Part shown: positions 1 to 64,000 of the stretch, in pieces
How the letters are laid out: the number at the start of each line of letters is the position of its first letter
How positions within the stretch are numbered: position 1 is the first letter of the stretch
Position numbers and translations under genes: made by a program
NCBI GenBank assembly: GCA_016932855.1
Contig: JAFGCB010000029.1
Coordinates: forward strand, 2,547 to 66,546
Source: Candidatus Omnitrophota bacterium
Lineage (GTDB): Bacteria; Omnitrophota; Gorgyraeia; Duberdicusellales; Duberdicusellaceae
Direction of reading: 5' to 3'
Length of the DNA: 64,000 nt
Notes under the pieces: generated by a model
Told to the model about the DNA's origin: nothing
Database searches by the model: none
The model's input: the letters and a program-made list of their open reading frames with translations, nothing else

Positions 1-3000
1 ATTTACTTCATAGAGCTTTTCCAGGTTTATGTCCTGGGTTGCGCCGATAGATCTAATATCCTTGCTCATATTGACCAGCTGCGAATATACCGAGTCTAAG
101 TTTGTGGTTGATTCCACCGCGCTGGTAACCTGGTTTACTATATCCCGGGAAATCGAGGCAAGGGCTGATTCAACAACTGCAAACTGGGCAGTCATGGTTT
201 CAGCTACCCCTTTAAAGTCGTCAAGGCTTGATGTTGTTCCCATTATCGATGCGACTTGGCCGGCAATCGAGTCGATATCCGAGCTTATGACAGTCATTAT
301 AAGGGCATCAAGCGTCCCTTTTATTGCCTCCGAACAGACGATAGTAAAGTCTCCTCTACCCCATTTAGTATCGAATTTAACCAGATATTCATAGATGCCG
401 GTTGTGCCTATTTCTGCCATCGTTCCTTTTACGATTTGCTGGGCGTTTTCGGCGTCGTATAAATCTATAGAAGGCACAAGACCGGAATAAGTCCTGTAGC
501 GGATAACAAGCTCTTCCCCGCTCTTTACCGTATTTTCACGGTTAAGTATCTCTGATTTCATCGCGGTTTCAGCAACATCTTTTGCTTCCTCGACTGTCTG
601 AGTAAGAGACTCTTCCACGGTGCTTAGGATACTCGATGTATGCGATTTAATAGACGCGGCTGAAGAAGCGATATCGTTCTCTATGTCTTGTTTTGTCTGG
701 CCAAGACCTATGGCTACCGCGTCTTTAATTTGTTCTACTGATGAGGCAAGCTTGGTGGCGGTCTGGGTGAAGAATTCATACTGTAATATTTCTGAACCAA
801 CATCGATATTGGCGCTGGAAGTATAACTCTGGTCCCGGTAGAAAATACTAAGGGTTGCCGGATAGACATAGCCTGCCGCAAAGGTAGTATTAGCAAGGGT
901 AAAGGTGTAGAAGCCGCTGTCGTTAGGCTGGAAAGCAGTAAGAGTATTTCTTACTGTTTCGCCGTCAGGTTCGTATATGGTAAGAGTAGCCGCTCCCATG
1001 GATTCTCTTTCTTCCGGCCGGGTGCCGACTAGTTTACCTTTTCTTTGCAAGGAGCCGACAGCGGCTAAAGTGTCAGTTGCCGGCGCGAAACTGTAAGTAA
1101 GGATAGCTTCCCAGCTTACCTGGGCTGAAGCCGTGTTTTCTAGGTAGCAGGTTATTACATAAGGAGTAATTATTCCCACATATTCCTTAGGCGGAGACCA
1201 GGTAACGCTATTATCGATGTAGTTGGTTTTAGAGAAAAATGTAGTGTAGGTCGCGTAAGCATACCCGGGAATTTCTCTTATAAGGTTATCCGGTGAGATA
1301 AGGCCGGTATCGTGCCAGGAGGTTGCAGGTTCGGTTACTTCTAAATCATCCAGATGGCTCATGGTGTCAAAATCAAGGACCTTAAAATGGACAGGCACAT
1401 AGACAATCCTGAAATCATTCTCGCTGGTATCGGGTATCGAGGCATTAAAGTCAACAGCATTGGAGATTCTAAGCTTTACCGTATCAGAGACAATGTCAGG
1501 GAGAGTCCAGGTGTAAGAATTAAGATTTGCGTCTACCGAGGCAGAGATCAAGTTCCAGTTTAAACCGTCGTCAAGAGTATATTCCAGTTTAGCGCTGTCT
1601 ATATTACCCCGGGTCTGCCAGGTAACGGTATGGGCTGATTTTGCCACCCAGATCTCAGCGCCGTTAGGTGTAATCAGCTCAAAACCGCCTTTTATGGTGA
1701 AGTATCCGGGAGAGGCCCCGGTTACTTCAGTGCGGCTTCCGTCGGTAATCCGGACTTTCATGGTTGAGCCGGTTAAAGAATTCTGAGGTATGCTCCAGCT
1801 GTAGTTTCCGTCATTAGCTTCGCCGCTTATGATTACCTGGGAACTTACAAAGTTATTGTTGGAACTTTCAATCAGGAGATTATCGGAAATATCCAGACCT
1901 TCACAGGTCCAGGTGATATTCAGAGTGTTTTCTAAAACGTAAGATTCACCGCCGGCCGGAGAGGTAATGACAAACCTGGGTATGGCGATAATCTTAAATA
2001 CGCCGCTGGAAAGACCCACTGTTGCCGGCCGGTTTCCGTCAATAATCTTGAACTTAGCGTTGGAAGTAATATAGTCGGCTACCAGCCAGTTAAAGCTTCC
2101 GCTGTTAGGTACTCCGATTGCTTCCAGGCCGGTATCAGCTGAAATCGCGGTATAGTAATTCGCGCCGCCGTCAGGTGAATATTGTAGAACCAGATTGTCA
2201 GATACGGTCCCTTCGGTTGTCCAGATAATAGAGGCGCGGTCATCGACTGCCCAGACGGTTGAAGAGTCGGGTGAAGTAATTGTAATAAGCGGGTCAGCAA
2301 TCTGGAAAATATCGTCACTTTCATCGGTATTGCTAGGCCGGCTGGCATCAGTAATCCGCACCAGACAGCTTGCGCTTACCTGGTCAGGTATACCCCAGGC
2401 ATAGAGGCCGCCGTTGGAAACACCTGTTGCAATCTCGGTCCAGTCACTTCCGGCGTTAGTAGAGTATTCAAGGGTTAGATTATTAGAGACCAACCCTCCG
2501 TTATCAGACCAGGTAATATCCTCTTCTGAACCTACCCGCCAGACCTCACTTCCGTTAGGCGTAAGGATTTGCAGCTGGGGAATAGGCAAAATCGTAAAAC
2601 CGGCATTTGATTTATCCCATACTGCCGGCCGGGTATTGTCGGTAATCCGGACTCTTGCCGTAGCTGTTGGGTCAATAGGCAACTGCCAGGGATGATTTCC
2701 GTTGTTGGGGGTAAGGTTAGCTGCTATGGTGATTATGTTTGAGGCGAAGTTATCTTTTGAATATTCAATTAAGAGGTCATCTCCTACGCTTCCGGTATTA
2801 GTCCAGGTGATATTTTCGGTGTCGCCCACAGTCCAGAGTTCTCCTCCGTTAGGCGCGGTAACTGTCAAGACCGGGTTAACAATAGAAAATACCGCGTCAG
2901 AGTCATCGGTTATAAGAGACTCGGTATTATCGGTAATCCTTACTTTGACCGTTGCCGAGAAATCATCGGGTATTGTCCATTCGTAATTGGGTTGCGCGAT

Positions 3001-6000
3001 TACACCGTCAAAGATTATATCCGAAGTTGAGAAATTGTCTTTGGAATACTCAATTTGCAAATCATCCGATACCGCTCCCACGGTCCTCCACTCGATTTGG
3101 TGGGTTGTCCCGATAATCCAGCTTTCACCGCCGTTAGGTTTAAGTACCTCGACAAAAGGAAGGGTTATTGAAAAAGCCTCATCGGTTTCGTCCTGGGTTG
3201 CCTGCCGTGTTGCATCGAATATCTGCACGTAGCAGTCGGTGGAAATCGCACCGGGTATAGTCCAGGTATAATACCCGTCGTTTGCCTCGCCGGTAGATAT
3301 ATCAGTCCAGTTTGAACCCCCGTTACTTGAGTACTGCAAAGTCAGATTGTCTCTTATTGCTCCGAAATCGTAACCCATTGATGTCCAGCTTACTTCATGG
3401 ACTGTTCCTTCAGCCCATTCTTCCCCGCCGTTAGGCGTAGTTACTGTAATAGTAGGCTCTATTATGGAAAAAGGCGCATCAGAGACATCGATAACGCTGG
3501 GCCGGTCAGCATCAATCATCCGGATAAGGGCGTTACTTGTTATTGAATCAGTAACCGAAAGCCAGGTGTAGCTTCCGGTGTCATCTACGCCGGCATCAAT
3601 ATCAGTCCAGCTTCCTCCGCCGTTTGTAGAATACTGCAGGGTTAAATTGTCACTTACCGCGCCCACCGTAGACCAGGTGATATCATAACTTCCCGTGGCA
3701 TAGAAAGCTTCTCCCCCGTTGGGAAATTCAATTGTTATTGTAGGGATGCTAATGCTGAATATTGCATCCGAAGTATCAGAATACGAAGTGTTGTTTTCAT
3801 CTTCGACTTTTATAAGAGCCTGGGTTGTCTCGGCGTCAGCCACTTCCCAGGAATGAGATTTGCTGTTGGCGATATTGTAGGCAGCCAGGACCCAGTTCTG
3901 GCCGTTATCATCAGAGTAGTAAATATTAATCTTATTATAATCAGCTCCGCCCGATTCCAAGATGTTACCGTAGCTTATCCAGGTAATGGTTTCGAAAGTT
4001 CCGATAGTAAAAGTTTCTCCTCCGTTAGGATAAGTTACGGTAATCTCGGGCTCGCTTAAGATTTTTACGGTTTTGGTGTCGCTCACGCTCGGCCGGTCTA
4101 AATCACTTATTTTCACCAGCACGTTATTTTCAGAAGCTTGGGCCGGTATGTTCCAGGAGTAGGTTGCGTCGTTATCTTCACCGGTTGCGATTTCATTCCA
4201 GTTTTGACCATCATCAGTGCTGTATTCTATATAAAGGTTATCACTTACGTTTCCTTCTGTTTCCCAGGTTATATCATTGGTGTCTCCTACTACCCAAATA
4301 GTTTCTGTGCTTGATACGGGAGAAGTAATGGCGATGCTCGGCTCCATTATTGAAAATTCTTCGGAAATCTTAGATACCGTAAACTGGGTATCTCTTCCTA
4401 CGGGTATATCTACCTCTCTTATTCTTACTCTTACCGTAGCTGAAGGGTCATCGGGCAAGTTCCAGGGATGTGAGCCGACAATGTCATCATTGGGGTTTGC
4501 TCCTTGAGGCGTACCGATGCTTACCTGGGCAATTGTATGTACATCACTTGCGAAATTATCTTTGGAATATTCCAGAATAACTTCGTCCGAGAATTGAAGC
4601 TGGTTAGCTTCCCAGCTTATAGCGTGTTCTGTTCCCAGGGTCCATTCTTCGCCGCCTTGAGGTGAAGTTATGGTAATTTCAGGCGTAGGCACTATATGAA
4701 ATACGGCGTCGGAAGTGTCAGTAATCTCGGGGTTGTTGGAGTTAGAAATCTGTACTAAAACAGTTTCCGATTCCGTATCCGAAGGAATACCCCAGGGGTG
4801 CTCGCTGTCGTTAGGAGTAGGATTTACTATGCTGGTCCAGTTTCCTCCTCCGTCAGTAGAAAAATCAATTTTTACCACGTTTCCGGGAATTGAACCGGGA
4901 GCTGACCAGAGGATGTTGTGAGTTTTTCCTTCTTCCCAGATTTCACCTCCGTTAGGTGAAGTTACTTCCAGAGAAAGAATTCTAAAAGTATCATTAGAGG
5001 TATCCGATACAGTAGGAAAGTCTTCACTGCTTATTTTTATTAGGGCATTCTGGGCCGGGTCATCAGGGATTTCCCAGGTGTAGCTTCCGTCATCATCAAC
5101 ATTTTCTTCAACCGTCTGGTAAATGCTTCCTCCGTCAGCTGAATATTCTATCTTTACAAGGCCGGTTGCGCCGTCAATTCCCTGGGATGTCCAGGTGACT
5201 TCAACGTCCTGGCCGACATTTAAGTCTTCCCCGCCATTAGGATAGGTAATATCGATTCTTGCTTCAATATACTCAATAGTTATATCATCCAAGAGGGGCG
5301 TTTCTTCTCCGTCGGAGTAGAGTATTGCTTTATACTGGACCCAGCGGTCGCTGGAAGCATCGCTGTGCAGGGAATTAATGCTTATTGAGCCTGAAGGGTC
5401 GATGTAGAAAGTTTCCCCTGTAAGAAGCGTTACCATTATATTATCTAAAGAAGGGGTCATAAATGTGCCGGGTTCAGTATGAAGGTAAACTCTGTAGTAA
5501 AAATCTCCGCTAGGATACAAATCCTGGAATGAAGAAATGTTGGAATTTACGGTTGCGGCAAGATTGGCATTGTCATAACCTAATTCCACTTCTTCCCAGC
5601 TGTCGCCGTCCCACCAGTACCATCTGTAGCCGTCAGCTGATATCTGGTATTTAATCCCCGTATTATGCGGTATATTGGCTATTTCCTGGAAATCAGCTAT
5701 TCTACTGTTTTCATAAAATACTCCGAAAACCGGCTGGATAACCGGGTTGTTTACCGCGTAGGCAGCAATGTCCTGGGTTCCTTCAACTTCATAAATATTT
5801 AATTCCAAGGGAGCGTTAACATAGTGCGAGCGGTGCTGGTAATGGTGCAGGATTTCTTCAGGGCTTAAGGCCCGCCGATAGATTCTTACGTCATCTATAA
5901 GCCCGTAGTAAGCAAAAGCCCCTGATATTTCCTTTCCGATTTGGAGGTTATCATCATTGGGGAGCATATTTACGGTGCATTCAGAGCTGTATCTTAGCTG

Positions 6001-9000
6001 GCCGTTACTGTAAATCTTTACCAGGCCTTCTTCCTGGTCATAGGTGGCTACGATATGATAGGTATTGCCTGCCGAGATGAACCCGCTTGAAGGAGTAAAG
6101 TTATATTCCTCTCCGTTATAGAAGATAAAAGAGATATTATTTCCGTCTTGGAGTAGTCTGTAATTATAGCGCGGCGCTGCATCATTTCCTTTTACCACCA
6201 GGGTCTGGGTTGAGACGTTATCGCTGGGTTTTATCCAAGCTTCAATGCTTATTCGTTTAGTTGTGTCTAAGCTTGGGGAATCAACCCTATAAGCGTAGGA
6301 AGTAACCCCGTCAAACTCCAGAGAATTCCCCGAAGGAAACCCGGTAAGGTCTTCCAAATCCCAGTTAAGGCCGGATAAGGTAATGTGGTTGTTATTCCCG
6401 CTGGAATCAGCGCTGCTAAATCCTCCGCCTTCATCCATATGGTAGAGAGCCGAAGAAGCTCCGTTAGTATAGCTTAAAGGATTGTCTATCCAGCCTGCGC
6501 CGTTCTCTAATATCGCGTCGTTATTATTACTGGTTAAGTCCAGGGCGTCGGTGCCGCTATTCTCATTAAAGGGCAGGTAGCAAACAAGCCCGCTTTCATT
6601 TCCAGTAAGGTATCTTTGTTTATATTCGTTTATCAAAGCCTGGCTGTTAGCCATATTCCAGACTCTGGCCTCGTCAATAAATCCTTTAATCCCTTGGCCT
6701 ATTATAAGATTATTGCTGTTAGTGTTTATGGTTCCGATTGATTCGACCGATTCTTTTTCTAAGCCGTCTACAAAGATCTTGGCATTAGCCCCGTCATAGG
6801 TAAAAGCAATATGCATAAGCTGGCCGAACTGGTAGGCATCAAGCACAGAAATAACATTGGAGCCGTTTATAAGCCCTGATAGCCCCTGTTCATTGAATTT
6901 CAGTTCATAAGCGCCGCTTTTTCCGATTATCGTATCATTGATAGCCGGCTGGTTCTCTTCGGTTGCGAAATTGGTTGGAAAAGATACGCCGGTGTTAGGT
7001 GAAAAAGCAACCCAGCCTATGGTTTCGTTTCCTCTTGTTCCGTCAAAGGGCGAAGGTTCTTCAATCGCTACTTCTACGTCCTGAGAGGTTGTATTTCTTA
7101 CTATTGCATAGCCAGGATCCCCGGCGTCTTCTGATTGCATATGGGCAACTACACCCACGTCATTGCGGGTGAAGCTGAAGTTAAAGCGGTCAAAGTTTTC
7201 ATCAACTTCATCGCCTGAGCGGTAGGCTTCTATTTTAGCCTCAGTATCTGTTTCTACAGATATAACAGCGTAAGCCACTGTTTCAGCATTAGCGATAGTA
7301 GGGTTACTATCTTCGGTCGTCTCTATCTGGACTTGAAATGAATTATTACCTACGTTTCTTACCCGGGTAAACATAGGAAGGCTGTTATTGTCGGTCTGGG
7401 TTGCTGCTAAAACAACCGGAGGAGAAGTAAAATAGGTCGTGGTATATACTGTTTGATAACCCGAGCCGCTTATTTCCAGGGTCCCTACTTCCACGGTCAT
7501 GTTTCCTATGGTATGAATCCCTTCCTCAAATATTAAATAAGCTACATTTTGAGGGATAATCAAATCGTCTCCAGCGGAGGGAGATTCGATAAGCTTTAAA
7601 TCAAATCCTGAGGAGCTGACATTGGTTATAAAGGGATTTTGAGTAGCAGTTCCGCCTGAGCGGTAGGTGTCAGACGGAAGCTGTTCGGAAGCGAATACAC
7701 GGGGGTTGGTAAAACCGATTAGAGAAACATTGATGTTGGTTCCGGTTGCCTGGATAATACCGCCGTCATAAGCCGACAAGGCTGATTCAGACTCAAAAGT
7801 AGCATTAGGATTTCCGTAATACATAAGGATTTTCTTGGTTGAATTTTGGGGAAAGACCGGAATTTTTACTAATATTGTGGCTTCAGTGGGGCTTGATTCA
7901 GTTATCCTGTGGTCAAGCCTTGTACCGTCAGTATCCAAGAAACGTAAGTCTGAATAATCAGCATTCATCTTGCCGGATTCGAAGCTTACGTCGAATTGAC
8001 CCAGGATATTTGTGTACTTGCTTCCTCCTGTGTTATCCAGTGTTATTATCTTGCGGTAGCTGAAGCCGGGAAGCCATTTAAGGGTTGAGGTTTCAGTTTC
8101 TTGGGAGCCGAAATTAACTGAAGGCGAGATTGTGGTTCGAAGTATAACCCAGTCGTCAGTATGGGTTTGGTAATTCATGCTGTAATGGCTTACCGCGCCT
8201 CTTAAATGGGTTTCGCTGGAGTAGCTTGAATCATAGGCTTGTATCCAGGTCGGCGAGCTTGCTAGTTTATAGTAGTAGATCGCCCCTTGATTCTTTAAGA
8301 CTATTTTGCAGTCATACCATTCACCGGGAGTATAACTGCCGACTCCTCCGCGGCTGGTTCCGTCTTCATATATATAGATATTATTGCCGGTGAAGTAGAG
8401 GCAGTAGACCAAATCCCAATATCCGGCGGCTGTTCCTGAGTCATGCAAGCCGACCATGGCCGTAGCACTGGAGTCAGTCTTAAACTTAAATTGGAAATAT
8501 TTGTCAGCAGCTCTATTAAAAGTATCTTTGGTGATAAGGTAGCAGTCCCAGCCGGTATTATCGTTATTAAAGCTTATAAATTCGTTTTGGGATACAGTTC
8601 CTCCCCCGTAAAGAAATTTATTGCTGTCTATAACTGTCCCTGAAAAATCTACATTAAACTCGTATTCGGAAATGGTATTGTCGCTTTCGCTGGAAGCTGA
8701 AGAATTTCCGTAGTACATATAGATTTCTTTGTTTGCGTTAGCCGGGATTTCCGGGATAACCAGCCAGATTTCCGCTTCTGTGGGGTTTGAGGAGTTTATT
8801 TTATAACGCAGCTTTTGGGAATGTTCAGCATTCCAGAAGCGTAAGTCCGAATAATCAGCGTTCATTTCACCCTGGTAAGGAACAGTAAATTCAACTGTCA
8901 TATAGCTGTATGCAGGGCCTGCGGAATTATTAATAGTAAGTTTCTTGCGGTAGCTAAAGCCTTCCGGCCAGTAGTCAATATCGGCTTTTACTTGAGCTTC

Positions 9001-12000
9001 CAGGGTTATGCTGCTGGTTGCATCTAAAGAAGTAGCGCTTGAAACAGCTGCCCTGTCATCTACTCCGTCCAGTAATAAGCCTGATACATTAAATCCGGTC
9101 TCATCAAAGTCTTTGTAGAGAGTATTATCATAATTAGAGGTGTTTGAGGCGTCGCTTTTTCCGTAATAAAGGTATATTTTTTTGGTTTGTTCTTCGGGAA
9201 TTAAGGGCACTTCTACGTAAAGAGTCCCTGTTTTGGCGGCGTAGCTAAAGGCTGTTCGGGTATAATCAAGAATAGTGATATTATCCGAATCAACAAAGCG
9301 GATATCATAACCGTCGCTTCTGCACCTTTTCCAAAAGCCTTCGTGGCTGGGAGTAAGCTCTATTTTAGCCGGATAATTTGTAAGTTCTATACCGCTTGTA
9401 TTATCTATCTCGATATCCAGGTGGTATTCCCAGCCGGAAAGAGAAGGTGAAGTCGTATGTTCTTCGTAAAGGGTAAAATAGTAAGGTATGTCACTTCCGG
9501 TTCCGCCTCCTCCGGTAAAGTCATCAATAAAACCGATTGACCAGTTGTCGGTATGAGACATCTCATCCCGGTCATTATGGCTTATCCCGACTTTTAGAGG
9601 CGATTCCGAAGAATAGACTGAATTATACAATTCTATCCATTCAGTTTCACCGGAAAGCCGGTAATAATAGGTAGCCCCGGGATTTTTTAAAGTAATCTTT
9701 ATGTCATACCATTCTCCGGGAGTATAAGATCCTACGCTTCCTCTGTTGCCGCCGTCCTCGTAAACCCTAAGCTCGCCGTTATTAAAGTAGAGGCAGTAGA
9801 TTAGATCGGTGTAACTTGCTCCGCTTCCGGCGTCATGCCAGCCCACCATTACTCTTGTTCCCAAGTCAGCTTTAAACTGGGCAATAAAGGATAAGTTGTT
9901 TTCCCGGGCAAAAACTTCAGTGGTTATTAAGTAGGTATCCCAGCCATCAGCAGTATCGTTACGTAAGGATAGATATTCGTCCTGGCTTATATTTCCTCCG
10001 CCGAATTCAAACTTGTCGCTGTCAATGGTTGTGCCGGCGAAATCCGCGTATAAAGGAAAGACTTCAGCATCACTCTCGGATACTGCCGCGGCATTTCCGT
10101 ACTTAAGATAGATTGTTGTTTCTTCGCCTGCCGGCATAAAGGGGATCTTGATATATATTCGTGCGTATTGGGCTGCGTAATCAAAGGTTGCTCCCTGGTC
10201 ATGGATGTTGTAGCCTAAGCTATTCCCCTGTCCATCGGAAAATCTTACGTCGCTTCCGTCGCTTTTTACGTGCTCCCAGAAGTCTTTATTCGAAGAGTCT
10301 ATTTCAATAGTCGCCACAAAATTAGTATAGGAGTTTGCGCCGGAGGTATTATCAAATATAATCCTCTGGGTATAGTCAAAGCCCTGGTAGAGTTTCTTAA
10401 GTCTTCCTACACCGCTAGCTACTTCAATGCTTGTAGCGTAAGCATAGTCAGTATCTAAGGAAAAGTCATGGGTAAAGCCTTGGGTTCCTCCGGGTCCTAC
10501 CCATGAAGCAGAAGCAAGGCTTGCTTCATCAGCAGCTGTTCTTAGCTGGAAGCGTATATCCGAACCTCCGGGCTGGGTTTCTGACCAGGAAAGTCCTGTT
10601 ATTCGGTTAGCGGTTGTTGAGGTATCATAAGGAGATGAGATAAGGGTTTGCTTGGCCGGGTATTTGGTATAGTTTAGGTCTATATCCTGCAGTTCCGGCA
10701 AGTTATTGATGTCATCGGCAAAGAACCTAAGCTGGTACTGGATATAGGCTTGCCCGTCAACTATTGCCGGATAGGACAAGGTTAAGTCATCCCCTTTATG
10801 CCGGATTTCAATATCATCCCAGTCCTGGGCATCAGCCATTGATTCGCTGCCGGAAGTGCGGGCCCTTAGTTCAAAGGAAGAAGCAGCTACATTGGAATTC
10901 CAGTCAACAATATCAAAACCTTGGTTTCGCCCCACTTCTTTTACGGTTGAGGTAAAAGAGCCTTTTTTAAATACCAGGAATTTAGAGATATTTTCTTTAT
11001 AATCGCCGTGCAGAGCATAGAGATAGTCACCGGTTCCCGGGTAGACTATCCGGGAAAGGCCGTCAAACTGCTGGGGGCATAGTTCGTCTAAGGCTTCCCA
11101 GGTGTTCTGGGACATGGAGTATCTAAAGACAGTTCCTGTAGGGCAAGAATATTCATAGCTTGAGCCCTGGGAAAGATAGATAAAGTCGCCTGCTCCGGGA
11201 TAGACTAAAGATGAGGCCATGTAGCTGTTTCCTCCTAAAAGAGCCGGCACGCTCGCTAAGGCTTCCCACTGGCTGCTGGATAAAGAATATCTCCAGAAAG
11301 CTCCGGTGCCGTTACCTCGGGTAGCATAGATGTAATCGCCTGAACCCGGATAGCATAATGAAGCTCCCCAGTTTGTTGCTGCCGGGGTGGCAGTAGCAGT
11401 TGACCAGGAGCCGGAGACAGGGTTGTAGGACCAGAAATCAGTTGTATTCCCTCCCCTAAGAGCGTATATCCTTTGGGCTGTTGAGACAAGCTGGTGGCCG
11501 TTGCCAAAAGGCTGCGAGGGAGTATTTAAGACATCCCATTCATTAGCCGGTATGGAGTAGCGGACAAAATTACTGGTATTTCTGCCTCTGGTGGCATATA
11601 GATGACTTCCCTGTCCGGGATAGATAAGTTGTGCTCCGTAGTTATCCCAGCGCCAGTTAGGTGCTGAATTCCAGGGGCTGGTAAGAGAAGTCCAGGTCCG
11701 GTCAGTAAGGTTATATCGATAAAAAGTGTGATAAGCTCCGGAATATAGAGTATTGCCGTCTGCTCCCTCGCAGAAAGAGCTGTAATGAATAGTATGACAG
11801 TGTACATAAGGAAAGCCGACTTCCAAATCCCAGGTATCCTGGCTTATAGAATAGCGGGCAAAGAGCTGGTTGTAACCGTCAGTAAGATAGATAAAATCCC
11901 CTGTTCCCGGGTAGAACATATCCGAGTCATAAGGAGAAGTATAGTGGCCGAAAGGAGGGTTGCTTAATTCATACCAGGCATCTTCGGATATATCGTAGCG

Positions 12001-15000
12001 GTAGAATTTAAAATAGCCTGAGCCTGAAAAGTAATAAATAGAGTCGCCGTCACCAATATCGGGGTGATAATATATAGTTCCGTTTTGGCAGTAATAGGGC
12101 GAATTCGTAAGCGGCTGCCAGGTATCCAGGTCAGTGCGGTACGCGTAAAAAGAATTACTGTTTCTTCCTACTTTCCAGAAGACAGTATTTTCCGAAGAGA
12201 CATATCTTAAGCGGTTGCCCCGGGGCGATGAGGTGGTAACAGCATCCGGCAGCGCCTCTACTGAGGGCGGGTTATCTAAAGATGTTTCCCAGCTGTCAGT
12301 AGAGATAGTGTATCGCATGAATACCGAGCGGTTCCAGGAGCTTTCAGTATAATAAGGGTCATGTCCGGCAATAAGATAGATAATATCACCGCTAGAACTC
12401 ATCTGGGAGCCGTCAGTAAAGAGAACAGGTGTTGCTTCATTGGTTTCAGCATTGGATAGCTGAGTCCAGGTTCTGTTTACAATATCATAACGCCAGAGAT
12501 GATTAGTATAGCTTCCTTCAATAAGATAGATATAGTCGCCGCTTCCCGGGTAAGTTGCCCTTGTCCCGAAGCTCATGGAGAAAGGAGTATATATAGTGCC
12601 GGTAAATCTATCCTGCGATACTGAATATTTCCAGGCATGCCTTCCGAATATACCCGTAAATATATATACAGTATCACCGCCGGCATGAACCACGCTTCCG
12701 TAGCCAAATCTTGAGGAAGCATATTCTTCAAGCTTTTCTGTCCACTCATTTGTAGATATGGTATAGGTATGTAATTGATAGGAGTCTTCATTTAATAGAT
12801 AAACATTATTTCCTACCGCTTCTAAAGAAAGGCAATAGGTTGCTGCGACTAAGGGAGGTTGGGACAGCCATTCCCAGGTGCCTTCATTCGCGCCCTGGAA
12901 AGCGTAGCGCACGAAACAGCCGTTATTAGTATAGCCGTTAATAAAATATAGGTAATCCCCGCTTCCCGGGTATTTCATCTTTGCCGAATAGTAAAACGGT
13001 ACAGGCGTTTTTAAGGCAACCCCTGGACTTTCTTCGGTTATCCATTCGCCGGTTGAGATATTATATTTCCAGAAATCACTGCTGTTTCCCCGGGCGGCAT
13101 AGATGTAATCGCCAAAGCCGGGATAAGCCAGACAGCTTCCGTAATAGACAGTATCCGGAGCCATATTAAAGGCATTAAAATTCCAGCGGGTACTATTGGT
13201 GTGGCCGCTGGTAGCTCCGAAAGTAACAGTTATACCGTTATTTAAGTCCTGGGAAGCTCCGGTTATAGGGATATCCGTTGCCTGCCAGGTTGAGCCGTTA
13301 TCATCTGACCAGCGGAAGGTATCCGGTGTTCCTTCCGAGTCGATTTGAACCCGGTAGCGCATTAGATTTTCTTCACCGGTATAAGCCCCGCCGGTAGTCA
13401 TATCATCAAGGGCTGTTTGTGAAGAGAAGGTAAGCGGCCCGATAGTAGGATTAGCTACTTCTGACCAGGTATCAGTTGAAGGGTCATATTTCCAGAAGTC
13501 AGGAGATTGGTTTCCTCTAAATGCATATATATAATTTCCCACTGTAACTAAAGCTCCTCCCCAGTAGACTTCTGCCGGAGTATCTGATAAGGTTTCCCAG
13601 CTATTGGCTGAAGTATTATATCTGGCAAAATTAACGGCGGTTTCTCCTCTTGTGGCGTAGACATAGCCGTTAAGATAAGCAATATCCGCACCGTGGTAAA
13701 TACCAAATGGCGCATTTGCTAAATTTTCCCATTCGTTATTAGTAATTGAATATCTTTCAAGATAATTGTTACTTGAACCGCGCGTCCGGTATATGTAGTC
13801 TGTTCCGTCATAGGCTAAAGCTGCTCCCCGGTAATTGGTTGTCCTTTGTGGATGGGGAAGAAAGTTCCATTCTGAAGTGGAAGTATCAAAGGCTAACGAG
13901 CCTCCTGTGTAGTTACGCACAGATATGTATTTAAGCTCTGTTCCTGCTCCTCCGGGGTGGTAAAGGAATCCTCTTTGGGAATATATAGGTAATTTAGGCA
14001 GTTCTTCCCAGGTTTCACTGCTTATGGAATAACGGGAGAAGCGGCCGTATTCAGCGTATTGGATGCCGTATATATAATCTCCTGTTCCCGGGTAAAATAT
14101 ATCTGATATGCCGTGATCAGCGTTAGGCGGCTTAAAGAAATCCCAGCGCTGTTTAGTGATATGGTAAGCGCAGAAATTAGTAGAGTTATATCCCCTGTTT
14201 AAATATATGTAATTGCCTGTTCCCGGATATACTAAAGTTGACTGTCTGGTAGGAGTCCAGTTGGAGTAGATATTTTCTCTTGGGGTCCAAGTATCGGAGC
14301 CTATGTCATATTCGTAGAATAAGGCGCTGCTTCCTGCTGTGCAGAAGACTTTACTGGTAGTAGCAGTCAGGTTTCCGCCTCCTCGGACATAAGTCGGGAC
14401 ATTAGCCATTACTGTCCAGGTGTCTGCGCTTATTGAGTATCTCCAGAACCCTCTTCGGGAGCCGCCCTGAGTTACGAAAATATAGTCTTCATTCGGGCCT
14501 GCTCCCGGCCAGGCAAGGCTTGCTCCTGCGCCGGTTCCCCCCGGCATTTTAGCTAAGAATTCCCATTCCTGGGTATCCACCGAGAATCTGCCTAGAATAT
14601 CTTTATCCCAGACAGCGTATATATAGACTTTAGAGTCGGTGTGCACTACTCTTTCGTAGTCCGAATACCAGTCTAACGTGGGAACCTCATTAAGGGAAAC
14701 CCATTTTCCCAGGTTATCTACAAAAGGGTCTTCTAAGCCTCCTTGTAAGACTACCGAGGCGTCTTCTCCGGGGTTTCCTGAAATTTGGACGTTTTCAGTT
14801 GTCCCTCCCTGGTAGTCTTCATACACAGTATCTTTAATCGAGAACTGGTCAGAAGTTAGAAGAGCCTTTCCGAACTGGCCGGTTCCCGTGGCAATGACAT
14901 TATCGTCTTTAGCGGAGAACTCGTTCCAGTCGGTCTGGTCACCGGGATGGCTAGCAGTATTTGCGCTTGTTCCACCTGACCAGTCAGTCTGGACAAAGCT

Positions 15001-15102
15001 GTCAGCATAGGCCTTGCTTTCCGGTAGAAAGCCCAGGGGTCCTATTTGGCTAAAGATAAAGACCTCGATTAAAAGGATAATAAGAGTCTTTTTCCTATTC
15101 AT
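1..15102 (-). CDS. Giant secreted multidomain surface protein/adhesin, partial: the N-terminal >5,030 codons are in the window and the 3' end lies beyond position 1. Domains: signal peptide, Kelch-type beta-propeller repeats, 4x DUF2341-like modules, LamG/ConA-like domain, ~13 tandem Ig-like repeats, then a distinct C-terminal region.
   Basis: Start is ATG at 15102 (rc of cat at 15100-15102), preceded by AAGGAG (rc of 15111-15116) at 8 nt. N-terminus MNRKKTLIILLIEVFIFSQIGPLGFLPESKAYA is a signal peptide. Sampling the minus frame with codon first base congruent to 0 mod 3 at about 1020, 2040, 5040, 7020, 8400, 10020, 12000 and 14040 found no in-frame stops. Hand translations: YVYATRGETAVNFARYNTSANSWETL and YIYAFRGNQSPDFWKYDPSTDTW (Kelch-like blades, about 13.6 kb); SYRK...ADYSDLRF...IYMYYGN repeated 4x (DUF2341 signature, about 10.4-7.8 kb); YHIVATYDQEEGLVKIYSNG (LamG/Laminin_G_3 signature, about 6.0 kb); PNGGELWTVGDTENITWT... 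repeated with ~285-nt period (5.3-1.45 kb). All plus-strand ORFs listed in this span are short antisense artefacts. Confidence 0.8.
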   Translation of the reverse strand, partial: MNRKKTLIILLIEVFIFSQIGPLGFLPESKAYADSFVQTDWSGGTSANTASHPGDQTDWNEFSAKDDNVIATGTGQFGKALLTSDQFSIKDTVYEDYQGGTTENVQISGNPGEDASVVLQGGLEDPFVDNLGKWVSLNEVPTLDWYSDYERVVHTDSKVYIYAVWDKDILGRFSVDTQEWEFLAKMPGGTGAGASLAWPGAGPNEDYIFVTQGGSRRGFWRYSISADTWTVMANVPTYVRGGGNLTATTSKVFCTAGSSALFYEYDIGSDTWTPRENIYSNWTPTRQSTLVYPGTGNYIYLNRGYNSTNFCAYHITKQRWDFFKPPNADHGISDIFYPGTGDYIYGIQYAEYGRFSRYSISSETWEELPKLPIYSQRGFLYHPGGAGTELKYISVRNYTGGSLAFDTSTSEWNFLPHPQRTTNYRGAALAYDGTDYIYRTRGSSNNYLERYSITNNEWENLANAPFGIYHGADIAYLNGYVYATRGETAVNFARYNTSANSWETLSDTPAEVYWGGALVTVGNYIYAFRGNQSPDFWKYDPSTDTWSEVANPTIGPLTFSSQTALDDMTTGGAYTGEENLMRYRVQIDSEGTPDTFRWSDDNGSTWQATDIPITGASQDLNNGITVTFGATSGHTNSTRWNFNAFNMAPDTVYYGSCLAYPGFGDYIYAARGNSSDFWKYNISTGEWITEESPGVALKTPVPFYYSAKMKYPGSGDYLYFINGYTNNGCFVRYAFQGANEGTWEWLSQPPLVAATYCLSLEAVGNNVYLLNEDSYQLHTYTISTNEWTEKLEEYASSRFGYGSVVHAGGDTVYIFTGIFGRHAWKYSVSQDRFTGTIYTPFSMSFGTRATYPGSGDYIYLIEGSYTNHLWRYDIVNRTWTQLSNAETNEATPVLFTDGSQMSSSGDIIYLIAGHDPYYTESSWNRSVFMRYTISTDSWETSLDNPPSVEALPDAVTTSSPRGNRLRYVSSENTVFWKVGRNSNSFYAYRTDLDTWQPLTNSPYYCQNGTIYYHPDIGDGDSIYYFSGSGYFKFYRYDISEDAWYELSNPPFGHYTSPYDSDMFYPGTGDFIYLTDGYNQLFARYSISQDTWDLEVGFPYVHCHTIHYSSFCEGADGNTLYSGAYHTFYRYNLTDRTWTSLTSPWNSAPNWRWDNYGAQLIYPGQGSHLYATRGRNTSNFVRYSIPANEWDVLNTPSQPFGNGHQLVSTAQRIYALRGGNTTDFWSYNPVSGSWSTATATPAATNWGASLCYPGSGDYIYATRGNGTGAFWRYSLSSSQWEALASVPALLGGNSYMASSLVYPGAGDFIYLSQGSSYEYSCPTGTVFRYSMSQNTWEALDELCPQQFDGLSRIVYPGTGDYLYALHGDYKENISKFLVFKKGSFTSTVKEVGRNQGFDIVDWNSNVAASSFELRARTSGSESMADAQDWDDIEIRHKGDDLTLSYPAIVDGQAYIQYQLRFFADDINNLPELQDIDLNYTKYPAKQTLISSPYDTSTTANRITGLSWSETQPGGSDIRFQLRTAADEASLASASWVGPGGTQGFTHDFSLDTDYAYATSIEVASGVGRLKKLYQGFDYTQRIIFDNTSGANSYTNFVATIEIDSSNKDFWEHVKSDGSDVRFSDGQGNSLGYNIHDQGATFDYAAQYARIYIKIPFMPAGEETTIYLKYGNAAAVSESDAEVFPLYADFAGTTIDSDKFEFGGGNISQDEYLSLRNDTADGWDTYLITTEVFARENNLSFIAQFKADLGTRVMVGWHDAGSGASYTDLIYCLYFNNGELRVYEDGGNRGSVGSYTPGEWYDIKITLKNPGATYYYRLSGETEWIELYNSVYSSESPLKVGISHNDRDEMSHTDNWSIGFIDDFTGGGGTGSDIPYYFTLYEEHTTSPSLSGWEYHLDIEIDNTSGIELTNYPAKIELTPSHEGFWKRCRSDGYDIRFVDSDNITILDYTRTAFSYAAKTGTLYVEVPLIPEEQTKKIYLYYGKSDASNTSNYDNTLYKDFDETGFNVSGLLLDGVDDRAAVSSATSLDATSSITLEAQVKADIDYWPEGFSYRKKLTINNSAGPAYSYMTVEFTVPYQGEMNADYSDLRFWNAEHSQKLRYKINSSNPTEAEIWLVIPEIPANANKEIYMYYGNSSASSESDNTISEYEFNVDFSGTVIDSNKFLYGGGTVSQNEFISFNNDNTGWDCYLITKDTFNRAADKYFQFKFKTDSSATAMVGLHDSGTAAGYWDLVYCLYFTGNNIYIYEDGTSRGGVGSYTPGEWYDCKIVLKNQGAIYYYKLASSPTWIQAYDSSYSSETHLRGAVSHYSMNYQTHTDDWVILRTTISPSVNFGSQETETSTLKWLPGFSYRKIITLDNTGGSKYTNILGQFDVSFESGKMNADYSDLRFLDTDGTRLDHRITESSPTEATILVKIPVFPQNSTKKILMYYGNPNATFESESALSAYDGGIIQATGTNINVSLIGFTNPRVFASEQLPSDTYRSGGTATQNPFITNVSSSGFDLKLIESPSAGDDLIIPQNVAYLIFEEGIHTIGNMTVEVGTLEISGSGYQTVYTTTYFTSPPVVLAATQTDNNSLPMFTRVRNVGNNSFQVQIETTEDSNPTIANAETVAYAVISVETDTEAKIEAYRSGDEVDENFDRFNFSFTRNDVGVVAHMQSEDAGDPGYAIVRNTTSQDVEVAIEEPSPFDGTRGNETIGWVAFSPNTGVSFPTNFATEENQPAINDTIIGKSGAYELKFNEQGLSGLINGSNVISVLDAYQFGQLMHIAFTYDGANAKIFVDGLEKESVESIGTINTNSNNLIIGQGIKGFIDEARVWNMANSQALINEYKQRYLTGNESGLVCYLPFNENSGTDALDLTSNNNDAILENGAGWIDNPLSYTNGASSALYHMDEGGGFSSADSSGNNNHITLSGLNWDLEDLTGFPSGNSLEFDGVTSYAYRVDSPSLDTTKRISIEAWIKPSDNVSTQTLVVKGNDAAPRYNYRLLQDGNNISFIFYNGEEYNFTPSSGFISAGNTYHIVATYDQEEGLVKIYSNGQLRYSSECTVNMLPNDDNLQIGKEISGAFAYYGLIDDVRIYRRALSPEEILHHYQHRSHYVNAPLELNIYEVEGTQDIAAYAVNNPVIQPVFGVFYENSRIADFQEIANIPHNTGIKYQISADGYRWYWWDGDSWEEVELGYDNANLAATVNSNISSFQDLYPSGDFYYRVYLHTEPGTFMTPSLDNIMVTLLTGETFYIDPSGSISINSLHSDASSDRWVQYKAILYSDGEETPLLDDITIEYIEARIDITYPNGGEDLNVGQDVEVTWTSQGIDGATGLVKIEYSADGGSIYQTVEENVDDDGSYTWEIPDDPAQNALIKISSEDFPTVSDTSNDTFRILSLEVTSPNGGEIWEEGKTHNILWSAPGSIPGNVVKIDFSTDGGGNWTSIVNPTPNDSEHPWGIPSDTESETVLVQISNSNNPEITDTSDAVFHIVPTPEITITSPQGGEEWTLGTEHAISWEANQLQFSDEVILEYSKDNFASDVHTIAQVSIGTPQGANPNDDIVGSHPWNLPDDPSATVRVRIREVDIPVGRDTQFTVSKISEEFSIMEPSIAITSPVSSTETIWVVGDTNDITWETEGNVSDNLYIEYSTDDGQNWNEIATGEDNDATYSWNIPAQASENNVLVKISDLDRPSVSDTKTVKILSEPEITVTYPNGGETFTIGTFETITWISYGNILESGGADYNKINIYYSDDNGQNWVLAAYNIANSKSHSWEVADAETTQALIKVEDENNTSYSDTSDAIFSISIPTITIEFPNGGEAFYATGSYDITWSTVGAVSDNLTLQYSTNGGGSWTDIDAGVDDTGSYTWLSVTDSITSNALIRMIDADRPSVIDVSDAPFSIIEPTITVTTPNGGEEWAEGTVHEVSWTSMGYDFGAIRDNLTLQYSSNGGSNWTDISTGEANDGYYTWTIPGAISTDCYVQIFDATRQATQDETDEAFSITLPFVEVLKPNGGESWIIGTTHQIEWRTVGAVSDDLQIEYSKDNFSTSDIIFDGVIAQPNYEWTIPDDFSATVKVRITDNTESLITDDSDAVFSIVNPVLTVTAPNGGELWTVGDTENITWTNTGSVGDDLLIEYSKDNFASNIITIAANLTPNNGNHPWQLPIDPTATARVRITDNTRPAVWDKSNAGFTILPIPQLQILTPNGSEVWRVGSEEDITWSDNGGLVSNNLTLEYSTNAGSDWTEIATGVSNGGLYAWGIPDQVSASCLVRITDASRPSNTDESDDIFQIADPLITITSPDSSTVWAVDDRASIIWTTEGTVSDNLVLQYSPDGGANYYTAISADTGLEAIGVPNSGSFNWLVADYITSNAKFKIIDGNRPATVGLSSGVFKIIAIPRFVITSPAGGESYVLENTLNITWTCEGLDISDNLLIESSNNNFVSSQVIISGEANDGNYSWSIPQNSLTGSTMKVRITDGSRTEVTGASPGYFTIKGGFELITPNGAEIWVAKSAHTVTWQTRGNIDSAKLEYTLDDGLNWNLISASVDANLNSYTWTLPDIVSDTVKLRISNAVDFNASIPDTSENDFRIVYVPVHFKVLDFDTMSHLDDLEVTEPATSWHDTGLISPDNLIREIPGYAYATYTTFFSKTNYIDNSVTWSPPKEYVGIITPYVITCYLENTASAQVSWEAILTYSFAPATDTLAAVGSLQRKGKLVGTRPEERESMGAATLTIYEPDGETVRNTLTAFQPNDSGFYTFTLANTTFAAGYVYPATLSIFYRDQSYTSSANIDVGSEILQYEFFTQTATKLASSVEQIKDAVAIGLGQTKQDIENDIASSAASIKSHTSSILSTVEESLTQTVEEAKDVAETAMKSEILNRENTVKSGEELVIRYRTYSGLVPSIDLYDAENAQQIVKGTMAEIGTTGIYEYLVKFDTKWGRGDFTIVCSEAIKGTLDALIMTVISSDIDSIAGQVASIMGTTSSLDDFKGVAETMTAQFAVVESALASISRDIVNQVTSAVESTTNLDSVYSQLVNMSKDIRSIGATQDINLEKLYEVN
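1450..5300 (-). repeat. Coding tandem array of ~13 Ig-like/Kre9-KNH-like domains (~95 aa, ~285 nt each) inside the giant gene.
   Basis: Repeated translations such as ITYPNGGEDLNVGQDVEVTWT, VTAPNGGELWTVGDTENITWT and ELITPNGAEIWVAKSAHTVTWQT. Antisense plus-strand ORFs occur with 285-288-nt spacing (2414, 2702, 2987). Confidence 0.7.
7780..10480 (-). repeat. Four diverged tandem DUF2341-like modules (internal duplication of a ~450-900-nt coding unit) inside the giant gene.
   Basis: Nucleotide-level similarity between 8290-8460 and 9650-9850 (gtcataccattc(a/t)ccgggagtataa...). YYGN-type motifs (rc atgtattacgg / atgtactacgg) sit at about 7821, 8718, 9165 and 10097, each preceded by ADYSDLRF(L/W). 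Confidence 0.65.
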
Positions 15103-15107
15103 CTTGA

Positions 15108-15146
15108 CCGCTCCTTTTTATTTACCGCTGCTGTTACCGGCAGCGG
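15108..15146 (-). promoter_or_regulatory. 5' leader of the giant gene: a 7-bp stem hairpin (ccgctgc-tgttaccg-gcagcgg) 20 nt upstream of the AAGGAG RBS.
   Basis: Perfect inverted repeat at 15125-15131 / 15140-15146. RBS is the rc of 15111-15116. Confidence 0.4.
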
Positions 15147-15234
15147 CAAGAATATAAATCCTTTATTACTTAAAAGATATACCTTAATAAGTTCCCAAAG
15201 TCTCTCGTTCTGTAATAAAACGTTAATAATTTTT

Positions 15235-15267
15235 GCGTACTGCTTACCGCGTACTGCGTACTGAGAG
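15235..15267. repeat. Three direct GCGTACTG repeats immediately 3' of the HUH-domain gene.
   Basis: gcgtactgcttaccgcgtactgcgtactg lies 5-37 nt after the stop at 15272-15274. Confidence 0.5.
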
Positions 15268-15271
15268 TATT

Positions 15272-16252
15272 TCATTTGCCTAATTTGCCCTCCAGTTCCT
15301 TTACTTTCTGTTTTTCCGCTTCCAGCCTTTTGGACATAGCCTCATATGAGACCATATTAGCCCGGTATAATTCGTCCAAGCCCCGCTTTATTCTTTCTTT
15401 TTCGGTTGTTAATTTTTTACTGTATTCTTTTTCCTGTTTTTGAGAAAGGTCGGTAAACTCGCCTTTTAAGTGGCGGTTTGTCCCCATAAGGGCTATATTT
15501 ACCAGGCCCAGTATTGCAATAGCCAGAGTCCCGGCCAGCACGAACTTTTTATTTACTTCCGGAGAAAGTAACTGGGGCTTTTGTTTAGACTCGGCTATTT
15601 TTCTTTTTATCTTGTCTTTAAAAGCATCGCTTCCCAGCAGCCTGGCGCTCTTTATTTTCTTGACCAGATTATCGAACTCTTTCTGAGGAGGGTTTTCAAA
15701 GAATTGCTTGTAGTCTTGAGCCGGTGAAATTTCGCTAAGAGCAATTTCTACTTCCTTAATTTCCTCGTTTATGTCAGGTTCATTAAAGCCTTCGTTTTCA
15801 AGGCTTTCATCCTTTAAGTATAGGGGAAGGCTTGTGTATTTGTAGTCTTTCGCCTCAGAGCTTAAGCCCAGGTGATAGGGGTTGCGGTGAATATAGGCAG
15901 TCATATAGGCCAAGTAAGATTTCTTCTCTACCAGAACCATCCGGAAGCGTTCCTGCAGGAGGTGGCCGCCTCTGTTATAGCGGCTGTTAAAGTATTTGAT
16001 GTAGGTGTTGTTTATATCGTGCATAATATCGGATATAGTTACCCCGCTGGTTAGCTCGATTAAAAGGTGAAGGTGGTTGCAGAGAAGGCTAAAGGAAAAC
16101 AATTTAAACCCGTATTGCTCCTTATATTTTTTCAAGAGCCCGATATAGGTTTTAAAGTCTTCTTTGTCCTTAAAGATAGTCTGGTTATTGTCTCCCCGGG
16201 TTGTTATGTAATAGAGTTCTTCTTCAACATGAATACGCGGCAGTCTAGGCAT
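15272..16252 (-). CDS. IS200/IS605-TnpA- or RAYT-like HUH-Y1 domain protein (N-terminal ~165 aa) fused to a linker, a TM helix and a C-terminal coiled coil.
   Basis: RIHVEEELYYITTRG...LLCNHLHLLIE (HxH motif)...AYIHRNPYH (catalytic Tyr motif) matches the Y1 transposase / COG1943 fold. TM helix is FVLAGTLAIAILGLVNIALMG. The tail KERIKRGLDELYRANMVSYEAMSKRLEAEKQKVKELE is paralogous to the tail of the 16745..17137 product. Start revised to ATG 16252 with GGAGGA just upstream. The ORF-track TTG start at 16312 overlaps an intrinsic terminator. Confidence 0.7.
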   Translation of the reverse strand: MPRLPRIHVEEELYYITTRGDNNQTIFKDKEDFKTYIGLLKKYKEQYGFKLFSFSLLCNHLHLLIELTSGVTISDIMHDINNTYIKYFNSRYNRGGHLLQERFRMVLVEKKSYLAYMTAYIHRNPYHLGLSSEAKDYKYTSLPLYLKDESLENEGFNEPDINEEIKEVEIALSEISPAQDYKQFFENPPQKEFDNLVKKIKSARLLGSDAFKDKIKRKIAESKQKPQLLSPEVNKKFVLAGTLAIAILGLVNIALMGTNRHLKGEFTDLSQKQEKEYSKKLTTEKERIKRGLDELYRANMVSYEAMSKRLEAEKQKVKELEGKLGK

Positions 16253-16310
16253 ACTTCCTCCTTGGCTTGGCCTCGCAGCAGGAGCGTGCGTGGCACTTTT
16301 TGGAATTTTC

Positions 16311-16341
16311 AAAAAAAAATCCCAGGATGCTGTTTCCTGGG
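16311..16341 (-). terminator. Rho-independent terminator on the minus strand (7-bp stem CCCAGGA/TCCTGGG followed by T9).
   Basis: Minus-strand reading is tttatttCCCAGGAaacagcaTCCTGGGattttttttt. It lies between the 16745..17137 gene and the HUH gene start. Confidence 0.6.
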
Positions 16342-16657
16342 AAATAAATACATTTTAGAATTTTCGGTAGCTTGACCATCCTTATCCTTTCAAGGACTCA
16401 CAGCTTTGCGCCCCCCGGTTACCCGGGGTTTGCCCTTTCGAATCCTACCTTTTTGTCACAATTAAAGTCTACACTTATTACTTTTATATTTCAAGGGTGC
16501 GTGGCACTTTCTATCAAATCAACCTATTTAAAAAGTATTATAAATAAAGAACTTTTGGGTGGGTCTAAAAAAAAAGGCGAAAAAAGCGGCAAAAAAACAA
16601 AAAATATTCTCAAAACCGGCTTTTTGTAGATTCCAAGGTAAATGCTTTAAACAAACC

Positions 16658-16727
16658 TACGAATTTACTAATCTTTACGAATATACGAATGGGCTATTCG
16701 TAAAAAATTCGTAATGCAGATTCGTAA
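16658..16727. promoter_or_regulatory. Nested inverted-repeat array: TACGAAT x3 followed by ATTCGTAA x3.
   Basis: cctacgaatttactaatctttacgaatatacgaatgggctattcgtaaaaaattcgtaatgcagattcgtaatg, with core TACGAATgggctATTCGTA. Lies 18-87 nt 3' of the 16745..17137 stop and ~400 nt 5' of the HUH gene start. Confidence 0.55.
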
Positions 16728-16744
16728 TGATTAGTAGCTGGGGT

Positions 16745-17137
16745 CTAGGATCCGTTATTCAGTTCTTCCTGGAGTTCTTGTTTTCTCTTCTTTTCCTGCT
16801 CAAGCCGGTCAGCCATGCTTTCATAGGAGCGCATGCTTTCGTTGTACACGGCTTCGAGCCCTTCTTTTATTATTTCTTTTTCCCGGTAAAGTCTTTTATT
16901 GAATGCCTCTTTTTTAATTTCCGAGAGGCTGTTAATGGATTTTTTTAAGGAGAGGTTGCTTAAGATAAGATATACGGTAAGTGCGGCAAGCAAAACAACC
17001 CCTATTAATAAGCCGATGATTTTTGACAAGATTTTTTTAGTTTTATTTTCCAGCCGTTGATAGAAGCGGCTAGAATTTATCAATTGGTTTATAGCTGTAG
17101 TAGAGAAGCTCTGAGTCGTCTTTTGTTTCAAAGACAT
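16745..17137 (-). CDS. Small bitopic membrane protein with a C-terminal coiled coil, paralogous to the tail of the HUH fusion protein.
   Basis: TM helix IIGLLIGVVLLAALTVYLIL. KEIIKEGLEAVYNESMRSYESMADRLEQEKKRKQELQEEL aligns with the HUH protein's C-terminus. Confidence 0.6.
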   Translation of the reverse strand: MSLKQKTTQSFSTTAINQLINSSRFYQRLENKTKKILSKIIGLLIGVVLLAALTVYLILSNLSLKKSINSLSEIKKEAFNKRLYREKEIIKEGLEAVYNESMRSYESMADRLEQEKKRKQELQEELNNGS

Positions 17138-17250
17138 TGAATCCTGCCGTTAAGCACTTTTTATATATTTCAAGAGTTTGGGGATTGGGCTTGAGCCTTG
17201 GAATGCTGGATTTTTCAATATTGTCTTTCTCCACTTTTTGTTTTCCTTTC

Positions 17251-17964
17251 CTAGTAAGTTAGTTCTTTTATTAAGGCTTTAACTTCGTTACTGTCTTCGG
17301 CCTGAGGCTTAAGCTCAAGGTACTTTTCGTAATGAAGCGCGGCTTTTTCAGAATTTTCCTCGTAGTCTTGATATAAAAGGCCTAAATTATAATGAGCTTC
17401 GGGATTATCAGGGTTAGCCTCAAGCGACTTTTCGTAAGCTTCAATGGCCTGGGCGTAGAATTCAGCTTCTGTATAGGCTACGCCTAGGTTGTATTGATAA
17501 AGGGCTCTTTCCTGGAGAATTTTCTGTTTTAAGTTCTTAATTTCATTTTCCAGGGATTCTTTTTCTTTTAATGCATTACCCTTTTGAACGGGGCCGGTCA
17601 GGCCAAGGCGCTCTTTGGTTTCGTATTGTCTTAACTTATCGTTTAAGGCTTTTATTTCACTGTTTTTTTTCCTAATAAGAGCTTCTTTTTCAGTAAGCTT
17701 GCTTTGAAGATTTTCTTGAGTGGTTTGAAGCTTGGTAGTAAGCCCGAGGTATGATGTTGAGTCCGCTTCAAGGCGTTCTTTTTCTTTTACCGCTTTTCCT
17801 TTTTCAAGACTAAGAAGCTCTATCTGTTGCTTGAGATTTTCGACTAAATCATTGTTTTGTGCAAGTCTTTTTTGGGAATTGGCGGCTTTTGAGGAGATAA
17901 AAATTACTATAATAAGAAGGGTAAAGGCAATGGCAGACGGGATAATAACTTTTAGCTCTTTCAT
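17251..17964 (-). CDS. Membrane-anchored coiled-coil protein with C-terminal TPR repeats (MshN/PilF-like secretin-associated TPR protein?).
   Basis: N-terminal TM helix, long heptad-rich region, then TPR-like [37 protein letters not shown]. Confidence 0.55.
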
Positions 17965-17980
17965 TTTAAAACTTAGGGAT

Positions 17981-19276
17981 TTAATGGGAGAGCATATCTA
18001 TCAGATATTCTATTTCTTGTTTATCCTTTACGCTGTCGGTAAGCTTAAGGGATTTACGGAAATGTTTAAGAGCTTCTTTGTTGTTGTTTTGAGAATGTTG
18101 GTATAAAAGGCCGAGATTATAATGTATCTTGGAATTTTCCGGATCGGTCTCCAGGGATTTATTAAACGATTCTATTGCCAGGCCAAAGAGTTTTGCCTGG
18201 GTATAAATTGTACCCAGTTCTTCATAGAGGCGGGAGCGTTCCTTTTTAAAAGTATTCTCAAGCGCGGCGACTTTTCTTTTAAGATGTTCATTTTCTTTGA
18301 TAAGTTTTTGGCTTTCTCTCGCCAGCTTAAAAGCCTCCTTCTGTAGTTTGTTTATTTGTTTTTGTTCCTGCCCGGAAGAGGCTGGCTTGCTATCGGTTTT
18401 CCGGTTTTCTTTAATTTGCTTGTTTTTTTCTGCAAGAACTGCTTTATCCCGGGTTAAATTATCGATTTTTTCTTCGAGGATCTTTACTTGTTCCTTGTAT
18501 TGTTCAGATTCTTTAAGTTTACTTTCAAGGGCTCTTTCCCGGTCTTCAAGAGCTTTTAATTCGCCCGAAAAATCACCTTCTTGAAGGGCGCTTATAAGAG
18601 TCAGGTTTTGTTCTTCCAGGGTTTGAATTTTTTCTTTAAGGCTTGTATTTTCAGCGCCAAGGTTTTCTTTTAATCTTTTTACCGTTTCTTCATATTCTTT
18701 AAGCTTTTCTAACTGAGCCTTTGAAGATTCACCTTTATCTTCCAGCCGGGCTTTAACATTTAAGGCCTGCTTCAGCTCTTCTTTTAACTCCAGGTTTTTT
18801 TGGCTTAAGGTTTCTATGCGCTGCTGGTAAGACAGCTCTTTCTTGCTGTCCTGAGCATTTTTTTCTTTGAGGGTCTTTTCAAAAAGGCCGACCTCTTTTT
18901 TTAAGAGTTGGTTTTCTTTAGAGAACCGGGCGTGCTCTTCAATGATATTTTCCAGCTTTTTCTCTAAGGCGGCTGCCTTTTCTTCCCGGGCTTCCACCAC
19001 GGCTAATCTAGTTTCAAGAAGGCCTTGCTTTTCTTTGATAGCCTCTAATTTTTTTTCCGATTCAGCTTTGAGCAATTGAACGCTTTGCAGCTGCTGTTTT
19101 AATTCAGCGCTTTGCTGTTTTAATTTATTAATGTCGATTTCACCCAGTATTTTATCTATGGTGTCGGATAATTCTTTTGCTTCGGTTTCGGCATTTTCAG
19201 CCCAAGCTTTAGACCCCGGGTCTATAGACAAGCAAGCAGCGAATATAAATACAAAAATTAAAATTTTGTTTTTCAT
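17981..19276 (-). CDS. Secreted coiled-coil + TPR protein, paralog of 17251..17964.
   Basis: Signal peptide [26 protein letters not shown], ~330 aa of coiled coil, then C-terminal [42 protein letters not shown]. Confidence 0.55.
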
Positions 19277-19278
19277 GT

Positions 19279-21171
19279 TTAGTATTCCTTTATTCCCTTC
19301 ATTTTATCGGATATACTTGCCGGTTTTTTAGAGCTTTTAGGTTCATTTTTGTTCTCGTCGCAAGTTCCTAAGGGTGACAGATTTTTCGGGGTTACTCTAA
19401 TTTGTTCTATCTTTTTAGATATTATCGATTCTTGCAGGTCATCAGGCATGATATCCGCGGGTATGTGATCCTGGATTTCGGCATGCTTGACCGGAACATC
19501 GCCCTTTATAATGTGGGGTTTAAGAAATATCACTATTTCGGTTTGATTGTTTTTTTTAGCCTGGGAGCCGAAAACCGCTCCTAAAATCGGTATACGCCTT
19601 AAGAAAGGTATGCCTTTTTCGTCATCTTCACGGGAGTCCTTTATGAGTCCGGCAATCATTATCATTGTATTATCTTTTACTTTTACGACAGTTTCTGCTT
19701 CGGAAGTCTCGATGATAGGTATGCGGCTTCCCAGGGAGGTTTCTAATTCATCTATAACCGAGCTTACCTCAGGTTTTATCTTCATAGTAACAAAGCCGTC
19801 TTTGCCTATGGTGGGCACAACATTTAATTTTACTCCTACGTCCACGAATTCAATCGATTCCGAAGTAACCGTGGTAGTTTCGGCCTGGCTTAAGCTTTGG
19901 GTTACATAAGCGTCGCGTATGCCTACCAGTATTTTAGCCTCTTCATTATTTACTACGGCGATGCGGGGACGCGAGAGAATCTTTGTATTGCCGTAGCTTT
20001 CAAGCATGTCTAGAGTAGCGTCAAAATCATCAGCATCAAGCGTACCTACAGTCATTGCGAAATTCTCCGTGGTATAATTAGGCGGTGCGTCTATGGGGCT
20101 AAAAGCTGAGGTTAAATCTAGGCCGTGCATGTATGCGTTTTGGAATACCCGTTCCCAGTCTATGCCTTGATGATATTCGTCTTTAAGGCTTATCTGGATA
20201 ATCTCAGCTTCAATAAAGACCTGGCGGTTCTCCTCGTCTAAGGCTTCGACAATCTTTTTTATCTTCTTCATTTTCTTGGGTAAATCAGAAACCAATACCT
20301 TACCTGAACGCTCGTCGATAAGAAGTTCGCCTGGCCCTGTGGTTATAGCTTCGGAAAGATGGGTTTTTAGGTCTTCTGTTTTAGCATAATTGATATCAAA
20401 TACTTCGGTTTGTAAGGGCTTATCTAAATCGTTAGTTACCTTTTCCATGAGCTCGATTTTGTCCGGTATATCAATGAGAATGATAGTCCCTGAGGCTTCA
20501 TCGACAATAATTTTTCCTATACTTGATTTAAGCTCTGATAAGGCTTTAAACACCGAAGCAGGTTCTGCGTATGACAGGTTAATGCTTTTGATTTCTCTTT
20601 TTTCATTATATTTTTTCCCGTAAAGAGTTTCGTATTCCGCGGCGGTCATTACGCTTATAATCTCGTTTTTCTTTTCGCAAGCCAGCTGCTGGCTTACCAG
20701 GATGACGTCAAGGGCGTCTTCAAAGGTTATGTTGTTTAAGAATATATTTACTCTTCCGGTGATCTTTCTTGAGGGTACAATAGTCAGGTTCATCTTCAAG
20801 GAGAGAATTCTGAAGAGTTCGATAATATCAACCCCTTTTAAATCTAAAGAAATTCTTTCTTCAGCTATTTTTACGCCCTGGTTTACTTCTTCTTCTGACA
20901 GGGGGTGTGTTGCCCCTATATCGGATATTTCTTCGTCTTGGTAGAGGTCTTCCAAGGGTGGCTCTGGTATGGGCATATCGCCTTCAGCAGCATCGATTCC
21001 CTGCAAGATTGCCTGCTCTTCAGGCGGGATAGTCTGTATAGGTTCGGGGGGATTTTCGTCTTGAGAAAAAACACATAGGGTGGTTGTTCCGAAGACCAGA
21101 GCTATTCCGCAGACCATAATCAATGTTTTAATAAACACAAGGACATTCTGGCGGTTCATTCTATGGTCCAT
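19279..21171 (-). CDS. Secretin (PilQ/GspD/MshL family outer-membrane channel).
   Basis: C-terminal secretin signature ...KGIPFLRRIPILGAVFGSQAKKNNQTEIVIFLKPHII, N-terminal N0/N1-like domains, N-terminal signal/TM. Overlaps the upstream gene by 16 nt. Confidence 0.85.
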   Translation of the reverse strand: MDHRMNRQNVLVFIKTLIMVCGIALVFGTTTLCVFSQDENPPEPIQTIPPEEQAILQGIDAAEGDMPIPEPPLEDLYQDEEISDIGATHPLSEEEVNQGVKIAEERISLDLKGVDIIELFRILSLKMNLTIVPSRKITGRVNIFLNNITFEDALDVILVSQQLACEKKNEIISVMTAAEYETLYGKKYNEKREIKSINLSYAEPASVFKALSELKSSIGKIIVDEASGTIILIDIPDKIELMEKVTNDLDKPLQTEVFDINYAKTEDLKTHLSEAITTGPGELLIDERSGKVLVSDLPKKMKKIKKIVEALDEENRQVFIEAEIIQISLKDEYHQGIDWERVFQNAYMHGLDLTSAFSPIDAPPNYTTENFAMTVGTLDADDFDATLDMLESYGNTKILSRPRIAVVNNEEAKILVGIRDAYVTQSLSQAETTTVTSESIEFVDVGVKLNVVPTIGKDGFVTMKIKPEVSSVIDELETSLGSRIPIIETSEAETVVKVKDNTMIMIAGLIKDSREDDEKGIPFLRRIPILGAVFGSQAKKNNQTEIVIFLKPHIIKGDVPVKHAEIQDHIPADIMPDDLQESIISKKIEQIRVTPKNLSPLGTCDENKNEPKSSKKPASISDKMKGIKEY

Positions 21172-21770
21172 TCCATCCCTTCTCTTTCAATAAGGACCTG
21201 GTTTCTTAAGACTTTTTTTACCTTAAAGCCTTCGATTGTCTCGCCTGCGCCTAAAAGATGAGTTTTGCCGCTTTTGGTGTATTCAATCATTGCCTGAGGG
21301 TTATCCGACCAGATTACGCCCACAAGCTTTAAGCTTTTAATCGTTTCCGAGGTATCAAGGCTTATCTTTTTCTCCGGGGCCGCAGGGATAAAGGTAAATA
21401 TATTTCTTTTTCTGGCTTGAGCTTGAATTTCGTTTATATTAGTTTCCAGAGATATTTTTTTTGTTTGATCTACTGCCGCAATAGCGGAGTTTTCCTGGAT
21501 TTGGGCGAAGCGGTCTTCGAGATCAGAGCTTATCTTCATAAAATCGAAAACAGCCAAGATTGTAAAAGCTACGCATAAGCCGAGAAGTATTCTATTTACC
21601 GTCTCCAGTTTAAGGGATTTAAAAGCATTTTTAAGACCTTCTAATGAGCCGCTAAGTCCTGCAAACAAAGATACCTTTCCTTTAGTTACCGCAGAGGGGC
21701 TTCGTTTGGCAACCGTAGGGTCTTCCAGGATTTTTAGTAATTTTTCTTCAGGGGTGCTTTTATCTTTCAT
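21156..21770 (-). CDS. Bitopic inner-membrane protein, GspB/ExeB- or PilP/GspC-like secretin-assembly partner (tentative).
   Basis: Cytoplasmic N-terminus, single TM (ILLGLCVAFTILAVFDF), periplasmic beta-rich C-terminus. Sits between the ExeA-like ATPase and the secretin. Confidence 0.4.
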   Translation of the reverse strand: MKDKSTPEEKLLKILEDPTVAKRSPSAVTKGKVSLFAGLSGSLEGLKNAFKSLKLETVNRILLGLCVAFTILAVFDFMKISSDLEDRFAQIQENSAIAAVDQTKKISLETNINEIQAQARKRNIFTFIPAAPEKKISLDTSETIKSLKLVGVIWSDNPQAMIEYTKSGKTHLLGAGETIEGFKVKKVLRNQVLIEREGMEWTIE

Positions 21771-21772
21771 GT

Positions 21773-22615
21773 CTAAATAATTTGCGACTGGGAAATCTTT
21801 ACTTCCTGGGAAATTAACTCCCGGATTATATCCACGGTAACTGCGGGCTTATTGTGCATAATAAGTTCTTTTAATCCGCTGTGGCAAATCATGGCTATTC
21901 TTCGGGGATAGCCTTGGGTATAGTGATAAATCTCTCTAATCGCATCATCGGTAAAAAGGCCGGGCCCGGAAAGGTAACCCGCGGTTTTTAGCCTGAATTC
22001 TATCATCGCTCTTGTTCCCTGCAGGTCAAGAGGGTTTATCACGTACTTTAAGCTTAGACGGTCCATAAGGTTTTTAATTTCCCGTATTCTGGGAAGAAGC
22101 TCCATTTGGGAAAGAAGCACAAGTTGCAGCAGTTTGTATTCATTGGTTTCGTAATTTAAGAGGACCCGCAGGATTTCTAAAGAAAGAGAGTTTAGTTTTT
22201 GGGCTTCGTCGATTAATAATACTATTGTCTTTTTTTCTTCGACGCCGGTTCTGAAAAGGTAGTCTTTTATCGCTTCTTTAAAGTCCAGTATGTTAGGATT
22301 GGGTTTTTGAAGCGTTATCTTAAAGGTCCTGATTAGAGAATCTAAAAACAGCTCTTCCGTTTCAAAGGTAGGGTCGAGAATCATGTGAAAGATAATATCA
22401 TCCCTTTCTTTAAGCATACGGAAAAGCTTCCGGGAAAGCGTGGTCTTTCCGGTTCCCACATCTCCCAGTATAAGACTTAATCCTCTTTTAAGGCGGATTT
22501 CTATCATGAGCCTCATCAAGGCCGCGTGGTGTTCCTTGGAGTCGTAGAAAAATTCCGGGTCAGGACTTGTTGAAAAGGGCTCTTTGTCCAGGCCCAAGAG
22601 TTTATAGTAGCTCAT
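21773..22615 (-). CDS. ExeA/GspA/MshM-family AAA+ ATPase (AAA_22).
   Basis: LLGLDKEPFSTSPDPEFFYDSKEHHAALMRLMIEI...LILGDVGTGKTTLSRKL matches the GspA/ExeA N-terminal region and Walker A. Walker B is LLIDEAQ. Confidence 0.8.
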   Translation of the reverse strand: MSYYKLLGLDKEPFSTSPDPEFFYDSKEHHAALMRLMIEIRLKRGLSLILGDVGTGKTTLSRKLFRMLKERDDIIFHMILDPTFETEELFLDSLIRTFKITLQKPNPNILDFKEAIKDYLFRTGVEEKKTIVLLIDEAQKLNSLSLEILRVLLNYETNEYKLLQLVLLSQMELLPRIREIKNLMDRLSLKYVINPLDLQGTRAMIEFRLKTAGYLSGPGLFTDDAIREIYHYTQGYPRRIAMICHSGLKELIMHNKPAVTVDIIRELISQEVKISQSQII

Positions 22616-22617
22616 AT

Positions 22618-22884
22618 TCAGTCTCCTATTTGACCGGAGAGTATCTTGCGTATAAGCCTTAGGGTGTAACCCTCTTTTTTAAGATCATTAATCCTGTCTA
22701 ATGTTAGGCGCAGCTGGCGCTCTTCGTAGAGGCGTTTATTCCCTTTTTTATCTACAACCGGAAGAAGCCCCAGGTTTGTGTAATAATTTAGAGTCTGGTA
22801 GGAGATATTGTACTTTCTGACAATATCCGTAGTTGAAATTAGCTTGTTCATTAGTTTATTTACCCAAATACGCTTTGCCGGCAT
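22618..22884 (-). CDS. Short MerR-superfamily HTH DNA-binding protein (88 aa, no effector domain).
   Basis: ISTTDIVRKYNISYQTLNYYTNLGLLPV..KGNKRLYEERQLRLTLDRI is MerR-type HTH. 3-nt gap to the downstream ATPase gene. Confidence 0.65.
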   Translation of the reverse strand: MPAKRIWVNKLMNKLISTTDIVRKYNISYQTLNYYTNLGLLPVVDKKGNKRLYEERQLRLTLDRINDLKKEGYTLRLIRKILSGQIGD

Positions 22885-22904
22885 TGAGGTGTTTAAGTTG
22901 TTCT

Positions 22905-22940
22905 ATAACACTTATAGTACAAACTATAAGTGTTGTCAAG
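22905..22940 (-). promoter_or_regulatory. Promoter with an embedded perfect 11-bp inverted-repeat operator upstream of the MerR-like gene.
   Basis: Minus strand: TTGACA (rc of 22934-22939), 17-nt spacer, TATAAG (rc of 22911-22916). Palindrome ACACTTATAGT-acaa-ACTATAAGTGT (22908-22933) overlaps the spacer and -10. Confidence 0.6.
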
Positions 22941-23048
22941 TACATTTTGCTGTTTTTGTTTATTTTGTTTGGGTCCGGACCGGAATAGACAAAGAGGTTT
23001 TGGTTTTGAGACAGGTTGCCCCGGGTTTACAGGCAAGATTCAAGGCAT

Positions 23049-23630
23049 CTAATCGTTTATTTCTTTTCCGTTTTCATAAACCCGCGTGTCGGTAAGCTTA
23101 CCGTCTTTATTGTAGAATTTCCATTCACCGTGGGGCTGGCTTTCTTTGAAGTATCTTTCCGAGCTCAACTCGCCGTTTTCGTAGTAGCTTCTCCACTTGC
23201 CGTTGGCTTGCCCTTTTTCATGTTCTTGTTCAGCGGCTAATTTGCCGCTCTGGTAATATCTTTTTATTACTCCGCATTGAAGGCCGTTTTTGTAGGGTAT
23301 TTCCCACTGCAGGCAGCCGTTTTCATAGTAAATTTTGGCTGTCCCGCATCTTTTATTATCTTCGTAGGATTCCTCTATTTTTAACTGCCCGTTTTTATAG
23401 TAGCATTTTCGCGTTCCCCAGAGAGCATTGTTTTTATAGGATGTTTTCGAGAAGAGTTTTCCATCGTCATAATAATATTTGCATACGCCGTGTTTTTCTC
23501 CGTCTTTGTACGGGGTTTCGCATTTAAGTGTTCCGCCGGGGTAATATTCCTTTTTTATTTCAATGTCCGCCAGGCAAGCCCTGACAGGGAAGCTTAAAAA
23601 TATCAATATAAGTATGGAGGGGCGAAGCAT
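23049..23630 (-). CDS. Secreted MORN-repeat (MORN_2/YwqK-like) protein.
   Basis: Signal peptide, then repeated Y(Y/K)xNGxLxxExxYKNG units. Confidence 0.65.
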   Translation of the reverse strand: MLRPSILILIFLSFPVRACLADIEIKKEYYPGGTLKCETPYKDGEKHGVCKYYYDDGKLFSKTSYKNNALWGTRKCYYKNGQLKIEESYEDNKRCGTAKIYYENGCLQWEIPYKNGLQCGVIKRYYQSGKLAAEQEHEKGQANGKWRSYYENGELSSERYFKESQPHGEWKFYNKDGKLTDTRVYENGKEIND

Positions 23631-23925
23631 AAGCTATATCTTTTTTTTTAGTGTGTAATATATCCACACACTGAAGTGTTGGATTATAGTATACTACTTT
23701 AGGAAAAACCGAAAGTCAATACTGATTTGATATTTTGTCTCATTTAAGAATGCTTGTAGCAGAAAGCATTTAAGGGATAAGAGTTTTTTGAGAAATCCGG
23801 CCGAAATCCGCTTAAGTGCTATATATTCAAAGGGAGTTGTTTTAAGGTATGCATTCCAATATTTTTAAGAATATTGGAATAAGTGGAGGTAGTTTAGGAA
23901 GCAGGGTTAAGCAGGAAGGCGGTAT

Positions 23926-26817
23926 TCAAAATGAGATGTGCAGTTCGCCGCTTAGGGAGTTTGCGGAATAATCTTCTTGGCCTAAGCGGGTTTCGTAATC
24001 AAGATTTATTGAAACAGCTTCTGTAAGCTCCATTGTTAGTCCGCAGCCGAGAAGGGCGAAATTGCGATCGGGCTCATCGGTTGTTATTTGGAAGATTCCT
24101 CTTCCCGGTCCTAAATTTGCATCTATAGTTCGGCTGTTATTAAGAAATTCGTGCTGAAAGGAGGCATGCAATCTGGGAATAACCGTTTTATCGCTTATGT
24201 TCATAATGTGCTTAGCCTGTATTCCTAATCCTAGCTGAAGAGATTCACTGGTCTGGTCGGGAAATCGTATATTAAGAGCGCCGGCGCCGGTTTCTGTGAA
24301 GCTATCTATCCAGAGCCTGCTGTATTGCAAGGTGAGTTTAGGTCCGAGATCCAGATTTTTTATCTCGAAATCATTGCCGGTTTCAAGAAACAGGCTGAGT
24401 TGATGCCCTAAGGTATCTGCTTTGGCTCCTCTTTGCAGTCCTCCAAAGTTAATATTGCGACGGGTATCATAGAGGTTTGCTGTATAGCTAATAGCGGTAT
24501 GGAAATAAAAATCATCGTTATAATATATTCCATAGCCACCGAAAGGTATGCTGTCTACATAAACCTTTCCGTTGGAGCCGTCAAGCATTGATTTTGTTCT
24601 GTTATACCCGGAGTACAGGCCGACAAGGGTTTTGTCTGTAAGTCTATAATCCAACCCGGCAGTTAATCCTGCTGTTGTGTAATTAAAACCGGCTTGAGCA
24701 TTGGTGGATTCCTGATCTCCTAGCCCGCCGTTTGCATTTATAAATAGTCCGAGATTACCGGCCTCTTGGGCTTTAGGGTCGCTGCGGGGAAGGAATTTAG
24801 CCCAGTCATCTCCTTCGTAGGCAAGAAGAACGCCGTTATATATGTCTCCGGCGAATAACCCGCTGCGGCTGTTATAAGACACTCCTCTACTTAAGCCGCT
24901 GCGAATAGTTTCCATTTGATTGCCGAGGCTGGTGAATCCCAAGGCTGCATTATTCAAGGATATTGTGGAGATGCTATTTAATTTTTCAGGCGATATCTGG
25001 GCGTAGGCATTTTTAACCGCGGCGTTAGTTGCCAGGGCGTCAATAGCTGTTTTTACTGTTGCTAGATCACCGGCGGCTGTAGGAAGTATTTTTTGCATAA
25101 TAGCTGCGACTTTCTGTTCGTTGGGTGCCAGAGAGGCTTTGAGAGTAGCGTTGTTGTAGTCGCGGGTAGCTACTAAGTCCAAGTCATTACCGTCAATATC
25201 AGGTTGCCATATTATTGTTGGTGTGATCTGGGTTTGCAGGTCAGTAAATGAGCCTGTGATTCCTCCCGCGGTCTGGATTACGCCGTTGAGCGTATCGCCG
25301 GGGGAATAATTTCCCGAAGTTATCGTTTTAAGCGTTCCGTTAAGACCGGCGGTGCTTGCGCCGATAATTTTGTCGAAATTGAGCAATGAGGAGATCTCAA
25401 GTTCAAGGATTCCGCTTGAAGACTGTGAGAAGGACCCGCCGTTGAGATTTAAAGTGCCTATGGAATTTCCGGGCTTAATTGTTCCGGAGTTTAAGATGCT
25501 TTTAATTGTTCCGGTTCCCGCTAGAATACCCGCCGGCTGCACTGTTGCGGCTGTATTTGAGTTATTGCCTAGAATATTAAGGGTGCCTTCGTTTATTATC
25601 GTAGCTCCTGTGTAATCATTATCGGCAGTAAAAGTTAATTTACCCTTTCCGCTTTTGACTACATCGCCGGTTCCGTCTATCTGATTTGTATAGGCGCCGT
25701 CTATAGTTTGATTAAATTCAAGGGTTGCATCGTTAGTGATGCCGCTGGTTAAGGTAGTGGTATTTCCCTGCAAGGTTCCGTTTATGACTAATGTGTGAAG
25801 CACTTGCCAGTCTACAGGGGTAAGGTTTTCGGTTCCATAGAGTTTAAGCCACAAACTTTCATCGTCAATAGTTACTACACCATAGCCGTAATGATAAGGA
25901 ATGCTTGCGCCGGGGTCACTGTCATGATAAAGGTCCGAAACTTCATAATCAGCGTAGCCGCTGTTATATACTCCGTCAAAATTATGTGAGGGAGCTCCCC
26001 CGCTTCCTATAATTAATTGGTAAAAATCCTGGCTGCCGCCAAGAGCAGGATTTTTTTCATATACCCGGCCAAGAGCAATGAAATGGTCATGGCCGCAAAA
26101 GTAAAGTTTGCCGCCATAGTCACCGGCATTACGAAGGCTAGTTAAAAAAGCATCTCTTGAAGCCTGGTCGCCTGCCAGGCAGTCTACGTGGTTAGCTTGG
26201 TATGCGGGTTCGTGTCCGAAAGCAATGATATGTCCGCTGCTAGTAATAAGTTGTTGGTCTACCCACTCTTGGTTGGTCTGGTCAGCATTAATATATTGGT
26301 CGATAGCCAAAATAAAAGCATTATTATATTCAAAGCTGTAAGTCATTCCTACTTCACTATTGCCTCCCCCGCCGGAAGCGGTAGTGGGTCCATTCTGAGG
26401 CAGGGTGCTGAATTTATTCCTCCATAAGGCTTCGGTGTCGATACCAGTTTCAGAATTGTCGAGTTCGTGGTTGCCCCGGACAGGATAGTAGGTAAGCCCT
26501 GCTTCGCCAGAGCCAACAAGGCTTAGACCTCTGTTAGAGACAGTATCTTTAAATGTCTGAAATTGACTCTCCAGTGTAGGCCAGCCAGCGTCTTCGCCGT
26601 ATACGTAATCGCCTACAAAAAGAACGAATTCGCAGTCTCTATTATTTACAATGTCATTGGTAATTGCAGTTACTGCGGTTGTATTTACGCCTGTAGGGTC
26701 GCCTCCTCCTGTAGCGCGTGTATCACCGGTTACGGCGAAATTCCATTCCTCGGCTTTTGCTAAGTTTCCGGATAATGTGATAGTTAACGAGATAATGAGA
26801 TAGCAGATTTTTTTCAT
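23926..26817 (-). CDS. Type Va autotransporter with an N-terminal calcineurin-like metallophosphoesterase passenger.
   Basis: Signal peptide. GDTRA...VLFVGDYVY...VRGNHE...GHDH phosphoesterase motifs. Autotransporter-associated beta-strand repeats (TFTADNDYTGATIINEGTLNILG). C-terminal beta-barrel ending ...GELHISF. Confidence 0.8.
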   Translation of the reverse strand: MKKICYLIISLTITLSGNLAKAEEWNFAVTGDTRATGGGDPTGVNTTAVTAITNDIVNNRDCEFVLFVGDYVYGEDAGWPTLESQFQTFKDTVSNRGLSLVGSGEAGLTYYPVRGNHELDNSETGIDTEALWRNKFSTLPQNGPTTASGGGGNSEVGMTYSFEYNNAFILAIDQYINADQTNQEWVDQQLITSSGHIIAFGHEPAYQANHVDCLAGDQASRDAFLTSLRNAGDYGGKLYFCGHDHFIALGRVYEKNPALGGSQDFYQLIIGSGGAPSHNFDGVYNSGYADYEVSDLYHDSDPGASIPYHYGYGVVTIDDESLWLKLYGTENLTPVDWQVLHTLVINGTLQGNTTTLTSGITNDATLEFNQTIDGAYTNQIDGTGDVVKSGKGKLTFTADNDYTGATIINEGTLNILGNNSNTAATVQPAGILAGTGTIKSILNSGTIKPGNSIGTLNLNGGSFSQSSSGILELEISSLLNFDKIIGASTAGLNGTLKTITSGNYSPGDTLNGVIQTAGGITGSFTDLQTQITPTIIWQPDIDGNDLDLVATRDYNNATLKASLAPNEQKVAAIMQKILPTAAGDLATVKTAIDALATNAAVKNAYAQISPEKLNSISTISLNNAALGFTSLGNQMETIRSGLSRGVSYNSRSGLFAGDIYNGVLLAYEGDDWAKFLPRSDPKAQEAGNLGLFINANGGLGDQESTNAQAGFNYTTAGLTAGLDYRLTDKTLVGLYSGYNRTKSMLDGSNGKVYVDSIPFGGYGIYYNDDFYFHTAISYTANLYDTRRNINFGGLQRGAKADTLGHQLSLFLETGNDFEIKNLDLGPKLTLQYSRLWIDSFTETGAGALNIRFPDQTSESLQLGLGIQAKHIMNISDKTVIPRLHASFQHEFLNNSRTIDANLGPGRGIFQITTDEPDRNFALLGCGLTMELTEAVSINLDYETRLGQEDYSANSLSGELHISF

Positions 26818-26991
26818 CTAAGTAATTTATAAAATTTTTCAGCTGTTAATTTTTATTATAACATTATATAAAAATTTATTCGAGAAAAATTCACCAATTG
26901 GTGGGCTTCGTCGGATTTAGCAGGTTAACACGCTTGGCTAAGCCATACGTAGCCCGTAGAAAGCTATTACGTCAAATTCTAGGGCGAAGTA

Positions 26992-27086
26992 TGGCGGAGA
27001 GGCTGGGATTCGAACCCAGGGTTCCGCTTGTGGCAGAACATCCGCTTTCGAGGCGGACCCTTTAAGCCGGACTCAGGCACCTCTCC
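26992..27086 (-). tRNA. tRNA-Ser (anticodon CGA), 95 nt with long variable arm and encoded CCA.
   Basis: rc is GGAGAGGTGCCTGAGTCCGGCTTAAAGGGTCCGCCTCGAAAGCGGATGTTCTGCCACAAGCGGAACCCTGGGTTCGAATCCCAGCCTCTCCGCCA. Anticodon loop CU-CGA-AA, T-arm GGTTCGAATCC, acceptor GGAGAGG/CCTCTCC. Confidence 0.85.
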
Positions 27087-27094
27087 GATGAAAT

Positions 27095-27130
27095 GTTATT
27101 ATATAGGCACCGTTGCTTTAATTTAACCCC
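27095..27130 (-). promoter_or_regulatory. tRNA-Ser promoter (TATATAAT extended -10 about 12 nt upstream of tRNA +1).
   Basis: Minus strand ...ttaaattaaagcaacggtgccTATATAATaacatttcatc-GGAGAGG. A 10-bp inverted repeat cgatgaaatg/catttcatcg (27085-27094 / 27147-27156) brackets the region. Confidence 0.5.
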
Positions 27131-27304
27131 CTCGCTCTGCTCGGGGTCATTTCATCGTCTTTAGTAAGCTGGAAATGAGGATCTCGAATCCCACAGAGTG
27201 GGTGAGAGATATTTAGTCTTGAGTCTTTAGTCTTATATTGGGGTTATTTTATCATAAATTGAGCTGAAGAAAAGAAAGATTGTCTTAAGGTAGGTTTTTA
27301 TAAA

Positions 27305-27338
27305 ATAGAAGCGGGAGGAACCCTCCTCCCGCTTTTCC
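27305..27338. terminator. Bidirectional intrinsic terminator (8-bp GC stem GCGGGAGG/CCTCCCGC plus T-run).
   Basis: gaagcgggaggaaccctcctcccgcttttcc lies downstream of the 27512..27910 lipoprotein gene. Confidence 0.6.
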
Positions 27339-27511
27339 AAAAAGGAAAGTAATGAGGCAAATCGCAGTTAGGGTATACCATAAAATAAAGGAAAATTTCA
27401 AGGGGCGCTTTTATGAAATAAAAAATAAAAAAGCAATATTTGTCATATTTTACATGCCTTTTTAATCTTCGTTGTTCTATTGTTTAATCTTTGAGTTTGT
27501 TTGGGCGGGGT

Positions 27512-27910
27512 TTAGTCCAGAAATTTTATGATTTTGCCGCAAATCCGGGAATCGGTAAGAGCTTGGATTTGGGGTTTCTGATAGATAATGGTTTTACCTG
27601 TAGAGTCAACTACGACTTCTTTGCTGCCCGGTTGAATAATCCGGGCATTGGCGTCTTTAAGGTTAATAATAACAGCATCACCCCCTGCTTGGGCTACTTT
27701 CTCCTTCAGTGTTTTTTCATTATAGCTTGCACTGGATACAGTAACTTCTCCGATAACAATATGTTCCCTGGCAGGCGTACTGTGAATTATTAGTACATCT
27801 TGGGGGTTGGTGGGTGGAAATTTTCCTTCAGGGTAGTAGGAGGCGGGTTTCATGGTTGCGCAGCCGGAAAATAAAAGAATTAAAGCGGTGAGCAGAAATA
27901 CCGTTTTCAT
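27512..27910 (-). CDS. Lipoprotein, possibly BhsA/YdgH (DUF1471)-like.
   Basis: Lipobox LLFSGC. HIVIGEVTVSSASYNEKTLKEKVAQAGGDAVII resembles the DUF1471 core. Confidence 0.4.
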   Translation of the reverse strand: MKTVFLLTALILLFSGCATMKPASYYPEGKFPPTNPQDVLIIHSTPAREHIVIGEVTVSSASYNEKTLKEKVAQAGGDAVIINLKDANARIIQPGSKEVVVDSTGKTIIYQKPQIQALTDSRICGKIIKFLD

Positions 27911-27974
27911 GCCTTTTTGTTTTCAGGCAATAAGGAGGTTGCAGATAGCAAGCGTGATGGAGCCTGGATTTACT

Positions 27975-28166
27975 CTATTTTTCGAATAACTTATATTCTT
28001 TCTTTTCGTCGTCAGGAGTCGTGTCCATTTCTTCAAGCATATCCAGGACTTCATCGTTGGTGATTCCGAAAGACTTTACTCTTCGGTGTTCACCGGTATC
28101 ATCAACAATAGAAAAGCAACCTCCAAGCAGCAAGGCTATGCAAAAAAGCAGTAGGACTTTTTTCAT
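27975..28166 (-). CDS. Small acidic lipoprotein (63 aa).
   Basis: Lipobox LLLGGC. Confidence 0.4.
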   Translation of the reverse strand: MKKVLLLFCIALLLGGCFSIVDDTGEHRRVKSFGITNDEVLDMLEEMDTTPDDEKKEYKLFEK

Positions 28167-28240
28167 GGTTTTCCCTTCCGGTTTACTACCCGAATAATAC
28201 TACTTTTCTTAAGAGTCGTCAATTCTAAAATACAGCCTTT

Positions 28241-28864
28241 CTAGGTTTTCTTTTTATTGGTTTTTACGAATAAAAGGGGGAATACGATATCGCTTATACA
28301 GCAAGGAAGCCAAACCGCCAGAAACAGAAAGACAAATATTGCAACCGAAGTTATAAGAGACATTGCTTCGGCCTTGGCCATAAGAATGTGAAATAGTGAA
28401 GCCCAGGTGCTTATTAAGACGTGTCCTAAGTGGGGAAATTTTGTGGAAGGGTTAAAATAAGCAATGGTTATGCCCACTATAGCCACGCCGCTTATCAACC
28501 ACCATTTTTCAATAAAGCCTATATGGTGATGACGGTTGGGCATATTGAGCAAAGCTTCGCCTATGTAGGGCATTATTGAGTCGCTTAAGGTCGCTATACC
28601 TATTGAGCCTACGAATCCTATACTGAGTAATAAAGGTAAATTGCAGTTCTTTGAATGGTTTTTCGGACAGGTATGAAGCCTATACATTGTTGCCGTAGTA
28701 AGGGCGCTTAATAATACGTGAAGGGGGTGAAAGACATAGAAAAGCTCGTGGGATACTTCGCGGGGCATATGCCAGAAGACAAGCATGAGGATTATTCCGC
28801 TAAGTGCACCCAGGGCGGTAAAAGGAGCATGATTTTTAAGTTCTTTGATGATAAGGTTAAACAT
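28241..28864 (-). CDS. His/Cys-rich polytopic membrane protein, possible metal (Ni/Co) transporter HupE/UreJ-like.
   Basis: About 6 TM helices. Motifs FHPLHVL, HHHIGF, FPHLGHVL, WLPCC. Confidence 0.3.
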   Translation of the reverse strand: MFNLIIKELKNHAPFTALGALSGIILMLVFWHMPREVSHELFYVFHPLHVLLSALTTATMYRLHTCPKNHSKNCNLPLLLSIGFVGSIGIATLSDSIMPYIGEALLNMPNRHHHIGFIEKWWLISGVAIVGITIAYFNPSTKFPHLGHVLISTWASLFHILMAKAEAMSLITSVAIFVFLFLAVWLPCCISDIVFPLLFVKTNKKKT

Positions 28865-28891
28865 TTTCTTCTCCTTTTTATGGTTTAGTTC

Positions 28892-29509
28892 TTATAATAG
28901 CATGAGTCTGCGTATAGCGATACAGATAAACCAGATTCCGGTAATAATAGAGGTTATCCTGGCTGCTGATTTTACGTTTTCAAAGCGAGCAAGAAATCCC
29001 GAGAATAAAAAAGGCAGGATAAATACGCTGGTTGCGAAAAAGAAGAAAATAAAAAAGATTAGACTTTTTTCTATTTCACCGACACTTAGGACATAACTCG
29101 TTGCTAAAAGAAAAGGCGGACAGAGGTTAACTCCGGTTAAGAATCCTATTATCAGTAAATGTCGGGGTTTTTGAAGATAATCTTCTTTTATAGGGCATAA
29201 TTTTAAATTAGGTAAGTTTCGGGCCAGTCCGTATAAAATCATTATAACCCCCAGGGTAATGAAAAGAGCCGGCACAATCCTTGTTTGGAAAAAAAGGGCT
29301 TTTTTAGTATGATAGCCGATAAGACCTAGGCTTAGGCCAAAAAGACAATAGGCTAAAAATCTTCCTAAGGTAAAAAGTCCCACAGAGATTACCGAGGCTT
29401 TAAAGCCGGGGTCTTTGCGCGAAAGCATAAGAGTCCCCAGGATCGGCGCGCAATGCCCCAGGCAGAAAATTCCGCTCGAAAACCCAAGAGCCAGAGCTTT
29501 AAGAATCAT
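28892..29509 (-). CDS. Polytopic membrane protein with paired Cys motifs (DsbD_2/CcdA-like or metal permease).
   Basis: CLGHCAP and NLCPPF motifs within TM helices. 6-7 predicted TM segments. Confidence 0.35.
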   Translation of the reverse strand: MILKALALGFSSGIFCLGHCAPILGTLMLSRKDPGFKASVISVGLFTLGRFLAYCLFGLSLGLIGYHTKKALFFQTRIVPALFITLGVIMILYGLARNLPNLKLCPIKEDYLQKPRHLLIIGFLTGVNLCPPFLLATSYVLSVGEIEKSLIFFIFFFFATSVFILPFLFSGFLARFENVKSAARITSIITGIWFICIAIRRLMLL

Positions 29510-29990
29510 TGAACAATTTTTCTAGCTTCTTTCTGCCTTCTTGGCTTACCATACCTGGATGCCAGGGAGTTTTCCAGTCAATATTGATTTCTACCCTTTT
29601 GATATCCGAGGCTTTTTTAATATGTTCTTTAATCTCCAGGACTAAAATATCAAGAAAGGGGCAAAAAGGCGAAGTAGGAATTAGCGTAATGTAAGCTTCG
29701 CCGGATTTATTTAGATTCACCTTTCTTACCAGGCCCAAATCAACTATATTTAATCCTATTTCAGGATCTTTTATCTCTTTAAGAAGAGTAAGGATATCGC
29801 CGGCTTCAACAGCTTTAATTATTGTATTTTTTACGGGTTTAAAGTCTTTTATTTTCCGGGTGTTAGGAAGTTTATGTAAATAAAAACCGATAAGACAGAG
29901 CAGAATAATTAATCCTACCCGGATAAAAATCCGGGCCGGGGATAATTTCTTAAGAAATGTCGGGTTATTGCCATTCTTCGGTTGTTTCAT
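29499..29990 (-). CDS. DUF59/MIP18-family (FeS_assembly_P) domain protein with an N-terminal TM anchor.
   Basis: EIKDPEIGLNIVDLGLV...ITLIPTSPFCP matches the DUF59 consensus. N-terminal helix VGLIILLCLIGFYL. Confidence 0.6.
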   Translation of the reverse strand: MKQPKNGNNPTFLKKLSPARIFIRVGLIILLCLIGFYLHKLPNTRKIKDFKPVKNTIIKAVEAGDILTLLKEIKDPEIGLNIVDLGLVRKVNLNKSGEAYITLIPTSPFCPFLDILVLEIKEHIKKASDIKRVEINIDWKTPWHPGMVSQEGRKKLEKLFNDS

Positions 29991-30441
29991 CCTGGGAAAG
30001 TTCTTCTTCCAGATTTTTGAAAATTAGCTTGGCAGCAAACTCGGCTAAATTGATATTCCCGCAGGCAATATCAACCTGCGTTTTTCCAGGCCCCGTTTCT
30101 TTAAAGAATATCCCTACTTCGGTAGTATCAATGCAGTTTTTAAAAATACCGTTGAAATTTTTAGCTGAGATTATTCCTTCTGGGAGGCTTTCATAGTAGA
30201 CAGAGACTCCCGTTTCGCATAAAACCTTTTTAGTCCGGGTAAAACAGTCGGAATAGGAATAATTGAAGTTTTGGCTGTAACGGCCTTTTTGGCCTTTTTC
30301 AGGCTGGGTCACTTCAGTGCCGATTATATAGCGATAACAGCCGCAGAGTAAAAAGATAACTATAAAAGAAAGGCAGCTATTCTTAAAAAGTTTGCCCTTA
30401 TTCATTTTGCAGGTTGATTTAAGGCTAATAGGCATAAGCAT
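29965..30441 (-). CDS. Lipoprotein of unknown function (likely starts at internal MNKGKLF...).
   Basis: Lipobox IFLLCGC. Overlaps neighbouring genes at both ends if the longest ORF is taken. Confidence 0.4.
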   Translation of the reverse strand: MLMPISLKSTCKMNKGKLFKNSCLSFIVIFLLCGCYRYIIGTEVTQPEKGQKGRYSQNFNYSYSDCFTRTKKVLCETGVSVYYESLPEGIISAKNFNGIFKNCIDTTEVGIFFKETGPGKTQVDIACGNINLAEFAAKLIFKNLEEELSQDETTEEWQ

Positions 30442-32134
30442 TCAGGACGTACTGTTGTACCATTCGGTGGGTGTTAAAGAAAGAAGCGTTGATAGCTATA
30501 GCGTGGCGCATTATTTCAATCCATCTGTCACGGTTTTGATAAAAAGTAGGGATGATTATTTTTTCCAGTTTATCATAGAGTGAATGAGCGTTGTCGTGGT
30601 CAATGCTTTCGGTTTCCGTCGCTGTTCCTATCGACCACCCGGTAAGTCCTTCTATACAGCCCTCTATCCACCAGCCGTCAAGGACGCTAAGGCTGGGAAT
30701 CCCGTTAAGAGCGGCTTTCATGCCTGAGGTTCCTGAGGCTTCCTGGGGCTTGCGCGGCGTATTAAGCCATAAATCAGCGCCCGAGATAAGGATTTTAGCC
30801 AGGTCAATGTCGTAATTATCAAGATAGACTATTTTGATTTGGTCTTTTAGGTGCTGGGCGACGTTAAATATTCTTTTTACCATTTCTTTGCCCGGCCAGT
30901 CTTTGGGATGAGATTTTCCGGCGAAAATAAACTGCAGCTTGCCTATATTCTGGGTGATATGAACGAGTCGGCCTGTATCATAAAAGACCAAGTCCGCCCG
31001 CTTGTAAGCCGTGGCTCTTCGGGCAAAGCAAATAGTAAGGCAGTCACAGTCCATGCCGGAGTTTGTTTTGGCGTTTACGTATTCGATTAAGAGCTTTTTT
31101 GACTCTTGGTGCGCGCTCCAAAGTTCTTCTTTAGGGATATTAAGAGCGTAGCGCAGGCTGAAGGGGTCGTTTATCCAACCCCAGATGTATTGGTCATAGA
31201 GCTTCTTAAAGCTCTCGGAGGTCCAGGTGTATGAATGTACCCCGTTAGTAATCGAATCGATGTGATAGCCGGGAAACATTTCACGGGAAACCTTTCCGTG
31301 AGCTTTAGCAACCCCGTTTACATAATGGCTCAGGTTAAGGGCTAGAAGAGTCATGTTAAGCTTTTCTTCTCCGCCGACGCTCTTTAAAAAATTAACGGGA
31401 ATGAAGTCGCCGAGAAGCTGGCAGACTAAATCATAAGAAAATTGGTCGTGTCCCGTGGGAACCGGCGTATGGGTGGTAAATACGCACATTCTTCTTATGC
31501 CGTCTATGTCCCATATTGGTTCGTGTTCTCTTTTGCGTTGATTTAAGAGTTCAAGAGTAAGAAGGCTGGAGTGTCCTTCGTTCATATGATAGCGGCTGAG
31601 ACGATGATAGCCCAGCTCTTTGAGCATTCTTACCCCGCCTATTCCTAAGACTACTTCTTGGGCAAGCCGGTATTTTTCGTCTCCCCCATAAAGATAATGA
31701 GTTAAGCGCCGGTCATATTCGCTGTTTTGGGCAATATCCGTATCTAAGAATATAACCGGAGCATGATGACCGCTTATCCCCTTTATTCTATATTGCCAGG
31801 CTTGTATCCAGACGGTTCTTGACTCGATGGTTACGCTTACTTTCTTCGGCAGGAGTCTTAAGAATTTCTTGGGCGTCCAGTCGTAGGGATGTTCTTCTTG
31901 ATCGCCGTATTCATTTAATTTTTGATAAAAATATCCTTTTCTATAGAGCAGGCTTACCCCGATTACCGGAACGCTTAAATCAGCGCAGGATTTCAGTGTA
32001 TCAGCCGCAAGTATGCCTAATCCTCCGCTGTAGGTGCGGATTCTGGAATCTATGCCTATTTCCATAGAGAAGTAAGCAATCTGCACTTCTGTTTTACGGA
32101 CTTTTCTGAATTTAATCCTTTTTTGGTTATCCAT
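30425..32134 (-). CDS. glgP: Alpha-glucan (glycogen/maltodextrin) phosphorylase, short GT35 form.
   Basis: PLP-lysine signature EASGTSGMKAALNG and overall GT35-like sequence. Confidence 0.8.
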   Translation of the reverse strand: MDNQKRIKFRKVRKTEVQIAYFSMEIGIDSRIRTYSGGLGILAADTLKSCADLSVPVIGVSLLYRKGYFYQKLNEYGDQEEHPYDWTPKKFLRLLPKKVSVTIESRTVWIQAWQYRIKGISGHHAPVIFLDTDIAQNSEYDRRLTHYLYGGDEKYRLAQEVVLGIGGVRMLKELGYHRLSRYHMNEGHSSLLTLELLNQRKREHEPIWDIDGIRRMCVFTTHTPVPTGHDQFSYDLVCQLLGDFIPVNFLKSVGGEEKLNMTLLALNLSHYVNGVAKAHGKVSREMFPGYHIDSITNGVHSYTWTSESFKKLYDQYIWGWINDPFSLRYALNIPKEELWSAHQESKKLLIEYVNAKTNSGMDCDCLTICFARRATAYKRADLVFYDTGRLVHITQNIGKLQFIFAGKSHPKDWPGKEMVKRIFNVAQHLKDQIKIVYLDNYDIDLAKILISGADLWLNTPRKPQEASGTSGMKAALNGIPSLSVLDGWWIEGCIEGLTGWSIGTATETESIDHDNAHSLYDKLEKIIIPTFYQNRDRWIEIMRHAIAINASFFNTHRMVQQYVLNAYAY

Positions 32135-32231
32135 GCTTGGAAAGCTTAATTACCAGCTTATTTGCATTATTTAAAGTATGTGTCTATACTTTAATGTTCA
32201 ATGATCAATCCCGAATGACGAATACAATATT

Positions 32232-32340
32232 TAAATCCCAATGTCAAGTACTACCAATACTACCAAACAAATCCCAAACCCCAAATTCAAAAAAGTTTTT
32301 TGGTTTCTTTGGGATTTGGTAGTATTGGGATTTTGGATTT
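32232..32340. repeat. ~110-bp imperfect palindrome (REP/MITE-like) with internal short direct repeats.
   Basis: aaatcccaatgtcaagtactaccaatactaccaaacaaatcccaaacc...caaaaaagttttttg...ctttgggatttggtagtattgggattttggattt. Arms are near-reverse-complements. Central perfect palindrome caaaaaagttttttg at 32288-32302. Confidence 0.55.
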
Positions 32341-32430
32341 TATTAGTCATTAGTTATTTAAACATTAGTCATTAACGAGGCGAAGCGCAAAAGATTGTTT
32401 ACATATTACACTTGTTTTATACAAGATAGG

Positions 32431-32955
32431 CTATTTCTTCCCGGTTGTAAGCTGTATAAAATTAACTATGCTTAAGATTCCTATACCCAGATAGGACCAT
32501 AAGGTAAGCCAGAGTCCTGTTCCTATTGTTATCTGGAGAACAAGTTTATCAAGGTCGGTTGTCTTTATTTTGTAAACCGCAACGGCGAATATAGCTATGC
32601 CTAGAATACCCACGATTAAATTAAGCCAGCGATTTTTACCGAGAACTAAGTTTAATATAAGTATGACCACTGCCAGAAGGGGTATAGACCATATTAAGTA
32701 GCTTTTCTTGTCGGCATTCTCTATTTTGGGGTTAAATATTTTTATTATGCTTATCATCAGGCGTGATTCATTACTGTTAGCCATTACCGGAACGCTATAA
32801 GCGCTTATAGCGTCGATTTTTTCCTGGCGTTTTCCGGTAAGTATTTCCGTGACTGCTCCCGCAGCCTTTGATTGGACGCTTACCCAGGGAAGAAAGAACG
32901 CTACAGCTATAATTGCCACTAGCACGATTAATGCAGCTTTCGATATATTCTCCAT
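32431..32955 (-). CDS. Hypothetical polytopic membrane protein.
   Basis: Several hydrophobic helices. No recognised motif. Confidence 0.4.
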   Translation of the reverse strand: MENISKAALIVLVAIIAVAFFLPWVSVQSKAAGAVTEILTGKRQEKIDAISAYSVPVMANSNESRLMISIIKIFNPKIENADKKSYLIWSIPLLAVVILILNLVLGKNRWLNLIVGILGIAIFAVAVYKIKTTDLDKLVLQITIGTGLWLTLWSYLGIGILSIVNFIQLTTGKK

Positions 32956-32976
32956 TTCTAACCTCCTTTTTTCGGC

Positions 32977-33321
32977 TTATTTACCTAAGCCCTCCAGTTT
33001 TTTGGTTACTTCGTCCATTGCGCCTTTGGCTTGCTGGGCTAAGGCTTCTTTTGCCTTTTCCAGCAGATTTTTAGCCGCAGTTGAATCCTTATCAAGATAG
33101 CCTAGAATATATTGAGCTACGTCAATAGCGCTCTGGAATTCTTTTGAAGCCTGAAAGGTTTTTGCTTGTCCTATCAAATAATCTACTTTTTCTTTTACAG
33201 TTCCCATTGATTTTGCGATTTCAATAGCCTGGCTGCTTGATTCTGCTTTGTTCTGTGAGCACCCCGTACTTAGGCTTAAGACTAGACCAGCGATCGCTAG
33301 AATAACCCAGAAATTTCTCAT
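32977..33321 (-). CDS. Helical lipoprotein of unknown function.
   Basis: Lipobox LSLSTGC. Ala/Lys/Glu-rich helical sequence. Confidence 0.45.
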   Translation of the reverse strand: MRNFWVILAIAGLVLSLSTGCSQNKAESSSQAIEIAKSMGTVKEKVDYLIGQAKTFQASKEFQSAIDVAQYILGYLDKDSTAAKNLLEKAKEALAQQAKGAMDEVTKKLEGLGK

Positions 33322-33339
33322 AGGTCAACCTCCTTGTTT

Positions 33340-34146
33340 CTATTCGTTATAAATATGGATATCGTTTTGGGGGAAAGGAATGGTAATTCCGTTCTTTTCC
33401 AGCTCTAGCTTACCCTTTTCCAAGGTGTCAAAGTAGACATTCCAGTAGTCGCCGGGCTTTACCCAAGGCCGGCAGACAAGATTAACGCTACTGTCGCCTA
33501 ATTCGGATACAGCAACAACCGGCTTAGGTTCTTTAAGTACGCGGGGGTCGGCTGATACCACCTTTTCCAGGGTTTCTTTGGCGGCTTTTATATTATCGCT
33601 ATACGAGATTCCAAAGGTCAAATCGATTCTTCGTTTTTCTATAGCCGAGAAATTGGAAATAATTCCGCCGGTAATTTGAGCATTAGGAACCACAATGCGT
33701 CTATTGTCGGGGTGATTCAGTATGGTATTAAAAATCTGGATTTCTACTACAGTGCCCATGGTGCCGGCCGCATCGATGAAATCACCGACTTTAAAGGGTT
33801 TAAAAATGATAAGCATAACACCGGCAGCAAAGTTAGCAAGGGAGCCTTGCAGGGCAAGTCCGACAGCTAAACCCGCAGCGCCGATTACCGCGATAAAAGA
33901 AGTGGTTTGTATTCCTAATTTCCCCAAGGCCGCGATGACTACAAAGAGTAAAAGGGCTACATAGCACATATGTTTGCTAAAGGCGGCTAGTGTTTTATCA
34001 GTGTTTGCCTTAATCATAATTCTTTCAATAGTCCGTGAGATTATCCCGGCTAGCCATTTACCGATTATAAAGATAACAACAGCGGCAAGCAGATTTATTC
34101 CGTAGGCCATAAGGTAGGTGTAGAATTTAGACAGTAAATCTTCCAT
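33340..34146 (-). CDS. mscS: Small-conductance mechanosensitive channel (MscS family).
   Basis: GAAGLAVGLALQGSLANFAAGVMLIIFKPFKVGDFI...TVVEIQIFNTIL matches the MscS pore-lining TM3 and beta domain. Confidence 0.75.
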   Translation of the reverse strand: MEDLLSKFYTYLMAYGINLLAAVVIFIIGKWLAGIISRTIERIMIKANTDKTLAAFSKHMCYVALLLFVVIAALGKLGIQTTSFIAVIGAAGLAVGLALQGSLANFAAGVMLIIFKPFKVGDFIDAAGTMGTVVEIQIFNTILNHPDNRRIVVPNAQITGGIISNFSAIEKRRIDLTFGISYSDNIKAAKETLEKVVSADPRVLKEPKPVVAVSELGDSSVNLVCRPWVKPGDYWNVYFDTLEKGKLELEKNGITIPFPQNDIHIYNE

Positions 34147-34448
34147 AAAAACCTCCTTTTTTCATATAGATAGCTTGTATAGGCTCCCGAAGCACTCTTT
34201 TAAGACAATATTTATCTACTCAAATCGCGATGTTGTTATTTAAAGTGTATATGATACCTTGAAAAGGGCTCTAGGTCAATTTTAAAATTTAGGCCTTTTA
34301 AGGGGAGATTTCTCGGCAAATTTTTTACGAAAAACAGGCGAAAAATAGCTATTTTTTCCTAATAAAAGCCCAAAGAAAACATTTTCAAAAAAAAATCGGC
34401 CTACCCCTTGAAAAAACGGGGAAAATATGTTATCCTTTCATTCTAAAA

Positions 34449-34493
34449 ACCGGATTTACCACAGGAAAAAAGGTAGATCCGGTCTTTTTTTTT
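34449..34493 (+). terminator. Strong stem-loop (12-bp stem with one G.U wobble, loop ACAGGAAAAAA) followed by T9, in a divergent intergenic region.
   Basis: accggatttacc-acaggaaaaaa-ggtagatccggt-cttttttttt. A near-identical hairpin with the same loop recurs at 35839-35874. Confidence 0.55.
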
Positions 34494-34571
34494 ACAGGAA
34501 AATTTCAAATTAATTATGCAAGATTATCAAGTGAAGAACCGAGTTTATAGCCAATAACTGATGGTTGATGA

Positions 34572-34615
34572 TTTTGCATTTTCAAACCAGCCGCAAAGCG
34601 GCTTAAGGGAAGATA
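34572..34615 (+). promoter_or_regulatory. Conserved 5' leader module (copy 1): ttttgcattttcaaacc + small hairpin gccgcAAAgcggc + RBS.
   Basis: Near-identical to 35956-35997 and related to 36895-36931. Precedes the ATG of a secreted-protein gene. Confidence 0.5.
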
Positions 34616-34658
34616 GATGGGTAGTTTTAATTACAGGGAGAATGAAAGGAGGTTCGGT

Positions 34659-35624
34659 ATGAGAAAGGCTATTTACTTAAGCTTAGGAGTAATGCTCCTT
34701 CTTCAGGTGCCGGGTTTTGCGCAGGTGGGAGTAAAAAGCGATCAACCTAATGTAATCGGCGCGGCCGGTAATCAGACCATGAATGCAATGTCGCTAGAGA
34801 GTCTTAGCAATGACCAGCTTTATGCGCTGGCGAAACTTTTCTTAGTAAGTTCCAATGGGATGCAGCAAGATGGTCAATTTGGGAAGGCAATTGGGCAAAT
34901 TGACGCAGCTTTGCTTGCACTCGGTAAGATTGACGAAGCATCTTTAGATAAAGACCAGAAGTTAGAGATTGCTACTTTCAGGAAAGGCGCCGAGATTCAA
35001 AAGCTGGAAATACTCTCGGCCCAAGCAGCCGAAGCCGATGATTACGATACCGCTATTGCCTATCAAAATCAGATAGTTTCTTTAGCCAACGCGTTTATTG
35101 GCGAAGTCAGTGACAAGAGGGTTAAGGCAGAATTTACCTATACCAGAAACATGGCAGAGATTTACAAATTGACTTTAGCGGCAGGCAAGGCAGCGAAAGC
35201 TGAGGATTATGCAGGCGCCGCGGCTTTGCAAGCTCAGATAGCAGTACTTGCTGGTAAGTTTGCTGGCGAGGCGGACAGCAAGGCTCAAAAGGCCAATTAT
35301 AATTTGCAGAAACACAACGCCGAGATCACGCAAATGAATTTAACAGCTGTCCAGTTAGGTAAGGACAATAAGGTAAACGCATTGATAGACGTTTACTTGG
35401 GAGAAATTGCTAAGATTCAGCAGTTCATGGTTACTAATCCTGATGGGAAAAAGAACTATGAAATAATGCTGGATAATGCTAAATCAGGCCTTCAGGATGT
35501 TACTTTTAGCGCTCTTAACGTTGAATCTGCGGTAGACACTTTGAATTTGATTCTTCCCAAGGTAGCACCGCATATTGACCCGGTTATTTTGCAGGCAATA
35601 AAACTTCAAGCAGGAATCGAATAG
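34659..35624 (+). CDS. Secreted protein with two UVR-like motifs (unknown function).
   Basis: Start revised to ATG 34659 (AGGAGG at -9). Signal peptide MRKAIYLSLGVMLLLQVPGFAQ. DYDTAIAYQNQIVSL and DYAGAAALQAQIAVL resemble the UvrB/UvrC UVR motif. Confidence 0.55.
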   Translation: MRKAIYLSLGVMLLLQVPGFAQVGVKSDQPNVIGAAGNQTMNAMSLESLSNDQLYALAKLFLVSSNGMQQDGQFGKAIGQIDAALLALGKIDEASLDKDQKLEIATFRKGAEIQKLEILSAQAAEADDYDTAIAYQNQIVSLANAFIGEVSDKRVKAEFTYTRNMAEIYKLTLAAGKAAKAEDYAGAAALQAQIAVLAGKFAGEADSKAQKANYNLQKHNAEITQMNLTAVQLGKDNKVNALIDVYLGEIAKIQQFMVTNPDGKKNYEIMLDNAKSGLQDVTFSALNVESAVDTLNLILPKVAPHIDPVILQAIKLQAGIE

Positions 35625-35666
35625 TAATTCTTCCATGATCTTTGCAGATTAACGATTAAAATAAAA

Positions 35667-35700
35667 AACCGCCCTTTGTTAAGGGAGGGGCGGTTTTTTA
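35667..35700 (+). terminator. Intrinsic terminator after the 34659..35624 gene.
   Basis: aaccgccctttgttaagggaggggcggtttttt. Confidence 0.6.
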
Positions 35701-35838
35701 TTTTAAGTCTAGTAAAAGTTAAAATTAACAATTAACAATGCAAAATTAGCAATTCCAGTAATTAATAGTTGTTAATCGTTGTCTTTGTAGAAATGCTTTC
35801 TCCCCTTTTAAAATCAGGAAATAGTTCTTTAAATATAA

Positions 35839-35874
35839 GCCGGATTTAACACAGGAAAAAAGGTAAATCCGGTC
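35839..35874 (+). promoter_or_regulatory. Second copy of the conserved hairpin (loop ACAGGAAAAAA identical to copy at 34449).
   Basis: gccggatttaac-acaggaaaaaa-ggtaaatccggtc, followed by a T-rich tract that is interrupted. Confidence 0.5.
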
Positions 35875-35955
35875 TCTTTATTTATAGGGAAAAGTTAAAT
35901 TTAGCAATGAGTAATTAACAATTCAAAATGCTAATTGATAACTGATAATTGATAG

Positions 35956-35997
35956 TTTTGCATTTTCAAACCAGCCGCAAAGCGGCGTAATGGGAGG
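35956..35997 (+). promoter_or_regulatory. Conserved 5' leader module (copy 2).
   Basis: ttttgcattttcaaaccagccgcaaagcggcgtaatgggagg immediately 5' of the ATG at 36003. Upstream AATTGATAA-type AT-rich repeats. Confidence 0.5.
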
Positions 35998-36002
35998 TTT
36001 TT

Positions 36003-36845
36003 ATGAGAAAGGCGTTGATTCTGGCAATAGGGTTAGGGTTCATTATGCAAGGCGTAAGTTTCGCGCAGACGCCCCTTGGTAAGCCTTTGCCTGAAATATC
36101 CCAAGCAGGTTCTTCATTTAATTCCGGTCCGGAAATGCTTCAGGAGGTGCTTACTCCGGATAGCTTGTATTTAGTCCAGTTAGGTGTGGGTTCTCATAGC
36201 GTTGATCATCTAGAGTGCGTTTGGCCTATGGGCACACAAGTAAGTACCGGAAAAGGCGGGGTAGCAGTCAGCTTATTTTACGATGAGGTTCCACATCCTA
36301 TTACTGGCGCGGTAACTACCCAGGAGCGTTTGCAGGTCGATGCAGTAATTTTTGATGGTAAGGGTAAGCCCAGAGTCAGCTTTAATGAATGGGTAAGAAT
36401 CGAGTCTAAGGAAGGAAAGACTCAGGTGATAAGTGTATATACCGCGGCCCAGTATTTACAGAAAAAAGGTAAAGAAGCAGAGCCAGTGGCCCAGATTTTT
36501 ATAATGAGTAAAAAAGGGCAAGATATCGTAGAATTTGTCGTAACCGGTTTGACTTCAGGCCCTAATCCCGAAGCCTTAGTCGTACAGGCGAAACTAAACA
36601 GAGAAGTTGGAAAGATGGGAGTTTCGGAATTTTATGATATCGTAAGCGTAGAGCCAGGGTCGCATAATGTAATAGAAGGAGATGCTATTCAGGTTATGTA
36701 TCAAGAGAATGGTTTGCCGATGGACGCAAGGCTTCATCGCACCGGCGAGGATCATTATGTTCCCCTTCTTTATGCGCCTGGCATAACATTCGACGGAACA
36801 ACTCCTTACGAGAATTTTAAGTTACCTAGCAAGATAATGGAATAG
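36003..36845 (+). CDS. Secreted hypothetical protein (280 aa).
   Basis: Signal peptide MRKALILAIGLGFIMQGVSFAQ, similar to the signal peptide of the upstream gene. Mature part unrelated. Confidence 0.55.
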   Translation: MRKALILAIGLGFIMQGVSFAQTPLGKPLPEISQAGSSFNSGPEMLQEVLTPDSLYLVQLGVGSHSVDHLECVWPMGTQVSTGKGGVAVSLFYDEVPHPITGAVTTQERLQVDAVIFDGKGKPRVSFNEWVRIESKEGKTQVISVYTAAQYLQKKGKEAEPVAQIFIMSKKGQDIVEFVVTGLTSGPNPEALVVQAKLNREVGKMGVSEFYDIVSVEPGSHNVIEGDAIQVMYQENGLPMDARLHRTGEDHYVPLLYAPGITFDGTTPYENFKLPSKIME

Positions 36846-36934
36846 TCTTTGACGCAGATGGCCGCAGATTGATTACTTAATTTTGAATTGATAATTTGAT
36901 ATTTTCAAATACGCTGCGTAGTGGGAGGCATTTT

Positions 36935-37150
36935 GTGAAAGAGAAAAAATATGTAGTTGAGCAAGCTGTATATGGAGAGTTGTTTCAGCTTATGCTTTTT
37001 AAATTTCCTGTCTTGATGAAAGCAGTTATGGATAGAGGTAACTCTGCTTTTGAGCAAAGTACATATGGTTGGGTAAAAGATTACCTTCCTCCGCTCTACC
37101 GTAAGGCATTGGAATCGCAAACACCGGGATTAAACGAAACAAAGTATTGA
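36935..37150 (+). CDS. Small hypothetical protein (~71 aa) with a diverged copy of the same leader.
   Basis: GTG start at 36935 after GGGAGG. Leader ttgatattttcaaatacgctgcgtagtgggaggc parallels copies 1 and 2. Confidence 0.4.
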   Translation: MKEKKYVVEQAVYGELFQLMLFKFPVLMKAVMDRGNSAFEQSTYGWVKDYLPPLYRKALESQTPGLNETKY

Positions 37151-37205
37151 TTTTTAATTGATAATTGTTAATTGATAATTTTGTATTTTCCAAGTCTACT
37201 GATTT

Positions 37206-37715
37206 CTATTTTAACTTAGATTCCATGACCTTAATGTCTTCTTTTATTGCTTCAAGGTCTTCTTCGTGTTCGATTTCGTCTTCAAGGATTTTTAAGGCCA
37301 TATCATAGGTTACCGGGTCTTTTCCCTGGGTGTAATCCATTATTTTCTTATACTGGGTAATCGCGCACTGCTCCCCTTTTATATTCTGTTCAAGTAAGAC
37401 CCTTACATCAGGGTCATCCGGACGGTCATAACCGCAATTTGTTTGAGCTATCCACTCTTTTGGTTCCAGGAGAGGTTTTCCTCCCAGCTGGATAATCCGG
37501 TCAGCAACCATTCCTGCATGGCGCAGTTCATCAGCTGAGTGCTGGGTAAGCTCTGCTACTACTGCTTCTTTGGGCATTCCTACTGCGACTTTTGCTCCAA
37601 TCCAGTACTGGTAATAAGCCAGCCATTCATCAGCAAAAGCTTTATTGAGCATTTTGATTAATTCATTTACCTTTACCCCGAATGACTCCAGGATTTCTCT
37701 TCCCCTTGTCCCCAT
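37206..37715 (-). CDS. bfr: Bacterioferritin (ferritin-like di-iron protein).
   Basis: LNKAFADEWLAYYQYW...ELRHAGMVADRIIQLGG...ILEDEIEHEEDL aligns with Bfr ligand helices. Confidence 0.7.
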   Translation of the reverse strand: MGTRGREILESFGVKVNELIKMLNKAFADEWLAYYQYWIGAKVAVGMPKEAVVAELTQHSADELRHAGMVADRIIQLGGKPLLEPKEWIAQTNCGYDRPDDPDVRVLLEQNIKGEQCAITQYKKIMDYTQGKDPVTYDMALKILEDEIEHEEDLEAIKEDIKVMESKLK

Positions 37716-37880
37716 GATTAATCCCCCTTTCTTGCTTTGCTATGCTTGGGTTTGTAAGCGACAATTCTATCTCTTAAAAATCTATTTTGCAAGTAATAAA
37801 TAGCATTAATTTGCCGGCATTGAATGTCACTAAGTTACTGCAGATCTCAAGTAATACAGGCCATAGACTTTTTCTGATCT

Positions 37881-37968
37881 TCGATTCTCGATTTTCGGGT
37901 GTAGCGTATCGGGTATGGGGTGTCGGGAGGATAAATACGACACCCGATGCGCGATGCCCGATGCCCGA
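37881..37968. repeat. Nested inverted-repeat array (TCGGGT-type x3 / ACCCGA-type x3) forming a long imperfect hairpin with a perfect 8-bp core stem.
   Basis: tcgattctcgattttcgggtgtagcgtatcgggtatggggtgtcg-ggaggataaata-cgacacccgatgcgcgatgcccgatgcccga. Lies between the ZIP-like gene 3' end and the bfr promoter region. No flanking T-run. Confidence 0.5.
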
Positions 37969-37999
37969 AAAAATAGGATTTAGTAGTATATAAAGCCTA

Positions 38000-39271
38000 T
38001 CAGGATATGGATTTTACAAAAAGAGCGGTTAAAAAACCGGCTAAGGTTGACAGGCCCACCACAGCCCCGCCTTGTTCGAATGCTTCAGGAAGCATTGTTT
38101 CGGCAATCATTACAAGCATTGCCCCGGCTGCCATGCCTTCCAGTATTGCAATGCCGTTTAGGTGAAGATTCTGCAAGAATATGTTTCCGATAAAAGCTCC
38201 CAGGGCAGTCATAAGAGTTATAGAGCTCCACATCAAAAGAATCTTAAGCCCTGTATATTTTTGGTTTTTCATGATTACCGAGCTGGACATAGCTTCCGGA
38301 AGATTTGCCAGAAAAACTCCGGCTATAAGAGCCCAGGGAATAACCGTTTCCTTAGTAGCTATACCGATTACCAGGGATTCGGGTATTCCGTCTAAAAGTA
38401 TGCCTAACCAGATCCCTATGCCGGCCTGGCCGCCGGCTTTGGCAGCGTTTTCGATTTCAAGGCTGGTAGGAGTAAGATCCTGGCTTTTCAAAGAAGAGAC
38501 AGCTTCCTCTTTCCATTGCCTGGCTAGCTCCTTCGGTACAACTGATCTTTTACCAAGTTCGTCCCCTCTTTTGATAAGTAAATTTTCAAAGGATTTTTTA
38601 AGCTCCGGCGAGGCTTTAAGAAGTGCATTAAAATCGTTTTTAGAAATAAGAAAAAGAGTAGATTTTTTTGTGGCAATTGCCCGGGCGGTTCTGGGAGCGT
38701 TAGTTAAGAGGGCCATTTCTCCGAAAGTATCACCGCTGGTCCCTCTTGCTATGGATTTACCTTCTTTGAAAATTTCTACCTGGCCTTGGTCAATAATGTA
38801 AAGTGCTTCGGCCGGCGAATTTTCTTTAAAAATAAGCTCATTTTCCTCGAATACCCGTTCCTCAACAAGGGTAGCGAGCTTGGCAATATTTCTTGCCGGT
38901 AAAGCCTGTAATACAGGCACCTCGGCAAGGCGTTGAAGTATTTTCTCCGCTTTTTTTAGTTTCATTCTGGTGAGTTGCCGGATAACTGTCGCTCCTTTAC
39001 GAAAAAAGGCTCCCATGGAATTAAGCCCGTGATTTAGGAGCTCATAAAGTATGCCGCCGAGCAAGCACCCCAGGGCTAAAGGCATAAAGCCCACCAGATG
39101 AAAGGAGTGGGCAACGATTTCTATGGTAAGGGCAAAAAGCAGCGCTCCACCTCCAAAAGCCATAAAAGCCGAGGTGATTTTTGCATTTGGCTTAGCCGCC
39201 AGCCCTATAGCCGAACCTATAGGAAGGGAAACCGCGGAGAGAAAACCTACAAATAAAGCAATCAGGCTCAT
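38000..39271 (-). CDS. ZIP (ZupT-like) family metal transporter with a cyclic-nucleotide-binding domain inserted in the central cytoplasmic loop.
   Basis: TM regions with ZIP-like LLDGIPESLVIGIA, FLANLPEAM and C-terminal MLPEAFEQGGAVVGL. The insert has a cNMP-binding fold (FKENSPAEALYIIDQGQVEI...FGEMALLTNAPRTARAIA). Confidence 0.6.
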   Translation of the reverse strand: MSLIALFVGFLSAVSLPIGSAIGLAAKPNAKITSAFMAFGGGALLFALTIEIVAHSFHLVGFMPLALGCLLGGILYELLNHGLNSMGAFFRKGATVIRQLTRMKLKKAEKILQRLAEVPVLQALPARNIAKLATLVEERVFEENELIFKENSPAEALYIIDQGQVEIFKEGKSIARGTSGDTFGEMALLTNAPRTARAIATKKSTLFLISKNDFNALLKASPELKKSFENLLIKRGDELGKRSVVPKELARQWKEEAVSSLKSQDLTPTSLEIENAAKAGGQAGIGIWLGILLDGIPESLVIGIATKETVIPWALIAGVFLANLPEAMSSSVIMKNQKYTGLKILLMWSSITLMTALGAFIGNIFLQNLHLNGIAILEGMAAGAMLVMIAETMLPEAFEQGGAVVGLSTLAGFLTALFVKSIS

Positions 39272-39284
39272 ACCAACTCCTTTA

Positions 39285-39860
39285 TTATTTATTTTTGTAT
39301 TTAAGCCCTATATTCCAGGCTTTTGCTAAATGTTCTCCGACTTTGAAGTAGTTGTTGTCGTGCATTGAAAATAGAATTGGTTTAAGCTTTTGTATTTCGG
39401 GTAAGCCCTGGCTTAGGATTTGTTTTTGAGCGTAAGTTTGGATAATTTGTCCTATGAAAATTTCGGCATTACCGCTAAAATTTAAGGTCTCTACTAATTT
39501 GCACTCAAGGTTTAGGGGTGTTTCTTCTATCATCGGCGCTGTCTTTAGTTCGCCGTAGAATACCTTGAATAACTTTGATTTGTCGACTAACTTTCCGGAT
39601 TTTATCCCCACATAATCGGTAAGTTCCAGTAAATCTTCCGAGGGGATATTTACGCTGAATGTCCGGTTTTTCTTTATTCCGGAGTTGGTGTAATGCATTT
39701 TACCTAAGCCTATAGCAATCAGCGGCGGTGCATGCTGGACTATTCCGCAGTAGGCTATGGCAAGAAAGTTTGGTTTTTCGTTTACGTTGGCGCCTACTAT
39801 TGTAGTCGGCATCGGGTAAAGATAAGTGCCCGGGCCGATTTTTTTCTTATTTTCCTGCAT
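39285..39860 (-). CDS. Flavin reductase-like FMN-binding split-barrel protein.
   Basis: YLYPMPTTIVGANVNEKPNFLAIAYCG matches the flavin reductase domain. Confidence 0.6.
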   Translation of the reverse strand: MQENKKKIGPGTYLYPMPTTIVGANVNEKPNFLAIAYCGIVQHAPPLIAIGLGKMHYTNSGIKKNRTFSVNIPSEDLLELTDYVGIKSGKLVDKSKLFKVFYGELKTAPMIEETPLNLECKLVETLNFSGNAEIFIGQIIQTYAQKQILSQGLPEIQKLKPILFSMHDNNYFKVGEHLAKAWNIGLKYKNK

Positions 39861-39870
39861 TGGGTCGAGC

Positions 39871-40371
39871 TTACCAGTTTTCGTAATGGATGCGTTGCTG
39901 GTTATAGCGGCTTACGGGTTTCATCTCCTGGGCCGGGTGGCCGACCGGGATTATGGAAAAAGGAATGATATTTTCGGGTAGTTTAAATTGTTCTTTTATA
40001 TATTCAATTCTTTCTTTAAGCGGATAGACGCCTAACCAGACAGCGCCCAGGTTAAGTTCGGTTACCTCAAGCAGGATATTCTCGCTTGCCGCAGAGCAGT
40101 CTTGAACCCAGTAGCCCTGATGTTTATCAAGATTTAAATCCCCGCAGACTACAATAGCGCAGGGAGCGTCTTTTACCATTTTCGCGTAAGGGCTGGATTC
40201 GGCTAATTTTTGAAGGCCCCCTTTGTTTTTAATAACAATAAAATGCCAGGGCTGTTCGTTTCCGGCTGAAGGAGCGTTCATAGCGGCTTCTAAGATCTTT
40301 TTTATCAAATCATTACTTACCTCATCGCTTTTATACCTTCGTATACTTCTTCTTTTAAGGATCGCGTCCAC
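39871..40371 (-). CDS. Nitroreductase-family oxidoreductase.
   Basis: RRSIRRYKSDEVSNDLIKKILEAAMNAPSAGNEQPWHFIVI matches the nitroreductase N-terminal signature. Confidence 0.75.
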   Translation of the reverse strand: MDAILKRRSIRRYKSDEVSNDLIKKILEAAMNAPSAGNEQPWHFIVIKNKGGLQKLAESSPYAKMVKDAPCAIVVCGDLNLDKHQGYWVQDCSAASENILLEVTELNLGAVWLGVYPLKERIEYIKEQFKLPENIIPFSIIPVGHPAQEMKPVSRYNQQRIHYENW

Positions 40372-40554
40372 AGTTTACCTCCTCTTTTATGCTCACGAGA
40401 TTGTTGTGTATATTTTACAGTTTTTTAAACTGAATTCAAGCTGATTTACAGAGAGAATTTATCTTTAGCTTGGAATTTGGTAAATTAACCTTGAATTTAC
40501 TGGGGCTTAGGTTAAAATGTTTAACTACATACATTAAATACGGGAAATAAAGAT

Positions 40555-41283
40555 ATGTTTATTTTTATACGCTTATTTCTGGCTCATTTAGTAGGAGATT
40601 TTATTCTTCAATTCGATAATATTTACAGGCTTAAATACCGGGGTCTTACAGGGGTTATTCCTCATGTTTTGCTAATTATGGCCAGCATGGCTGTCTTTTC
40701 CTGGCCTTACCTTGTCCAACCCGGCCTTTGGATTTTTTTAGGTTTTATCGGGATTAGCCACCTTATTCAGGACTGGGTAAAGGCAAACCATATAAATATA
40801 AAAGACAATTTCTGGATTTATTTCCTCGACCAAGTTCTGCATGTCATAGCAATAAGCGTGGTTTTCTTGACCGGTCTTAAGGCTCTTAAGCCGCCCTCTT
40901 ATAATAATATTATAGTTTTGCTCTATAATAACGACTCTCTTTTCATATACGCTATTGCCGCAATTCTGGCCAGCTACAACGGGTTTTATATGGTTACCAA
41001 TTTCAAGAAAAGTTATCTTTCAGTGCAGTGCGCTTGTACGCCATTTGAAAAATGGTACGGTATCCTGGAGAGGTTTTTGATAGTTTCCTTGTTTTTTCTT
41101 GGCGGGGCTTACTTATTTTTTCTTTTAGTACTGGCGGTTTTTAGGCCCATAGCTTTTTCTCTTTTTAGAAAGAAGACGGCAATTGATGGGCGCTTTACAT
41201 CCTTTCGGGAGTTCGTTTTAAGCTGGTCAATCGCTCTTACTATAGGTACGATTCTTCGCTTAACCCTTAATTATCTTACCTAA
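40555..41283 (+). CDS. DUF3307-family membrane protein.
   Basis: N-terminal LAHLVGDFILQ motif. Polytopic. Confidence 0.5.
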   Translation: MFIFIRLFLAHLVGDFILQFDNIYRLKYRGLTGVIPHVLLIMASMAVFSWPYLVQPGLWIFLGFIGISHLIQDWVKANHINIKDNFWIYFLDQVLHVIAISVVFLTGLKALKPPSYNNIIVLLYNNDSLFIYAIAAILASYNGFYMVTNFKKSYLSVQCACTPFEKWYGILERFLIVSLFFLGGAYLFFLLVLAVFRPIAFSLFRKKTAIDGRFTSFREFVLSWSIALTIGTILRLTLNYLT

Positions 41284-41290
41284 AGTCTTA

Positions 41291-43558
41291 TTATTCTAAG
41301 CCGACTGCTTTATATATAGAAATTGGTTCTGTCTTGCCTTTTACTGAAATAGGCTCAAGTTTTTCGACTTTTACTTCGTCTTTAACCTGTTCGTAGGTAG
41401 AGTTGCTTATAATAATTTCGTTCTTTGCCGCGGCTGAACATAGCCTGGCTGCAAGGTTTACGTTATCCCCTATTACAGTATAATCCATCCGTTTTGAGGA
41501 GCCCATATTTCCTACAACAACATCACCGCTGTTTATGCCGATTCCTATCTGCAGGGGAGTTTTACCTTCTTCTATCCACTTGACTTGAAGTTTTTTTAGT
41601 TCCTCTTGCATTTCAATAGCTGTACGCACGGCCATAACCGCGTGATTTCTGATGTGCAGTTCGCTGGGGGCTCCCCAGAAAGCCATAAGTTCGTCTCCCA
41701 CAAATTTATCTAAGGTTCCGTTGTATTTAAAGACTACGTTTACCAGATTGTCAAGAATTTCATTGAGCATTGCTACGACTTCCTCCGGCTGATGGGATTC
41801 GGAAAAGCTGGTAAATCCTCTTACATCGGCGAAGAGAATGCTTAAGCTGCGTTTTTGCCCGCCTAATTTAAGCTTGGAGGGGTCGTTTATTAATTCATTT
41901 ATTACTTCCTGGGAAAGGTAGAAGCTGAAGGCTTGCTTTATCCAGAGTTTTTCTCTTTCTTCGGTAAAATAGCGAAAACCTATAATTCCGGAGAATCCGA
42001 AAATAACTATTCCTAAAGGTCCGACCAAATCTACCCAGAGCCCCAGTTTAGCAAAGGCCAGAAGAATCGACAGAAAATAACCACCGGCGTAAAAAATCGA
42101 GAGAATCAGGCTCCTCCATAGCCCCAGTAAAGCGCAGAGGCCGATAATCAGGGCAGTAAGAAAAAAAACAGCAGTATTTAAAAAGAAAGGAGCTTTAAAG
42201 AGGAATTTTTCAGTGAGGATTGTATTAATTAAGTTTGAGTGGGTCCCGACCATGGGGTAGCCGGTCTGCAGCGGAATAGGCGCTAAATCCTGGGTTCCGG
42301 TTGCGGTAAGGCCGACGATGCACACTTTGTCTTTTACCATTCCTGTAAGTTTCTCTTTTAGCTTGAGCTCTGAGTTTTTGAGGTAGTTAATTTCGGATTG
42401 GTTTAGGCCGGATTTTTCTTTTTCGCCGGCTATATAGGAGGATAATCGAGCCCTTATATCGTTAAGCTGTATTATAGAAGCGTAAGGCAGGTGCTTGAAG
42501 CAATCGCCCCAGCGGCCGGACCAGTTTACAAGCATGCAGCCCTGGCTGTCTACCGGTATTGCTATATCTTTAATCCCGGAATCCAAGCTTGCTTTCTTAA
42601 GCACCACTCTATCAGGTTTAAAGTCTACTTTCTCCACAGCCAATAGGTCCATAAGGGCTGAAATTGAAAGCTGGGGCAGTATGCTTTCTTGCTGCTTTAC
42701 AAAGAGGGGCACTCTGCGCATGACTCCGTCCAGGTCAGCGTCAGCGTTAACAAACCCGCTTCCAGCCAGAACGTTTGCGTATTTTTCGATAGGAGGAACA
42801 AGGCGGTCGTATCGTTTTGTGTAGGGCCAGGAGTCAGAGGAATATTTTTTTGCGAATTTTTTAATAAAAGACAAGGCTAGTTTATAGCTTTGGATATTTT
42901 CTCTTACATAGCTTTCTTCCTCGGCAAATAGGTACCAGTTTTTTTCCTCTTCTAGGCTGGTTAGAAGTTCTTCCAGGGATATATTAGGCTTTTCGAAAAC
43001 CGCTTCTTCTATGGCTTTATCCATGAGGTAGTGTTTTGTTGCAAGGAATTTTTCTTCAAGTACCCGGGGGCTTACCTTAAGAGAGCTTGCTGCCTCTTCC
43101 AGGGACATGGTGATATCATTTTTTAAGAGCATTTCCAGTTCTTTAAAAGATTGAGTTTGTCTTTCGGCAAAGTAAAAAGCAAGATAAGTTTTTTCTGAAT
43201 TTGATATTGCTTCTTTAAAAAGTTCATCGTCCTGGATTTTTTCGCTTAACGTTTCGGTAAAAAGAATATCCATAATAATCTGTTTGGCCCCGCATTCAGT
43301 AAGAATATTAACTAAATCGGCATGGTATCTTCGCGGCCAGGGCCATCTGCCGAGTTTTGCAAGGCTGACATCATCTATATCAATATGGATTAGGGGCGTT
43401 TTTGGTTTATTCCGGGGGCTTAAGGTAAAGCGTAAATCAAGGGCTTTAAGTTCAAGAATTTGGTAGGTTTTCGTAGGGCAAAGCAAAAGGAAGATAATAC
43501 TTAAGAGGAAGGTTATGGTCCAGCCGACAATTAATTTTTTCAGATTTTTTTTCTGCAC
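41291..43558 (-). CDS. CHASE2 sensor domain - class III adenylate/guanylate cyclase.
   Basis: N-terminal TM + CHASE2 region, multi-TM segment, C-terminal cyclase core LSILFADVRGFTSFSE...KFVGDELMAFWGAP...GDVVVGNMGS. Confidence 0.8.
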   Translation of the reverse strand: MQKKNLKKLIVGWTITFLLSIIFLLLCPTKTYQILELKALDLRFTLSPRNKPKTPLIHIDIDDVSLAKLGRWPWPRRYHADLVNILTECGAKQIIMDILFTETLSEKIQDDELFKEAISNSEKTYLAFYFAERQTQSFKELEMLLKNDITMSLEEAASSLKVSPRVLEEKFLATKHYLMDKAIEEAVFEKPNISLEELLTSLEEEKNWYLFAEEESYVRENIQSYKLALSFIKKFAKKYSSDSWPYTKRYDRLVPPIEKYANVLAGSGFVNADADLDGVMRRVPLFVKQQESILPQLSISALMDLLAVEKVDFKPDRVVLKKASLDSGIKDIAIPVDSQGCMLVNWSGRWGDCFKHLPYASIIQLNDIRARLSSYIAGEKEKSGLNQSEINYLKNSELKLKEKLTGMVKDKVCIVGLTATGTQDLAPIPLQTGYPMVGTHSNLINTILTEKFLFKAPFFLNTAVFFLTALIIGLCALLGLWRSLILSIFYAGGYFLSILLAFAKLGLWVDLVGPLGIVIFGFSGIIGFRYFTEEREKLWIKQAFSFYLSQEVINELINDPSKLKLGGQKRSLSILFADVRGFTSFSESHQPEEVVAMLNEILDNLVNVVFKYNGTLDKFVGDELMAFWGAPSELHIRNHAVMAVRTAIEMQEELKKLQVKWIEEGKTPLQIGIGINSGDVVVGNMGSSKRMDYTVIGDNVNLAARLCSAAAKNEIIISNSTYEQVKDEVKVEKLEPISVKGKTEPISIYKAVGLE

Positions 43559-43711
43559 AATCTTGCGAAGGTGATTTTATTATTGAGTCTGAGTCTGCTT
43601 AGGGTTGTAAGCAAATAGCACCGCGTTGATCAGAAAAAAATAAAATGAGGAAATAATCTCTGTAAACGCTCTTATGTTTTTAGCTTTAGAGAAGACTTTT
43701 TAAGGCCCCGG

Positions 43712-44713
43712 CTAGAAGGTGTAATAGGCGCTCAAGGAACACATTGAGCCGGAATATCTTGCCAGGGGTTCGTTTGACCAATTTTGCCGATAGGAGTAGT
43801 TCAATCCGATGGTAAAATTTTCGGTCAGGTTGTAATAGAGCCCGGCAGAGCCTGTATAGGTTCTGTCCCATTCTGCGCTTCCCGGATCCAGAGCCAGAGT
43901 ACGGTCGCAGTAACTGCGGAATCTTCTTGAAAAAGATAAATAGCCAAACAAATCTTCGCTGAAAAGGTGGGTTAAGGATGCGGTTGTGTTGTAGTTATGG
44001 TAGTCATAGAAGTGTACGAAAAGGTCATTAGAATTATTATAGTAATATTCAAAAGTAAGTTTTAATAAATCGTTGGTGAAGAATTTTCCTAGTTCATAAG
44101 TGGCGGTTTGCCTTAAGTCTTCCCGGACGTCGTCGGCGAGAGCGCCGAAGAAATCCCTTGCTTTTCTTTCTTCATAAAACCTGAACATAAGCTCATATCC
44201 CAAGCTGTGGTAGAAATTGTCGGGAAGGTCATGTTTGCATTTAAACTCAATACTGTGATCATAAAAATCATCAATATCGGTATCGAAGTAGCTGGTTATC
44301 CCAAAGCGGTAATTGGTCATAAAGGCTACATCTTCTTTCATGTCAACTTCCAGCCCTGCCCGTATTTCATTACGCATTAGGCTAAGTTCATCAGCATCGT
44401 AATAGTGAAAATTCATAATTTGGTGTTCAAGTATCCCGTCGGTTTTTTTATTTATAGCAGTGGTAAGCCGGCTTCTTAGGAAGACTTGGGTAAAGCCGTC
44501 TCTTTTACGTTCAGGATTAAGCCGGGCGTTGTTGTCGTATCCTTGAGTAAGGCCAAGGGTAAAATCATAGTCGCCCTCGGTAAAGAAGAGACCGATTTTA
44601 TCAAAGTAGTAGGGAGTATCGGAATAGGCCGGGACATCCCTTTCTTTAGCGAAACAGGAAAAGCAGAATAAGAACATAAGGAAAACCACGAAAAAACTCT
44701 TAAATTTGTTCAT
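43712..44713 (-). CDS. Outer-membrane beta-barrel protein of unknown function.
   Basis: Start revised to ATG 44713 (AAGGAGG at -6; MNKFKSFFVVFLMFLFCFSCFA signal). Alternating amphipathic strands. C-terminal ...SAYYTF. Confidence 0.5.
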   Translation of the reverse strand: MNKFKSFFVVFLMFLFCFSCFAKERDVPAYSDTPYYFDKIGLFFTEGDYDFTLGLTQGYDNNARLNPERKRDGFTQVFLRSRLTTAINKKTDGILEHQIMNFHYYDADELSLMRNEIRAGLEVDMKEDVAFMTNYRFGITSYFDTDIDDFYDHSIEFKCKHDLPDNFYHSLGYELMFRFYEERKARDFFGALADDVREDLRQTATYELGKFFTNDLLKLTFEYYYNNSNDLFVHFYDYHNYNTTASLTHLFSEDLFGYLSFSRRFRSYCDRTLALDPGSAEWDRTYTGSAGLYYNLTENFTIGLNYSYRQNWSNEPLARYSGSMCSLSAYYTF

Positions 44714-44808
44714 TATGCCTCCTTGTATATTGTAGCACAAGACCTTTTTTAGTCTTTTTAGCACTACCGTACTTAAAATCTAAAGAATTTCAAAAGATTC
44801 TAACTTAC

Positions 44809-45597
44809 CTAAGGCATGCTGTCGGTGCAGCCAATCGACTCTTCTTGCTTTAGCTCGTCAGTTAAGTCTTTAATCTCGTCAAGATCCTTTATTTTTTCCT
44901 GTACGTCATTTGCCTTTTTGAATTTATCGGACCGGCCGGCTTTCTTATCTTTTCTTGGTTTCTGTTTGGTCCGTTCGGTTACTTCTTCTTTAACGTCATT
45001 CCAGCGGTTCATTTCTCTATCGGTAAGGCCCATTAGTTCGCTGGGCCGTTTAAAGCGTTCAATCATAGTCTTGAATCCTTCATTGAGAATAATTTCTGTT
45101 ATGAGGTTTTTAGCTTCATCAAAAGCTTTTACAAAGACAGAATCTTCATAGCAGGCTACTTCATCTTGGTTTTCCTGGCTGTCTACGCTCCAGCCTGTTC
45201 CTCTGACTCCGGCTACCGCGCTGGGCGTGGAAACTTCGAAAGTAAGGCCTGATTGCACGGTCGCTATATCGGCGTAGATTTTACCGTGCGAAAGATCGAG
45301 CCGGTTAATCTGGCCCGGGGAGGTAGAATCAAGAAGGAGAAGTGTTTTTTCCTCTAGCCGGATAAGGTTTCTTTTGCCGTCGTCAACAGCGATGTCGGCT
45401 TTTGAATTTCTGGCTGTTCGTACGCTGTCCCCGATATCAAGAGGCATGCCGGTTTTTGCTCTTTTCCACACACCTTCTTTAGAATATTGCAGTTCGACAT
45501 TTCCCTTAGTGTAGACGATTTCGGCTGCTTTTAATGTGGCAATAAAGAAAAGCCCGATAAAAAGCACCATTAGAAGGACTAGAAAACTTTTTTTCAT
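44809..45597 (-). CDS. Periplasmic FecR-domain protein with a charged C-terminal tail.
   Basis: Signal peptide. KGNVELQ...WKRAKTGMPLDIGDSVRTARNSKADIAVDDG matches the FecR domain. Confidence 0.55.
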   Translation of the reverse strand: MKKSFLVLLMVLFIGLFFIATLKAAEIVYTKGNVELQYSKEGVWKRAKTGMPLDIGDSVRTARNSKADIAVDDGKRNLIRLEEKTLLLLDSTSPGQINRLDLSHGKIYADIATVQSGLTFEVSTPSAVAGVRGTGWSVDSQENQDEVACYEDSVFVKAFDEAKNLITEIILNEGFKTMIERFKRPSELMGLTDREMNRWNDVKEEVTERTKQKPRKDKKAGRSDKFKKANDVQEKIKDLDEIKDLTDELKQEESIGCTDSMP

Positions 45598-45746
45598 GAT
45601 TCTGTCTCCTTTTTTGCTATGCCGAATTTAAATATTATACCCTGTCCAGGTTTGGGTATGTACTAAGTCTATGATATAAAACAAGTTTTTGTCTGTCAAC
45701 AAAAAAAACCAAAAAATATGAAGGTTTTTTAAACCTCCGGATGCGT

Positions 45747-46421
45747 TCAGTCTTTATTATTGATTTTAGACGAAAAGTAATTGATAAAAAGAAGGATAAA
45801 TAATATAAAAATAATCAGCTGAAATATTACTACCACTTGGCCCAGGCCGGGCTTGGGGTAATATTCACCGAATCCCAGAGTAGTGTTGGTGACAAAGCTG
45901 AAATATACGACCGAAAGCGCAGGCAGTTTTTCATTTAAAAGGTCAAGGCCTAAATAGATGATTGAAAAATCCAAAACCACCTCGATATAATTTAGAAAAA
46001 GAAATAGTAACGAGCGCCTGTATGATAGGGTAGCCGGATAGACGTCAGACAAAAATATTAAACTTAAGATATTAAATATCGTTTCACTCAGCAAATAGAC
46101 GATAAGGATGATTGCGACAGGGTAGCGGTACAGGCCTGACGCGATTACAAAAACCGGCAAAAATAATTTAAGTATAATGTAAAATTCGACAGAAAGTTTT
46201 CTTGCAAGGCTTGAGAACTTGCCGGATATGTTTTTTACCAGCAGAGTCGGGTAGATAAAGTGGATGAGGCACAAAAATATGCGAAATATTCTCTCAAGGC
46301 CGTAGGTTTTGTCGTTCCAAATTTCTTTTAAGGAGCGCAACTGCTGAGTATAGGCGTTTATAGTTTTTTCGTTGCTTAGGGCCTCATATGATACGATTAT
46401 TTTTTTAAAGAATTTAAGCAT
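45747..46421 (-). CDS. Ion-channel family membrane protein (2TM pore-loop type) with an atypical TLGFGE selectivity filter.
   Basis: YFSFVTNTTLGFGEYYPKPGLGQVVVIFQLIIFILF parallels the K+-channel pore helix/filter (TVGYGD) and inner helix. N-terminal extension with extra TMs. Confidence 0.5.
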   Translation of the reverse strand: MLKFFKKIIVSYEALSNEKTINAYTQQLRSLKEIWNDKTYGLERIFRIFLCLIHFIYPTLLVKNISGKFSSLARKLSVEFYIILKLFLPVFVIASGLYRYPVAIILIVYLLSETIFNILSLIFLSDVYPATLSYRRSLLFLFLNYIEVVLDFSIIYLGLDLLNEKLPALSVVYFSFVTNTTLGFGEYYPKPGLGQVVVIFQLIIFILFILLFINYFSSKINNKD

Positions 46422-46470
46422 TTTTCCCCCCGCTGTTTACGATCTTTAGAAATCAGCGATTATTGCGTCT

Positions 46471-48216
46471 TTAAAAATGAAAGTCGTACATGACTTGAAC
46501 CCAGTTATGCTTTCGTTTATTGTCGGAAGGAGGCGCGCCCAAAGGCCAGCCGATATCATATCTTATACTAAAGTCGTTTATTTTAAAACGGAAACCGCAC
46601 CCGGCAGATTTTAAATTCGCTCTTCTTGCCTCATTGTTTCTGGGTTTTCTTACCCAAACATAGCCATAGTCATAAATTGCAAAAAGCTGCAAGGCTTTAT
46701 GCCATTTTGTCTCGGTAAAAGGAACATTCCAATTTTTCGGGATGATATAGGGCGGAAATAATAAACCTGCATTCACGCTGCAACCCGAATCTCCCAACAG
46801 CTCGGCCCGGGGGTAACCCCGGTTATCAGAGATGCCGTGCACACCGCCGATGCTGAACCTGTTAGCGCCGGGTAGGACATCGGTAGAGATCTCAAATTGG
46901 GGCTTCAGCAGAAGTTGAAGGTCGCCAAAGAGTTTTTGTCTGCGGGCTATGTATATACGATTATATACCCAATTACCGGTCATGCCAGGCATGCAGGCGC
47001 GTTCATCGATATCATGGCGTAAGCCTTGCCAGATATCCGGGATACTGATCTCCATATCGCTGGAAATAATCGTACGTCCATAATCATCAGTCGTATCAAA
47101 ATTGAAATGCGAGTATACGGCGCGTACTCTTTCCCGGCACATATACTCACGCATTACAAACATATTAACATCTTTATATATAAAACCCAAAGCAGCGCTG
47201 AGGTCGGTTTTCTCTTCTTCGATAAAGTGGTAATGAAGAAGAAACCAGGTTTTATAACTCCTTTTCTCCATAAGGAATAGTCTTTTTTTTCCGCAGTAAT
47301 GTTCTTCTTTAACCAAACCATAAAAATCAAATTTCAACCTTTCGCCTATAGGCAGGGTATAGTACATAATTGCTATATCTTGGTCTCGTGAAGGCCCCCT
47401 GCGATAATCGTAGAAAATTAAGGAATCATCGTGTCCGGTGAAATTATTATGCATGCCGACTAGCCTGTAGCGCCTGTATTCTGTGCTGGGGGAGTTATAA
47501 TTATTGAATTCATATATAAGATGTATGGGTAGGCGGTCTTTTACTTTAAGGACAATATCGGTAAATCCCGGCTTTTGTCCGGGTTTAACTATTACTTTTA
47601 TCTTTCGGTCAGGATGTTTGTTGAGTTTATGTATGTATTTGCGCAATATATGACCGTTGAAGGGGTCCGCTTCTTTTAAGCCAATCCTTTCCCTGATAAA
47701 ATCTTCTTTAAAATGTTTGTTGCCTTCTATCGTTATTTCTCCTACAAATCCTTCTCGGACCTTGAGTTCCAACTCCTCTTTATCAAATTCCTGTATGGGG
47801 ACAAATGCCCGGGATGTAGGATAGCCTTCTTTATAATAGAGATTTGAAATCTGGTCGGCAATTTCCTGCATTTGTTTTAAGGAAAGTTCTTTATTTTCAT
47901 AGGGCTTAGTAATTTCTCTGACTTCTTCTTGGGAGATAAAAGTTACACCCTTTACGTTAATTCTTTTGATGAAGATTCTTTCTCCGGGAAGCGAAGGAAG
48001 TTTCTCTTCTTCTTTTACAATCTGCTCGATTACTATTTCAGCAGGCGTTGGTTCTCTTTCTTGGAGTTTCTTTTCCATCTCAATAGCCATCTGGGATTCG
48101 TCGTCACCAAACTGAGCAATAAGCGATATAGGCCGACAGATAAGGAAATTTAAAAAGACCAGAACAAAGACTAATTTTTTAATTATATTTGTGCTATTTG
48201 TGGCAAACATAACCAT
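46471..48216 (-). CDS. TpsB/ShlB/FhaC-family outer-membrane transporter (POTRA + beta-barrel).
   Basis: ERIFIKRINVKGVTFISQEEVREITKPYENKELSLKQMQEIADQISNLYYKEGYPTSRAFVPIQEF...LELKVREG is a POTRA_2-type domain. C-terminal beta-barrel ends ...VMYDFHF. Confidence 0.7.
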   Translation of the reverse strand: MVMFATNSTNIIKKLVFVLVFLNFLICRPISLIAQFGDDESQMAIEMEKKLQEREPTPAEIVIEQIVKEEEKLPSLPGERIFIKRINVKGVTFISQEEVREITKPYENKELSLKQMQEIADQISNLYYKEGYPTSRAFVPIQEFDKEELELKVREGFVGEITIEGNKHFKEDFIRERIGLKEADPFNGHILRKYIHKLNKHPDRKIKVIVKPGQKPGFTDIVLKVKDRLPIHLIYEFNNYNSPSTEYRRYRLVGMHNNFTGHDDSLIFYDYRRGPSRDQDIAIMYYTLPIGERLKFDFYGLVKEEHYCGKKRLFLMEKRSYKTWFLLHYHFIEEEKTDLSAALGFIYKDVNMFVMREYMCRERVRAVYSHFNFDTTDDYGRTIISSDMEISIPDIWQGLRHDIDERACMPGMTGNWVYNRIYIARRQKLFGDLQLLLKPQFEISTDVLPGANRFSIGGVHGISDNRGYPRAELLGDSGCSVNAGLLFPPYIIPKNWNVPFTETKWHKALQLFAIYDYGYVWVRKPRNNEARRANLKSAGCGFRFKINDFSIRYDIGWPLGAPPSDNKRKHNWVQVMYDFHF

Positions 48217-48295
48217 ATTTTCTTTTTCGAAACCTTAAACCGGACAACGCTTTCAAAAGTTGAAAGTTCTTTAGGTTTAAGATATCATTTTTATT

Positions 48296-48769
48296 TTACT
48301 CTGTTGTTGTTTTTTTCACAACCCTTATTTGCAATATTCCTTCTTTAAAGTTCTGCACGGGAATGTAAGCACGCGACAGGAGATAACCTTTTTTATGATA
48401 CGCTTCAGTGACACTGTCAGCAATTTTTTGTATTTGCTTTAAAGAAAACTCTTTATTTTCGTACGCGGAAGTAATATCCTTTATTTCTTTTTCAGTAATA
48501 ATGCCTGCTCCGGTTAGTCTAATTTTTTTAATCAGGATTTTTTCTTCAAAGGAAGGAAAATCTAGTTCTTTTTCGGTCAGTGTTTCCTCAGGTTCTTCTT
48601 CTTGCTTAAAAAACAGCTCTTCTTCCTTGTTCTTAAAAAGAAACTGCTTTACTATTGCCTCTTCTTCTTGGGTTTCCTCAAAACAGTCAGTACATTGGCT
48701 AAAAAGCGGCATATTGACACAACTAGCTGTAAGAGTTAGTGATAGGACCAGGATGGTTTTTCTGAGCAT
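48296..48769 (-). CDS. Stand-alone POTRA-domain lipoprotein, a partial tandem duplicate of the TpsB 5' region.
   Basis: KILIKKIRLTGAGIITEKEIKDITSAYENKEFSLKQIQKIADSVTEAYHKKGYLLSRAYIPVQNF aligns with the TpsB POTRA. Nucleotide similarity 48440-48500 vs 47860-47920. Confidence 0.55.
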   Translation of the reverse strand: MLRKTILVLSLTLTASCVNMPLFSQCTDCFEETQEEEAIVKQFLFKNKEEELFFKQEEEPEETLTEKELDFPSFEEKILIKKIRLTGAGIITEKEIKDITSAYENKEFSLKQIQKIADSVTEAYHKKGYLLSRAYIPVQNFKEGILQIRVVKKTTTE

Positions 48770-48782
48770 AAATTTTCTTAGT

Positions 48783-50195
48783 CTAACCCCCGGGATTTTG
48801 AGTAATAGCCTTAGGTTTGGGTATCGACATCACCAGACCAATCACACCGGCTATAATGACAGAAATAGCGCAAAAATTAAATCTAAAGTATATTGAGTTA
48901 TTTCCCGCTATCGCAGCAACTCCTCCCAGGATTATCGGTGAAATAAACTGTCCAAAAAATATGGAACTACCCACAACAGCCATGCCCATGGCACGGGCTT
49001 GGGGCGGAGAATACTTTTGAACAAATAGAAATATGGATGGCTGTATAACGCCGAAATTCAAGCCCACTACTACGACGGCGACAAAAATCATAAATAAACT
49101 TGTAGCATTACCAAGCATCCCGAATCCTATTCCCATGAGTAAAATGGTAATAGGAAATGAGAAACGTTTAAGGAATTTAGTAATGTGGCTTAAAAATATC
49201 CCGGAGATCATCGCGCTAAGGGATAAGAGAGACAGGATATAACCGGCAATAGCAGTTTTACCAAGCTTTCCTGCGTGGATAACCAGCTTGTTATCTTTCT
49301 TTTCAATAAGATATCTTTTCCTGTCAACAATCTCCCATTTTTTTCCTTCTTCTATAACATTAATAAATGCATTCTCCGAAAGGTGGATATTCTTTTCTTT
49401 GAAAGCATTTTTTGTGAATTGAGAAAGTGTTTTTGCTTCTAAGTGATGCTGAAAATCCTGTTTACTTTCAAACAAGGGTTTTGGGGAAACGAATAATTGC
49501 CTTTCGTTTTCAAGCAACATAGCCATGTTTGTCATGACCGCATAAAAAACCACCATGTTTAGTGCGCAAAGTCCTGCGCAAATATACACTTTTAAGGGAA
49601 GCGCAGATTTTGCCTTTTGTCCCGGTTTTAGCGCCGGTTTAGGAGGTTCAGGCAAAAATATAGCGATTAATACAAGGATAACGAAGGCCATAGAATAGAC
49701 CCCAAAGGAATAGCGCCAGCTGATAACCGCAAGATAACCGGCTGCTATTTGAAATATGACTCCACCAAGGTTCTGGACTGAAACTGCATAGCCCATCATC
49801 TTGCGCCTGGCATCTGCTTCGTAGAAATCTCCTACCAAGGTCGTGGATAAGGGCATAATTAAGCCAACTCCTATACCTAAAATAGCCCGGATAATCAGAA
49901 GTTCAGTGATATTCCTGGCAAAACCTCCGCCAATGCCGGCAAGAAAGTAAATAGCCAGACCTATCAGCATAATTGTTTTTTTCTTCATCCGCTTGACAAG
50001 CCAACCGGTCACAAAACTGAAAGGAACAATAAAAAGCGGAGGTAAAGTTAATACCAGTTTAATAAGTGTATCATTAACACCGGGAAAGGCCATCCGGATT
50101 CTTCCTAAGGCCGGAGCAACGGCGGCGGAAGACATAATTGTCAGTAAAGAAACTGAGAGGATGGCCGGCTTTAGCATTTTCTCTTTTATATCCAT
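48783..50195 (-). CDS. MFS transporter with a ~100-aa insertion in the central cytoplasmic loop.
   Basis: 12 TM helices, MFS-like GxLaDrxGrR-type loop (VGDFYEADARRKMMG). Hydrophilic insert NERQLF...HAGK. Confidence 0.6.
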   Translation of the reverse strand: MDIKEKMLKPAILSVSLLTIMSSAAVAPALGRIRMAFPGVNDTLIKLVLTLPPLFIVPFSFVTGWLVKRMKKKTIMLIGLAIYFLAGIGGGFARNITELLIIRAILGIGVGLIMPLSTTLVGDFYEADARRKMMGYAVSVQNLGGVIFQIAAGYLAVISWRYSFGVYSMAFVILVLIAIFLPEPPKPALKPGQKAKSALPLKVYICAGLCALNMVVFYAVMTNMAMLLENERQLFVSPKPLFESKQDFQHHLEAKTLSQFTKNAFKEKNIHLSENAFINVIEEGKKWEIVDRKRYLIEKKDNKLVIHAGKLGKTAIAGYILSLLSLSAMISGIFLSHITKFLKRFSFPITILLMGIGFGMLGNATSLFMIFVAVVVVGLNFGVIQPSIFLFVQKYSPPQARAMGMAVVGSSIFFGQFISPIILGGVAAIAGNNSIYFRFNFCAISVIIAGVIGLVMSIPKPKAITQNPGG

Positions 50196-50287
50196 ACCAT
50201 TTTCCTTTTTTCTTTCTATTTGGGCAAATTTATTACAGATTAGTTTAGAGCACTTAGTTGTGAGTCAGACGATTTTTTCTTCGCGTT

Positions 50288-51841
50288 TTAGAATGCAAGA
50301 CGGCAACCACCATTCATTCGCCGTTCTGCCTTAGGGTGATACCCGGCTTGTCTTCTTGCCATGCATACATATATACAACCCGGACTTACCCAGACTCCTC
50401 CTCTGGCACCTGTTCCTTGAGCATCTTTTCCCGGCCAGGTAGGAATATTAGCATAGCCTTCTTTATCTAGGGTTCCATCTCCATGTACTCTTGTGAAAGA
50501 ACGCCCTATCTGATGACCGATCGATACACAGGTAATCCAGACATTACCGCACATTTCCGCTGCGCCGTAGAATGTGGCGCCTGCATTCTCTCTTTCCGAA
50601 TAACCTTCAACCATGGAATTGCCGAATACACCGCAGCTTACCGGGCCAAGAAGCCCTGGGTGCTTGGGTTTTTTTTGCTTACCCCGGTGCATAGGTCCAA
50701 TTCCGCCGTCAACACAGCAGTTAACTAATTTATTTTTGGGAAGTTTAAGTTCGTATCCGCTTCCGTCTTCTCCCTCAACTCCTTCGATTCTGCCTATCCG
50801 GGTTGAGCCCCAGGAAAATTCATAAGGAACAGGGTCTGCTGTTCCCCGGTTAGCCTTTTCATATTCCATCTCTGTCATCGGACGAAGCCCTGACCAGGCA
50901 GCGTAAGCCATGCTGTCAGTCCAGCCGAGAATATTGCAGGCACGTTGAGGGGCATTGGTGGAAAAAACTACCGATATATCCTGTCCGTTTCCCGAAGAAG
51001 GGCAGGTAATCGATTGCCTTAAAGTTTCTTTCTTGGTGTTACTCATTACATAAATGTTTTCAACCGCATCACCGCTTATATCCGAAGCAACGTGATTTTG
51101 CTGTTGTTCGCGGGTTAAGCAATTAAGAAAATCAACATAGTGCTGAGTGCTGAGTTCATATTTGCTTACCCAGAAAGCCTTATATCCTTTGGGAAAAGCT
51201 GCCGGAATAGTAAAAGGCGGCTCATCAAAACGGCTGTTCTTTCCTACAGGTCCCGCGACTCTCCCGCAATAGAGGCGGTCTTCTTCTTCAGCTACGAGAA
51301 TTTCATCTTCGGATTGTACAAGATAAGGACCGTTATTATAATAAGCGTAAAAACAATTAGCCGGTCCATCAGGTCCGTCAGGATCTCCTAAACAGAACCT
51401 ATCTTCCGGAACATAAACCATTTCTAGGCCAAAAACTTTCAGCTCTAGGTTTGAAAAATCCGTAACTTTTGCCTGCGAACAGTCCCACGCGAGTGTCACC
51501 TTTTTTGAACTTACTTTTCCTTCGCCTTTTGTCCGGAAAATGAAACTACCTTTCTTTGTTTCAGGAATCCATAAGCCCATTTCAGAGCTTGTACCTTCAG
51601 CCCCCTTGGAAAAACCAGACGGGGTCTGGTCGGTATAATCAAAATCAGCAGCACTTTTATTTTTTAAGTCAGTGTGTCTCCAAGGGCCATTACCCTGACG
51701 GAATTTAGCAAAAACCCAGACCCCGTCACAGTTAACCTTATTCTTCCATGCTTTATCCCAGGAAACGTCGAATTGGATTTTAGCCAAACCATCAACCTTG
51801 CTCACTTCCCCTAAAGAAACATTCTCGATTTTTAAATGCAT
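50288..51841 (-). CDS. FGE-sulfatase (SUMF1/EgtB-like) domain protein with an N-terminal ~150-aa unknown domain.
   Basis: MVYVPEDRFCLGDPDG...RPMTEMEYEKANRG...FSWGS...GNVW...ARGGVW...CRLAF follow FGE-family conserved blocks. Confidence 0.6.
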   Translation of the reverse strand: MHLKIENVSLGEVSKVDGLAKIQFDVSWDKAWKNKVNCDGVWVFAKFRQGNGPWRHTDLKNKSAADFDYTDQTPSGFSKGAEGTSSEMGLWIPETKKGSFIFRTKGEGKVSSKKVTLAWDCSQAKVTDFSNLELKVFGLEMVYVPEDRFCLGDPDGPDGPANCFYAYYNNGPYLVQSEDEILVAEEEDRLYCGRVAGPVGKNSRFDEPPFTIPAAFPKGYKAFWVSKYELSTQHYVDFLNCLTREQQQNHVASDISGDAVENIYVMSNTKKETLRQSITCPSSGNGQDISVVFSTNAPQRACNILGWTDSMAYAAWSGLRPMTEMEYEKANRGTADPVPYEFSWGSTRIGRIEGVEGEDGSGYELKLPKNKLVNCCVDGGIGPMHRGKQKKPKHPGLLGPVSCGVFGNSMVEGYSERENAGATFYGAAEMCGNVWITCVSIGHQIGRSFTRVHGDGTLDKEGYANIPTWPGKDAQGTGARGGVWVSPGCIYVCMARRQAGYHPKAERRMNGGCRLAF

Positions 51842-51865
51842 AGTTTGCTCCCTTTTTTTGCCTTT

Positions 51866-52483
51866 TTATTTTGAGGTAGTATTTCTTGTTGCTCTTTTTG
51901 CGCCGTATTGACGAAGAAGATTTACTGTTTCGGTATTGTTGTTAAATAAAGCCATAGAAAGTGGCGTAGCTCCGTTATCCATTTTAGCATTAACATCAGC
52001 ACCCTTCTTTAATAGAATCTTTACCACTTCCAGATGGCCTTTATCGCTTTTAAACGCCGCGAAATGAAGAGGTGTTGCCCCGTTTTTCGCCCGGGCGTTA
52101 ATTTTAGCCCCGTACTTAAGGAGAAGACTTGCTCCTTCTGGTCTAGCCTGAGAAGCCGCGACATGTAAAGGCGTGCCGTTATTTTTATTCCTTACATCCA
52201 CATCTGCGTGGTAGGTTTCAAGGAGCAGGGTCATTACGTCCAGGTGGCCTCTGCTGGTTGCCCAGTGCAGGGGAGTTTTGCCTTCTTCGTCCGGTATCTG
52301 CAAGAGTGAAGGGTTCTGGTCAAGAAGCTTTTTTACCTTTTCCGCATTTCCTGATTTTGCAGCGTCGTGAATAGGCCCGGCATCAGCGGTTATTGAAAAT
52401 ATTAACAAGATTGCAAGAAAAGCTACACAACCTAGATTTTTAGTCATAATCTCTTTTCTTAATTTTGACCGGAGTATCGTCAA
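51866..52483 (-). CDS. Secreted ankyrin-repeat protein.
   Basis: Signal/TM LGCVAFLAILLIFSITADA. GKTPLHWATSRGHLDVMTLLL, GTPLHVAASQ, GATPLHFAAF... ANK repeats. Confidence 0.7.
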   Translation of the reverse strand: MTILRSKLRKEIMTKNLGCVAFLAILLIFSITADAGPIHDAAKSGNAEKVKKLLDQNPSLLQIPDEEGKTPLHWATSRGHLDVMTLLLETYHADVDVRNKNNGTPLHVAASQARPEGASLLLKYGAKINARAKNGATPLHFAAFKSDKGHLEVVKILLKKGADVNAKMDNGATPLSMALFNNNTETVNLLRQYGAKRATRNTTSK

Positions 52484-52508
52484 GAGTTTAATCCTATCTT
52501 AATAAGCC

Positions 52509-52726
52509 AAAAATCAAAATTCAAAAGGAAAAAGTTCAAGTTAAAATTCAAAATCTTTAAAAATCTTGATATTTTAGATGTTTTTTAAAATATGTGTCAA
52601 TTTTTCTCTGACTTTTGACTTTTGAATTGCAATTTTGAGTTTTGAATTTTTACTTTTGAATTTTTTCATCTTCCAGTATCCAGAATCTAAGATCTAACAT
52701 CAATTATCCAGTAACCGGAATCCAGG
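52509..52726. repeat. Mirrored tandem-repeat arrays (AAAATTCAAAA-type x3-4 / TTTTGAAT-type x5) flanking a ~55-bp AT-rich core, followed by 4 ATCCAG-type direct repeats.
   Basis: aaaaatcaaaattcaaaaggaaaaagttcaagttaaaattcaaaatc ... gacttttgacttttgaattgcaattttgagttttgaatttttacttttgaatttttt ; then cttccagtatccagaatc...ttatccagtaaccggaatccagg. Confidence 0.55.
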
Positions 52727-52727
52727 A

Positions 52728-54719
52728 TCAAGCATTCCGCACCGGTCGAAAAGCGTAACGGCCGTTCTTTTTAGCGGCATAATAGCCGTCATAGCCGAAT
52801 TGAAAGTTTACTCCCCAGCCGAATGTATCTCCATAAGTTGTTGAGGCCCAATAGAATCCTAAAGGTGCAGTCTTTACATCAGGAAAAAATTCTTTATTAT
52901 ACCAGAGTCCGTCCGTGCAGGATAAATCAATAAGAGTGGCTATTTCCTTTATATTAGGAAGCCTCCAGTCGGAGTGACCGCCAAGAGTAAGATTTTCGCA
53001 ATACTTAAGAGCCTCCTGCCAGTTTAAATCCGGGCTTTCTTCTTTCTTCCACACTAGATTCGTGTTTAAATCAGTTATTGTGCCGTCTGTGTTATCCTTG
53101 AAAGCGTACTTCTGGGGGTCGCCAAAATTTTTATTGTATCCGCCGCGCACCGCTCTTACGTAGTAAGAAGTGTCTTTTAAGTAGCAGATAGTGCATCCGT
53201 AGGCAAAGTAGACGCCCCAGATTAAGTCAGGGTTCTTTGCGAATGCTAGGCTGGTCCAGTAAAAAGACGGACGGCAATGGGGAAAATATTTTTCCGAAAC
53301 AGCCGGTACAAGGCTGCTATAGTCTATAATAGAACGAAACTCTTCCCGGTTAGGCAGGCGCCAATCATTAAAACCAGCGTATTCTCGTTTATTAAGTTGG
53401 TCTACATATTCTTTAGCTGCTTCGAAGGTGTATTTGTTGTCTTTAAAGTTTATATCAGCCGGGTTCGGAGACTTAATTTCCCACACTAAGCCGGTATTGC
53501 CATCTTTTGTCATTAGAAAGCCTTTCTCGAAGCTTAGTTCATCGGATATTTCTTTACCGCCGTAGCCTAGTTTCCTAAAGGAAAAAGGGTTTATTGAGTA
53601 TGAGCCGTCCTGGCCGTAATAGTCTTCTTTCTTTTTAGGCGGGGTTATCTGGTTTCCGTCTTGGTCATAACATATTTTTTGCCCGCTATCAGGCAGTTTA
53701 AATTCTGTTGAGCCCGTTCTTATAGCCGGGGTTAAATTTCTAACAGCCCGGATAAGAAGCTTAGCGTTTTTATTGGCGTAATAGCCGTCATAGCCAAAGC
53801 AGAAGTTTGTTACCCAGGCATAGGTCTTCTCGAAAGGAGTCGATGAAAAATAATGCAATAGCGGAGGCTGCAGGCCTTCGGCGGGAAAAAAATCTTTATG
53901 ATACCACCATCCGTCTTTGTATGATAAGTCTAAAATAGTATTTAATTCCTTTATATTAGGAAGCCTCCAGTCGGAGTGACCGGCAAGTTTCAGCTGTTTA
54001 CAGTAATCCAAAGCTTCATACCAGCTCATCCTGGGGTTTTCACCCTTTTGCCACATAAGGTCGGTTTTTAAGTCGGTTATTGTTCCGTCTCCACCATCCT
54101 TAAATTTCGGTTTTTCAGGGTTACCGAAGTTTAAAAGGCCGCCGCGTACGGCTCTTACGCATTGCAGGCTTGAAGGAGTATAAGGTATGCCGCTGCCAAG
54201 TCCGAAGAAAATTCCCCAGATAAAAGGCGGCTGCATTTTGTAGGGTATACTTGTCCAGTAGAAAGATACCTGGCAGTTAGGAAAATAAGACTCATCTACC
54301 GCAGGGTCGGTTTTGCCGTAATCAACAATTGAGCGCAGTTCGTCCTTATTGGGAAGTCGCCAGTCGGAGAATCCTCCGTATTTTTCCTGATTAAGTTTTT
54401 TTATAAAAGTTTCTTGGGCCTGGGAAAAATTGTACTTTACCTTGCAGAAATTTATATCCTTAGGGTTTGGTGATTTTACTTCCCAGATTAAGCCGGTGTT
54501 ATTGTCTTTAACCATACGCAAACCCTCTTTCCACGAAAAGTCATCAGGAAGCGGATTGCTTTTAAGGCTGAGTTTAGTAAATGATATAGGATTTACGATA
54601 AAGCATCCGTTTTGGCCGTAAAGCTTATCTTCGGGTTTTGGGTTTATTTCTCTGCCTTTTTCATTGAAGCATCTTGTGCATCCGCTGTCAGGAAGTCTAA
54701 ATTTTCCGGTTTGGTTCAT
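52728..54719 (-). CDS. Protein with three DUF1566 (Lcl C-terminal-like) domains.
   Basis: Three repeats of TGL(I/V/M)W...W(Y/Q)EAL.YC..L.L.GHSDWRLPN(I)KEL. Each repeat is ~200 aa. Confidence 0.6.
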   Translation of the reverse strand: MNQTGKFRLPDSGCTRCFNEKGREINPKPEDKLYGQNGCFIVNPISFTKLSLKSNPLPDDFSWKEGLRMVKDNNTGLIWEVKSPNPKDINFCKVKYNFSQAQETFIKKLNQEKYGGFSDWRLPNKDELRSIVDYGKTDPAVDESYFPNCQVSFYWTSIPYKMQPPFIWGIFFGLGSGIPYTPSSLQCVRAVRGGLLNFGNPEKPKFKDGGDGTITDLKTDLMWQKGENPRMSWYEALDYCKQLKLAGHSDWRLPNIKELNTILDLSYKDGWWYHKDFFPAEGLQPPLLHYFSSTPFEKTYAWVTNFCFGYDGYYANKNAKLLIRAVRNLTPAIRTGSTEFKLPDSGQKICYDQDGNQITPPKKKEDYYGQDGSYSINPFSFRKLGYGGKEISDELSFEKGFLMTKDGNTGLVWEIKSPNPADINFKDNKYTFEAAKEYVDQLNKREYAGFNDWRLPNREEFRSIIDYSSLVPAVSEKYFPHCRPSFYWTSLAFAKNPDLIWGVYFAYGCTICYLKDTSYYVRAVRGGYNKNFGDPQKYAFKDNTDGTITDLNTNLVWKKEESPDLNWQEALKYCENLTLGGHSDWRLPNIKEIATLIDLSCTDGLWYNKEFFPDVKTAPLGFYWASTTYGDTFGWGVNFQFGYDGYYAAKKNGRYAFRPVRNA

Positions 54720-55132
54720 TTTTTTTCCTTTCGTTCAATCAATTCTATAAAAATGCCGTCCGGATCTTTAATAAAAAAATATCGTAAACCGTTGGGAAGT
54801 TTGTTTATATCCGTGCCCAGGCAAACTCCCTGGTTTTTCAGCCTTTGGTAATCGGGCTCTATATCCTCTGTTTCAAGGGCGAAATGTTTTACTCCCAGGG
54901 TTTGCAATTCGCTTAAAAGATTTTTCCGGTATTCCGGAAGCGCTTTAGGCTCTTTAAATTCGAAGAGCTCAAGCCTAAGAGTATTGTTTTCTAAGATAGC
55001 TATATCAGGGTCCTGGGAATCACCTTTGATATGTTCCTTAAGCTTAAATCCGAAATTTTTCTCATAAAAAGCTGAAGACTTCTCAATGCTGGAAATACTT
55101 ATGGCGATATGCCCGAGTTTTAATTTCCCCAC
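54716..55132 (-). CDS. VOC/glyoxalase-family protein.
   Basis: LGHIAISISSIEKSSAFYEKNFGFKL...HFALETEDI...DPDGIFIELIE. Confidence 0.65.
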   Translation of the reverse strand: MGKLKLGHIAISISSIEKSSAFYEKNFGFKLKEHIKGDSQDPDIAILENNTLRLELFEFKEPKALPEYRKNLLSELQTLGVKHFALETEDIEPDYQRLKNQGVCLGTDINKLPNGLRYFFIKDPDGIFIELIERKEKK

Positions 55133-55143
55133 TGTCTTTTTAC

Positions 55144-56796
55144 TTAAACCTTTGCCAGGCTAAAAGGCGGATATACCTCTGATTCAACCACTACGTCGAT
55201 TAATGCAGGTTTGCCCGAAGCCAGAGCCTTTTTAAATGCCGGTTCAAAATCTTCAAGCTTTTCGACTCTTGTGCAATAGCTGCCGCAGGCTTCTGCGTAT
55301 TTTACATAATCGGGATTCTGAAATTGCATAAAAGCGTGTTCGCCGAAGAGGTTTATCAGAAACTTTTTAATTACGTTAAATTCTCCGTTGTCGAAGATTA
55401 CCCATATTACCGGTATATCATATTGGACAGCTGTTAAAAGCTCGAATCCGGCCATAAGATAAGCTCCGTCGCCGCAGCCGCAGATAACTGTTTTATCGGG
55501 ATTGGCGCATTTTACTCCGATTGAGCCGTTTACGTGGCTGGCCATGGGGCCAAAGCTTCCCGGATTTTGATAACGCTGGTTTTTAGTAAGTTTTAAGTAG
55601 CAGTTGAGCCAGAGCATGTGCGAGCCGGCATCTCCCATGATAATGCTGTTTGGGGGCAAGTTTCTGGACATAATTTTTACCATTTCTCCGGGATGGATTT
55701 TGCTTCCCTTGTGTTCTATAGGTGTATCGTACCAGGTTTCTTTGTTGGCTGTTTTAGGTTCAACTTTACTTATCTTTTTGGAAAGTTCCTGGGCGATTCG
55801 TGTAATAGCCGGCTTGACGTCACTTACAATTCCAATAGTTGCCTTGTAGACCTTATTTATTTCCTTTTCATCGATATTTATGTGGATAAGGGTTTTAGCG
55901 GAGTAGGAATCCGCCTTGAATCCAAAAGTAGCATTTTGGGCAAAAGAGTTGCCGATGGCTATAACAAGCTTTGAATTATCAAAATAATTCTTAGCCCCCA
56001 GGTCTCCTGATGTACCCAATACGCCCAGAGCTAAGGGGTGGTCTTCAGGTAATACTCCTTTTGCGTCCATAGTAGTAGCAAAAGGAATTTGGAATTTTTC
56101 AACAAAATCCAAAACTTCTTTCTCGGCATGGCTTCTAATTGAGCCGTATCCGATAAGGGCCATAATTTGTTCGTTGCTTTGAATTGATTTAGCTATCGTA
56201 TTTGCGGCCTCAGCTATTTTTTTAGAGTCCGGTAAAACAGGCTTTATAGCCAGTTTAATTTCCCGGAAATTTTTAACTTCAGCAACGGTAATATTTTTAG
56301 GCACGTGGATATGAACCGGTCCCGGCCTGCCCTCAAAAGCAGTATTAATTGCTTCTTCGAGGATGTCGCAGGTTTTATCAGGGTCTTCGATAATAAAAGA
56401 CTTTTTGGTTGTAGCCGAAAACATCTTGTGGGAATCAGGAGTCCGGTTAAGCCCGGTTGATTCGTTTAAGGCGCCTTTACCTCTATTAGGAGCTGAGGCG
56501 TATCCGGTAATGCCGATAATTGGCAGGCTGTCGTAGAGGGCCACTGCCATGCCGGAAAAAAGATTAAAGGCTCCTGGTCCGCCGGTAGCAAAACAGACAC
56601 CGAGCTTATCGGAAAACATAGCATAGCCGCAGGCCATAAATGATGCGGCTTGTTCATTGCGGACGATCAGGGTTTTGATTTGCTTTGATTTCTTTAAGGC
56701 CAGAAGCATTGTGGCGTTAACCTGGCCTGAACCGCCGAATACATGGTCGACCCCGACTAACTCCAGAGTTTTAACAATAGCTTGATTTACATCCAT
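55144..56796 (-). CDS. Thiamine-pyrophosphate enzyme (acetolactate synthase / pyruvate oxidase family).
   Basis: N-terminal TPP_N (HVFGGSGQVN...ASFMACGYA), central and C-terminal TPP-binding block GCGDGAYLMAGFELLTAVQYDIPVIWVIFDNGEFNVI. Confidence 0.7.
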   Translation of the reverse strand: MDVNQAIVKTLELVGVDHVFGGSGQVNATMLLALKKSKQIKTLIVRNEQAASFMACGYAMFSDKLGVCFATGGPGAFNLFSGMAVALYDSLPIIGITGYASAPNRGKGALNESTGLNRTPDSHKMFSATTKKSFIIEDPDKTCDILEEAINTAFEGRPGPVHIHVPKNITVAEVKNFREIKLAIKPVLPDSKKIAEAANTIAKSIQSNEQIMALIGYGSIRSHAEKEVLDFVEKFQIPFATTMDAKGVLPEDHPLALGVLGTSGDLGAKNYFDNSKLVIAIGNSFAQNATFGFKADSYSAKTLIHINIDEKEINKVYKATIGIVSDVKPAITRIAQELSKKISKVEPKTANKETWYDTPIEHKGSKIHPGEMVKIMSRNLPPNSIIMGDAGSHMLWLNCYLKLTKNQRYQNPGSFGPMASHVNGSIGVKCANPDKTVICGCGDGAYLMAGFELLTAVQYDIPVIWVIFDNGEFNVIKKFLINLFGEHAFMQFQNPDYVKYAEACGSYCTRVEKLEDFEPAFKKALASGKPALIDVVVESEVYPPFSLAKV

Positions 56797-56798
56797 AA

Positions 56799-57038
56799 TT
56801 ATTCCCCTTCTTTTTTCTGGCTGAACTTGCCGACCGCAAGCTTAGGCGGGCGTTTAGAAAAAAGTATCCCGTCGCAGGCCGCGTTATCAAGAGTATATCC
56901 GTTAAAAAACAGATAGATACGGTCTTTAGGGACTTTGCTTAGCTCGGAGAATGTGGTTATGAACTTATCGGCAAGAACTTCCTTTTGTTCGTCGGTAAGC
57001 TCTAAAGAGTGTATTACTATTGACGGCACACTACACCT
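56799..57038 (-). CDS. Tautomerase (4-OT) family protein.
   Basis: GTG start at 57038 after AAGGAGG. (M)PSIVIHSLELTDEQKEVLADKFITTFSELSKVPKDRIYLFF is the Pro1 tautomerase pattern. Confidence 0.55.
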   Translation of the reverse strand, partial: RCSVPSIVIHSLELTDEQKEVLADKFITTFSELSKVPKDRIYLFFNGYTLDNAACDGILFSKRPPKLAVGKFSQKKEGE

Positions 57039-57222
57039 CCTTAAATGAGTCCCGCTATTGCGGGACGAATTCAACCCCCTGATTTCTACGAAAGTAGAAG
57101 TTTTACGGGGTGATTTTTAATATTAATTTTTAAGAAAACATTTATGGGTCTGCCCAGCGCTAATTCCTTTTACAGAAGATAGCGCTGGGTTTGTCCACTA
57201 GATAATAAAAGTTGTCTTTGTT

Positions 57223-58008
57223 TCAGGCGCGGACTTTATCTTTTCTGGTTGCCAAGACTTCGACGATTTTTTTTCCGTAAGCAATAGATGATTCGACTGA
57301 GGTTCCGGTGACAAAGGGCCAGTCAAAAGCAACTTCCGGGTTATCCCGGTTTGCTCTTGCGTTGGCAATGCACATTCCATTAGGTCCTACTGCGTCTCTT
57401 ACCAGATGTTCTATAGGCCAGAGAAAACCCGGGGTGTGAACGTCGGTGCCCTTGTTATCTTCGGTTGCACCATAAAGAGGGTAAGGAAAATCCCAGTCAG
57501 GGCCGTAAAAATCCCAGGCAGCCGGATGAGCGGTTACTCGTTTTCCCCAGATAATGCTTCTATTGTTGTTTTCGGGGTTACGTAAAAACACAAGCGTTGT
57601 TACCGCGTAGCATAAAGCGCCGATAAGCTTATCGGACTTATAGGCATCCCAGATGAGTTTATGTACATTGTAGTTATTGCACATATCAATCATTGCGCCT
57701 AAGCCGCCGGTGAGAACTATGGCGTCGTAATCAGCCATCTTAGCTTGCTTAAAAGTAAGTGGATTTGCCCATTCATTTCCGTCGGTAAGCTCTTTTATCC
57801 TTTTACAGACTTCAGGCGGGTTAACTTTAAAATTAATAATCGGGTCCACAAAATCCGGGTCAACGCTTACTGCTAAAGGTAAGGGTTTTTTCCCCAAGGG
57901 TGTGGCAAGAGTAACATCGTGACCCGCGGCTTTAATAATATCCCAGGGTGCCTGAAGTTCCTCTCCCCATGTGCCGTAGTTTGTGGCGAGAATTAAAACT
58001 TTTGCCAT
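57223..58008 (-). CDS. DJ-1/PfpI (class I glutamine-amidotransferase-like) family protein, paralog 1.
   Basis: KVLILATNYGTWGEE...YDAIVLTGGLGAM...GALCYAV. Paralog of 58102..58884. Confidence 0.5.
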   Translation of the reverse strand: MAKVLILATNYGTWGEELQAPWDIIKAAGHDVTLATPLGKKPLPLAVSVDPDFVDPIINFKVNPPEVCKRIKELTDGNEWANPLTFKQAKMADYDAIVLTGGLGAMIDMCNNYNVHKLIWDAYKSDKLIGALCYAVTTLVFLRNPENNNRSIIWGKRVTAHPAAWDFYGPDWDFPYPLYGATEDNKGTDVHTPGFLWPIEHLVRDAVGPNGMCIANARANRDNPEVAFDWPFVTGTSVESSIAYGKKIVEVLATRKDKVRA

Positions 58009-58101
58009 AAAACCTCCTTTTAAATTAGTTTTGACAAACGCGATTTTTTCATTTAATGATACTTATCCGGCCCCACCGTATAAGATATACGAATTTCCAT
58101 G

Positions 58102-58884
58102 CTAACCTCGTTGGTTTAACACTTCCACTATCTTTTTGCCAAAGGCAATTGATGATTCAACTGAGTTCCCGGTTATAAAAGGCCAATCAAACTCAACTCT
58201 GGGATTATCACGGGTCGCGCCGGGATCACCAATGCAAAGGCCGCCGGGACCCACTGCATCTCGCGCTATATCTTCTAAGGGATATAAAAATCCCGAATAC
58301 ACAGCGTCGGTACCCTTATTATCGTCTGTGGCACCCCATAATTCCAAAGTCACGTTGTCTTCGAAATCCCAGGCCCGGGGATGACAGGCTATTCTTTTAC
58401 CTTTTATGATGCTGTTATAAGCATCTTTGGGGTCTCGCGTGAAAAGAAGAGCCGCGGTCGAGTAACACAAGGTAGCTATCAATTTATTTGAATAATAGGC
58501 TTGGTAAATAAGCCTCTTGAAATATTTATTGGGAGCCAAATCCATCATCGCGCCTAAACCACCTGTACCTACAATAGCATCGTAATCAGACATTTTAGCG
58601 TCAGCAAGTTTAATCGGATGGGCCCATTCTTCTCCTTGGACTAATTCTTTTGTCCGGTCACAAACAAATTTAGGATTTACCTTAGGATTCGCACCGGGTA
58701 TTTTTTCAAGCATTGGATCGACAAAATCCGGATCAACACTTATTTTTAAGGGTAAAGGTTTTTTGCCTTGAGGAGTAGCAAGAGTCACGTCAAGCTTAGC
58801 CTTTTTTAGTTCATCCCAAGGTCCTTGGAGTTCTTCAGCCCATACGCCAAAATTCGTCGCGCATACTAATACCTTTTTAGCCAT
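58102..58884 (-). CDS. DJ-1/PfpI-like family protein, paralog 2.
   Basis: KVLVCATNFGVWAEE...YDAIVGTGGLGAM...ATLCYS. Collinear with paralog 1. Confidence 0.5.
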   Translation of the reverse strand: MAKKVLVCATNFGVWAEELQGPWDELKKAKLDVTLATPQGKKPLPLKISVDPDFVDPMLEKIPGANPKVNPKFVCDRTKELVQGEEWAHPIKLADAKMSDYDAIVGTGGLGAMMDLAPNKYFKRLIYQAYYSNKLIATLCYSTAALLFTRDPKDAYNSIIKGKRIACHPRAWDFEDNVTLELWGATDDNKGTDAVYSGFLYPLEDIARDAVGPGGLCIGDPGATRDNPRVEFDWPFITGNSVESSIAFGKKIVEVLNQRG

Positions 58885-58925
58885 TAGTTACCTCCTTTTA
58901 CCTAAATTTAAAAAATAACGAAATT

Positions 58926-59262
58926 TCACTTATCATCCTTCCAGGGGAAATCGGTTTTAATAGGGCTAAATATATCAATAGCCTCAGTCTGGCCCACTGC
59001 GGTAAATTCATGCGGGACGTCCGGCGGAATAAAATACGCATCCCCTTCTTTAAGCATTTCTTCTCTGTCGCCGATAAGCATTTTAAAACCGCCTTTTATG
59101 ACATAGCCGAATTGTTCCTGAGAATGGGTATGAAGTTTTACCACGCTTCCGTCGGCCATGTCCCAGTGCTGAGCGTTCATTTTCTGGCATTCTCCCAGAT
59201 ACTGGCGGATAACCCCTCCGCCCATATCATGCTTCTTTAATTTTCCTCTAAAAACAAACATT
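58926..59262 (-). CDS. Cupin-domain protein.
   Basis: Start revised to ATG 59262 (AAGGAGGTG at -5). HTHSQEQFGYVIKGGFKMLIGDREEMLKEGDAYFIPPDVPHEF is cupin_2 motifs. Confidence 0.6.
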
Positions 59263-59395
59263 TCACCTCCTTCAATGAGCTCATAACTTACGCGACCAAA
59301 GGGAGCGTAAGTTATGTGAGCGAATTGAACCCCGTGATAAGCGCAGCGCATTTTACGGGGTCAATGGTGTAAGCGTTATCCTTCTAAGCTGCGTC

Positions 59396-59965
59396 CTATT
59401 TCTTCGCGGCCAGCATCTCAATTATCTTTTTAGCAAACAAATGGCAGTGCCCTCCTGAGCGGGCAGTTACCAGGTCGTCATCGACTACCACGTCTTCATC
59501 TACGTATACCGCGCCCATATTCTTCGCGTCTCCCAAGAGATTGTTATGAACTACTAATTTTCTTCCCTTGATTACTTCGGCAATAGGCGCCATAAGCCAT
59601 AGCCCATGGCAGATAATCCCTTTTATAATATTTTTTTCCCCGAAGGCTCTTTTCATAAGCTCAACTGCCGGGGATATCTTTTTTACATCCTCGGTGTATC
59701 TTAATCGGTCAGCTACTATGCCGGCCGGCACGATTATAGCTGAATAGCTTTTAAGGGTTGCATCGTCGATATTCTCCAAACTTTCGTGACATTCAAAAGG
59801 AATATGATATTCATGTCCTTTAAAGGTTAAAGAGGTTTGGCCCCACATCCGGGTTAAAAAATGCACATCAGCGCCTTCTTCGGCGAATCTAAACTTGTAA
59901 TACCAAATTTCCGGTTCGTAAAAATCAGCTTCCATTAATATGGCGATTTTCTTACCTTTAAGCAT
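59396..59965 (-). CDS. PfpI/DJ-1 family intracellular protease/amidase-like protein.
   Basis: KKIAILMEADFYEPE...GIICHGLWLM (Cys-His nucleophile elbow). Confidence 0.65.
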   Translation of the reverse strand: MLKGKKIAILMEADFYEPEIWYYKFRFAEEGADVHFLTRMWGQTSLTFKGHEYHIPFECHESLENIDDATLKSYSAIIVPAGIVADRLRYTEDVKKISPAVELMKRAFGEKNIIKGIICHGLWLMAPIAEVIKGRKLVVHNNLLGDAKNMGAVYVDEDVVVDDDLVTARSGGHCHLFAKKIIEMLAAKK

Positions 59966-61146
59966 TATTCCCCCTTCCCTTTGTAGCGCATAGTAAGCAT
60001 GGTAATGTCATCAGACTGGGGTTCATCCTCGGCGAATTCGTGTATTTGCCGGCGGACTTCGGCCACAATATCTTTTAGGTCTTTATCTTTTAAACCCGAC
60101 ATGCAGTTTTTTAAGCGTTCGTCCGAAAAAAGTTGATGTGCCGGATTCATGGCTTCAGTCACCCCGTCAGTATAGATAAATATTGAATCGCCTGGTTCGA
60201 GTTTCAAGCAGCGGCTCTCGAATTTAGCCTCAGGCATAACTCCCACCACGCAGGCACTATGAACATCTAAGTAGTCAAAGTCTTTATTGTTTACTGAAAT
60301 TAAGGGCGGATTATGGCCGCCGTTGGAATAGCAAAGACTGCCGTTTTCAAAATCAAGAACCGCGTAAAAAAGTGTAACAAACATGCAATTGTCATTATCG
60401 GGGAAAAGTATCTTATTTGTCCTAAAGAGGGCTTCGTCAGGGTCGCACCCGGTTAGAGCCTGGGTTTTTAGAACGGCTTTACTTATGGCCATAAAAAGCG
60501 CTGCCGGGACTCCTTTGCCTGAGACGTCGCCTATAAGAAAACCTAATTTATTTTCGCCGATAAGAAAGAAATCGAAGAAATCACCTCCTACTTCCCGGGC
60601 CGGATCCATGGTTGCGAATATTTCAAATTCCTTTCTTTCGGGAAAAGGCGGAAATATCCGGGGAAGCATGCTGGTTTGAATCCGCTGGGCGATTCTCAGT
60701 TCGCTCTTGATGCGTTCCTTGGCTTCTGTCTCCTTCCGCAAGTTTTCGACAAAGCGCTCGAAACTTACATACATCAGATTAAGGACGAGAGCTGTATCCT
60801 TCTGGCATAACCCGACTAGTTCATTCTTGCTTAGGGTATATACCTCTAAATCCTCCGCGCAGACGGCTGAAGCCATCCTCTGTTTAGAAGGAGAAAAAAT
60901 TCCCATCTCGCCTATAACCTGTCCTTTGCCTACCGTTTTATTGATCTCTATTAATTTTATCGAACCTGTGTCTATATAAAACATCTTGTCAGCCTTATCT
61001 CCGGCTTTGAAAAGAGCGTCTCCTTTTTTATAGGTTTCTTTCTTCATGTAAGAAAGAGGCCATTTAAAAGATTCGTATCCTTTTTCCTGATTTTGCTTTT
61101 TTGATTGGGAAGGATTATCCATGGCAATTTCCTTTCTATCTAGCAA
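59965..61146 (-). CDS. Cyclic-nucleotide-binding domain - PP2C (SpoIIE/RsbU-type) Ser/Thr phosphatase.
   Basis: N-terminal cNMP fold (FKAGDKADKMFYIDTGSIKLIE...IGEMGIF...RMASAVCAE). C-terminal PP2C DVSGKGVPAALFMA...NGGHNPP...YTDGVTEA. Confidence 0.7.
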   Translation of the reverse strand: MLDRKEIAMDNPSQSKKQNQEKGYESFKWPLSYMKKETYKKGDALFKAGDKADKMFYIDTGSIKLIEINKTVGKGQVIGEMGIFSPSKQRMASAVCAEDLEVYTLSKNELVGLCQKDTALVLNLMYVSFERFVENLRKETEAKERIKSELRIAQRIQTSMLPRIFPPFPERKEFEIFATMDPAREVGGDFFDFFLIGENKLGFLIGDVSGKGVPAALFMAISKAVLKTQALTGCDPDEALFRTNKILFPDNDNCMFVTLFYAVLDFENGSLCYSNGGHNPPLISVNNKDFDYLDVHSACVVGVMPEAKFESRCLKLEPGDSIFIYTDGVTEAMNPAHQLFSDERLKNCMSGLKDKDLKDIVAEVRRQIHEFAEDEPQSDDITMLTMRYKGKGE

Positions 61147-61147
61147 C

Positions 61148-62761
61148 TTAAGCGTAAGCTACGCCGTTATAGCGTAAGGCCAGCATGGTAATATCATCGG
61201 ATTGGATAGTTCCCTGGGCAAAAATACTTACCTCATCCCGTATGCCCTTGATCAGTTCTTCTATATTTTTATCCTTAAGAGCTGATACGCAGCTTTTAAG
61301 TTTTTTTTCGGAAAACATTTTGTCTTCGGGATTCATGGCTTCGGTTACTCCGTCGGTGTAAAGAAGAATAGCATCTTGCGGTTTAAGGTCTATAGTTTGA
61401 AGCGTAAATTTAGTATCCGGCATAGCCCCGACTACAAATCCCTTGGCCACATCCAGAAATTCAAATTCGGCCTTGCCGCTATAAAGCATGGGGGGATTGT
61501 GCCCGGCATTAGCATATTCTAGTCTGCCGGTGGAAATATCAAGGGTCGCGCAGAAAACCGTGACAAACATGCAGGTATCATTATCAGGAAAAATAATCTG
61601 GTTAACCCGTGTAAGAATTTCATCGGGCTTAAGGCCCCTTAGGCCTTCGGTTTTAAATAAGGCCTTACTTATAGCCATAAAAAGCGCTGCCGGAATTCCT
61701 TTTCCCGAAACATCCCCGATAAGAAAACAAAGTTTATTTTTATCTACCAGAAAAAAGTCAAAAAGGTCTCCTCCTACTTCCTTTGCCGGTTCCATCATGG
61801 CGTAAATATCAAATTCTTTTCTTTCTGGAAAAGGCGGAAATATCCGGGGCAGAAGACTTGTTTGTATTGTGTTGGCAATTTTAAGCTCGCTTTCGATTCT
61901 TTCCTTTGCTGCGGTAGTGCGTTTAAGTTCTTCAATGTGGTCTTTAAGGTCTTGGGCCATGCTGTTGAAGGAGCGGGCAAGGGTGCCTATTTCATCGCGG
62001 CTTTTGACCTTAACCCGGTAATCTAAATTACCTTCGGCAATATGGCGGGTTCCCTGGGCCAGTTCAGTAATCGGGTTAGTGACACCCTTGGAGATGAAGG
62101 CTGCAACGCTTAAGGAAAGAATAACTCCTAAGACTAATACCAGAATAGCCCGCTGGGTAACTTTTTTTTGTATTGCCTCGACGTCATGGGCAGTCATATC
62201 TATTCCTAATATAGCTATGCTTTTGCCGTTTTTATCGTAAATCGGGGCATAGGCCGACAAAAATGTCCCCCAGGGATCATGGGTAAGTTCTTTATCAACG
62301 CAAGCTTTGTTAAAAGCTTCAAGCATTTCGGGAAAAGCTGAGGCATCGTAGGTATCGCCGGGGAAGGAAGTCGCTGCAGTTTTTTTTGTCATGTCTTCTG
62401 TATCAGGGTCAACAATGAATTTAAGAATCCCTGTTTTTTCGGTTTTGGCTAAAGTATAAATATACTTGAGGTAAGGATTAGTCTTTTTTATTTTCCGTAA
62501 TTTTTCCGCGATTATTTTATACTCAGAGGTTTTGATGCCTTGTTGGTTTAAAGGAACCTCAAGCAGCATATCCGCATCTACCAATAAGCTTGCTGTTTGG
62601 GCGATTATTTTTAGCTTTTCCTGAAGCTGAGAAAATTGAGCTTTCCGGGCGAACTCATAGATGAGAAAATTACTTAAAGCCGCGGAAAAGAGCATTGCAA
62701 GCACCAGGATTATTGTAATTTTTGCCTGGTAGCTGCGCAGTTTTTCAATGATCTTTGTCAT
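61148..62761 (-). CDS. Membrane sensor phosphatase: TM - periplasmic Cache-like domain - TM - HAMP - PP2C (SpoIIE/RsbU-type).
   Basis: HAMP EGNLDYRVKVKSRDEIGTLARSFNSMAQDL. PP2C GDVSGKGIPAALFMA...AGHNPP...YTDGVTEA, highly similar to the catalytic domain of the adjacent gene. Confidence 0.7.
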   Translation of the reverse strand: MTKIIEKLRSYQAKITIILVLAMLFSAALSNFLIYEFARKAQFSQLQEKLKIIAQTASLLVDADMLLEVPLNQQGIKTSEYKIIAEKLRKIKKTNPYLKYIYTLAKTEKTGILKFIVDPDTEDMTKKTAATSFPGDTYDASAFPEMLEAFNKACVDKELTHDPWGTFLSAYAPIYDKNGKSIAILGIDMTAHDVEAIQKKVTQRAILVLVLGVILSLSVAAFISKGVTNPITELAQGTRHIAEGNLDYRVKVKSRDEIGTLARSFNSMAQDLKDHIEELKRTTAAKERIESELKIANTIQTSLLPRIFPPFPERKEFDIYAMMEPAKEVGGDLFDFFLVDKNKLCFLIGDVSGKGIPAALFMAISKALFKTEGLRGLKPDEILTRVNQIIFPDNDTCMFVTVFCATLDISTGRLEYANAGHNPPMLYSGKAEFEFLDVAKGFVVGAMPDTKFTLQTIDLKPQDAILLYTDGVTEAMNPEDKMFSEKKLKSCVSALKDKNIEELIKGIRDEVSIFAQGTIQSDDITMLALRYNGVAYA

Positions 62762-62802
62762 TTTTTAGCTTATTCTAGCGAGCAGTTACGCCGGTATAAT
62801 TA

Positions 62803-63204
62803 TCAATATTTTACAAAAGTGAAAATATTGCTATCGCCGGTTCGGGTATAATTTGTTTCGTCCATGGTATTGCGGACCAAATATATGCCCAGGCCGCCTA
62901 TTTTTCGTTCTTCCAAGGGGGCTTTCGTGTCCGGTTCCGGCAGTTCAAGCGGATTAAAAGCAATTCCCCAGTCGACAATTTTTACTTCCAGGCCCTTGGA
63001 TTCTTTGGTACTGCAGGTTATTTCAAATTTGCCTTTTTTATCGGGATAGGCGTAATTAATGATATTTACCAGCAGTTCTTCGGAGGCAAGCTGGATTTGA
63101 TTTATTTTCTTCTTATCAAAGCCCTGCAGTTGAGCTTGTTGATTTATAAAGTCAACAGCCTTATCAAGATTCTCCAGCTTAGCCTCAAGGGTTAACTTTT
63201 CCAT
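62803..63204 (-). CDS. Anti-sigma regulatory factor / Ser-protein kinase (RsbW/SpoIIAB-like HATPase).
   Basis: ASEELLVNIINYAY...GGLGIYLVRNTMDE. Confidence 0.65.
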   Translation of the reverse strand: MEKLTLEAKLENLDKAVDFINQQAQLQGFDKKKINQIQLASEELLVNIINYAYPDKKGKFEITCSTKESKGLEVKIVDWGIAFNPLELPEPDTKAPLEERKIGGLGIYLVRNTMDETNYTRTGDSNIFTFVKY

Positions 63205-63209
63205 GTCCG

Positions 63210-63530
63210 CTATTCTTCGTAGCTGTCCTGGATAACCATGAAATTATCGAGTCCGCTCATCTTGATAACGTTTAAGACGGTTTCTTGCGCTCCGATCAGG
63301 TATACTTGGGCATTAACCCCTATTTTTTGTTTAGCGAATATAATTACCCTTAGTCCCGCACTGGAGATATAAGTGAGATCTTTTGCGAACAGGACAAGGC
63401 GCGCGACAGTTTGTCCGATTAATTTTTGTAGTTCCGCTTGAAGGCCGGGTGAATTCGTGGCGTCTAATTTGCCGGAAAGTTCTATCTTAGCAATTCCTTC
63501 TTTGAAATTCACCGAACATTTGGACTCCAT
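63210..63530 (-). CDS. STAS-domain anti-sigma-factor antagonist (RsbV/SpoIIAA-like).
   Basis: DLTYISSAGLRVIIFA with conserved phosphorylatable Ser context. Confidence 0.7.
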   Translation of the reverse strand: MESKCSVNFKEGIAKIELSGKLDATNSPGLQAELQKLIGQTVARLVLFAKDLTYISSAGLRVIIFAKQKIGVNAQVYLIGAQETVLNVIKMSGLDNFMVIQDSYEE

Positions 63531-63563
63531 TATTTTTTCTCCTTTCTTTCCTTTGATTTCATC

Positions 63564-64000
63564 TTAGGAGTTTTTTTTGATTTTATTTTGGTAGTTTTTT
63601 CGGGCTTCTGTTTTCTGTGTATCGCTTTGTCTAGCCGCGGGTCTTTTACCGATTAATATGATAACCGAATGGGGTCCCACGAGGAATTCTTTTTGGTTGT
63701 CTAGTTCTTTTTCCTGGCCTACTTTCCAGATGTCTTGTCCGGCCTCAGCGTCGGTATTTACACAAACATACCAGGCGATATCCGTTGGCAGCTGAGGAAG
63801 CTCAAAGCCGTGCATTTCCCAGTGCATATTCATGGCAACATAAATAGGGTTGTCCATTGCCGTGCCGCCTTTGGCGTGCTTTCCGCAAAGCAGAAAAGCA
63901 AGAACCCTGCTGCTTTCGGACCAGTCGGCATACCAGGCTTTGGTTCCGTGCCAGGATATATCAGGATAGCCGCTTCCCATATAGTCTATGTTTTGAAAGT
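63564..64000 (-). CDS. C-terminal part of a GlgX/isoamylase-like alpha-amylase-family enzyme (partial; 5' end beyond window).
   Basis: ...SSRVLAFLLCGKH...IYVAMNMHWEMHGFELP resembles the C-terminal beta domain of glycogen debranching enzymes. Frame is open to the window edge. Confidence 0.35.
   Translation of the reverse strand, partial: FQNIDYMGSGYPDISWHGTKAWYADWSESSRVLAFLLCGKHAKGGTAMDNPIYVAMNMHWEMHGFELPQLPTDIAWYVCVNTDAEAGQDIWKVGQEKELDNQKEFLVGPHSVIILIGKRPAARQSDTQKTEARKNYQNKIKKNS

Follow-up and report, generated by a model that had tools for sequence, protein, structure and literature searches.

The window analysed here is a 64-kb stretch of a Candidatus Omnitrophica MAG from an uncultivated Omnitrophota bacterium. 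Within it, a single 3-kb chromosomal island encodes three plus-strand genes and carries two full and three partial copies of an upstream module (Table 1). Genes 1, 2, and 3 have strong SDs and, in the annotated frame, host-like codon usage, with positive coding scores for genes 1 and 2. No signal peptide or family match was found for gene 3. The gene 1 protein returned only itself among 5.8e9 clusters, and the gene 2 protein only itself among 5.8e9 clusters and 1.84e9 representatives, with no match in Pfam or PHROG. Both proteins are orphans with no detectable homologue in the libraries searched (both libraries for gene 2, one for gene 1), and neither has internal repeats. An AF2 single-sequence model of the gene 1 protein is all-helical (pLDDT 72), and weak fold matches to TPR-like proteins (E of at least 0.017) suggest that its mature part may be a helical-repeat, TPR-like orphan. 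Independent Logan contigs from SRR13394437 reproduce the island sequence, two exactly (L001 and L002) and one colinearly (L028), and break exactly at a 31-mer shared by the two full modules.

Table 1. Features of the island, with positions in the window
Feature	Position	Strand	Description
Module 1 conserved block A	34444–34511	+	84% identical to 35834–35901; stem 34448–34459 / 34471–34482; loop ACAGGAAAAAA
D1-1	34548–34586	+	CCAATAA CTGATGG TTGATGA TTTTGCA TTTTCAA; degenerate, 5′ of gene 1; 79% to reference copy; 19-nt core exact
Identical leader stretch, modules 1 and 2	34572–34602	+	31 nt; holds GCCGC-AAA-GCGGC stem-loop 34590–34602
Module 1-specific insertion	34617–34658	+	42 nt, from alignments; in-frame upstream ATG 34617; new strong SD AAAGGAGG 34645–34652 for ATG 34659
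Gene 1	34659–35624	+	321 aa, MBN2120302.1; signal peptide 34659–34724 (MRKAIYLSLGVMLLLQVPGFAQ)
Predicted bidirectional intrinsic terminator behind gene 1	35656–35706	.	perfect 19-bp inverted repeat with A/T tracts; −29.9 kcal/mol, z −7.05
D1-5	35725–35760	−	TTGCTAA TTTTGCA TTGTTAA TTGTTAA on minus strand; 3 mismatches in 19-nt core
Module 2 conserved block A	35834–35901	+	hairpin 35838–35849 / 35861–35872; same loop as module 1
D1-2, leader stem-loop, and SD	35932–35997	+	TTGATAA CTGATAA TTGATAG TTTTGCA TTTTCAA, with TGaTAGTTT; stem-loop 35974–35986; GGGAGG 35992–35997
Gene 2	36003–36845	+	280 aa, MBN2120303.1; signal peptide 36003–36068 (MRKALILAIGLGFIMQGVSFAQ); mature part a strict orphan
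D1-3	36871–36934	+	TTGATAATTTGATATTTTCAAA; palindrome TACGCTGCGTA 36910–36920; SD GGGAGG 36923–36928; 67%, core 2 mismatches
Gene 3	36935–37150	+	71 aa, GTG start
D1-4	37155–37193	+	TTGATAA TTGTTAA TTGATAA TTTTGTA TTTTCCA; best-preserved; 87%

Extent and conservation of the duplicated module

Modules 1 (34444–34724) and 2 (35834–36068) are 71% identical over 243 aligned columns. Homology begins ~5 nt 5′ of a terminator-like hairpin and ceases where a 22-aa Sec-type signal peptide ends. A full module of ~240 bases contains, in order, this hairpin, AT-rich 7-base repeats, a short leader, and the signal peptide. The initial annotation had listed elements shared by the genes at 34659 and 36003, and all were found in place and above chance frequency. 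Its near-identical signal peptides have the same length (22 aa) and the same ends (MRKA...FAQ), yet are identical at 10 of 22 residues and 58% at the nucleotide level.

Identity ends abruptly on both sides. The 50 nt upstream of the modules are 18% identical, which is chance level, and their local alignment is no better than shuffles. The mature coding parts of genes 1 and 2 have 27% nucleotide identity, equal to random, with local alignments no better than shuffles. BLASTP detects similarity between the two proteins only at the N-terminus. Because the noncoding middle of the module is still alignable between copies while the mature coding parts are not, the cargo parts are not diverged paralogues. 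The description of a promoter-proximal, leader, and signal-peptide unit duplicated before unrelated mature proteins is thus borne out by the nucleotide identity, the BLASTP result, and the lack of detectable homologues.

The longest perfect run between the modules is 31 nt (P=0.0008 under homogeneous 71% identity), and conservation is significantly uneven. This could reflect gene conversion rather than selection, full copies being only two.

Hairpins, heptad arrays, and leaders

The hairpin sequence CCGGATTTAMCACAGGAAAAAAGGTARATCCGG occurs twice (34450–34482 and 35840–35872), with 0 expected from shuffles, and CCGG/CCGG forms the stem base. Folding energies are −18.5 kcal/mol (z −4.7) for hairpin A1 and −12.0 kcal/mol (z −2.9) for A2. 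The stems had been reported to differ at one position; three differ, of which two keep pairing (A-U to G·U and U·G to U-A) and one gives an A·G mismatch. The 11-nt loop is identical in both copies as reported, but this is not remarkable in itself, the 68-nt block being 84% identical overall. Hairpin A1 is followed by C and T9 (34483–34492; T9 tract 34484–34492), and A2 by a weaker T-rich tail, CTCTTTATTTAT. Rfam gave no gathering-level match in the island; at E≤5, hairpin matches were noise of 14 bits or less, and none lay over D1 or the leader.

Intrinsic terminators typically have loops of 3–8 nt. Hairpin A has a stable GC-containing stem-loop and a U-rich tract immediately 3′, lacks the short loop, and was not called by a consensus terminator scan (loop ≤8). 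It resembles Rho-independent terminators acting as upstream insulators in its GC-closed stem, direct U tract, and strong negative folding energy. It differs from them in its longer than usual loop, in marking the 5′ boundary of a duplicated unit instead of standing after a gene, and, for A2, in following another, stronger terminator. Before gene 1, there is no obvious transcript for a terminator to stop.

D1 is an AT-rich core of five contiguous 7-bp units ending in TTTTGYATTTTC. Five copies lie within 34.5–37.2 kb, and none elsewhere in the 64 kb. Four are direct copies of a 39-nt family, starting at 34548, 35932, 36871, and 37155. A scan with the 19-nt core gave 5 matches, including the inverted 35734–35752, against 0.3 expected and found no other in the window. 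D1-5 was aligned to D1-2 by hand (21/26 identical around TTTTGCAT). TRF reports period-7 arrays at 35932–35954 and 37155–37180. TTGATAA-like heptads occur at 2.9–5.5 per 100 nt in three of four island intergenic regions (the fourth, between MscS and gene 1, has 1.4) and at 0–1.2 per 100 nt in other intergenic regions, a 3–10 fold island enrichment. D1 copies stand before genes 1, 2, and the small gene 3; that of gene 3 lacks hairpin A and a signal peptide. The repeats previously seen to recur at 37150–37200 amount to a full fourth copy with no plus-strand gene downstream, directed into the convergent ferritin gene at its stop codon (37206). The inverted D1-5 is oriented toward gene 1, facing its 3′ end and terminator.

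A Fur/PerR/Zur-type metalloregulator box was considered in view of the GATAAT units and the neighboring ferritin gene. The best Fur match in D1 is 10/14, equaled by 64 window sites, and the best island 19-mer (13/19, matched by 25 window sites) lies inside gene 1, not D1. D1 units repeat directly every 7 bp, unlike the 7-1-7 inverted-repeat Fur-type consensus. PerR and Zur boxes score no better than background in D1, and the one PerR site of the island that scores high (12/14 at 36499) falls within gene 2. No resemblance above background was found between D1 and Fur, PerR, Zur, FNR, CRP, PrfA, CodY, or ArcA boxes.

TGnTAnTTT can be read in four of the five D1 copies; D1-1 carries another base in place of the critical −10 A (TGATTT). 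Because other window genes have canonical TTGACA-17-TATAAT-type promoters, a sigma-70-like −10 reading of D1 is reasonable. D1 has no good −35, and in promoter scoring the best register differs among copies. Gene 2 lies behind the −29.9 kcal/mol bidirectional terminator and hairpin A2, so if both work its promoter should lie in 35875–35990. The main conserved sequence there is D1 and the leader, along with about 27 nt immediately 3′ of the hairpin.

In the leader, TTTTGCATTTTCAAACC is exact at 34572 and 35956 as part of the 31-nt perfect run, which includes GCCGCAAAGCGGC. The third, diverged leader annotated before the gene at 36935 does have a palindromic DNA sequence, TACGC-T-GCGTA, in the corresponding position, yet its RNA forms no stable hairpin.

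Interpretation of the island

The repeats and the points where they end, their uneven conservation, the computed folding energies, the orphan cargo, and the confinement to this island within 64 kb are best explained, at about even chances, by a locally duplicated, terminator-insulated unit of promoter/operator, leader, and signal peptide fused to non-homologous cargo. From these features we infer the position of the promoter and the functions of the terminator, operator, and leader. Local copying of the ~240-nt regulatory/export module would have yielded two co-regulated, Sec-exported orphan proteins. The 12-bp hairpin and T tract would act as a factor-independent terminator insulating the unit from incoming transcription, with 3′ ends expected at about 34492 and 35885. 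The AT-rich stretch, ending in three TTGATAA-like units, TTTTGYA, and TTTTCMA, would hold the gene's own promoter, most likely of the extended −10 type (TGnTAnTTT) and lacking a good −35. Genes 1 and 2 would have their transcription start sites no more than about 15 nt from TTTTCAAAC. A repressor probably uses the heptad array as its operator, which overlaps this extended −10-like promoter, although the array may instead serve a cooperatively binding activator. A 35–40-nt leader would start a few nucleotides before the GC-rich 5-bp stem-loop, likely a 5′ mRNA-stabilizing hairpin, followed by a strong SD and a predicted 22-aa Sec type-I signal peptide ending FA|Q. A promoter/operator-only D1 copy may serve gene 3, and the two lone copies facing convergent 3′ ends may be promoters of short antisense RNAs or leftovers of decayed copies.

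An origin as a relic without dedicated function is unlikely but the best-placed alternative. Neighboring genes would have gained similar 5′ regions by a small local duplication or by recurrent gene conversion, with the hairpin as terminator of a former upstream unit, the heptads as decayed, slippage-prone AT-rich repeats, and orphan D1 copies as debris. All copies lie inside 3 kb with none elsewhere in the 64 kb, D1-1 is visibly degraded, and D1-4 and D1-5 lack a gene that they could control. The public genome, metagenome, and viral collections scanned, which do not include the source MAG in searchable form, held no true module copies. Ferritin genes of other Omnitrophota showed no synteny and no motif nearby. 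Other genomes likewise yielded no related sequence, so the favored reading has no comparative support either, and the module has so far been seen only in this 3-kb island. The initial annotation had proposed that an absence of further copies and of conservation in relatives would mean a simple local tandem duplication. That absence holds as far as testable, yet a simple whole-gene tandem duplication is excluded because homology ends at the signal-peptide boundary. Against a relic stand the significantly uneven conservation with its 31-nt perfect run, the strong SDs and host-like codon usage of all three ORFs, and the constant spacing from D1 end to start codon (26–33 nt at 34617, 36003, and 36935, with or without hairpin A). 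Patchy gene conversion would itself still need explanation.

A regulated attenuator or riboregulator is a little-favored reading. A promoter 5′ of hairpin A would make the hairpin and U tract a conditional terminator in a ~210-nt 5′ UTR, where an RNA-binding protein (e.g., a CsrA-like GGA binder) or an sRNA decides read-through via purine-rich ACAGGAAAA in the loop and after the T tract. Block A1 has this second ACAGGAAAA motif beyond the loop, with ACAGGAAAA / ATAGGGAAAA recurring directly after the T tract, and 27 nt of the conserved block lie 3′ of the hairpin. Just 5′ of hairpin A1 (34408–34436) there is also a promoter-like TTGAAA-17-TATCCT site that includes a TG motif. However, module homology begins only ~5 nt before the hairpin, and therefore there is no shared upstream promoter; the best upstream −10-like hexamers of module 2 would start transcription within the stem. 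The 11/11 loop identity, which seems to favor this reading, is expected with P about 0.15 in an 84%-identical block. No alternative antiterminator pairing is evident, an Rfam match is absent, and D1-3 and D1-4 are present without any hairpin. The regulon reading, with a dedicated sigma factor or RNA-binding regulator, is unsupported, and no regulator gene was found within about 7 kb of the island, which also counts against the favored reading.

Recombination-based variation or a mobile cassette is very improbable. A site-specific recombinase or a hairpin-recognizing Y1 transposase would act on D1 or the hairpin, and direct and inverted copies would allow inversion, deletion, and cargo capture, as in a vsp/vpma-type shufflon, integron-like array, or REP/RAYT-like element. 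D1 copies, four direct and one inverted, flank every island gene, and a 48-nt imperfect inverted repeat pair (35706–35753 / 37150–37197) brackets genes 2–3; its 73% similarity is what same-heptad arrays would give. A Logan contig ends at 35748 inside the inverted D1, and no window repeat explains this end. The mobile cassette first suggested for the locus is unsupported: there are no recombinase or transposase genes within about 7 kb, no target duplications, and no copies elsewhere in the window or public collections. Pfam scans of ORFs at 27.5–48.2 kb found no integrase or recombinase, and ORFs scanned at 15.3–22.6, 23.9–26.8, and 27.5–48.2 kb included no integrase. A gene with a Y1_Tnp domain lies 19 kb away, but there are only two hairpin copies, neither of them beside it. 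Each gene also has its own complete upstream region rather than sharing one promoter, and the pair of attC core motifs (RYYYAAC / GTTRRRY) is incomplete.

Integron cassettes have attC sites with paired R″/R′ cores (RYYYAAC...GTTRRRY) between promoterless ORFs, plus an intI gene. Such an array was rejected: A2 has ATTTAAC but GGTAAAT in the opposite arm, A1 has ATTTACC, and the hairpins precede promoter-like sequence instead of following each ORF, with no integrase among the scanned ORFs. A REP/RAYT or IS200/IS605 element was rejected on the two hairpin occurrences in 64 kb at ≤3 mismatches, none near the Y1_Tnp-domain gene (15272–16312). A phase-variable shufflon of the vsp/vpma type is not supported, as no adjacent site-specific recombinase was found among ORFs at 27.5–48.2 kb.

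Also very improbable are divergent small-RNA genes, in which the D1 reverse complement (TTTGAAAAT...) would supply a −35 TTGAAA for minus-strand transcription ending at hairpin A, terminator-like on this strand as well, giving a ~90-nt RNA with the loop (CCUUUUUUCCUGU) as functional seed. Minus-strand folds are as stable as plus-strand folds (−19.3 and −13.4 kcal/mol), A1 is followed there by U5, and the hairpin-to-D1 distance is fixed at 92–98 nt. TTGAAA occurs in D1-1, D1-2, and D1-3, with a minus-strand promoter called at D1-3, but no conserved −10 can be read after it in D1-1, D1-2, and D1-4. The A2 minus-strand tail is weak, the presumed RNA body is the module's least conserved part, and D1-3 and D1-4 lack the hairpin.

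Comparison with known systems

The duplicated export module invites comparison with the erp genes of Borrelia burgdorferi, which have a conserved promoter, operator DNA, and leader peptide in common, while the mature proteins are of many independent origins (PMC10016077). This has been interpreted as one promoter/leader unit recombined onto diverse coding sequences and co-regulated via operator-binding proteins (PMC10016077). As in the erp "upstream homology box" (OspE/F-related, Elp), upstream DNA and signal peptide are conserved and mature proteins are non-homologous (71% vs 27%). The erp loci occupy allelic sites on multiple cp32 prophages, with many copies per cell, and encode lipoproteins, whereas the island encodes type I signal peptides. 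The erp operator proteins BpaB, BpuR, and EbfC are known, and the island has no known regulator. Unlike erp, the island unit includes an upstream terminator-like hairpin, and it has no sequence similarity to erp. No link to cp32-like prophages was found; because the proteins have no homologues, there are no PHROG matches, and viral contigs carry no copies, the island is an analogue rather than a member of the erp group.

In Mycoplasma bovis vsp and M. agalactiae vpma genes, 5′ untranslated and signal-peptide-coding regions are highly conserved and the remaining coding sequence is unrelated (PMC2268961). The island likewise has a conserved 5′ region and signal peptide on clustered, otherwise unrelated genes. 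In vsp/vpma lipoprotein phase variation, an adjacent Xer-type recombinase moves one active promoter at conserved 5′ sites; in the island, no recombinase is nearby, the whole upstream unit is on each gene, and the cargo is without internal repeats.

Operators of the omega repressor are unspaced 7-bp heptads in either orientation that overlap promoters and are bound cooperatively (PMC2441792). The D1 arrays may be likened to these RHH operators of pSM19035 in architecture only, as unspaced 7-bp arrays overlapping putative promoters. The omega heptad is WATCACW and that of the island TTGWTAA, with only three clear heptads per site. The omega system has an RHH repressor, whereas no RHH or other DNA-binding gene was identified at the island.

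A secretin/T2SS-like cluster lies 12 kb from the island, and a Sec signal peptide is compatible with it; the suggestion that the gene 1 and 2 proteins are cargo of nearby secretion systems is unsupported, with nothing linking them. The presence of one "expression and export" module on two unrelated orphan secreted-protein genes recalls the Borrelia and Mycoplasma arrangements.

Plus-strand island and its surroundings

The window, part of a 70.9-kb contig in a Candidatus Omnitrophica (Omnitrophota) MAG, has nearly all of its genes on the minus strand. A plus-strand island of 3 kb lies between an MscS channel gene and a ferritin-like gene and encodes genes 1, 2, and 3 (see table). By the codon usage of the window, all three score positive in the annotated frame only, and each is preceded by a strong Shine-Dalgarno (SD) sequence. 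The G+C content of the island is similar to that of its surroundings. The window assembly is supported by independent Logan contigs (run SRR13394437), since L001 and L002 match it exactly and L028 is colinear. A 31-mer shared by the regions upstream of genes 1 and 2 is an end or start point of these three contigs. A 31-nt repeat is expected to break contigs in a k=31 graph, the value assumed for Logan. Contig L002 ends at 35748, inside an inverted AT-rich array (D1-5), and no 20-mer of 35700–35960 recurs elsewhere in the window to explain this break. Such a break may come from low coverage, from strain heterogeneity or rearrangement, or from additional copies in the genome.

Genes 1 and 2 have N-termini that read MRK, a hydrophobic core, and G/S-F-A followed by Q, and both look like Sec type-I signal peptides. 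The initial annotation described these as near-identical; they share their length (22 aa) and an MRKA...FAQ frame, but only 10 of 22 residues are identical. Searches returned only self-matches for the mature part of gene 2 (5.8 billion protein clusters, and 1.84 billion representatives searched exhaustively with HMMER) and for gene 1 (5.8 billion clusters). Neither gene matched Pfam or PHROGs, apart from a UVR motif below threshold in gene 1. AlphaFold, run on the single sequence, models gene 1 as an all-helical repeat (pLDDT 72, above 80 at residues about 21–210) with weak, TPR-like fold matches (E≥0.017); its model of gene 2 is of no use (pLDDT 33). Gene 3 has neither a signal peptide nor a family match.

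The minus-strand frame at the window start begins near 15105 with a signal-peptide-like sequence (MNRKKTLIILL...) and is predicted to be a giant secreted or surface protein gene, a class reported for Omnitrophota. A c-di-GMP-I-GGC riboswitch scoring above the gathering score lies directly upstream of a gene whose sole Pfam match is an IS200-like Y1 transposase domain, to our knowledge an unusual gene under c-di-GMP control. Envelope export genes are clustered on the minus strand within 17251–26817 and 44809–48216.

Features of the window, with positions in window nucleotides unless a contig is named
Feature	Position	Strand	Remarks
Predicted giant protein gene	1–15117	minus	one stop-free frame, at least 5,034 aa, runs off window start
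Y1 transposase-domain gene	15272–16312	minus	346 aa
c-di-GMP-I-GGC riboswitch	16362–16443	minus	60.2 bits
Secretin, T2SS-C-like protein, ExeA-like AAA ATPase, two TPR proteins	17251–22615	minus
Autotransporter with metallophosphatase passenger	23926–26817	minus
MscS channel gene	33340–34146	minus	left neighbor of island
Module 1	34444–34724
Hairpin A1	34450–34482
Gene 1	34659–35624	plus	321 aa; MBN2120302.1, locus tag JW734_04540
Bidirectional terminator	35656–35706		−29.9 kcal/mol
D1-5	about 35725–35760	minus	fifth, inverted copy
Palindrome TTAATAGTTGTTAA	35762–35775
Module 2	35834–36068
Hairpin A2	35840–35872
Gene 2	36003–36845	plus	280 aa; MBN2120303.1, locus tag JW734_04545
Gene 3	36935–37150	plus	71 aa; GTG start
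D1-4	37155–37193	plus	best-preserved array
Ferritin-like gene	37206–37715	minus	right neighbor of island
Cyclic-nucleotide-binding domain fused to ZIP metal transporter	38000–39271	minus
CHASE2 adenylate/guanylate cyclase	41291–43558	minus	near ZIP fusion gene
ShlB/FhaC-type two-partner-secretion (TPS) transporter	46471–48216	minus	near FecR-domain protein
STAS/RsbW-like kinase/SpoIIE-phosphatase partner-switching module	59965–63530	minus	right window end
Ferritin context	L019 1692–3755, L020, L021		other Omnitrophota contigs

Duplicated 5′ module

Modules 1 and 2 consist of a hairpin, AT-rich repeats (D1), a leader, and signal-peptide codons. They were aligned after removal of a 42-nt insertion (34617–34658) from module 1 and are 71% identical over 243 columns. 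Identity is 18% in the 50 nt upstream of the hairpin, 84% in the hairpin block (68 nt), 88% in D1 plus leader (59 nt), 58% in the signal-peptide codons (66 nt), and 27% between genes 1 and 2 in the first 102 nt of the mature coding parts. In local alignments, the pre-hairpin and mature coding regions did no better than shuffled controls, and BLASTP similarity between the two proteins is confined to their N-termini. These limits put the start of the module about 5 nt ahead of the hairpin and its end near the signal-peptide cleavage site, and the mature proteins are unrelated, as first described. The mature parts cannot be diverged paralogs of the same age, because the noncoding interior aligns while the adjoining coding sequence is at random identity; plain whole-gene tandem duplication is excluded on the same grounds. 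Judged from these alignments, the 5′ module is joined to non-homologous cargo. The initial interpretation as a duplicated promoter-leader-signal-peptide unit is partly right: in this Omnitrophota genome, a 5′ regulatory and export module has been duplicated locally and placed before unrelated orphan cargo.

The hairpin, the AT-rich repeats, and the leader with its GCCGC-AAA-GCGGC stem-loop are all real features. A 33-nt hairpin pattern occurs exactly twice, as A1 and A2, where chance predicts no occurrence. Three stem positions differ between the copies, rather than the one originally read; pairing survives two of these changes, and the third produces an A.G mismatch. Both copies have the same 11-nt loop, which is not significant alone because its block is 84% identical. 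The leader sequence TTTTGCATTTTCAAACC is found exactly twice and lies within a 31-nt perfect run that includes the stem-loop. Under homogeneous 71% identity such a run has P=0.0008, and this uneven conservation points to constraint or gene conversion on the leader. The diverged third leader, ahead of gene 3, contains a DNA palindrome but does not form a stable RNA hairpin. Inside gene 2, ACAGAAAAAAGGTAAA (36457–36473) is almost the same as ACAGGAAAAAAGGTAAA, the loop and 3′ arm of hairpin A2, and the two share a 13-nt exact match; this likeness is probably due to chance.

D1 is a 39-nt family with four direct copies at 34548, 35932, 36871, and 37155, and D1-5 on the minus strand. Its 19-nt core, TTGATRRTTTTGYATTTTC, has five matches at up to 3 mismatches against 0.3 expected, all in 34.5–37.2 kb. 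Copies are built of contiguous 7-bp units, e.g., TTGATAA CTGATAA TTGATAG TTTTGCA TTTTCAA, and TRF reports period-7 arrays at 35932–35954 and 37155–37180. TTGATAA-like heptads number 2.9–5.5 per 100 nt in three of the four island intergenic regions, 1.4 in the MscS-gene 1 region, and 0–1.2 in all other intergenic regions of the window. The recurrence of repeats noted at 37150–37200 proved to be a full D1 copy that no gene follows. Between D1-5 and hairpin A2, TTAATAGTTGTTAA forms a near-perfect palindrome, and no other site in the window matches TTAACA-NN-TGTTAA at 11/12.

Predicted expression signals

Hairpin A has the anatomy of an intrinsic terminator except for its long loop (copy 1, −18.5 kcal/mol followed by nine U; copy 2, −12.0 kcal/mol with a U-rich tail), and it may function as one. 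A very strong bidirectional terminator also follows gene 1. Because gene 2 lies behind two predicted terminators, its promoter is expected between 35875 and the SD, a segment in which D1 and the leader make up most of the conserved sequence. The gene 1 promoter would be placed by the same logic. The distance from the end of D1 to three start codons (34617, 36003, and 36935) is constant at 26–33 nt. An extended −10-like TGnTAnTTT is found in four of five D1 copies, D1 lacks a good −35, and the key A of the −10 is missing in D1-1. A sigma-70-type reading is reasonable because other window genes have canonical TTGACA-17-TATAAT-like promoters. Transcription would start in TTTTCAAAC, a few nucleotides ahead of the GC stem-loop. 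5′ stem-loops are known to stabilize mRNA, and this one, just after the predicted start, may act as such a hairpin. The direct and inverted heptad arrays over and upstream of the −10 could form a cooperative operator. They resemble in architecture the operators of omega repressor, which are cooperative and made of unspaced 7-bp heptads (PMC2441792).

Our favored model, held with about even confidence, is a terminator-insulated promoter/operator followed by a short stabilized leader and a signal peptide, duplicated locally. An attenuator or riboregulator would instead be transcribed from a promoter ahead of the hairpin, with its ACAGGAAAA motifs recognized by an RNA-binding factor. That reading is weakened because homology between modules begins only at the hairpin and D1 occurs both with and without hairpin A.

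By eye, D1 fails the Bacteroidetes-type TAnnTTTG/−33 and sigma-B/F-like consensus sequences. A sigma-54 promoter was rejected likewise, as the GG-N10-GC spacing is off by one in D1-1 and the other copies have no GG. A conserved small ORF across the hairpin block was also rejected by eye, its frames being interrupted in copy 2. D1 matches to Fur, PerR, Zur, FNR, CRP, PrfA, CodY, and ArcA consensus sequences were no better than window background, and no Rfam family was found over the hairpin, D1, or leader.

Two D1 copies stand alone. D1-4 faces the stop codon of the convergent ferritin gene, and D1-5 is directed into the bidirectional terminator. If D1 is a promoter, D1-4 would give an RNA antisense to the ferritin 3′ end, and the D1-5 transcript would be about 80 nt long and antisense to the 3′ UTR of gene 1. 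Alternatively, both copies are remnants.

Occurrence elsewhere and significance

A D1 22-mer gave 14 single matches in unrelated taxa among 185,579 representative genomes, a collection without the source MAG, as the scan did not return the window itself. JGI metagenomes contained no match to the loop plus D1 core or to the hairpin with a free inner stem. IMG/VR contained no match to the hairpin and leader patterns and three single D1 22-mer matches, presumed to be chance. The ferritin gene is 75–90% identical across Omnitrophota; contigs of four closer homologs (80–90% protein identity) show no synteny, D1 core, or hairpin loop. In related Omnitrophota, either a FUR-family regulator gene lies 2–3 genes upstream of the ferritin ortholog or the ortholog is surrounded by rubrerythrin, Msr, and desulfoferrodoxin genes, an oxidative-stress context absent around the ferritin gene of the window. 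Logan contigs extend the source contig only about 1 kb past the window.

The complete lack of copies elsewhere in these searches is consistent with a relic that local duplication or gene conversion left without function, a reading weakened by the uneven conservation and fixed geometry of the module. A further rival is divergent minus-strand sRNA genes that would use a TTGAAA from the D1 complement and terminate at the hairpin; this TTGAAA is not followed by a conserved −10, and the module is least conserved in the presumed RNA body. A recombination or mobile-cassette system, as initially suggested, is unsupported: its only hint is the contig end within D1-5, a recombinase is lacking within about 7 kb, the Y1_Tnp-domain gene has no copy of the hairpin near it, and attC cores do not match. 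A regulon or dedicated sigma factor for the module is likewise unsupported, as is any connection with the secretin, autotransporter, or TPS genes nearby.

The principle of one 5′ unit on unrelated mature proteins is already documented. Borrelia erp ("upstream homology box") loci share a promoter/operator/leader-peptide unit before mature proteins of independent origin (PMC10016077), and Mycoplasma vsp/vpma genes share a conserved 5′ UTR plus signal peptide (PMC2268961). The island is an analog, not a member, of these systems. Unlike them, it has no prophage or recombinase association, has type I rather than lipoprotein-type signal peptides and only two full copies, and includes a terminator-like hairpin in its unit; it shares no sequence with either.

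If confined to the island, the module is a modest local curiosity. An unlikely extension is a portable expression-and-export platform, comprising a heptad-controlled insulated promoter, stabilizing leader, and signal peptide, copied around the genome onto arbitrary or new ORFs. It would give a lineage-specific secreted-protein regulon under one heptad-binding regulator, with stand-alone copies producing antisense RNAs against neighbors such as ferritin, and would provide a means by which orphan secreted proteins arise and are recruited. We know of no regulatory sequences characterized in Omnitrophota. If the module is functional, its promoter/operator and leader would be the first such candidates in the phylum, and the stand-alone copies directed at ferritin and at gene 1 would be candidate antisense promoters. 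Unrelated lineage-specific ORFs of a largely uncultivated phylum would then be given the same transcription, translation, and export signals, a simple route from orphan genes to secreted proteins.

What the first reader, a model, noticed from the sequence alone, without database searches (positions are those of the whole stretch)
38000..43558. cNMP-gated ZIP-family transporter next to a CHASE2 adenylate cyclase
The 423-aa transporter has ZIP-family TM motifs, but the usual metal-ligand His residues in TM4/TM5 are replaced (DGIPES, NLPEAM). Its central cytoplasmic loop is replaced by a complete cyclic-nucleotide-binding domain. A CHASE2 sensor adenylate cyclase lies about 2 kb upstream on the same strand. 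A cNMP-binding PP2C phosphatase in the partner-switching module lies about 17 kb away.

This suggests a cAMP/cGMP circuit that directly gates a ZIP-type permease, possibly one with altered substrate specificity. That arrangement is uncommon and, as far as I recall, uncharacterised.
Basis: partly seen in the sequence, partly recalled or inferred. Interest (0 to 1): 0.6.

Follow-up and report, generated by a model that had tools for sequence, protein, structure and literature searches.

The report
ZIP metal transporter with built-in cAMP sensor
The gene encodes a real, widespread and apparently unstudied kind of ZIP metal transporter that carries a cyclic-nucleotide sensor in its main cytoplasmic loop and has no histidines in its metal site, but the adenylate cyclase next to it is not a conserved partner.

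Summary
Window 38000-39271 (-) encodes a 423-aa protein with three TM helices, a complete cyclic-nucleotide-binding domain (CNBD), then five TM helices. Pfam finds cNMP_binding and Zip. A family profile of TM4-8 hits only BbZIP in the PDB. A CNBD-less family member models as the full BbZIP fold.

The fusion is not a chimera. At least 502 species genomes from many bacterial phyla encode it, and one member comes from a eukaryote transcriptome.

The metal site is remodelled across the family. Only three BbZIP ligand positions keep a carboxylate: H177->D294, E181=E298 and E211=E326. A new invariant acidic residue, E/D51, sits in TM2. The second metal site appears lost. In 151 single-CNBD members the cNMP-contact residues are kept (Glu 151, Arg 134).

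Best reading: a cAMP-regulated ZIP-type divalent-cation importer, with the CNBD bridging the scaffold helix TM3 and the transport helix TM4. The substrate is probably not zinc-typical.

The proposed circuit with the CHASE2 cyclase is weak. The cyclase is adenylate-specific, but it belongs to its own conserved cassette. Only 1 of 80 other loci has a cyclase within 10 kb. I found no paper on the fusion.

The parts
38000..39271 (-). ZIP-CNBD gene, 423 aa: TM1-3, CNBD, linker, TM4-8
   Evidence: ORF. Pfam cNMP_binding and Zip. AF2 model with pLDDT 84.8 and 3+5 TM helices. Identical to an NCBI Omnitrophica MAG protein.
38996..39271 (-). TM1-TM3 (aa 1-92). Includes the TM2 motif FGGGALLFALTIE with the invariant acidic residue E51, and the juxtamembrane G87-x-F89-x-R91-K92.
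   Evidence: Conservation. TM2 aligns to BbZIP 91-109, so L44=M99 and E51=S106 (a weak, targeted comparison).
38552..38959 (-). Cyclic-nucleotide-binding domain (aa ~105-240) inserted in the TM3-TM4 cytoplasmic loop
   Evidence: Pfam 3e-20. PDB sequence hits to PKG, PKA-R and HCN CNBDs. Foldseek hits to the same folds.
38678..38725 (-). Phosphate-binding cassette FGEMALLTNAPRTARA (aa 183-198), with canonical Gly-Glu and Arg-Thr-Ala
   Evidence: Translation. In 151 single-CNBD family members: Gly 147, Glu 151, Arg 134, Ala 141.
38426..38551 (-). Conserved helical linker from the CNBD C-helix to TM4 (aa 241-282; W253, P268 and E272 conserved)
   Evidence: W253 in 119/120, P268 in 111/120, E272 in 96/120. 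Helices 247-263 and 270-279 in the model.
38003..38425 (-). TM4-TM8 (aa 283-423), the ZIP core with the transport site
   Evidence: The family profile hits only BbZIP, residues 172-304, E=1e-8. Pfam Zip matches 53 of 71 members of the TM4-8 alignment.
38375..38392 (-). TM4 motif DGIPES. D294 replaces BbZIP H177, G295 replaces N178, E298 equals E181.
   Evidence: D294, P297 and E298 are invariant.
38288..38305 (-). TM5 motif NLPEAM. A322 (just before the motif) replaces Q207, N323 replaces D208, E326 equals E211.
   Evidence: N323 and E326 are invariant.
39285..39860 (-). Flavin reductase-like gene, 13 nt upstream of the ZIP-CNBD gene; probably co-transcribed
   Evidence: Pfam Flavin_Reduct 1.7e-23. 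A homologue lies next to the ZIP-CNBD gene in the closest relative, L087.
39871..40371 (-). Nitroreductase-family gene, the first gene of the putative three-gene operon
   Evidence: Pfam Nitroreductase 3e-27. Adjacent to the ZIP-CNBD gene in L086 and L087. Also next to the cyclase-DUF3307 pair in L090 and L091.
37206..37715 (-). Ferritin-like gene, 284 nt downstream of the ZIP-CNBD gene; adjacency not conserved
   Evidence: Pfam Ferritin 4.2e-27. Found in 0 of 80 loci and absent from L086-L088.
41291..43558 (-). CHASE2 class IIIb adenylate cyclase, part of a separate conserved cassette
   Evidence: Pfam. Best PDB match is P. aeruginosa CyaB, 9e-46, with Lys in DKFVGD and Thr in MDYTVIG as in CyaB and CyaC. 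The cassette is conserved in L090-L092.
40555..41283 (+). DUF3307 membrane protein, convergent with the cyclase; conserved partner of the cyclase
   Evidence: Pfam DUF3307. Same position and orientation in L090, L091 and L092.
43712..45597 (-). Porin-like BBP2_2 protein (43712-44764) and FecR-domain protein (44809-45597), directly upstream of the cyclase
   Evidence: Pfam. The same pair precedes the cyclase in L091 and L092, and FecR precedes it in L090.
59965..61146 (-). Second cNMP receptor in the window: cNMP_binding plus SpoIIE (PP2C) phosphatase in a partner-switching cluster
   Evidence: Pfam SpoIIE 2.3e-50 and cNMP_binding 4.3e-15. Neighbouring HAMP-SpoIIE gene and two small ORFs read by eye as RsbW-like and STAS-like, without a Pfam scan.

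Best explanation
The gene encodes a member of a large, distinct clade of ZIP (SLC39-type) elevator transporters. In this clade the cytoplasmic TM3-TM4 loop has been replaced by a ligand-competent cyclic-nucleotide-binding domain.

Proposed mechanism: TM3 belongs to the static scaffold domain and TM4 to the mobile transport domain. The CNBD is tied to TM3 through its N-terminal helix and to TM4 through its C-helix and a conserved linker. It would therefore act as a cAMP-dependent clamp on the relative movement of the two domains. Binding of cAMP repositions the C-helix and switches divalent-cation import on or off.

The transport site is remodelled into a histidine-free, probably mononuclear, all-oxygen site made of D294, E298 and E326, plus a new TM2 carboxylate, E51. 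This points to a harder cation such as Fe2+, Mn2+, Mg2+ or Ca2+ rather than a classical Zn2+ site.

cAMP comes from the cell's pool. The adjacent CHASE2 adenylate cyclase is one possible source but not a dedicated partner.

Shown here: the domain architecture, ZIP homology and fold, the residue substitutions and their conservation, conservation of the CNBD ligand-contact residues, the wide distribution, and the absence of conserved neighbours.

Inferred: that cAMP is the ligand, the direction of regulation, the coupling mechanism and the substrate.
For: - Architecture: Pfam cNMP_binding and Zip. The AF2 model has 3 TM helices, the CNBD, then 5 TM helices, with pLDDT 84.8.
- ZIP homology: a TM4-8 family profile hits only BbZIP in the PDB (E=1e-8), with the P-E motifs in register. 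The CNBD-less member P0147 is 45% identical to the window protein. Its model matches BbZIP over its full length (TM-score 0.62-0.70; all nine top hits are BbZIP; the next hit has E=0.14).
- Site remodelling is family-wide: D294, E298, N323 and E326 are invariant and position 51 is always E or D. All 145 representative clusters have motifs fitting the loose patterns D-x-x-P-E-x (TM4) and/or x-N-x-P-E-x (TM5). About 112 were scored on both motifs, and the commonest forms are DGxPES/DAxPES and SNxPEA/ANxPEA.
- BbZIP ligand roles, the primacy of the M1 site, the TM1/4/5/6 transport domain versus the TM2/3/7/8 scaffold domain, the swing of the cytoplasmic end of TM4 away from TM3, and the S106-Q207 contact all come from PMC9873690. 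Here S106 corresponds to E51 and Q207 to A/S322.
- CNBD competence: in 151 single-CNBD members Gly is kept in 147, Glu in 151 and Arg in 134.
- Coupling elements are conserved: G87, F89, R91 and K92 after TM3, and W253, P268 and E272 before TM4.
- A cAMP source exists: the cyclase has the Lys and Thr specificity residues of CyaB and CyaC.
- The fusion is real and ancient: at least 502 species genomes, 710 clusters at 50% identity with E<=1e-10, and CNBD-less forms nested inside CNBD-bearing ones.
Against: - There is no experimental datum for any member.
- The TM1-3 profile alone finds nothing in the PDB. The E51=S106 mapping rests on a 10-bit targeted alignment.
- cAMP versus cGMP cannot be decided from sequence. 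The residue after the Arg varies (S, T or V), and the best PDB sequence hits are PKG domains.
- The ~610-aa two-CNBD sister class has degenerate cassettes (Arg to His, Glu lost). Nucleotide binding is therefore not universal in the clade, and the domain might work structurally.
- The substrate inference from ligand chemistry is soft. The rare CNBD-less members carry a His-rich loop typical of Zn/Fe ZIPs.
Confidence: 0.62

Rival explanations
1. One reading: the CHASE2 adenylate cyclase 2 kb upstream is the dedicated signal source. An envelope signal sensed by CHASE2 (with FecR and the porin-like protein) is converted to cAMP that gates this particular ZIP, forming a local sensor-effector module.
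For: - Both genes are on the same strand, 2.0 kb apart.
- The cyclase has adenylate-specific residues and the CNBD is ligand-competent.
- The nitroreductase gene is next to the ZIP-CNBD gene in L086 and L087 and next to the cyclase-DUF3307 pair in L090 and L091. The two blocks therefore share a junction gene in this lineage.
- One Leptospirales locus (L068) has a cyclase directly upstream of its ZIP-CNBD gene.
Against: - Only 1 of 80 species loci has a cyclase within 10 kb. This is roughly what chance gives for genomes with several cyclases (my estimate, not computed).
- No gene family apart from generic ones (ABC ATPases in 16 loci, sigma-54 activators in 11) recurs near the transporter.
- Three Omnitrophota genomes carry the same cyclase cassette without a ZIP-CNBD gene within 8 kb.
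- Loci for homologues at 60-63% identity (P0008, P0009, P0012) have unrelated neighbours.
- A gene on the opposite strand (DUF3307) separates the two transcription units in the window.
- The single-sequence phmmer search may have missed divergent cyclases.
Confidence: 0.15
2. The CNBD does not sense cAMP or cGMP here. It is a structural or differently liganded regulatory module, like the CNBD-homology domains of CNNM/CorC or KCNH channels. The protein would then be a ZIP regulated by something else (metal, another nucleotide or a partner protein), or constitutive.
For: - In the two-CNBD class, both cassettes have His in place of Arg and lack the Glu (43 sequences).
- One such protein gives a faint Pfam hit to the CNNM2 CNBH domain.
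- CNBD loss is tolerated in rare members such as P0147.
Against: - The window protein belongs to the single-CNBD class. In that class the ribose-contacting Glu is kept in 151 of 151 and the phosphate-contacting Arg in 134 of 151. Its cassette, FGEMALLTNAPRTARA, is canonical.
- Such conservation is hard to explain without nucleotide binding.
Confidence: 0.13
3. The ZIP-like domain no longer transports. The protein is a membrane-anchored cAMP receptor, or it conducts something other than a divalent metal (for example protons or monovalent cations) through the remodelled pathway.
For: - Five of the eight BbZIP metal-centre residues lose their ligand chemistry: M99 to L, N178 to G, Q207 to A, D208 to N and E240 to T. 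A sixth, H177 to D, changes from an imidazole to a carboxylate ligand.
- Pfam Zip scores are only modestly above threshold.
Against: - The three carboxylates at the primary M1 site (D294, E298, E326) and the helix-breaking prolines are invariant across bacteria and eukaryote-like members. The small-residue motifs of TM2 and TM7 that form the sliding interface are also conserved.
- This pattern indicates purifying selection on a working cation site.
- A cluster of buried carboxylates fits a divalent cation best.
Confidence: 0.08

Closest known systems
BbZIP (Bordetella bronchiseptica ZIP, PDB 5TSA/5TSB/8GHT) and the GufA-type ZIPs (ZupT, ZIP11)
   Same: - Eight-TM ZIP fold, with a 3+5 helix arrangement around the cytoplasmic TM3-TM4 loop.
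- Paired x-x-x-P-E-x motifs in TM4 and TM5, and the AAGAM...P-E motif in TM7.
- BbZIP is the only PDB family hit by the TM4-8 profile and by the model of a family member.
- Presumably the same elevator mechanism.
   Different: - No histidine in the metal centre: H177 becomes D.
- The second metal site (M2) appears lost: N178 to G, D208 to N, E240 to T. M99 becomes L and Q207 becomes A/S.
- There is a new invariant TM2 carboxylate at the S106 position.
- A 140-residue CNBD (or two) replaces the short or His-rich loop.
- No NCBIfam ZIP model, ZupT included, matched at E<=0.01.
Human ZIP7 (activated by CK2 phosphorylation in its cytoplasmic loop) and ZIP4 (metal-sensing TM3-TM4 loop)
   Same: ZIP activity is regulated through a cytoplasmic loop. 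For ZIP7 the held literature reports phosphorylation of S275/S276 (PMC6796783 and PMC5451890). That these serines and the ZIP4 sensing region lie in the TM3-TM4 loop is from my own knowledge of the field.
   Different: Regulation there works by covalent modification or metal binding to a disordered loop. Here a folded second-messenger receptor domain is built into the loop.
SLC9C1 (sperm Na+/H+ exchanger with a voltage sensor and CNBD)
   Same: A secondary-active elevator-type transporter regulated by an attached CNBD that binds cAMP. Structures exist, for example 8xq5, which appeared. Reviews were found.
   Different: The transporter fold is unrelated (NhaA type). The CNBD is C-terminal rather than inserted between the scaffold and transport helices. 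It is eukaryotic and also has a voltage-sensor domain.
Bacterial CNBD-gated channels (MloK1, SthK) and CNBD-bearing MscS-like channels
   Same: - Bacterial membrane transport proteins with a canonical cAMP-type CNBD.
- The family's cassette consensus, FGEMALLTG-x-PR[ST]A[TS]A, is very close to MloK1's, as I recall it.
- Foldseek lists SthK and MloK1 CNBDs among the hits.
   Different: Those are channels with a C-terminal CNBD acting on a pore gate. This is a carrier with the CNBD inserted mid-chain.

Membership tests
ZIP (Zrt/Irt-like, SLC39, Pfam PF02535) | Significant match to the ZIP sequence profile | tested here: met
   Pfam Zip gives E=8e-12 and 45.5 bits against a cut-off of 35.1, with no other transporter family. 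Zip matches 53 of 71 TM4-8 fragments of relatives.
ZIP (Zrt/Irt-like, SLC39, Pfam PF02535) | Eight-TM fold of BbZIP, with 3+5 helices around a cytoplasmic loop | tested here: met
   The window model has 3+5 TM helices. The model of CNBD-less relative P0147 matches BbZIP with TM-score 0.62-0.70, and all nine top hits are BbZIP. The window protein's own TM domain could not be searched alone.
ZIP (Zrt/Irt-like, SLC39, Pfam PF02535) | Conserved TM4 and TM5 metal-binding motifs with His/Asn/Asp plus Glu (H-N-x-P-E-G and [HQ]-[ND]-x-P-E-G) | tested here: inconclusive
   The P-E cores and both Glu residues are kept in register. However, His becomes Asp in TM4, and the TM5 first position becomes Ala/Ser. 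The motif is recognisably ZIP but variant.
ZIP (Zrt/Irt-like, SLC39, Pfam PF02535) | Binuclear metal centre (M1 plus M2) as in BbZIP | tested here: not met
   The M2 ligands N178, D208 and E240 correspond to G295, N323 and T355. Only M1-type carboxylates remain. M2 is not essential in all ZIPs, so this does not exclude membership.
ZIP (Zrt/Irt-like, SLC39, Pfam PF02535) | Transport of divalent transition metals into the cytoplasm | not testable with these tools
   Needs uptake assays.
ZupT / GufA subfamily equivalogs (NCBIfam) | Match to a curated ZupT-type model | tested here: not met
   NCBIfam returned only CNBD-driven hits and no ZIP model at E<=0.01.
Cyclic-nucleotide-binding domain (PF00027), ligand-competent type | Beta-roll fold with flanking helices | tested here: met
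   Pfam 3e-20. Foldseek hits to PKG, HCN, PKA-R, SthK and MloK1 CNBDs with probability 1.00.
Cyclic-nucleotide-binding domain (PF00027), ligand-competent type | Phosphate-binding cassette with Gly-Glu and Arg-[ST]-Ala | tested here: met
   The cassette is FGEMALLTNAPRTARA. In 151 single-CNBD relatives Glu is kept in 151 and Arg in 134.
Cyclic-nucleotide-binding domain (PF00027), ligand-competent type | Measured binding of cAMP or cGMP | not testable with these tools
   Needs a binding assay.
Class III adenylate cyclase (the neighbouring gene) | Catalytic metal Asp pair, transition-state Asn/Arg, and adenine-specifying Lys plus Asp/Thr | tested here: met
   The domain aligns to CyaB (3r5g, 9e-46) and CyaC. 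It has FADVRGF and FVGDE (Asp residues), DKFVGD (Lys), MDYTVIG (Thr) and GDNVNLAARL (Asn, Arg). The guanylate cyclase Cya2 (2w01) has Glu at the Lys position.
Dedicated cyclase-effector gene pair | Conserved genomic linkage between cyclase and effector across genomes | tested here: not met
   A cyclase lies within 10 kb in 1 of 80 loci. The cyclase cassette occurs without a ZIP-CNBD gene in L090-L092.

The most novel reading that the evidence does not exclude
This clade would be the first natural ligand-gated ZIP. cAMP binding to a domain that bridges the scaffold helix TM3 and the transport helix TM4 would directly start or stop the elevator movement. The histidine-free, all-carboxylate mononuclear site would carry Fe2+ or Mn2+ (or Mg2+/Ca2+) rather than Zn2+. 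In this Omnitrophota lineage it would work with the co-transcribed flavin reductase and nitroreductase, and possibly the ferritin-like gene, as a second-messenger-controlled iron-handling unit.
Probability: 0.2. Interest if true: 0.75.

Novelty: new variant of a known kind. Interest (0 to 1): 0.58.

Why it matters
How ZIP transporters are switched on and off is poorly understood. The cytoplasmic TM3-TM4 loop is implicated in human ZIP4 and ZIP7, but it is disordered and hard to study.

A large natural clade that has a folded, small-molecule-binding domain at that exact position would give a tractable system, bacterial and about 430 aa long. It could be used to trap ZIP conformations with and without ligand, and to test how movement of TM4 relative to TM3 is controlled.

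It would also add metal (or other divalent-cation) import to the short list of processes that cAMP controls directly at the protein level in bacteria. It further shows a ZIP lineage that has given up histidine ligands, which bears on how ZIP selectivity is set.

The family is found in many uncultured phyla, including abundant marine and groundwater groups, and apparently in protists. The biology would therefore be broad, not a curiosity of one genome.

Tried and rejected
- Assembly chimera: rejected. The same architecture appears in the top 120 homologues and in at least 502 species genomes.
- TM domain from another transporter family: rejected.
- Single-sequence search of TM4-8 against the PDB: only a spurious de novo design hit. 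The family profile was needed.
- TM1-3 profile against the PDB: no hit.
- Conserved neighbours: phmmer with the window's cyclase, CHASE2, ferritin, flavin reductase, nitroreductase, DUF3307, porin-like and FecR proteins against ORFs of 80 loci, plus all-vs-all clustering. Nothing specific recurred. The only recurrent families were generic: ABC ATPases in 16 loci and sigma-54 activators in 11.
- A CNBD-less ancestral sister clade: not found. The few CNBD-less proteins (P0147 and four others) are nested among CNBD-bearing ones at 63-84% identity, so they are secondary losses. Most short hits are gene fragments.
- Promoter and terminator scans: counts equal to shuffled expectation, so uninformative.
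- Rfam: nothing near the locus.
- Literature: six searches combining ZIP, ZupT or Pfam accessions with CNBD terms found no paper on the fusion. The library lacks most subscription journals.

Full report
**1. What is in the sequence**

- ORF 38000-39271 (-) encodes 423 aa. Pfam gives cNMP_binding (aa 139-220, E=3e-20) and Zip (aa 270-403, E=8e-12, 45.5 bits against a gathering score of 35.1) and nothing else.
- ORF 41291-43558 (-) encodes 755 aa with CHASE2 and a class III cyclase domain.
- Between them lie a flavin reductase-like gene (39285-39860, -), a nitroreductase-family gene (39871-40371, -) and a DUF3307 membrane protein on the other strand (40555-41283, +).
- A ferritin-like gene (37206-37715, -) follows the transporter after 284 nt.
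- The motifs DGIPES and NLPEAM and the cassette FGEMALLTNAPRTARA translate from 38375-38392, 38288-38305 and 38678-38725.
- The distant cNMP-binding PP2C is real. ORF 59965-61146 (-) has cNMP_binding and SpoIIE. Next to it are a HAMP-SpoIIE gene and two small ORFs that I read by eye as RsbW-like and STAS-like, without a Pfam scan.
- The exact protein is in NCBI as a 'cyclic nucleotide-binding domain-containing protein' from a Candidatus Omnitrophica MAG, on a 70.9-kb contig.

**2. The TM domain is ZIP**

- A single-sequence PDB search with TM4-8 found nothing meaningful.
- A profile of TM4-8 from 71 family members hit only BbZIP entries (5tsa, 6pgi, 7z6m, 8ght, 8j1m). The E-value was 1e-8 over BbZIP residues 172-304, with the P-E motifs in register.
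- An AlphaFold model of the window protein (pLDDT 84.8, pTM 0.68) shows three TM helices, a long helix, a beta-roll domain, two linker helices and five TM helices.
- I therefore modelled P0147, a 295-aa family member that lacks the CNBD and is 45% identical to the window protein. Its nine best PDB matches are all BbZIP, with TM-score 0.62-0.70 normalised to the query and up to 0.82 normalised to the target. The tenth hit has E=0.14.

**3. The metal site is remodelled, and uniformly so**

PMC9873690 lists the BbZIP binuclear centre as M99, H177, N178, E181, Q207, D208, E211 and E240, with M1 as the primary transport site. The alignments give the following mapping.

| BbZIP residue | Window protein |
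|---|---|
| M99 | L44 |
| H177 | D294 |
| N178 | G295 |
| E181 | E298 |
| Q207 | A322 (Ser or Ala in the family) |
| D208 | N323 |
| E211 | E326 |
| E240 | T355 |
| H275 | E391 |

- D294, P297, E298, N323 and E326 are invariant in 82-120 homologues.
- All 145 cluster representatives from the exhaustive search have motifs fitting the loose patterns D-x-x-P-E-x and/or x-N-x-P-E-x. About 112 were scored on both motifs. The commonest forms are DGxPES/DAxPES and SNxPEA/ANxPEA.
- A new acidic residue, E51 (always Glu or Asp), sits in TM2 at the position of BbZIP S106 (a weak, targeted alignment).
- PMC9873690 reports that S106 and Q207 covary and approach each other in the outward-facing model. The change from S...Q to E/D...A/S therefore looks like a ligand moved from TM5 to TM2. 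This is inference.
- Net result: a histidine-free, probably mononuclear, all-oxygen site, with M2 apparently lost.

**4. The CNBD looks functional in this class**

- In 151 single-CNBD family members the cassette keeps Gly in 147, Glu in 151, Arg in 134 and Ala in 141. The window protein has all four.
- Junction residues are also conserved: G87, F89, R91 and K92 after TM3, and W253, P268 and E272 before TM4.
- The ~610-aa class has two CNBDs. In both, Arg is replaced by His and the Glu is lost. What those domains bind is unexplained.

**5. Distribution**

- The word-indexed search found at least 1698 relatives, and all of the top 120 have the fusion.
The labels include Gemmatimonadota, Spirochaetota, Desulfobacterota, Myxococcota, Gammaproteobacteria (including SAR86), Planctomycetota, Bacteroidota, Acidobacteriota, Elusimicrobiota, Rokubacteria and many candidate phyla.
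- An exhaustive HMMER search with TM4-8 gave 710 clusters (50% identity) at E<=1e-10 and 71 at E<=1e-30.
- Forms of 700-930 aa also carry CNBD and ZIP domains. One of them comes from a EukProt transcriptome.
- The rare CNBD-less forms have CNBD-bearing proteins as nearest relatives at 63-84% identity, so they are secondary losses.
- The fusion is therefore ancient and common, not 'uncommon'.

**6. The cyclase link**

- The cyclase is an adenylate cyclase by its residues. It is closest to P. aeruginosa CyaB (9e-46) and has the Lys of DKFVGD and the Thr of MDYTVIG, as in CyaB and CyaC. The guanylate cyclase Cya2 has Glu at the Lys position.
- Linkage is not conserved. In 80 loci from other species (up to 10 kb each side) a cyclase homologue occurs once (L068, Leptospirales). 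Ferritin and flavin reductase never occur, and nitroreductase occurs once. Unbiased clustering finds no specific recurrent neighbour. Only generic ABC ATPases (16 loci) and sigma-54 activators (11 loci) recur.
- Loci for homologues at 60-63% identity also differ.
- Orthologous cyclases (54-60% identity) in three Omnitrophota genomes sit in the same cassette as in the window. The cassette is FGE-sulfatase, ShlB/POTRA, Ion_trans_2, FecR, porin-like protein, CHASE2 cyclase and DUF3307 on the opposite strand, usually followed by the nitroreductase. None has a ZIP-CNBD gene within 8 kb.
- In the two closest ZIP-CNBD relatives (72% and 67% identity) the nitroreductase, and in one case the flavin reductase, directly precedes the transporter. 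Those contigs end there.
- The cyclase therefore belongs to its own envelope-signalling cassette. The transporter belongs to a small lineage-specific operon with two flavoenzymes, and the two blocks abut in this genome.

**7. Mechanism**

- Shown: the architecture, the fold, the residues and the conservation.
- Established for BbZIP: TM1/4/5/6 slide as a transport domain against the TM2/3/7/8 scaffold. The cytoplasmic end of TM4 swings away from TM3 and TM7 when M1 empties (PMC9873690).
- Inferred: a CNBD spliced between TM3 and TM4 is placed to restrain or release exactly that movement. In CNBDs the C-helix moves on ligand binding, and here it leads through a conserved linker into TM4. I therefore propose cAMP-dependent control of the elevator cycle.
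- The sign of the regulation is unknown.
- The all-oxygen site suggests a harder cation than zinc. The flavin reductase, nitroreductase and ferritin context hints at iron, but only in this lineage.

**8. Known relatives and novelty**

- The closest structure is BbZIP.
- The closest regulatory analogues are ZIP7 (loop phosphorylation; PMC6796783), SLC9C1 (a CNBD on an elevator-type exchanger) and the bacterial CNBD channels MloK1 and SthK.
- Six literature searches found no description of a ZIP-CNBD protein. The library is incomplete.
- I rate it a new variant of a known kind. It is present in the databases under generic names, is widespread, and appears to be uncharacterised.

Noticed in passing
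window 1-16443 (-): A stop-free reading frame of at least 5039 codons runs from 15117 off the left end of the window, so this is a giant protein. Upstream are a 346-aa ORF (15272-16312) and a c-di-GMP-I-GGC riboswitch (RF03167, 60.2 bits against a gathering score of 59) at 16362-16443. This suggests c-di-GMP control of the giant gene.
   Followed up: no
window 40555-51841; L090, L091, L092: A cassette conserved in Omnitrophota: FGE-sulfatase-like genes, a ShlB/POTRA (TpsB-type) transporter, a small Ion_trans_2 channel, a FecR-domain protein, a BBP2_2 porin-like protein, the CHASE2 adenylate cyclase and a convergent DUF3307 gene. The order is the same in three other genomes. It looks like a trans-envelope signalling unit feeding a cyclase.
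   Followed up: partly
P0035-P0119 (~610-aa class), e.g. P0063 from Candidatus Scalindua japonica: A sister class has two tandem CNBDs in the ZIP loop. In both, the phosphate-binding Arg is replaced by His and the Glu is lost (43 sequences). It is probably not a canonical cNMP binder, and its ligand is unknown.
   Followed up: partly
P0183, P0206, P0215, P0224, P0229, P0258: ZIP-CNBD proteins of 700-930 aa share the D-A-[IV]-P-E-S and S-N-L-P-E-[SA] motifs. P0183 comes from a EukProt transcriptome, so the family seems to extend to microbial eukaryotes.
   Followed up: partly
P0147 (295 aa) and P0278-P0280, P0316: Rare family members have lost the CNBD and carry a short His-rich loop (HLRKHQEHPRHEKLPEH) instead. 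They are nested among CNBD-bearing proteins.
   Followed up: yes
window 59965-63530 (-): A partner-switching cluster: a cNMP_binding-SpoIIE phosphatase, a HAMP-SpoIIE phosphatase, a 133-aa ORF that looks RsbW-like and a 106-aa ORF that looks STAS-like (both read by eye, no Pfam scan). This would be a second cAMP output in the same window.
   Followed up: partly
window 57223-59965 (-): Three DJ-1/PfpI-family genes (57223-58008, 58102-58884, 59396-59965) sit just downstream of the PP2C genes. A 141-aa ORF (58926-59351) lies between the second and third.
   Followed up: no
window 23926-26817 (-) and 17981-22615 (-): An autotransporter with a calcineurin-like phosphoesterase passenger domain (963 aa), and a secretin / T2SS-C-like / AAA / TPR cluster.
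   Followed up: no
L068 8262-11263: In one Leptospirales MAG a class III cyclase ORF lies directly upstream of the ZIP-CNBD gene. This is the only such case among 80 loci.
   Followed up: no
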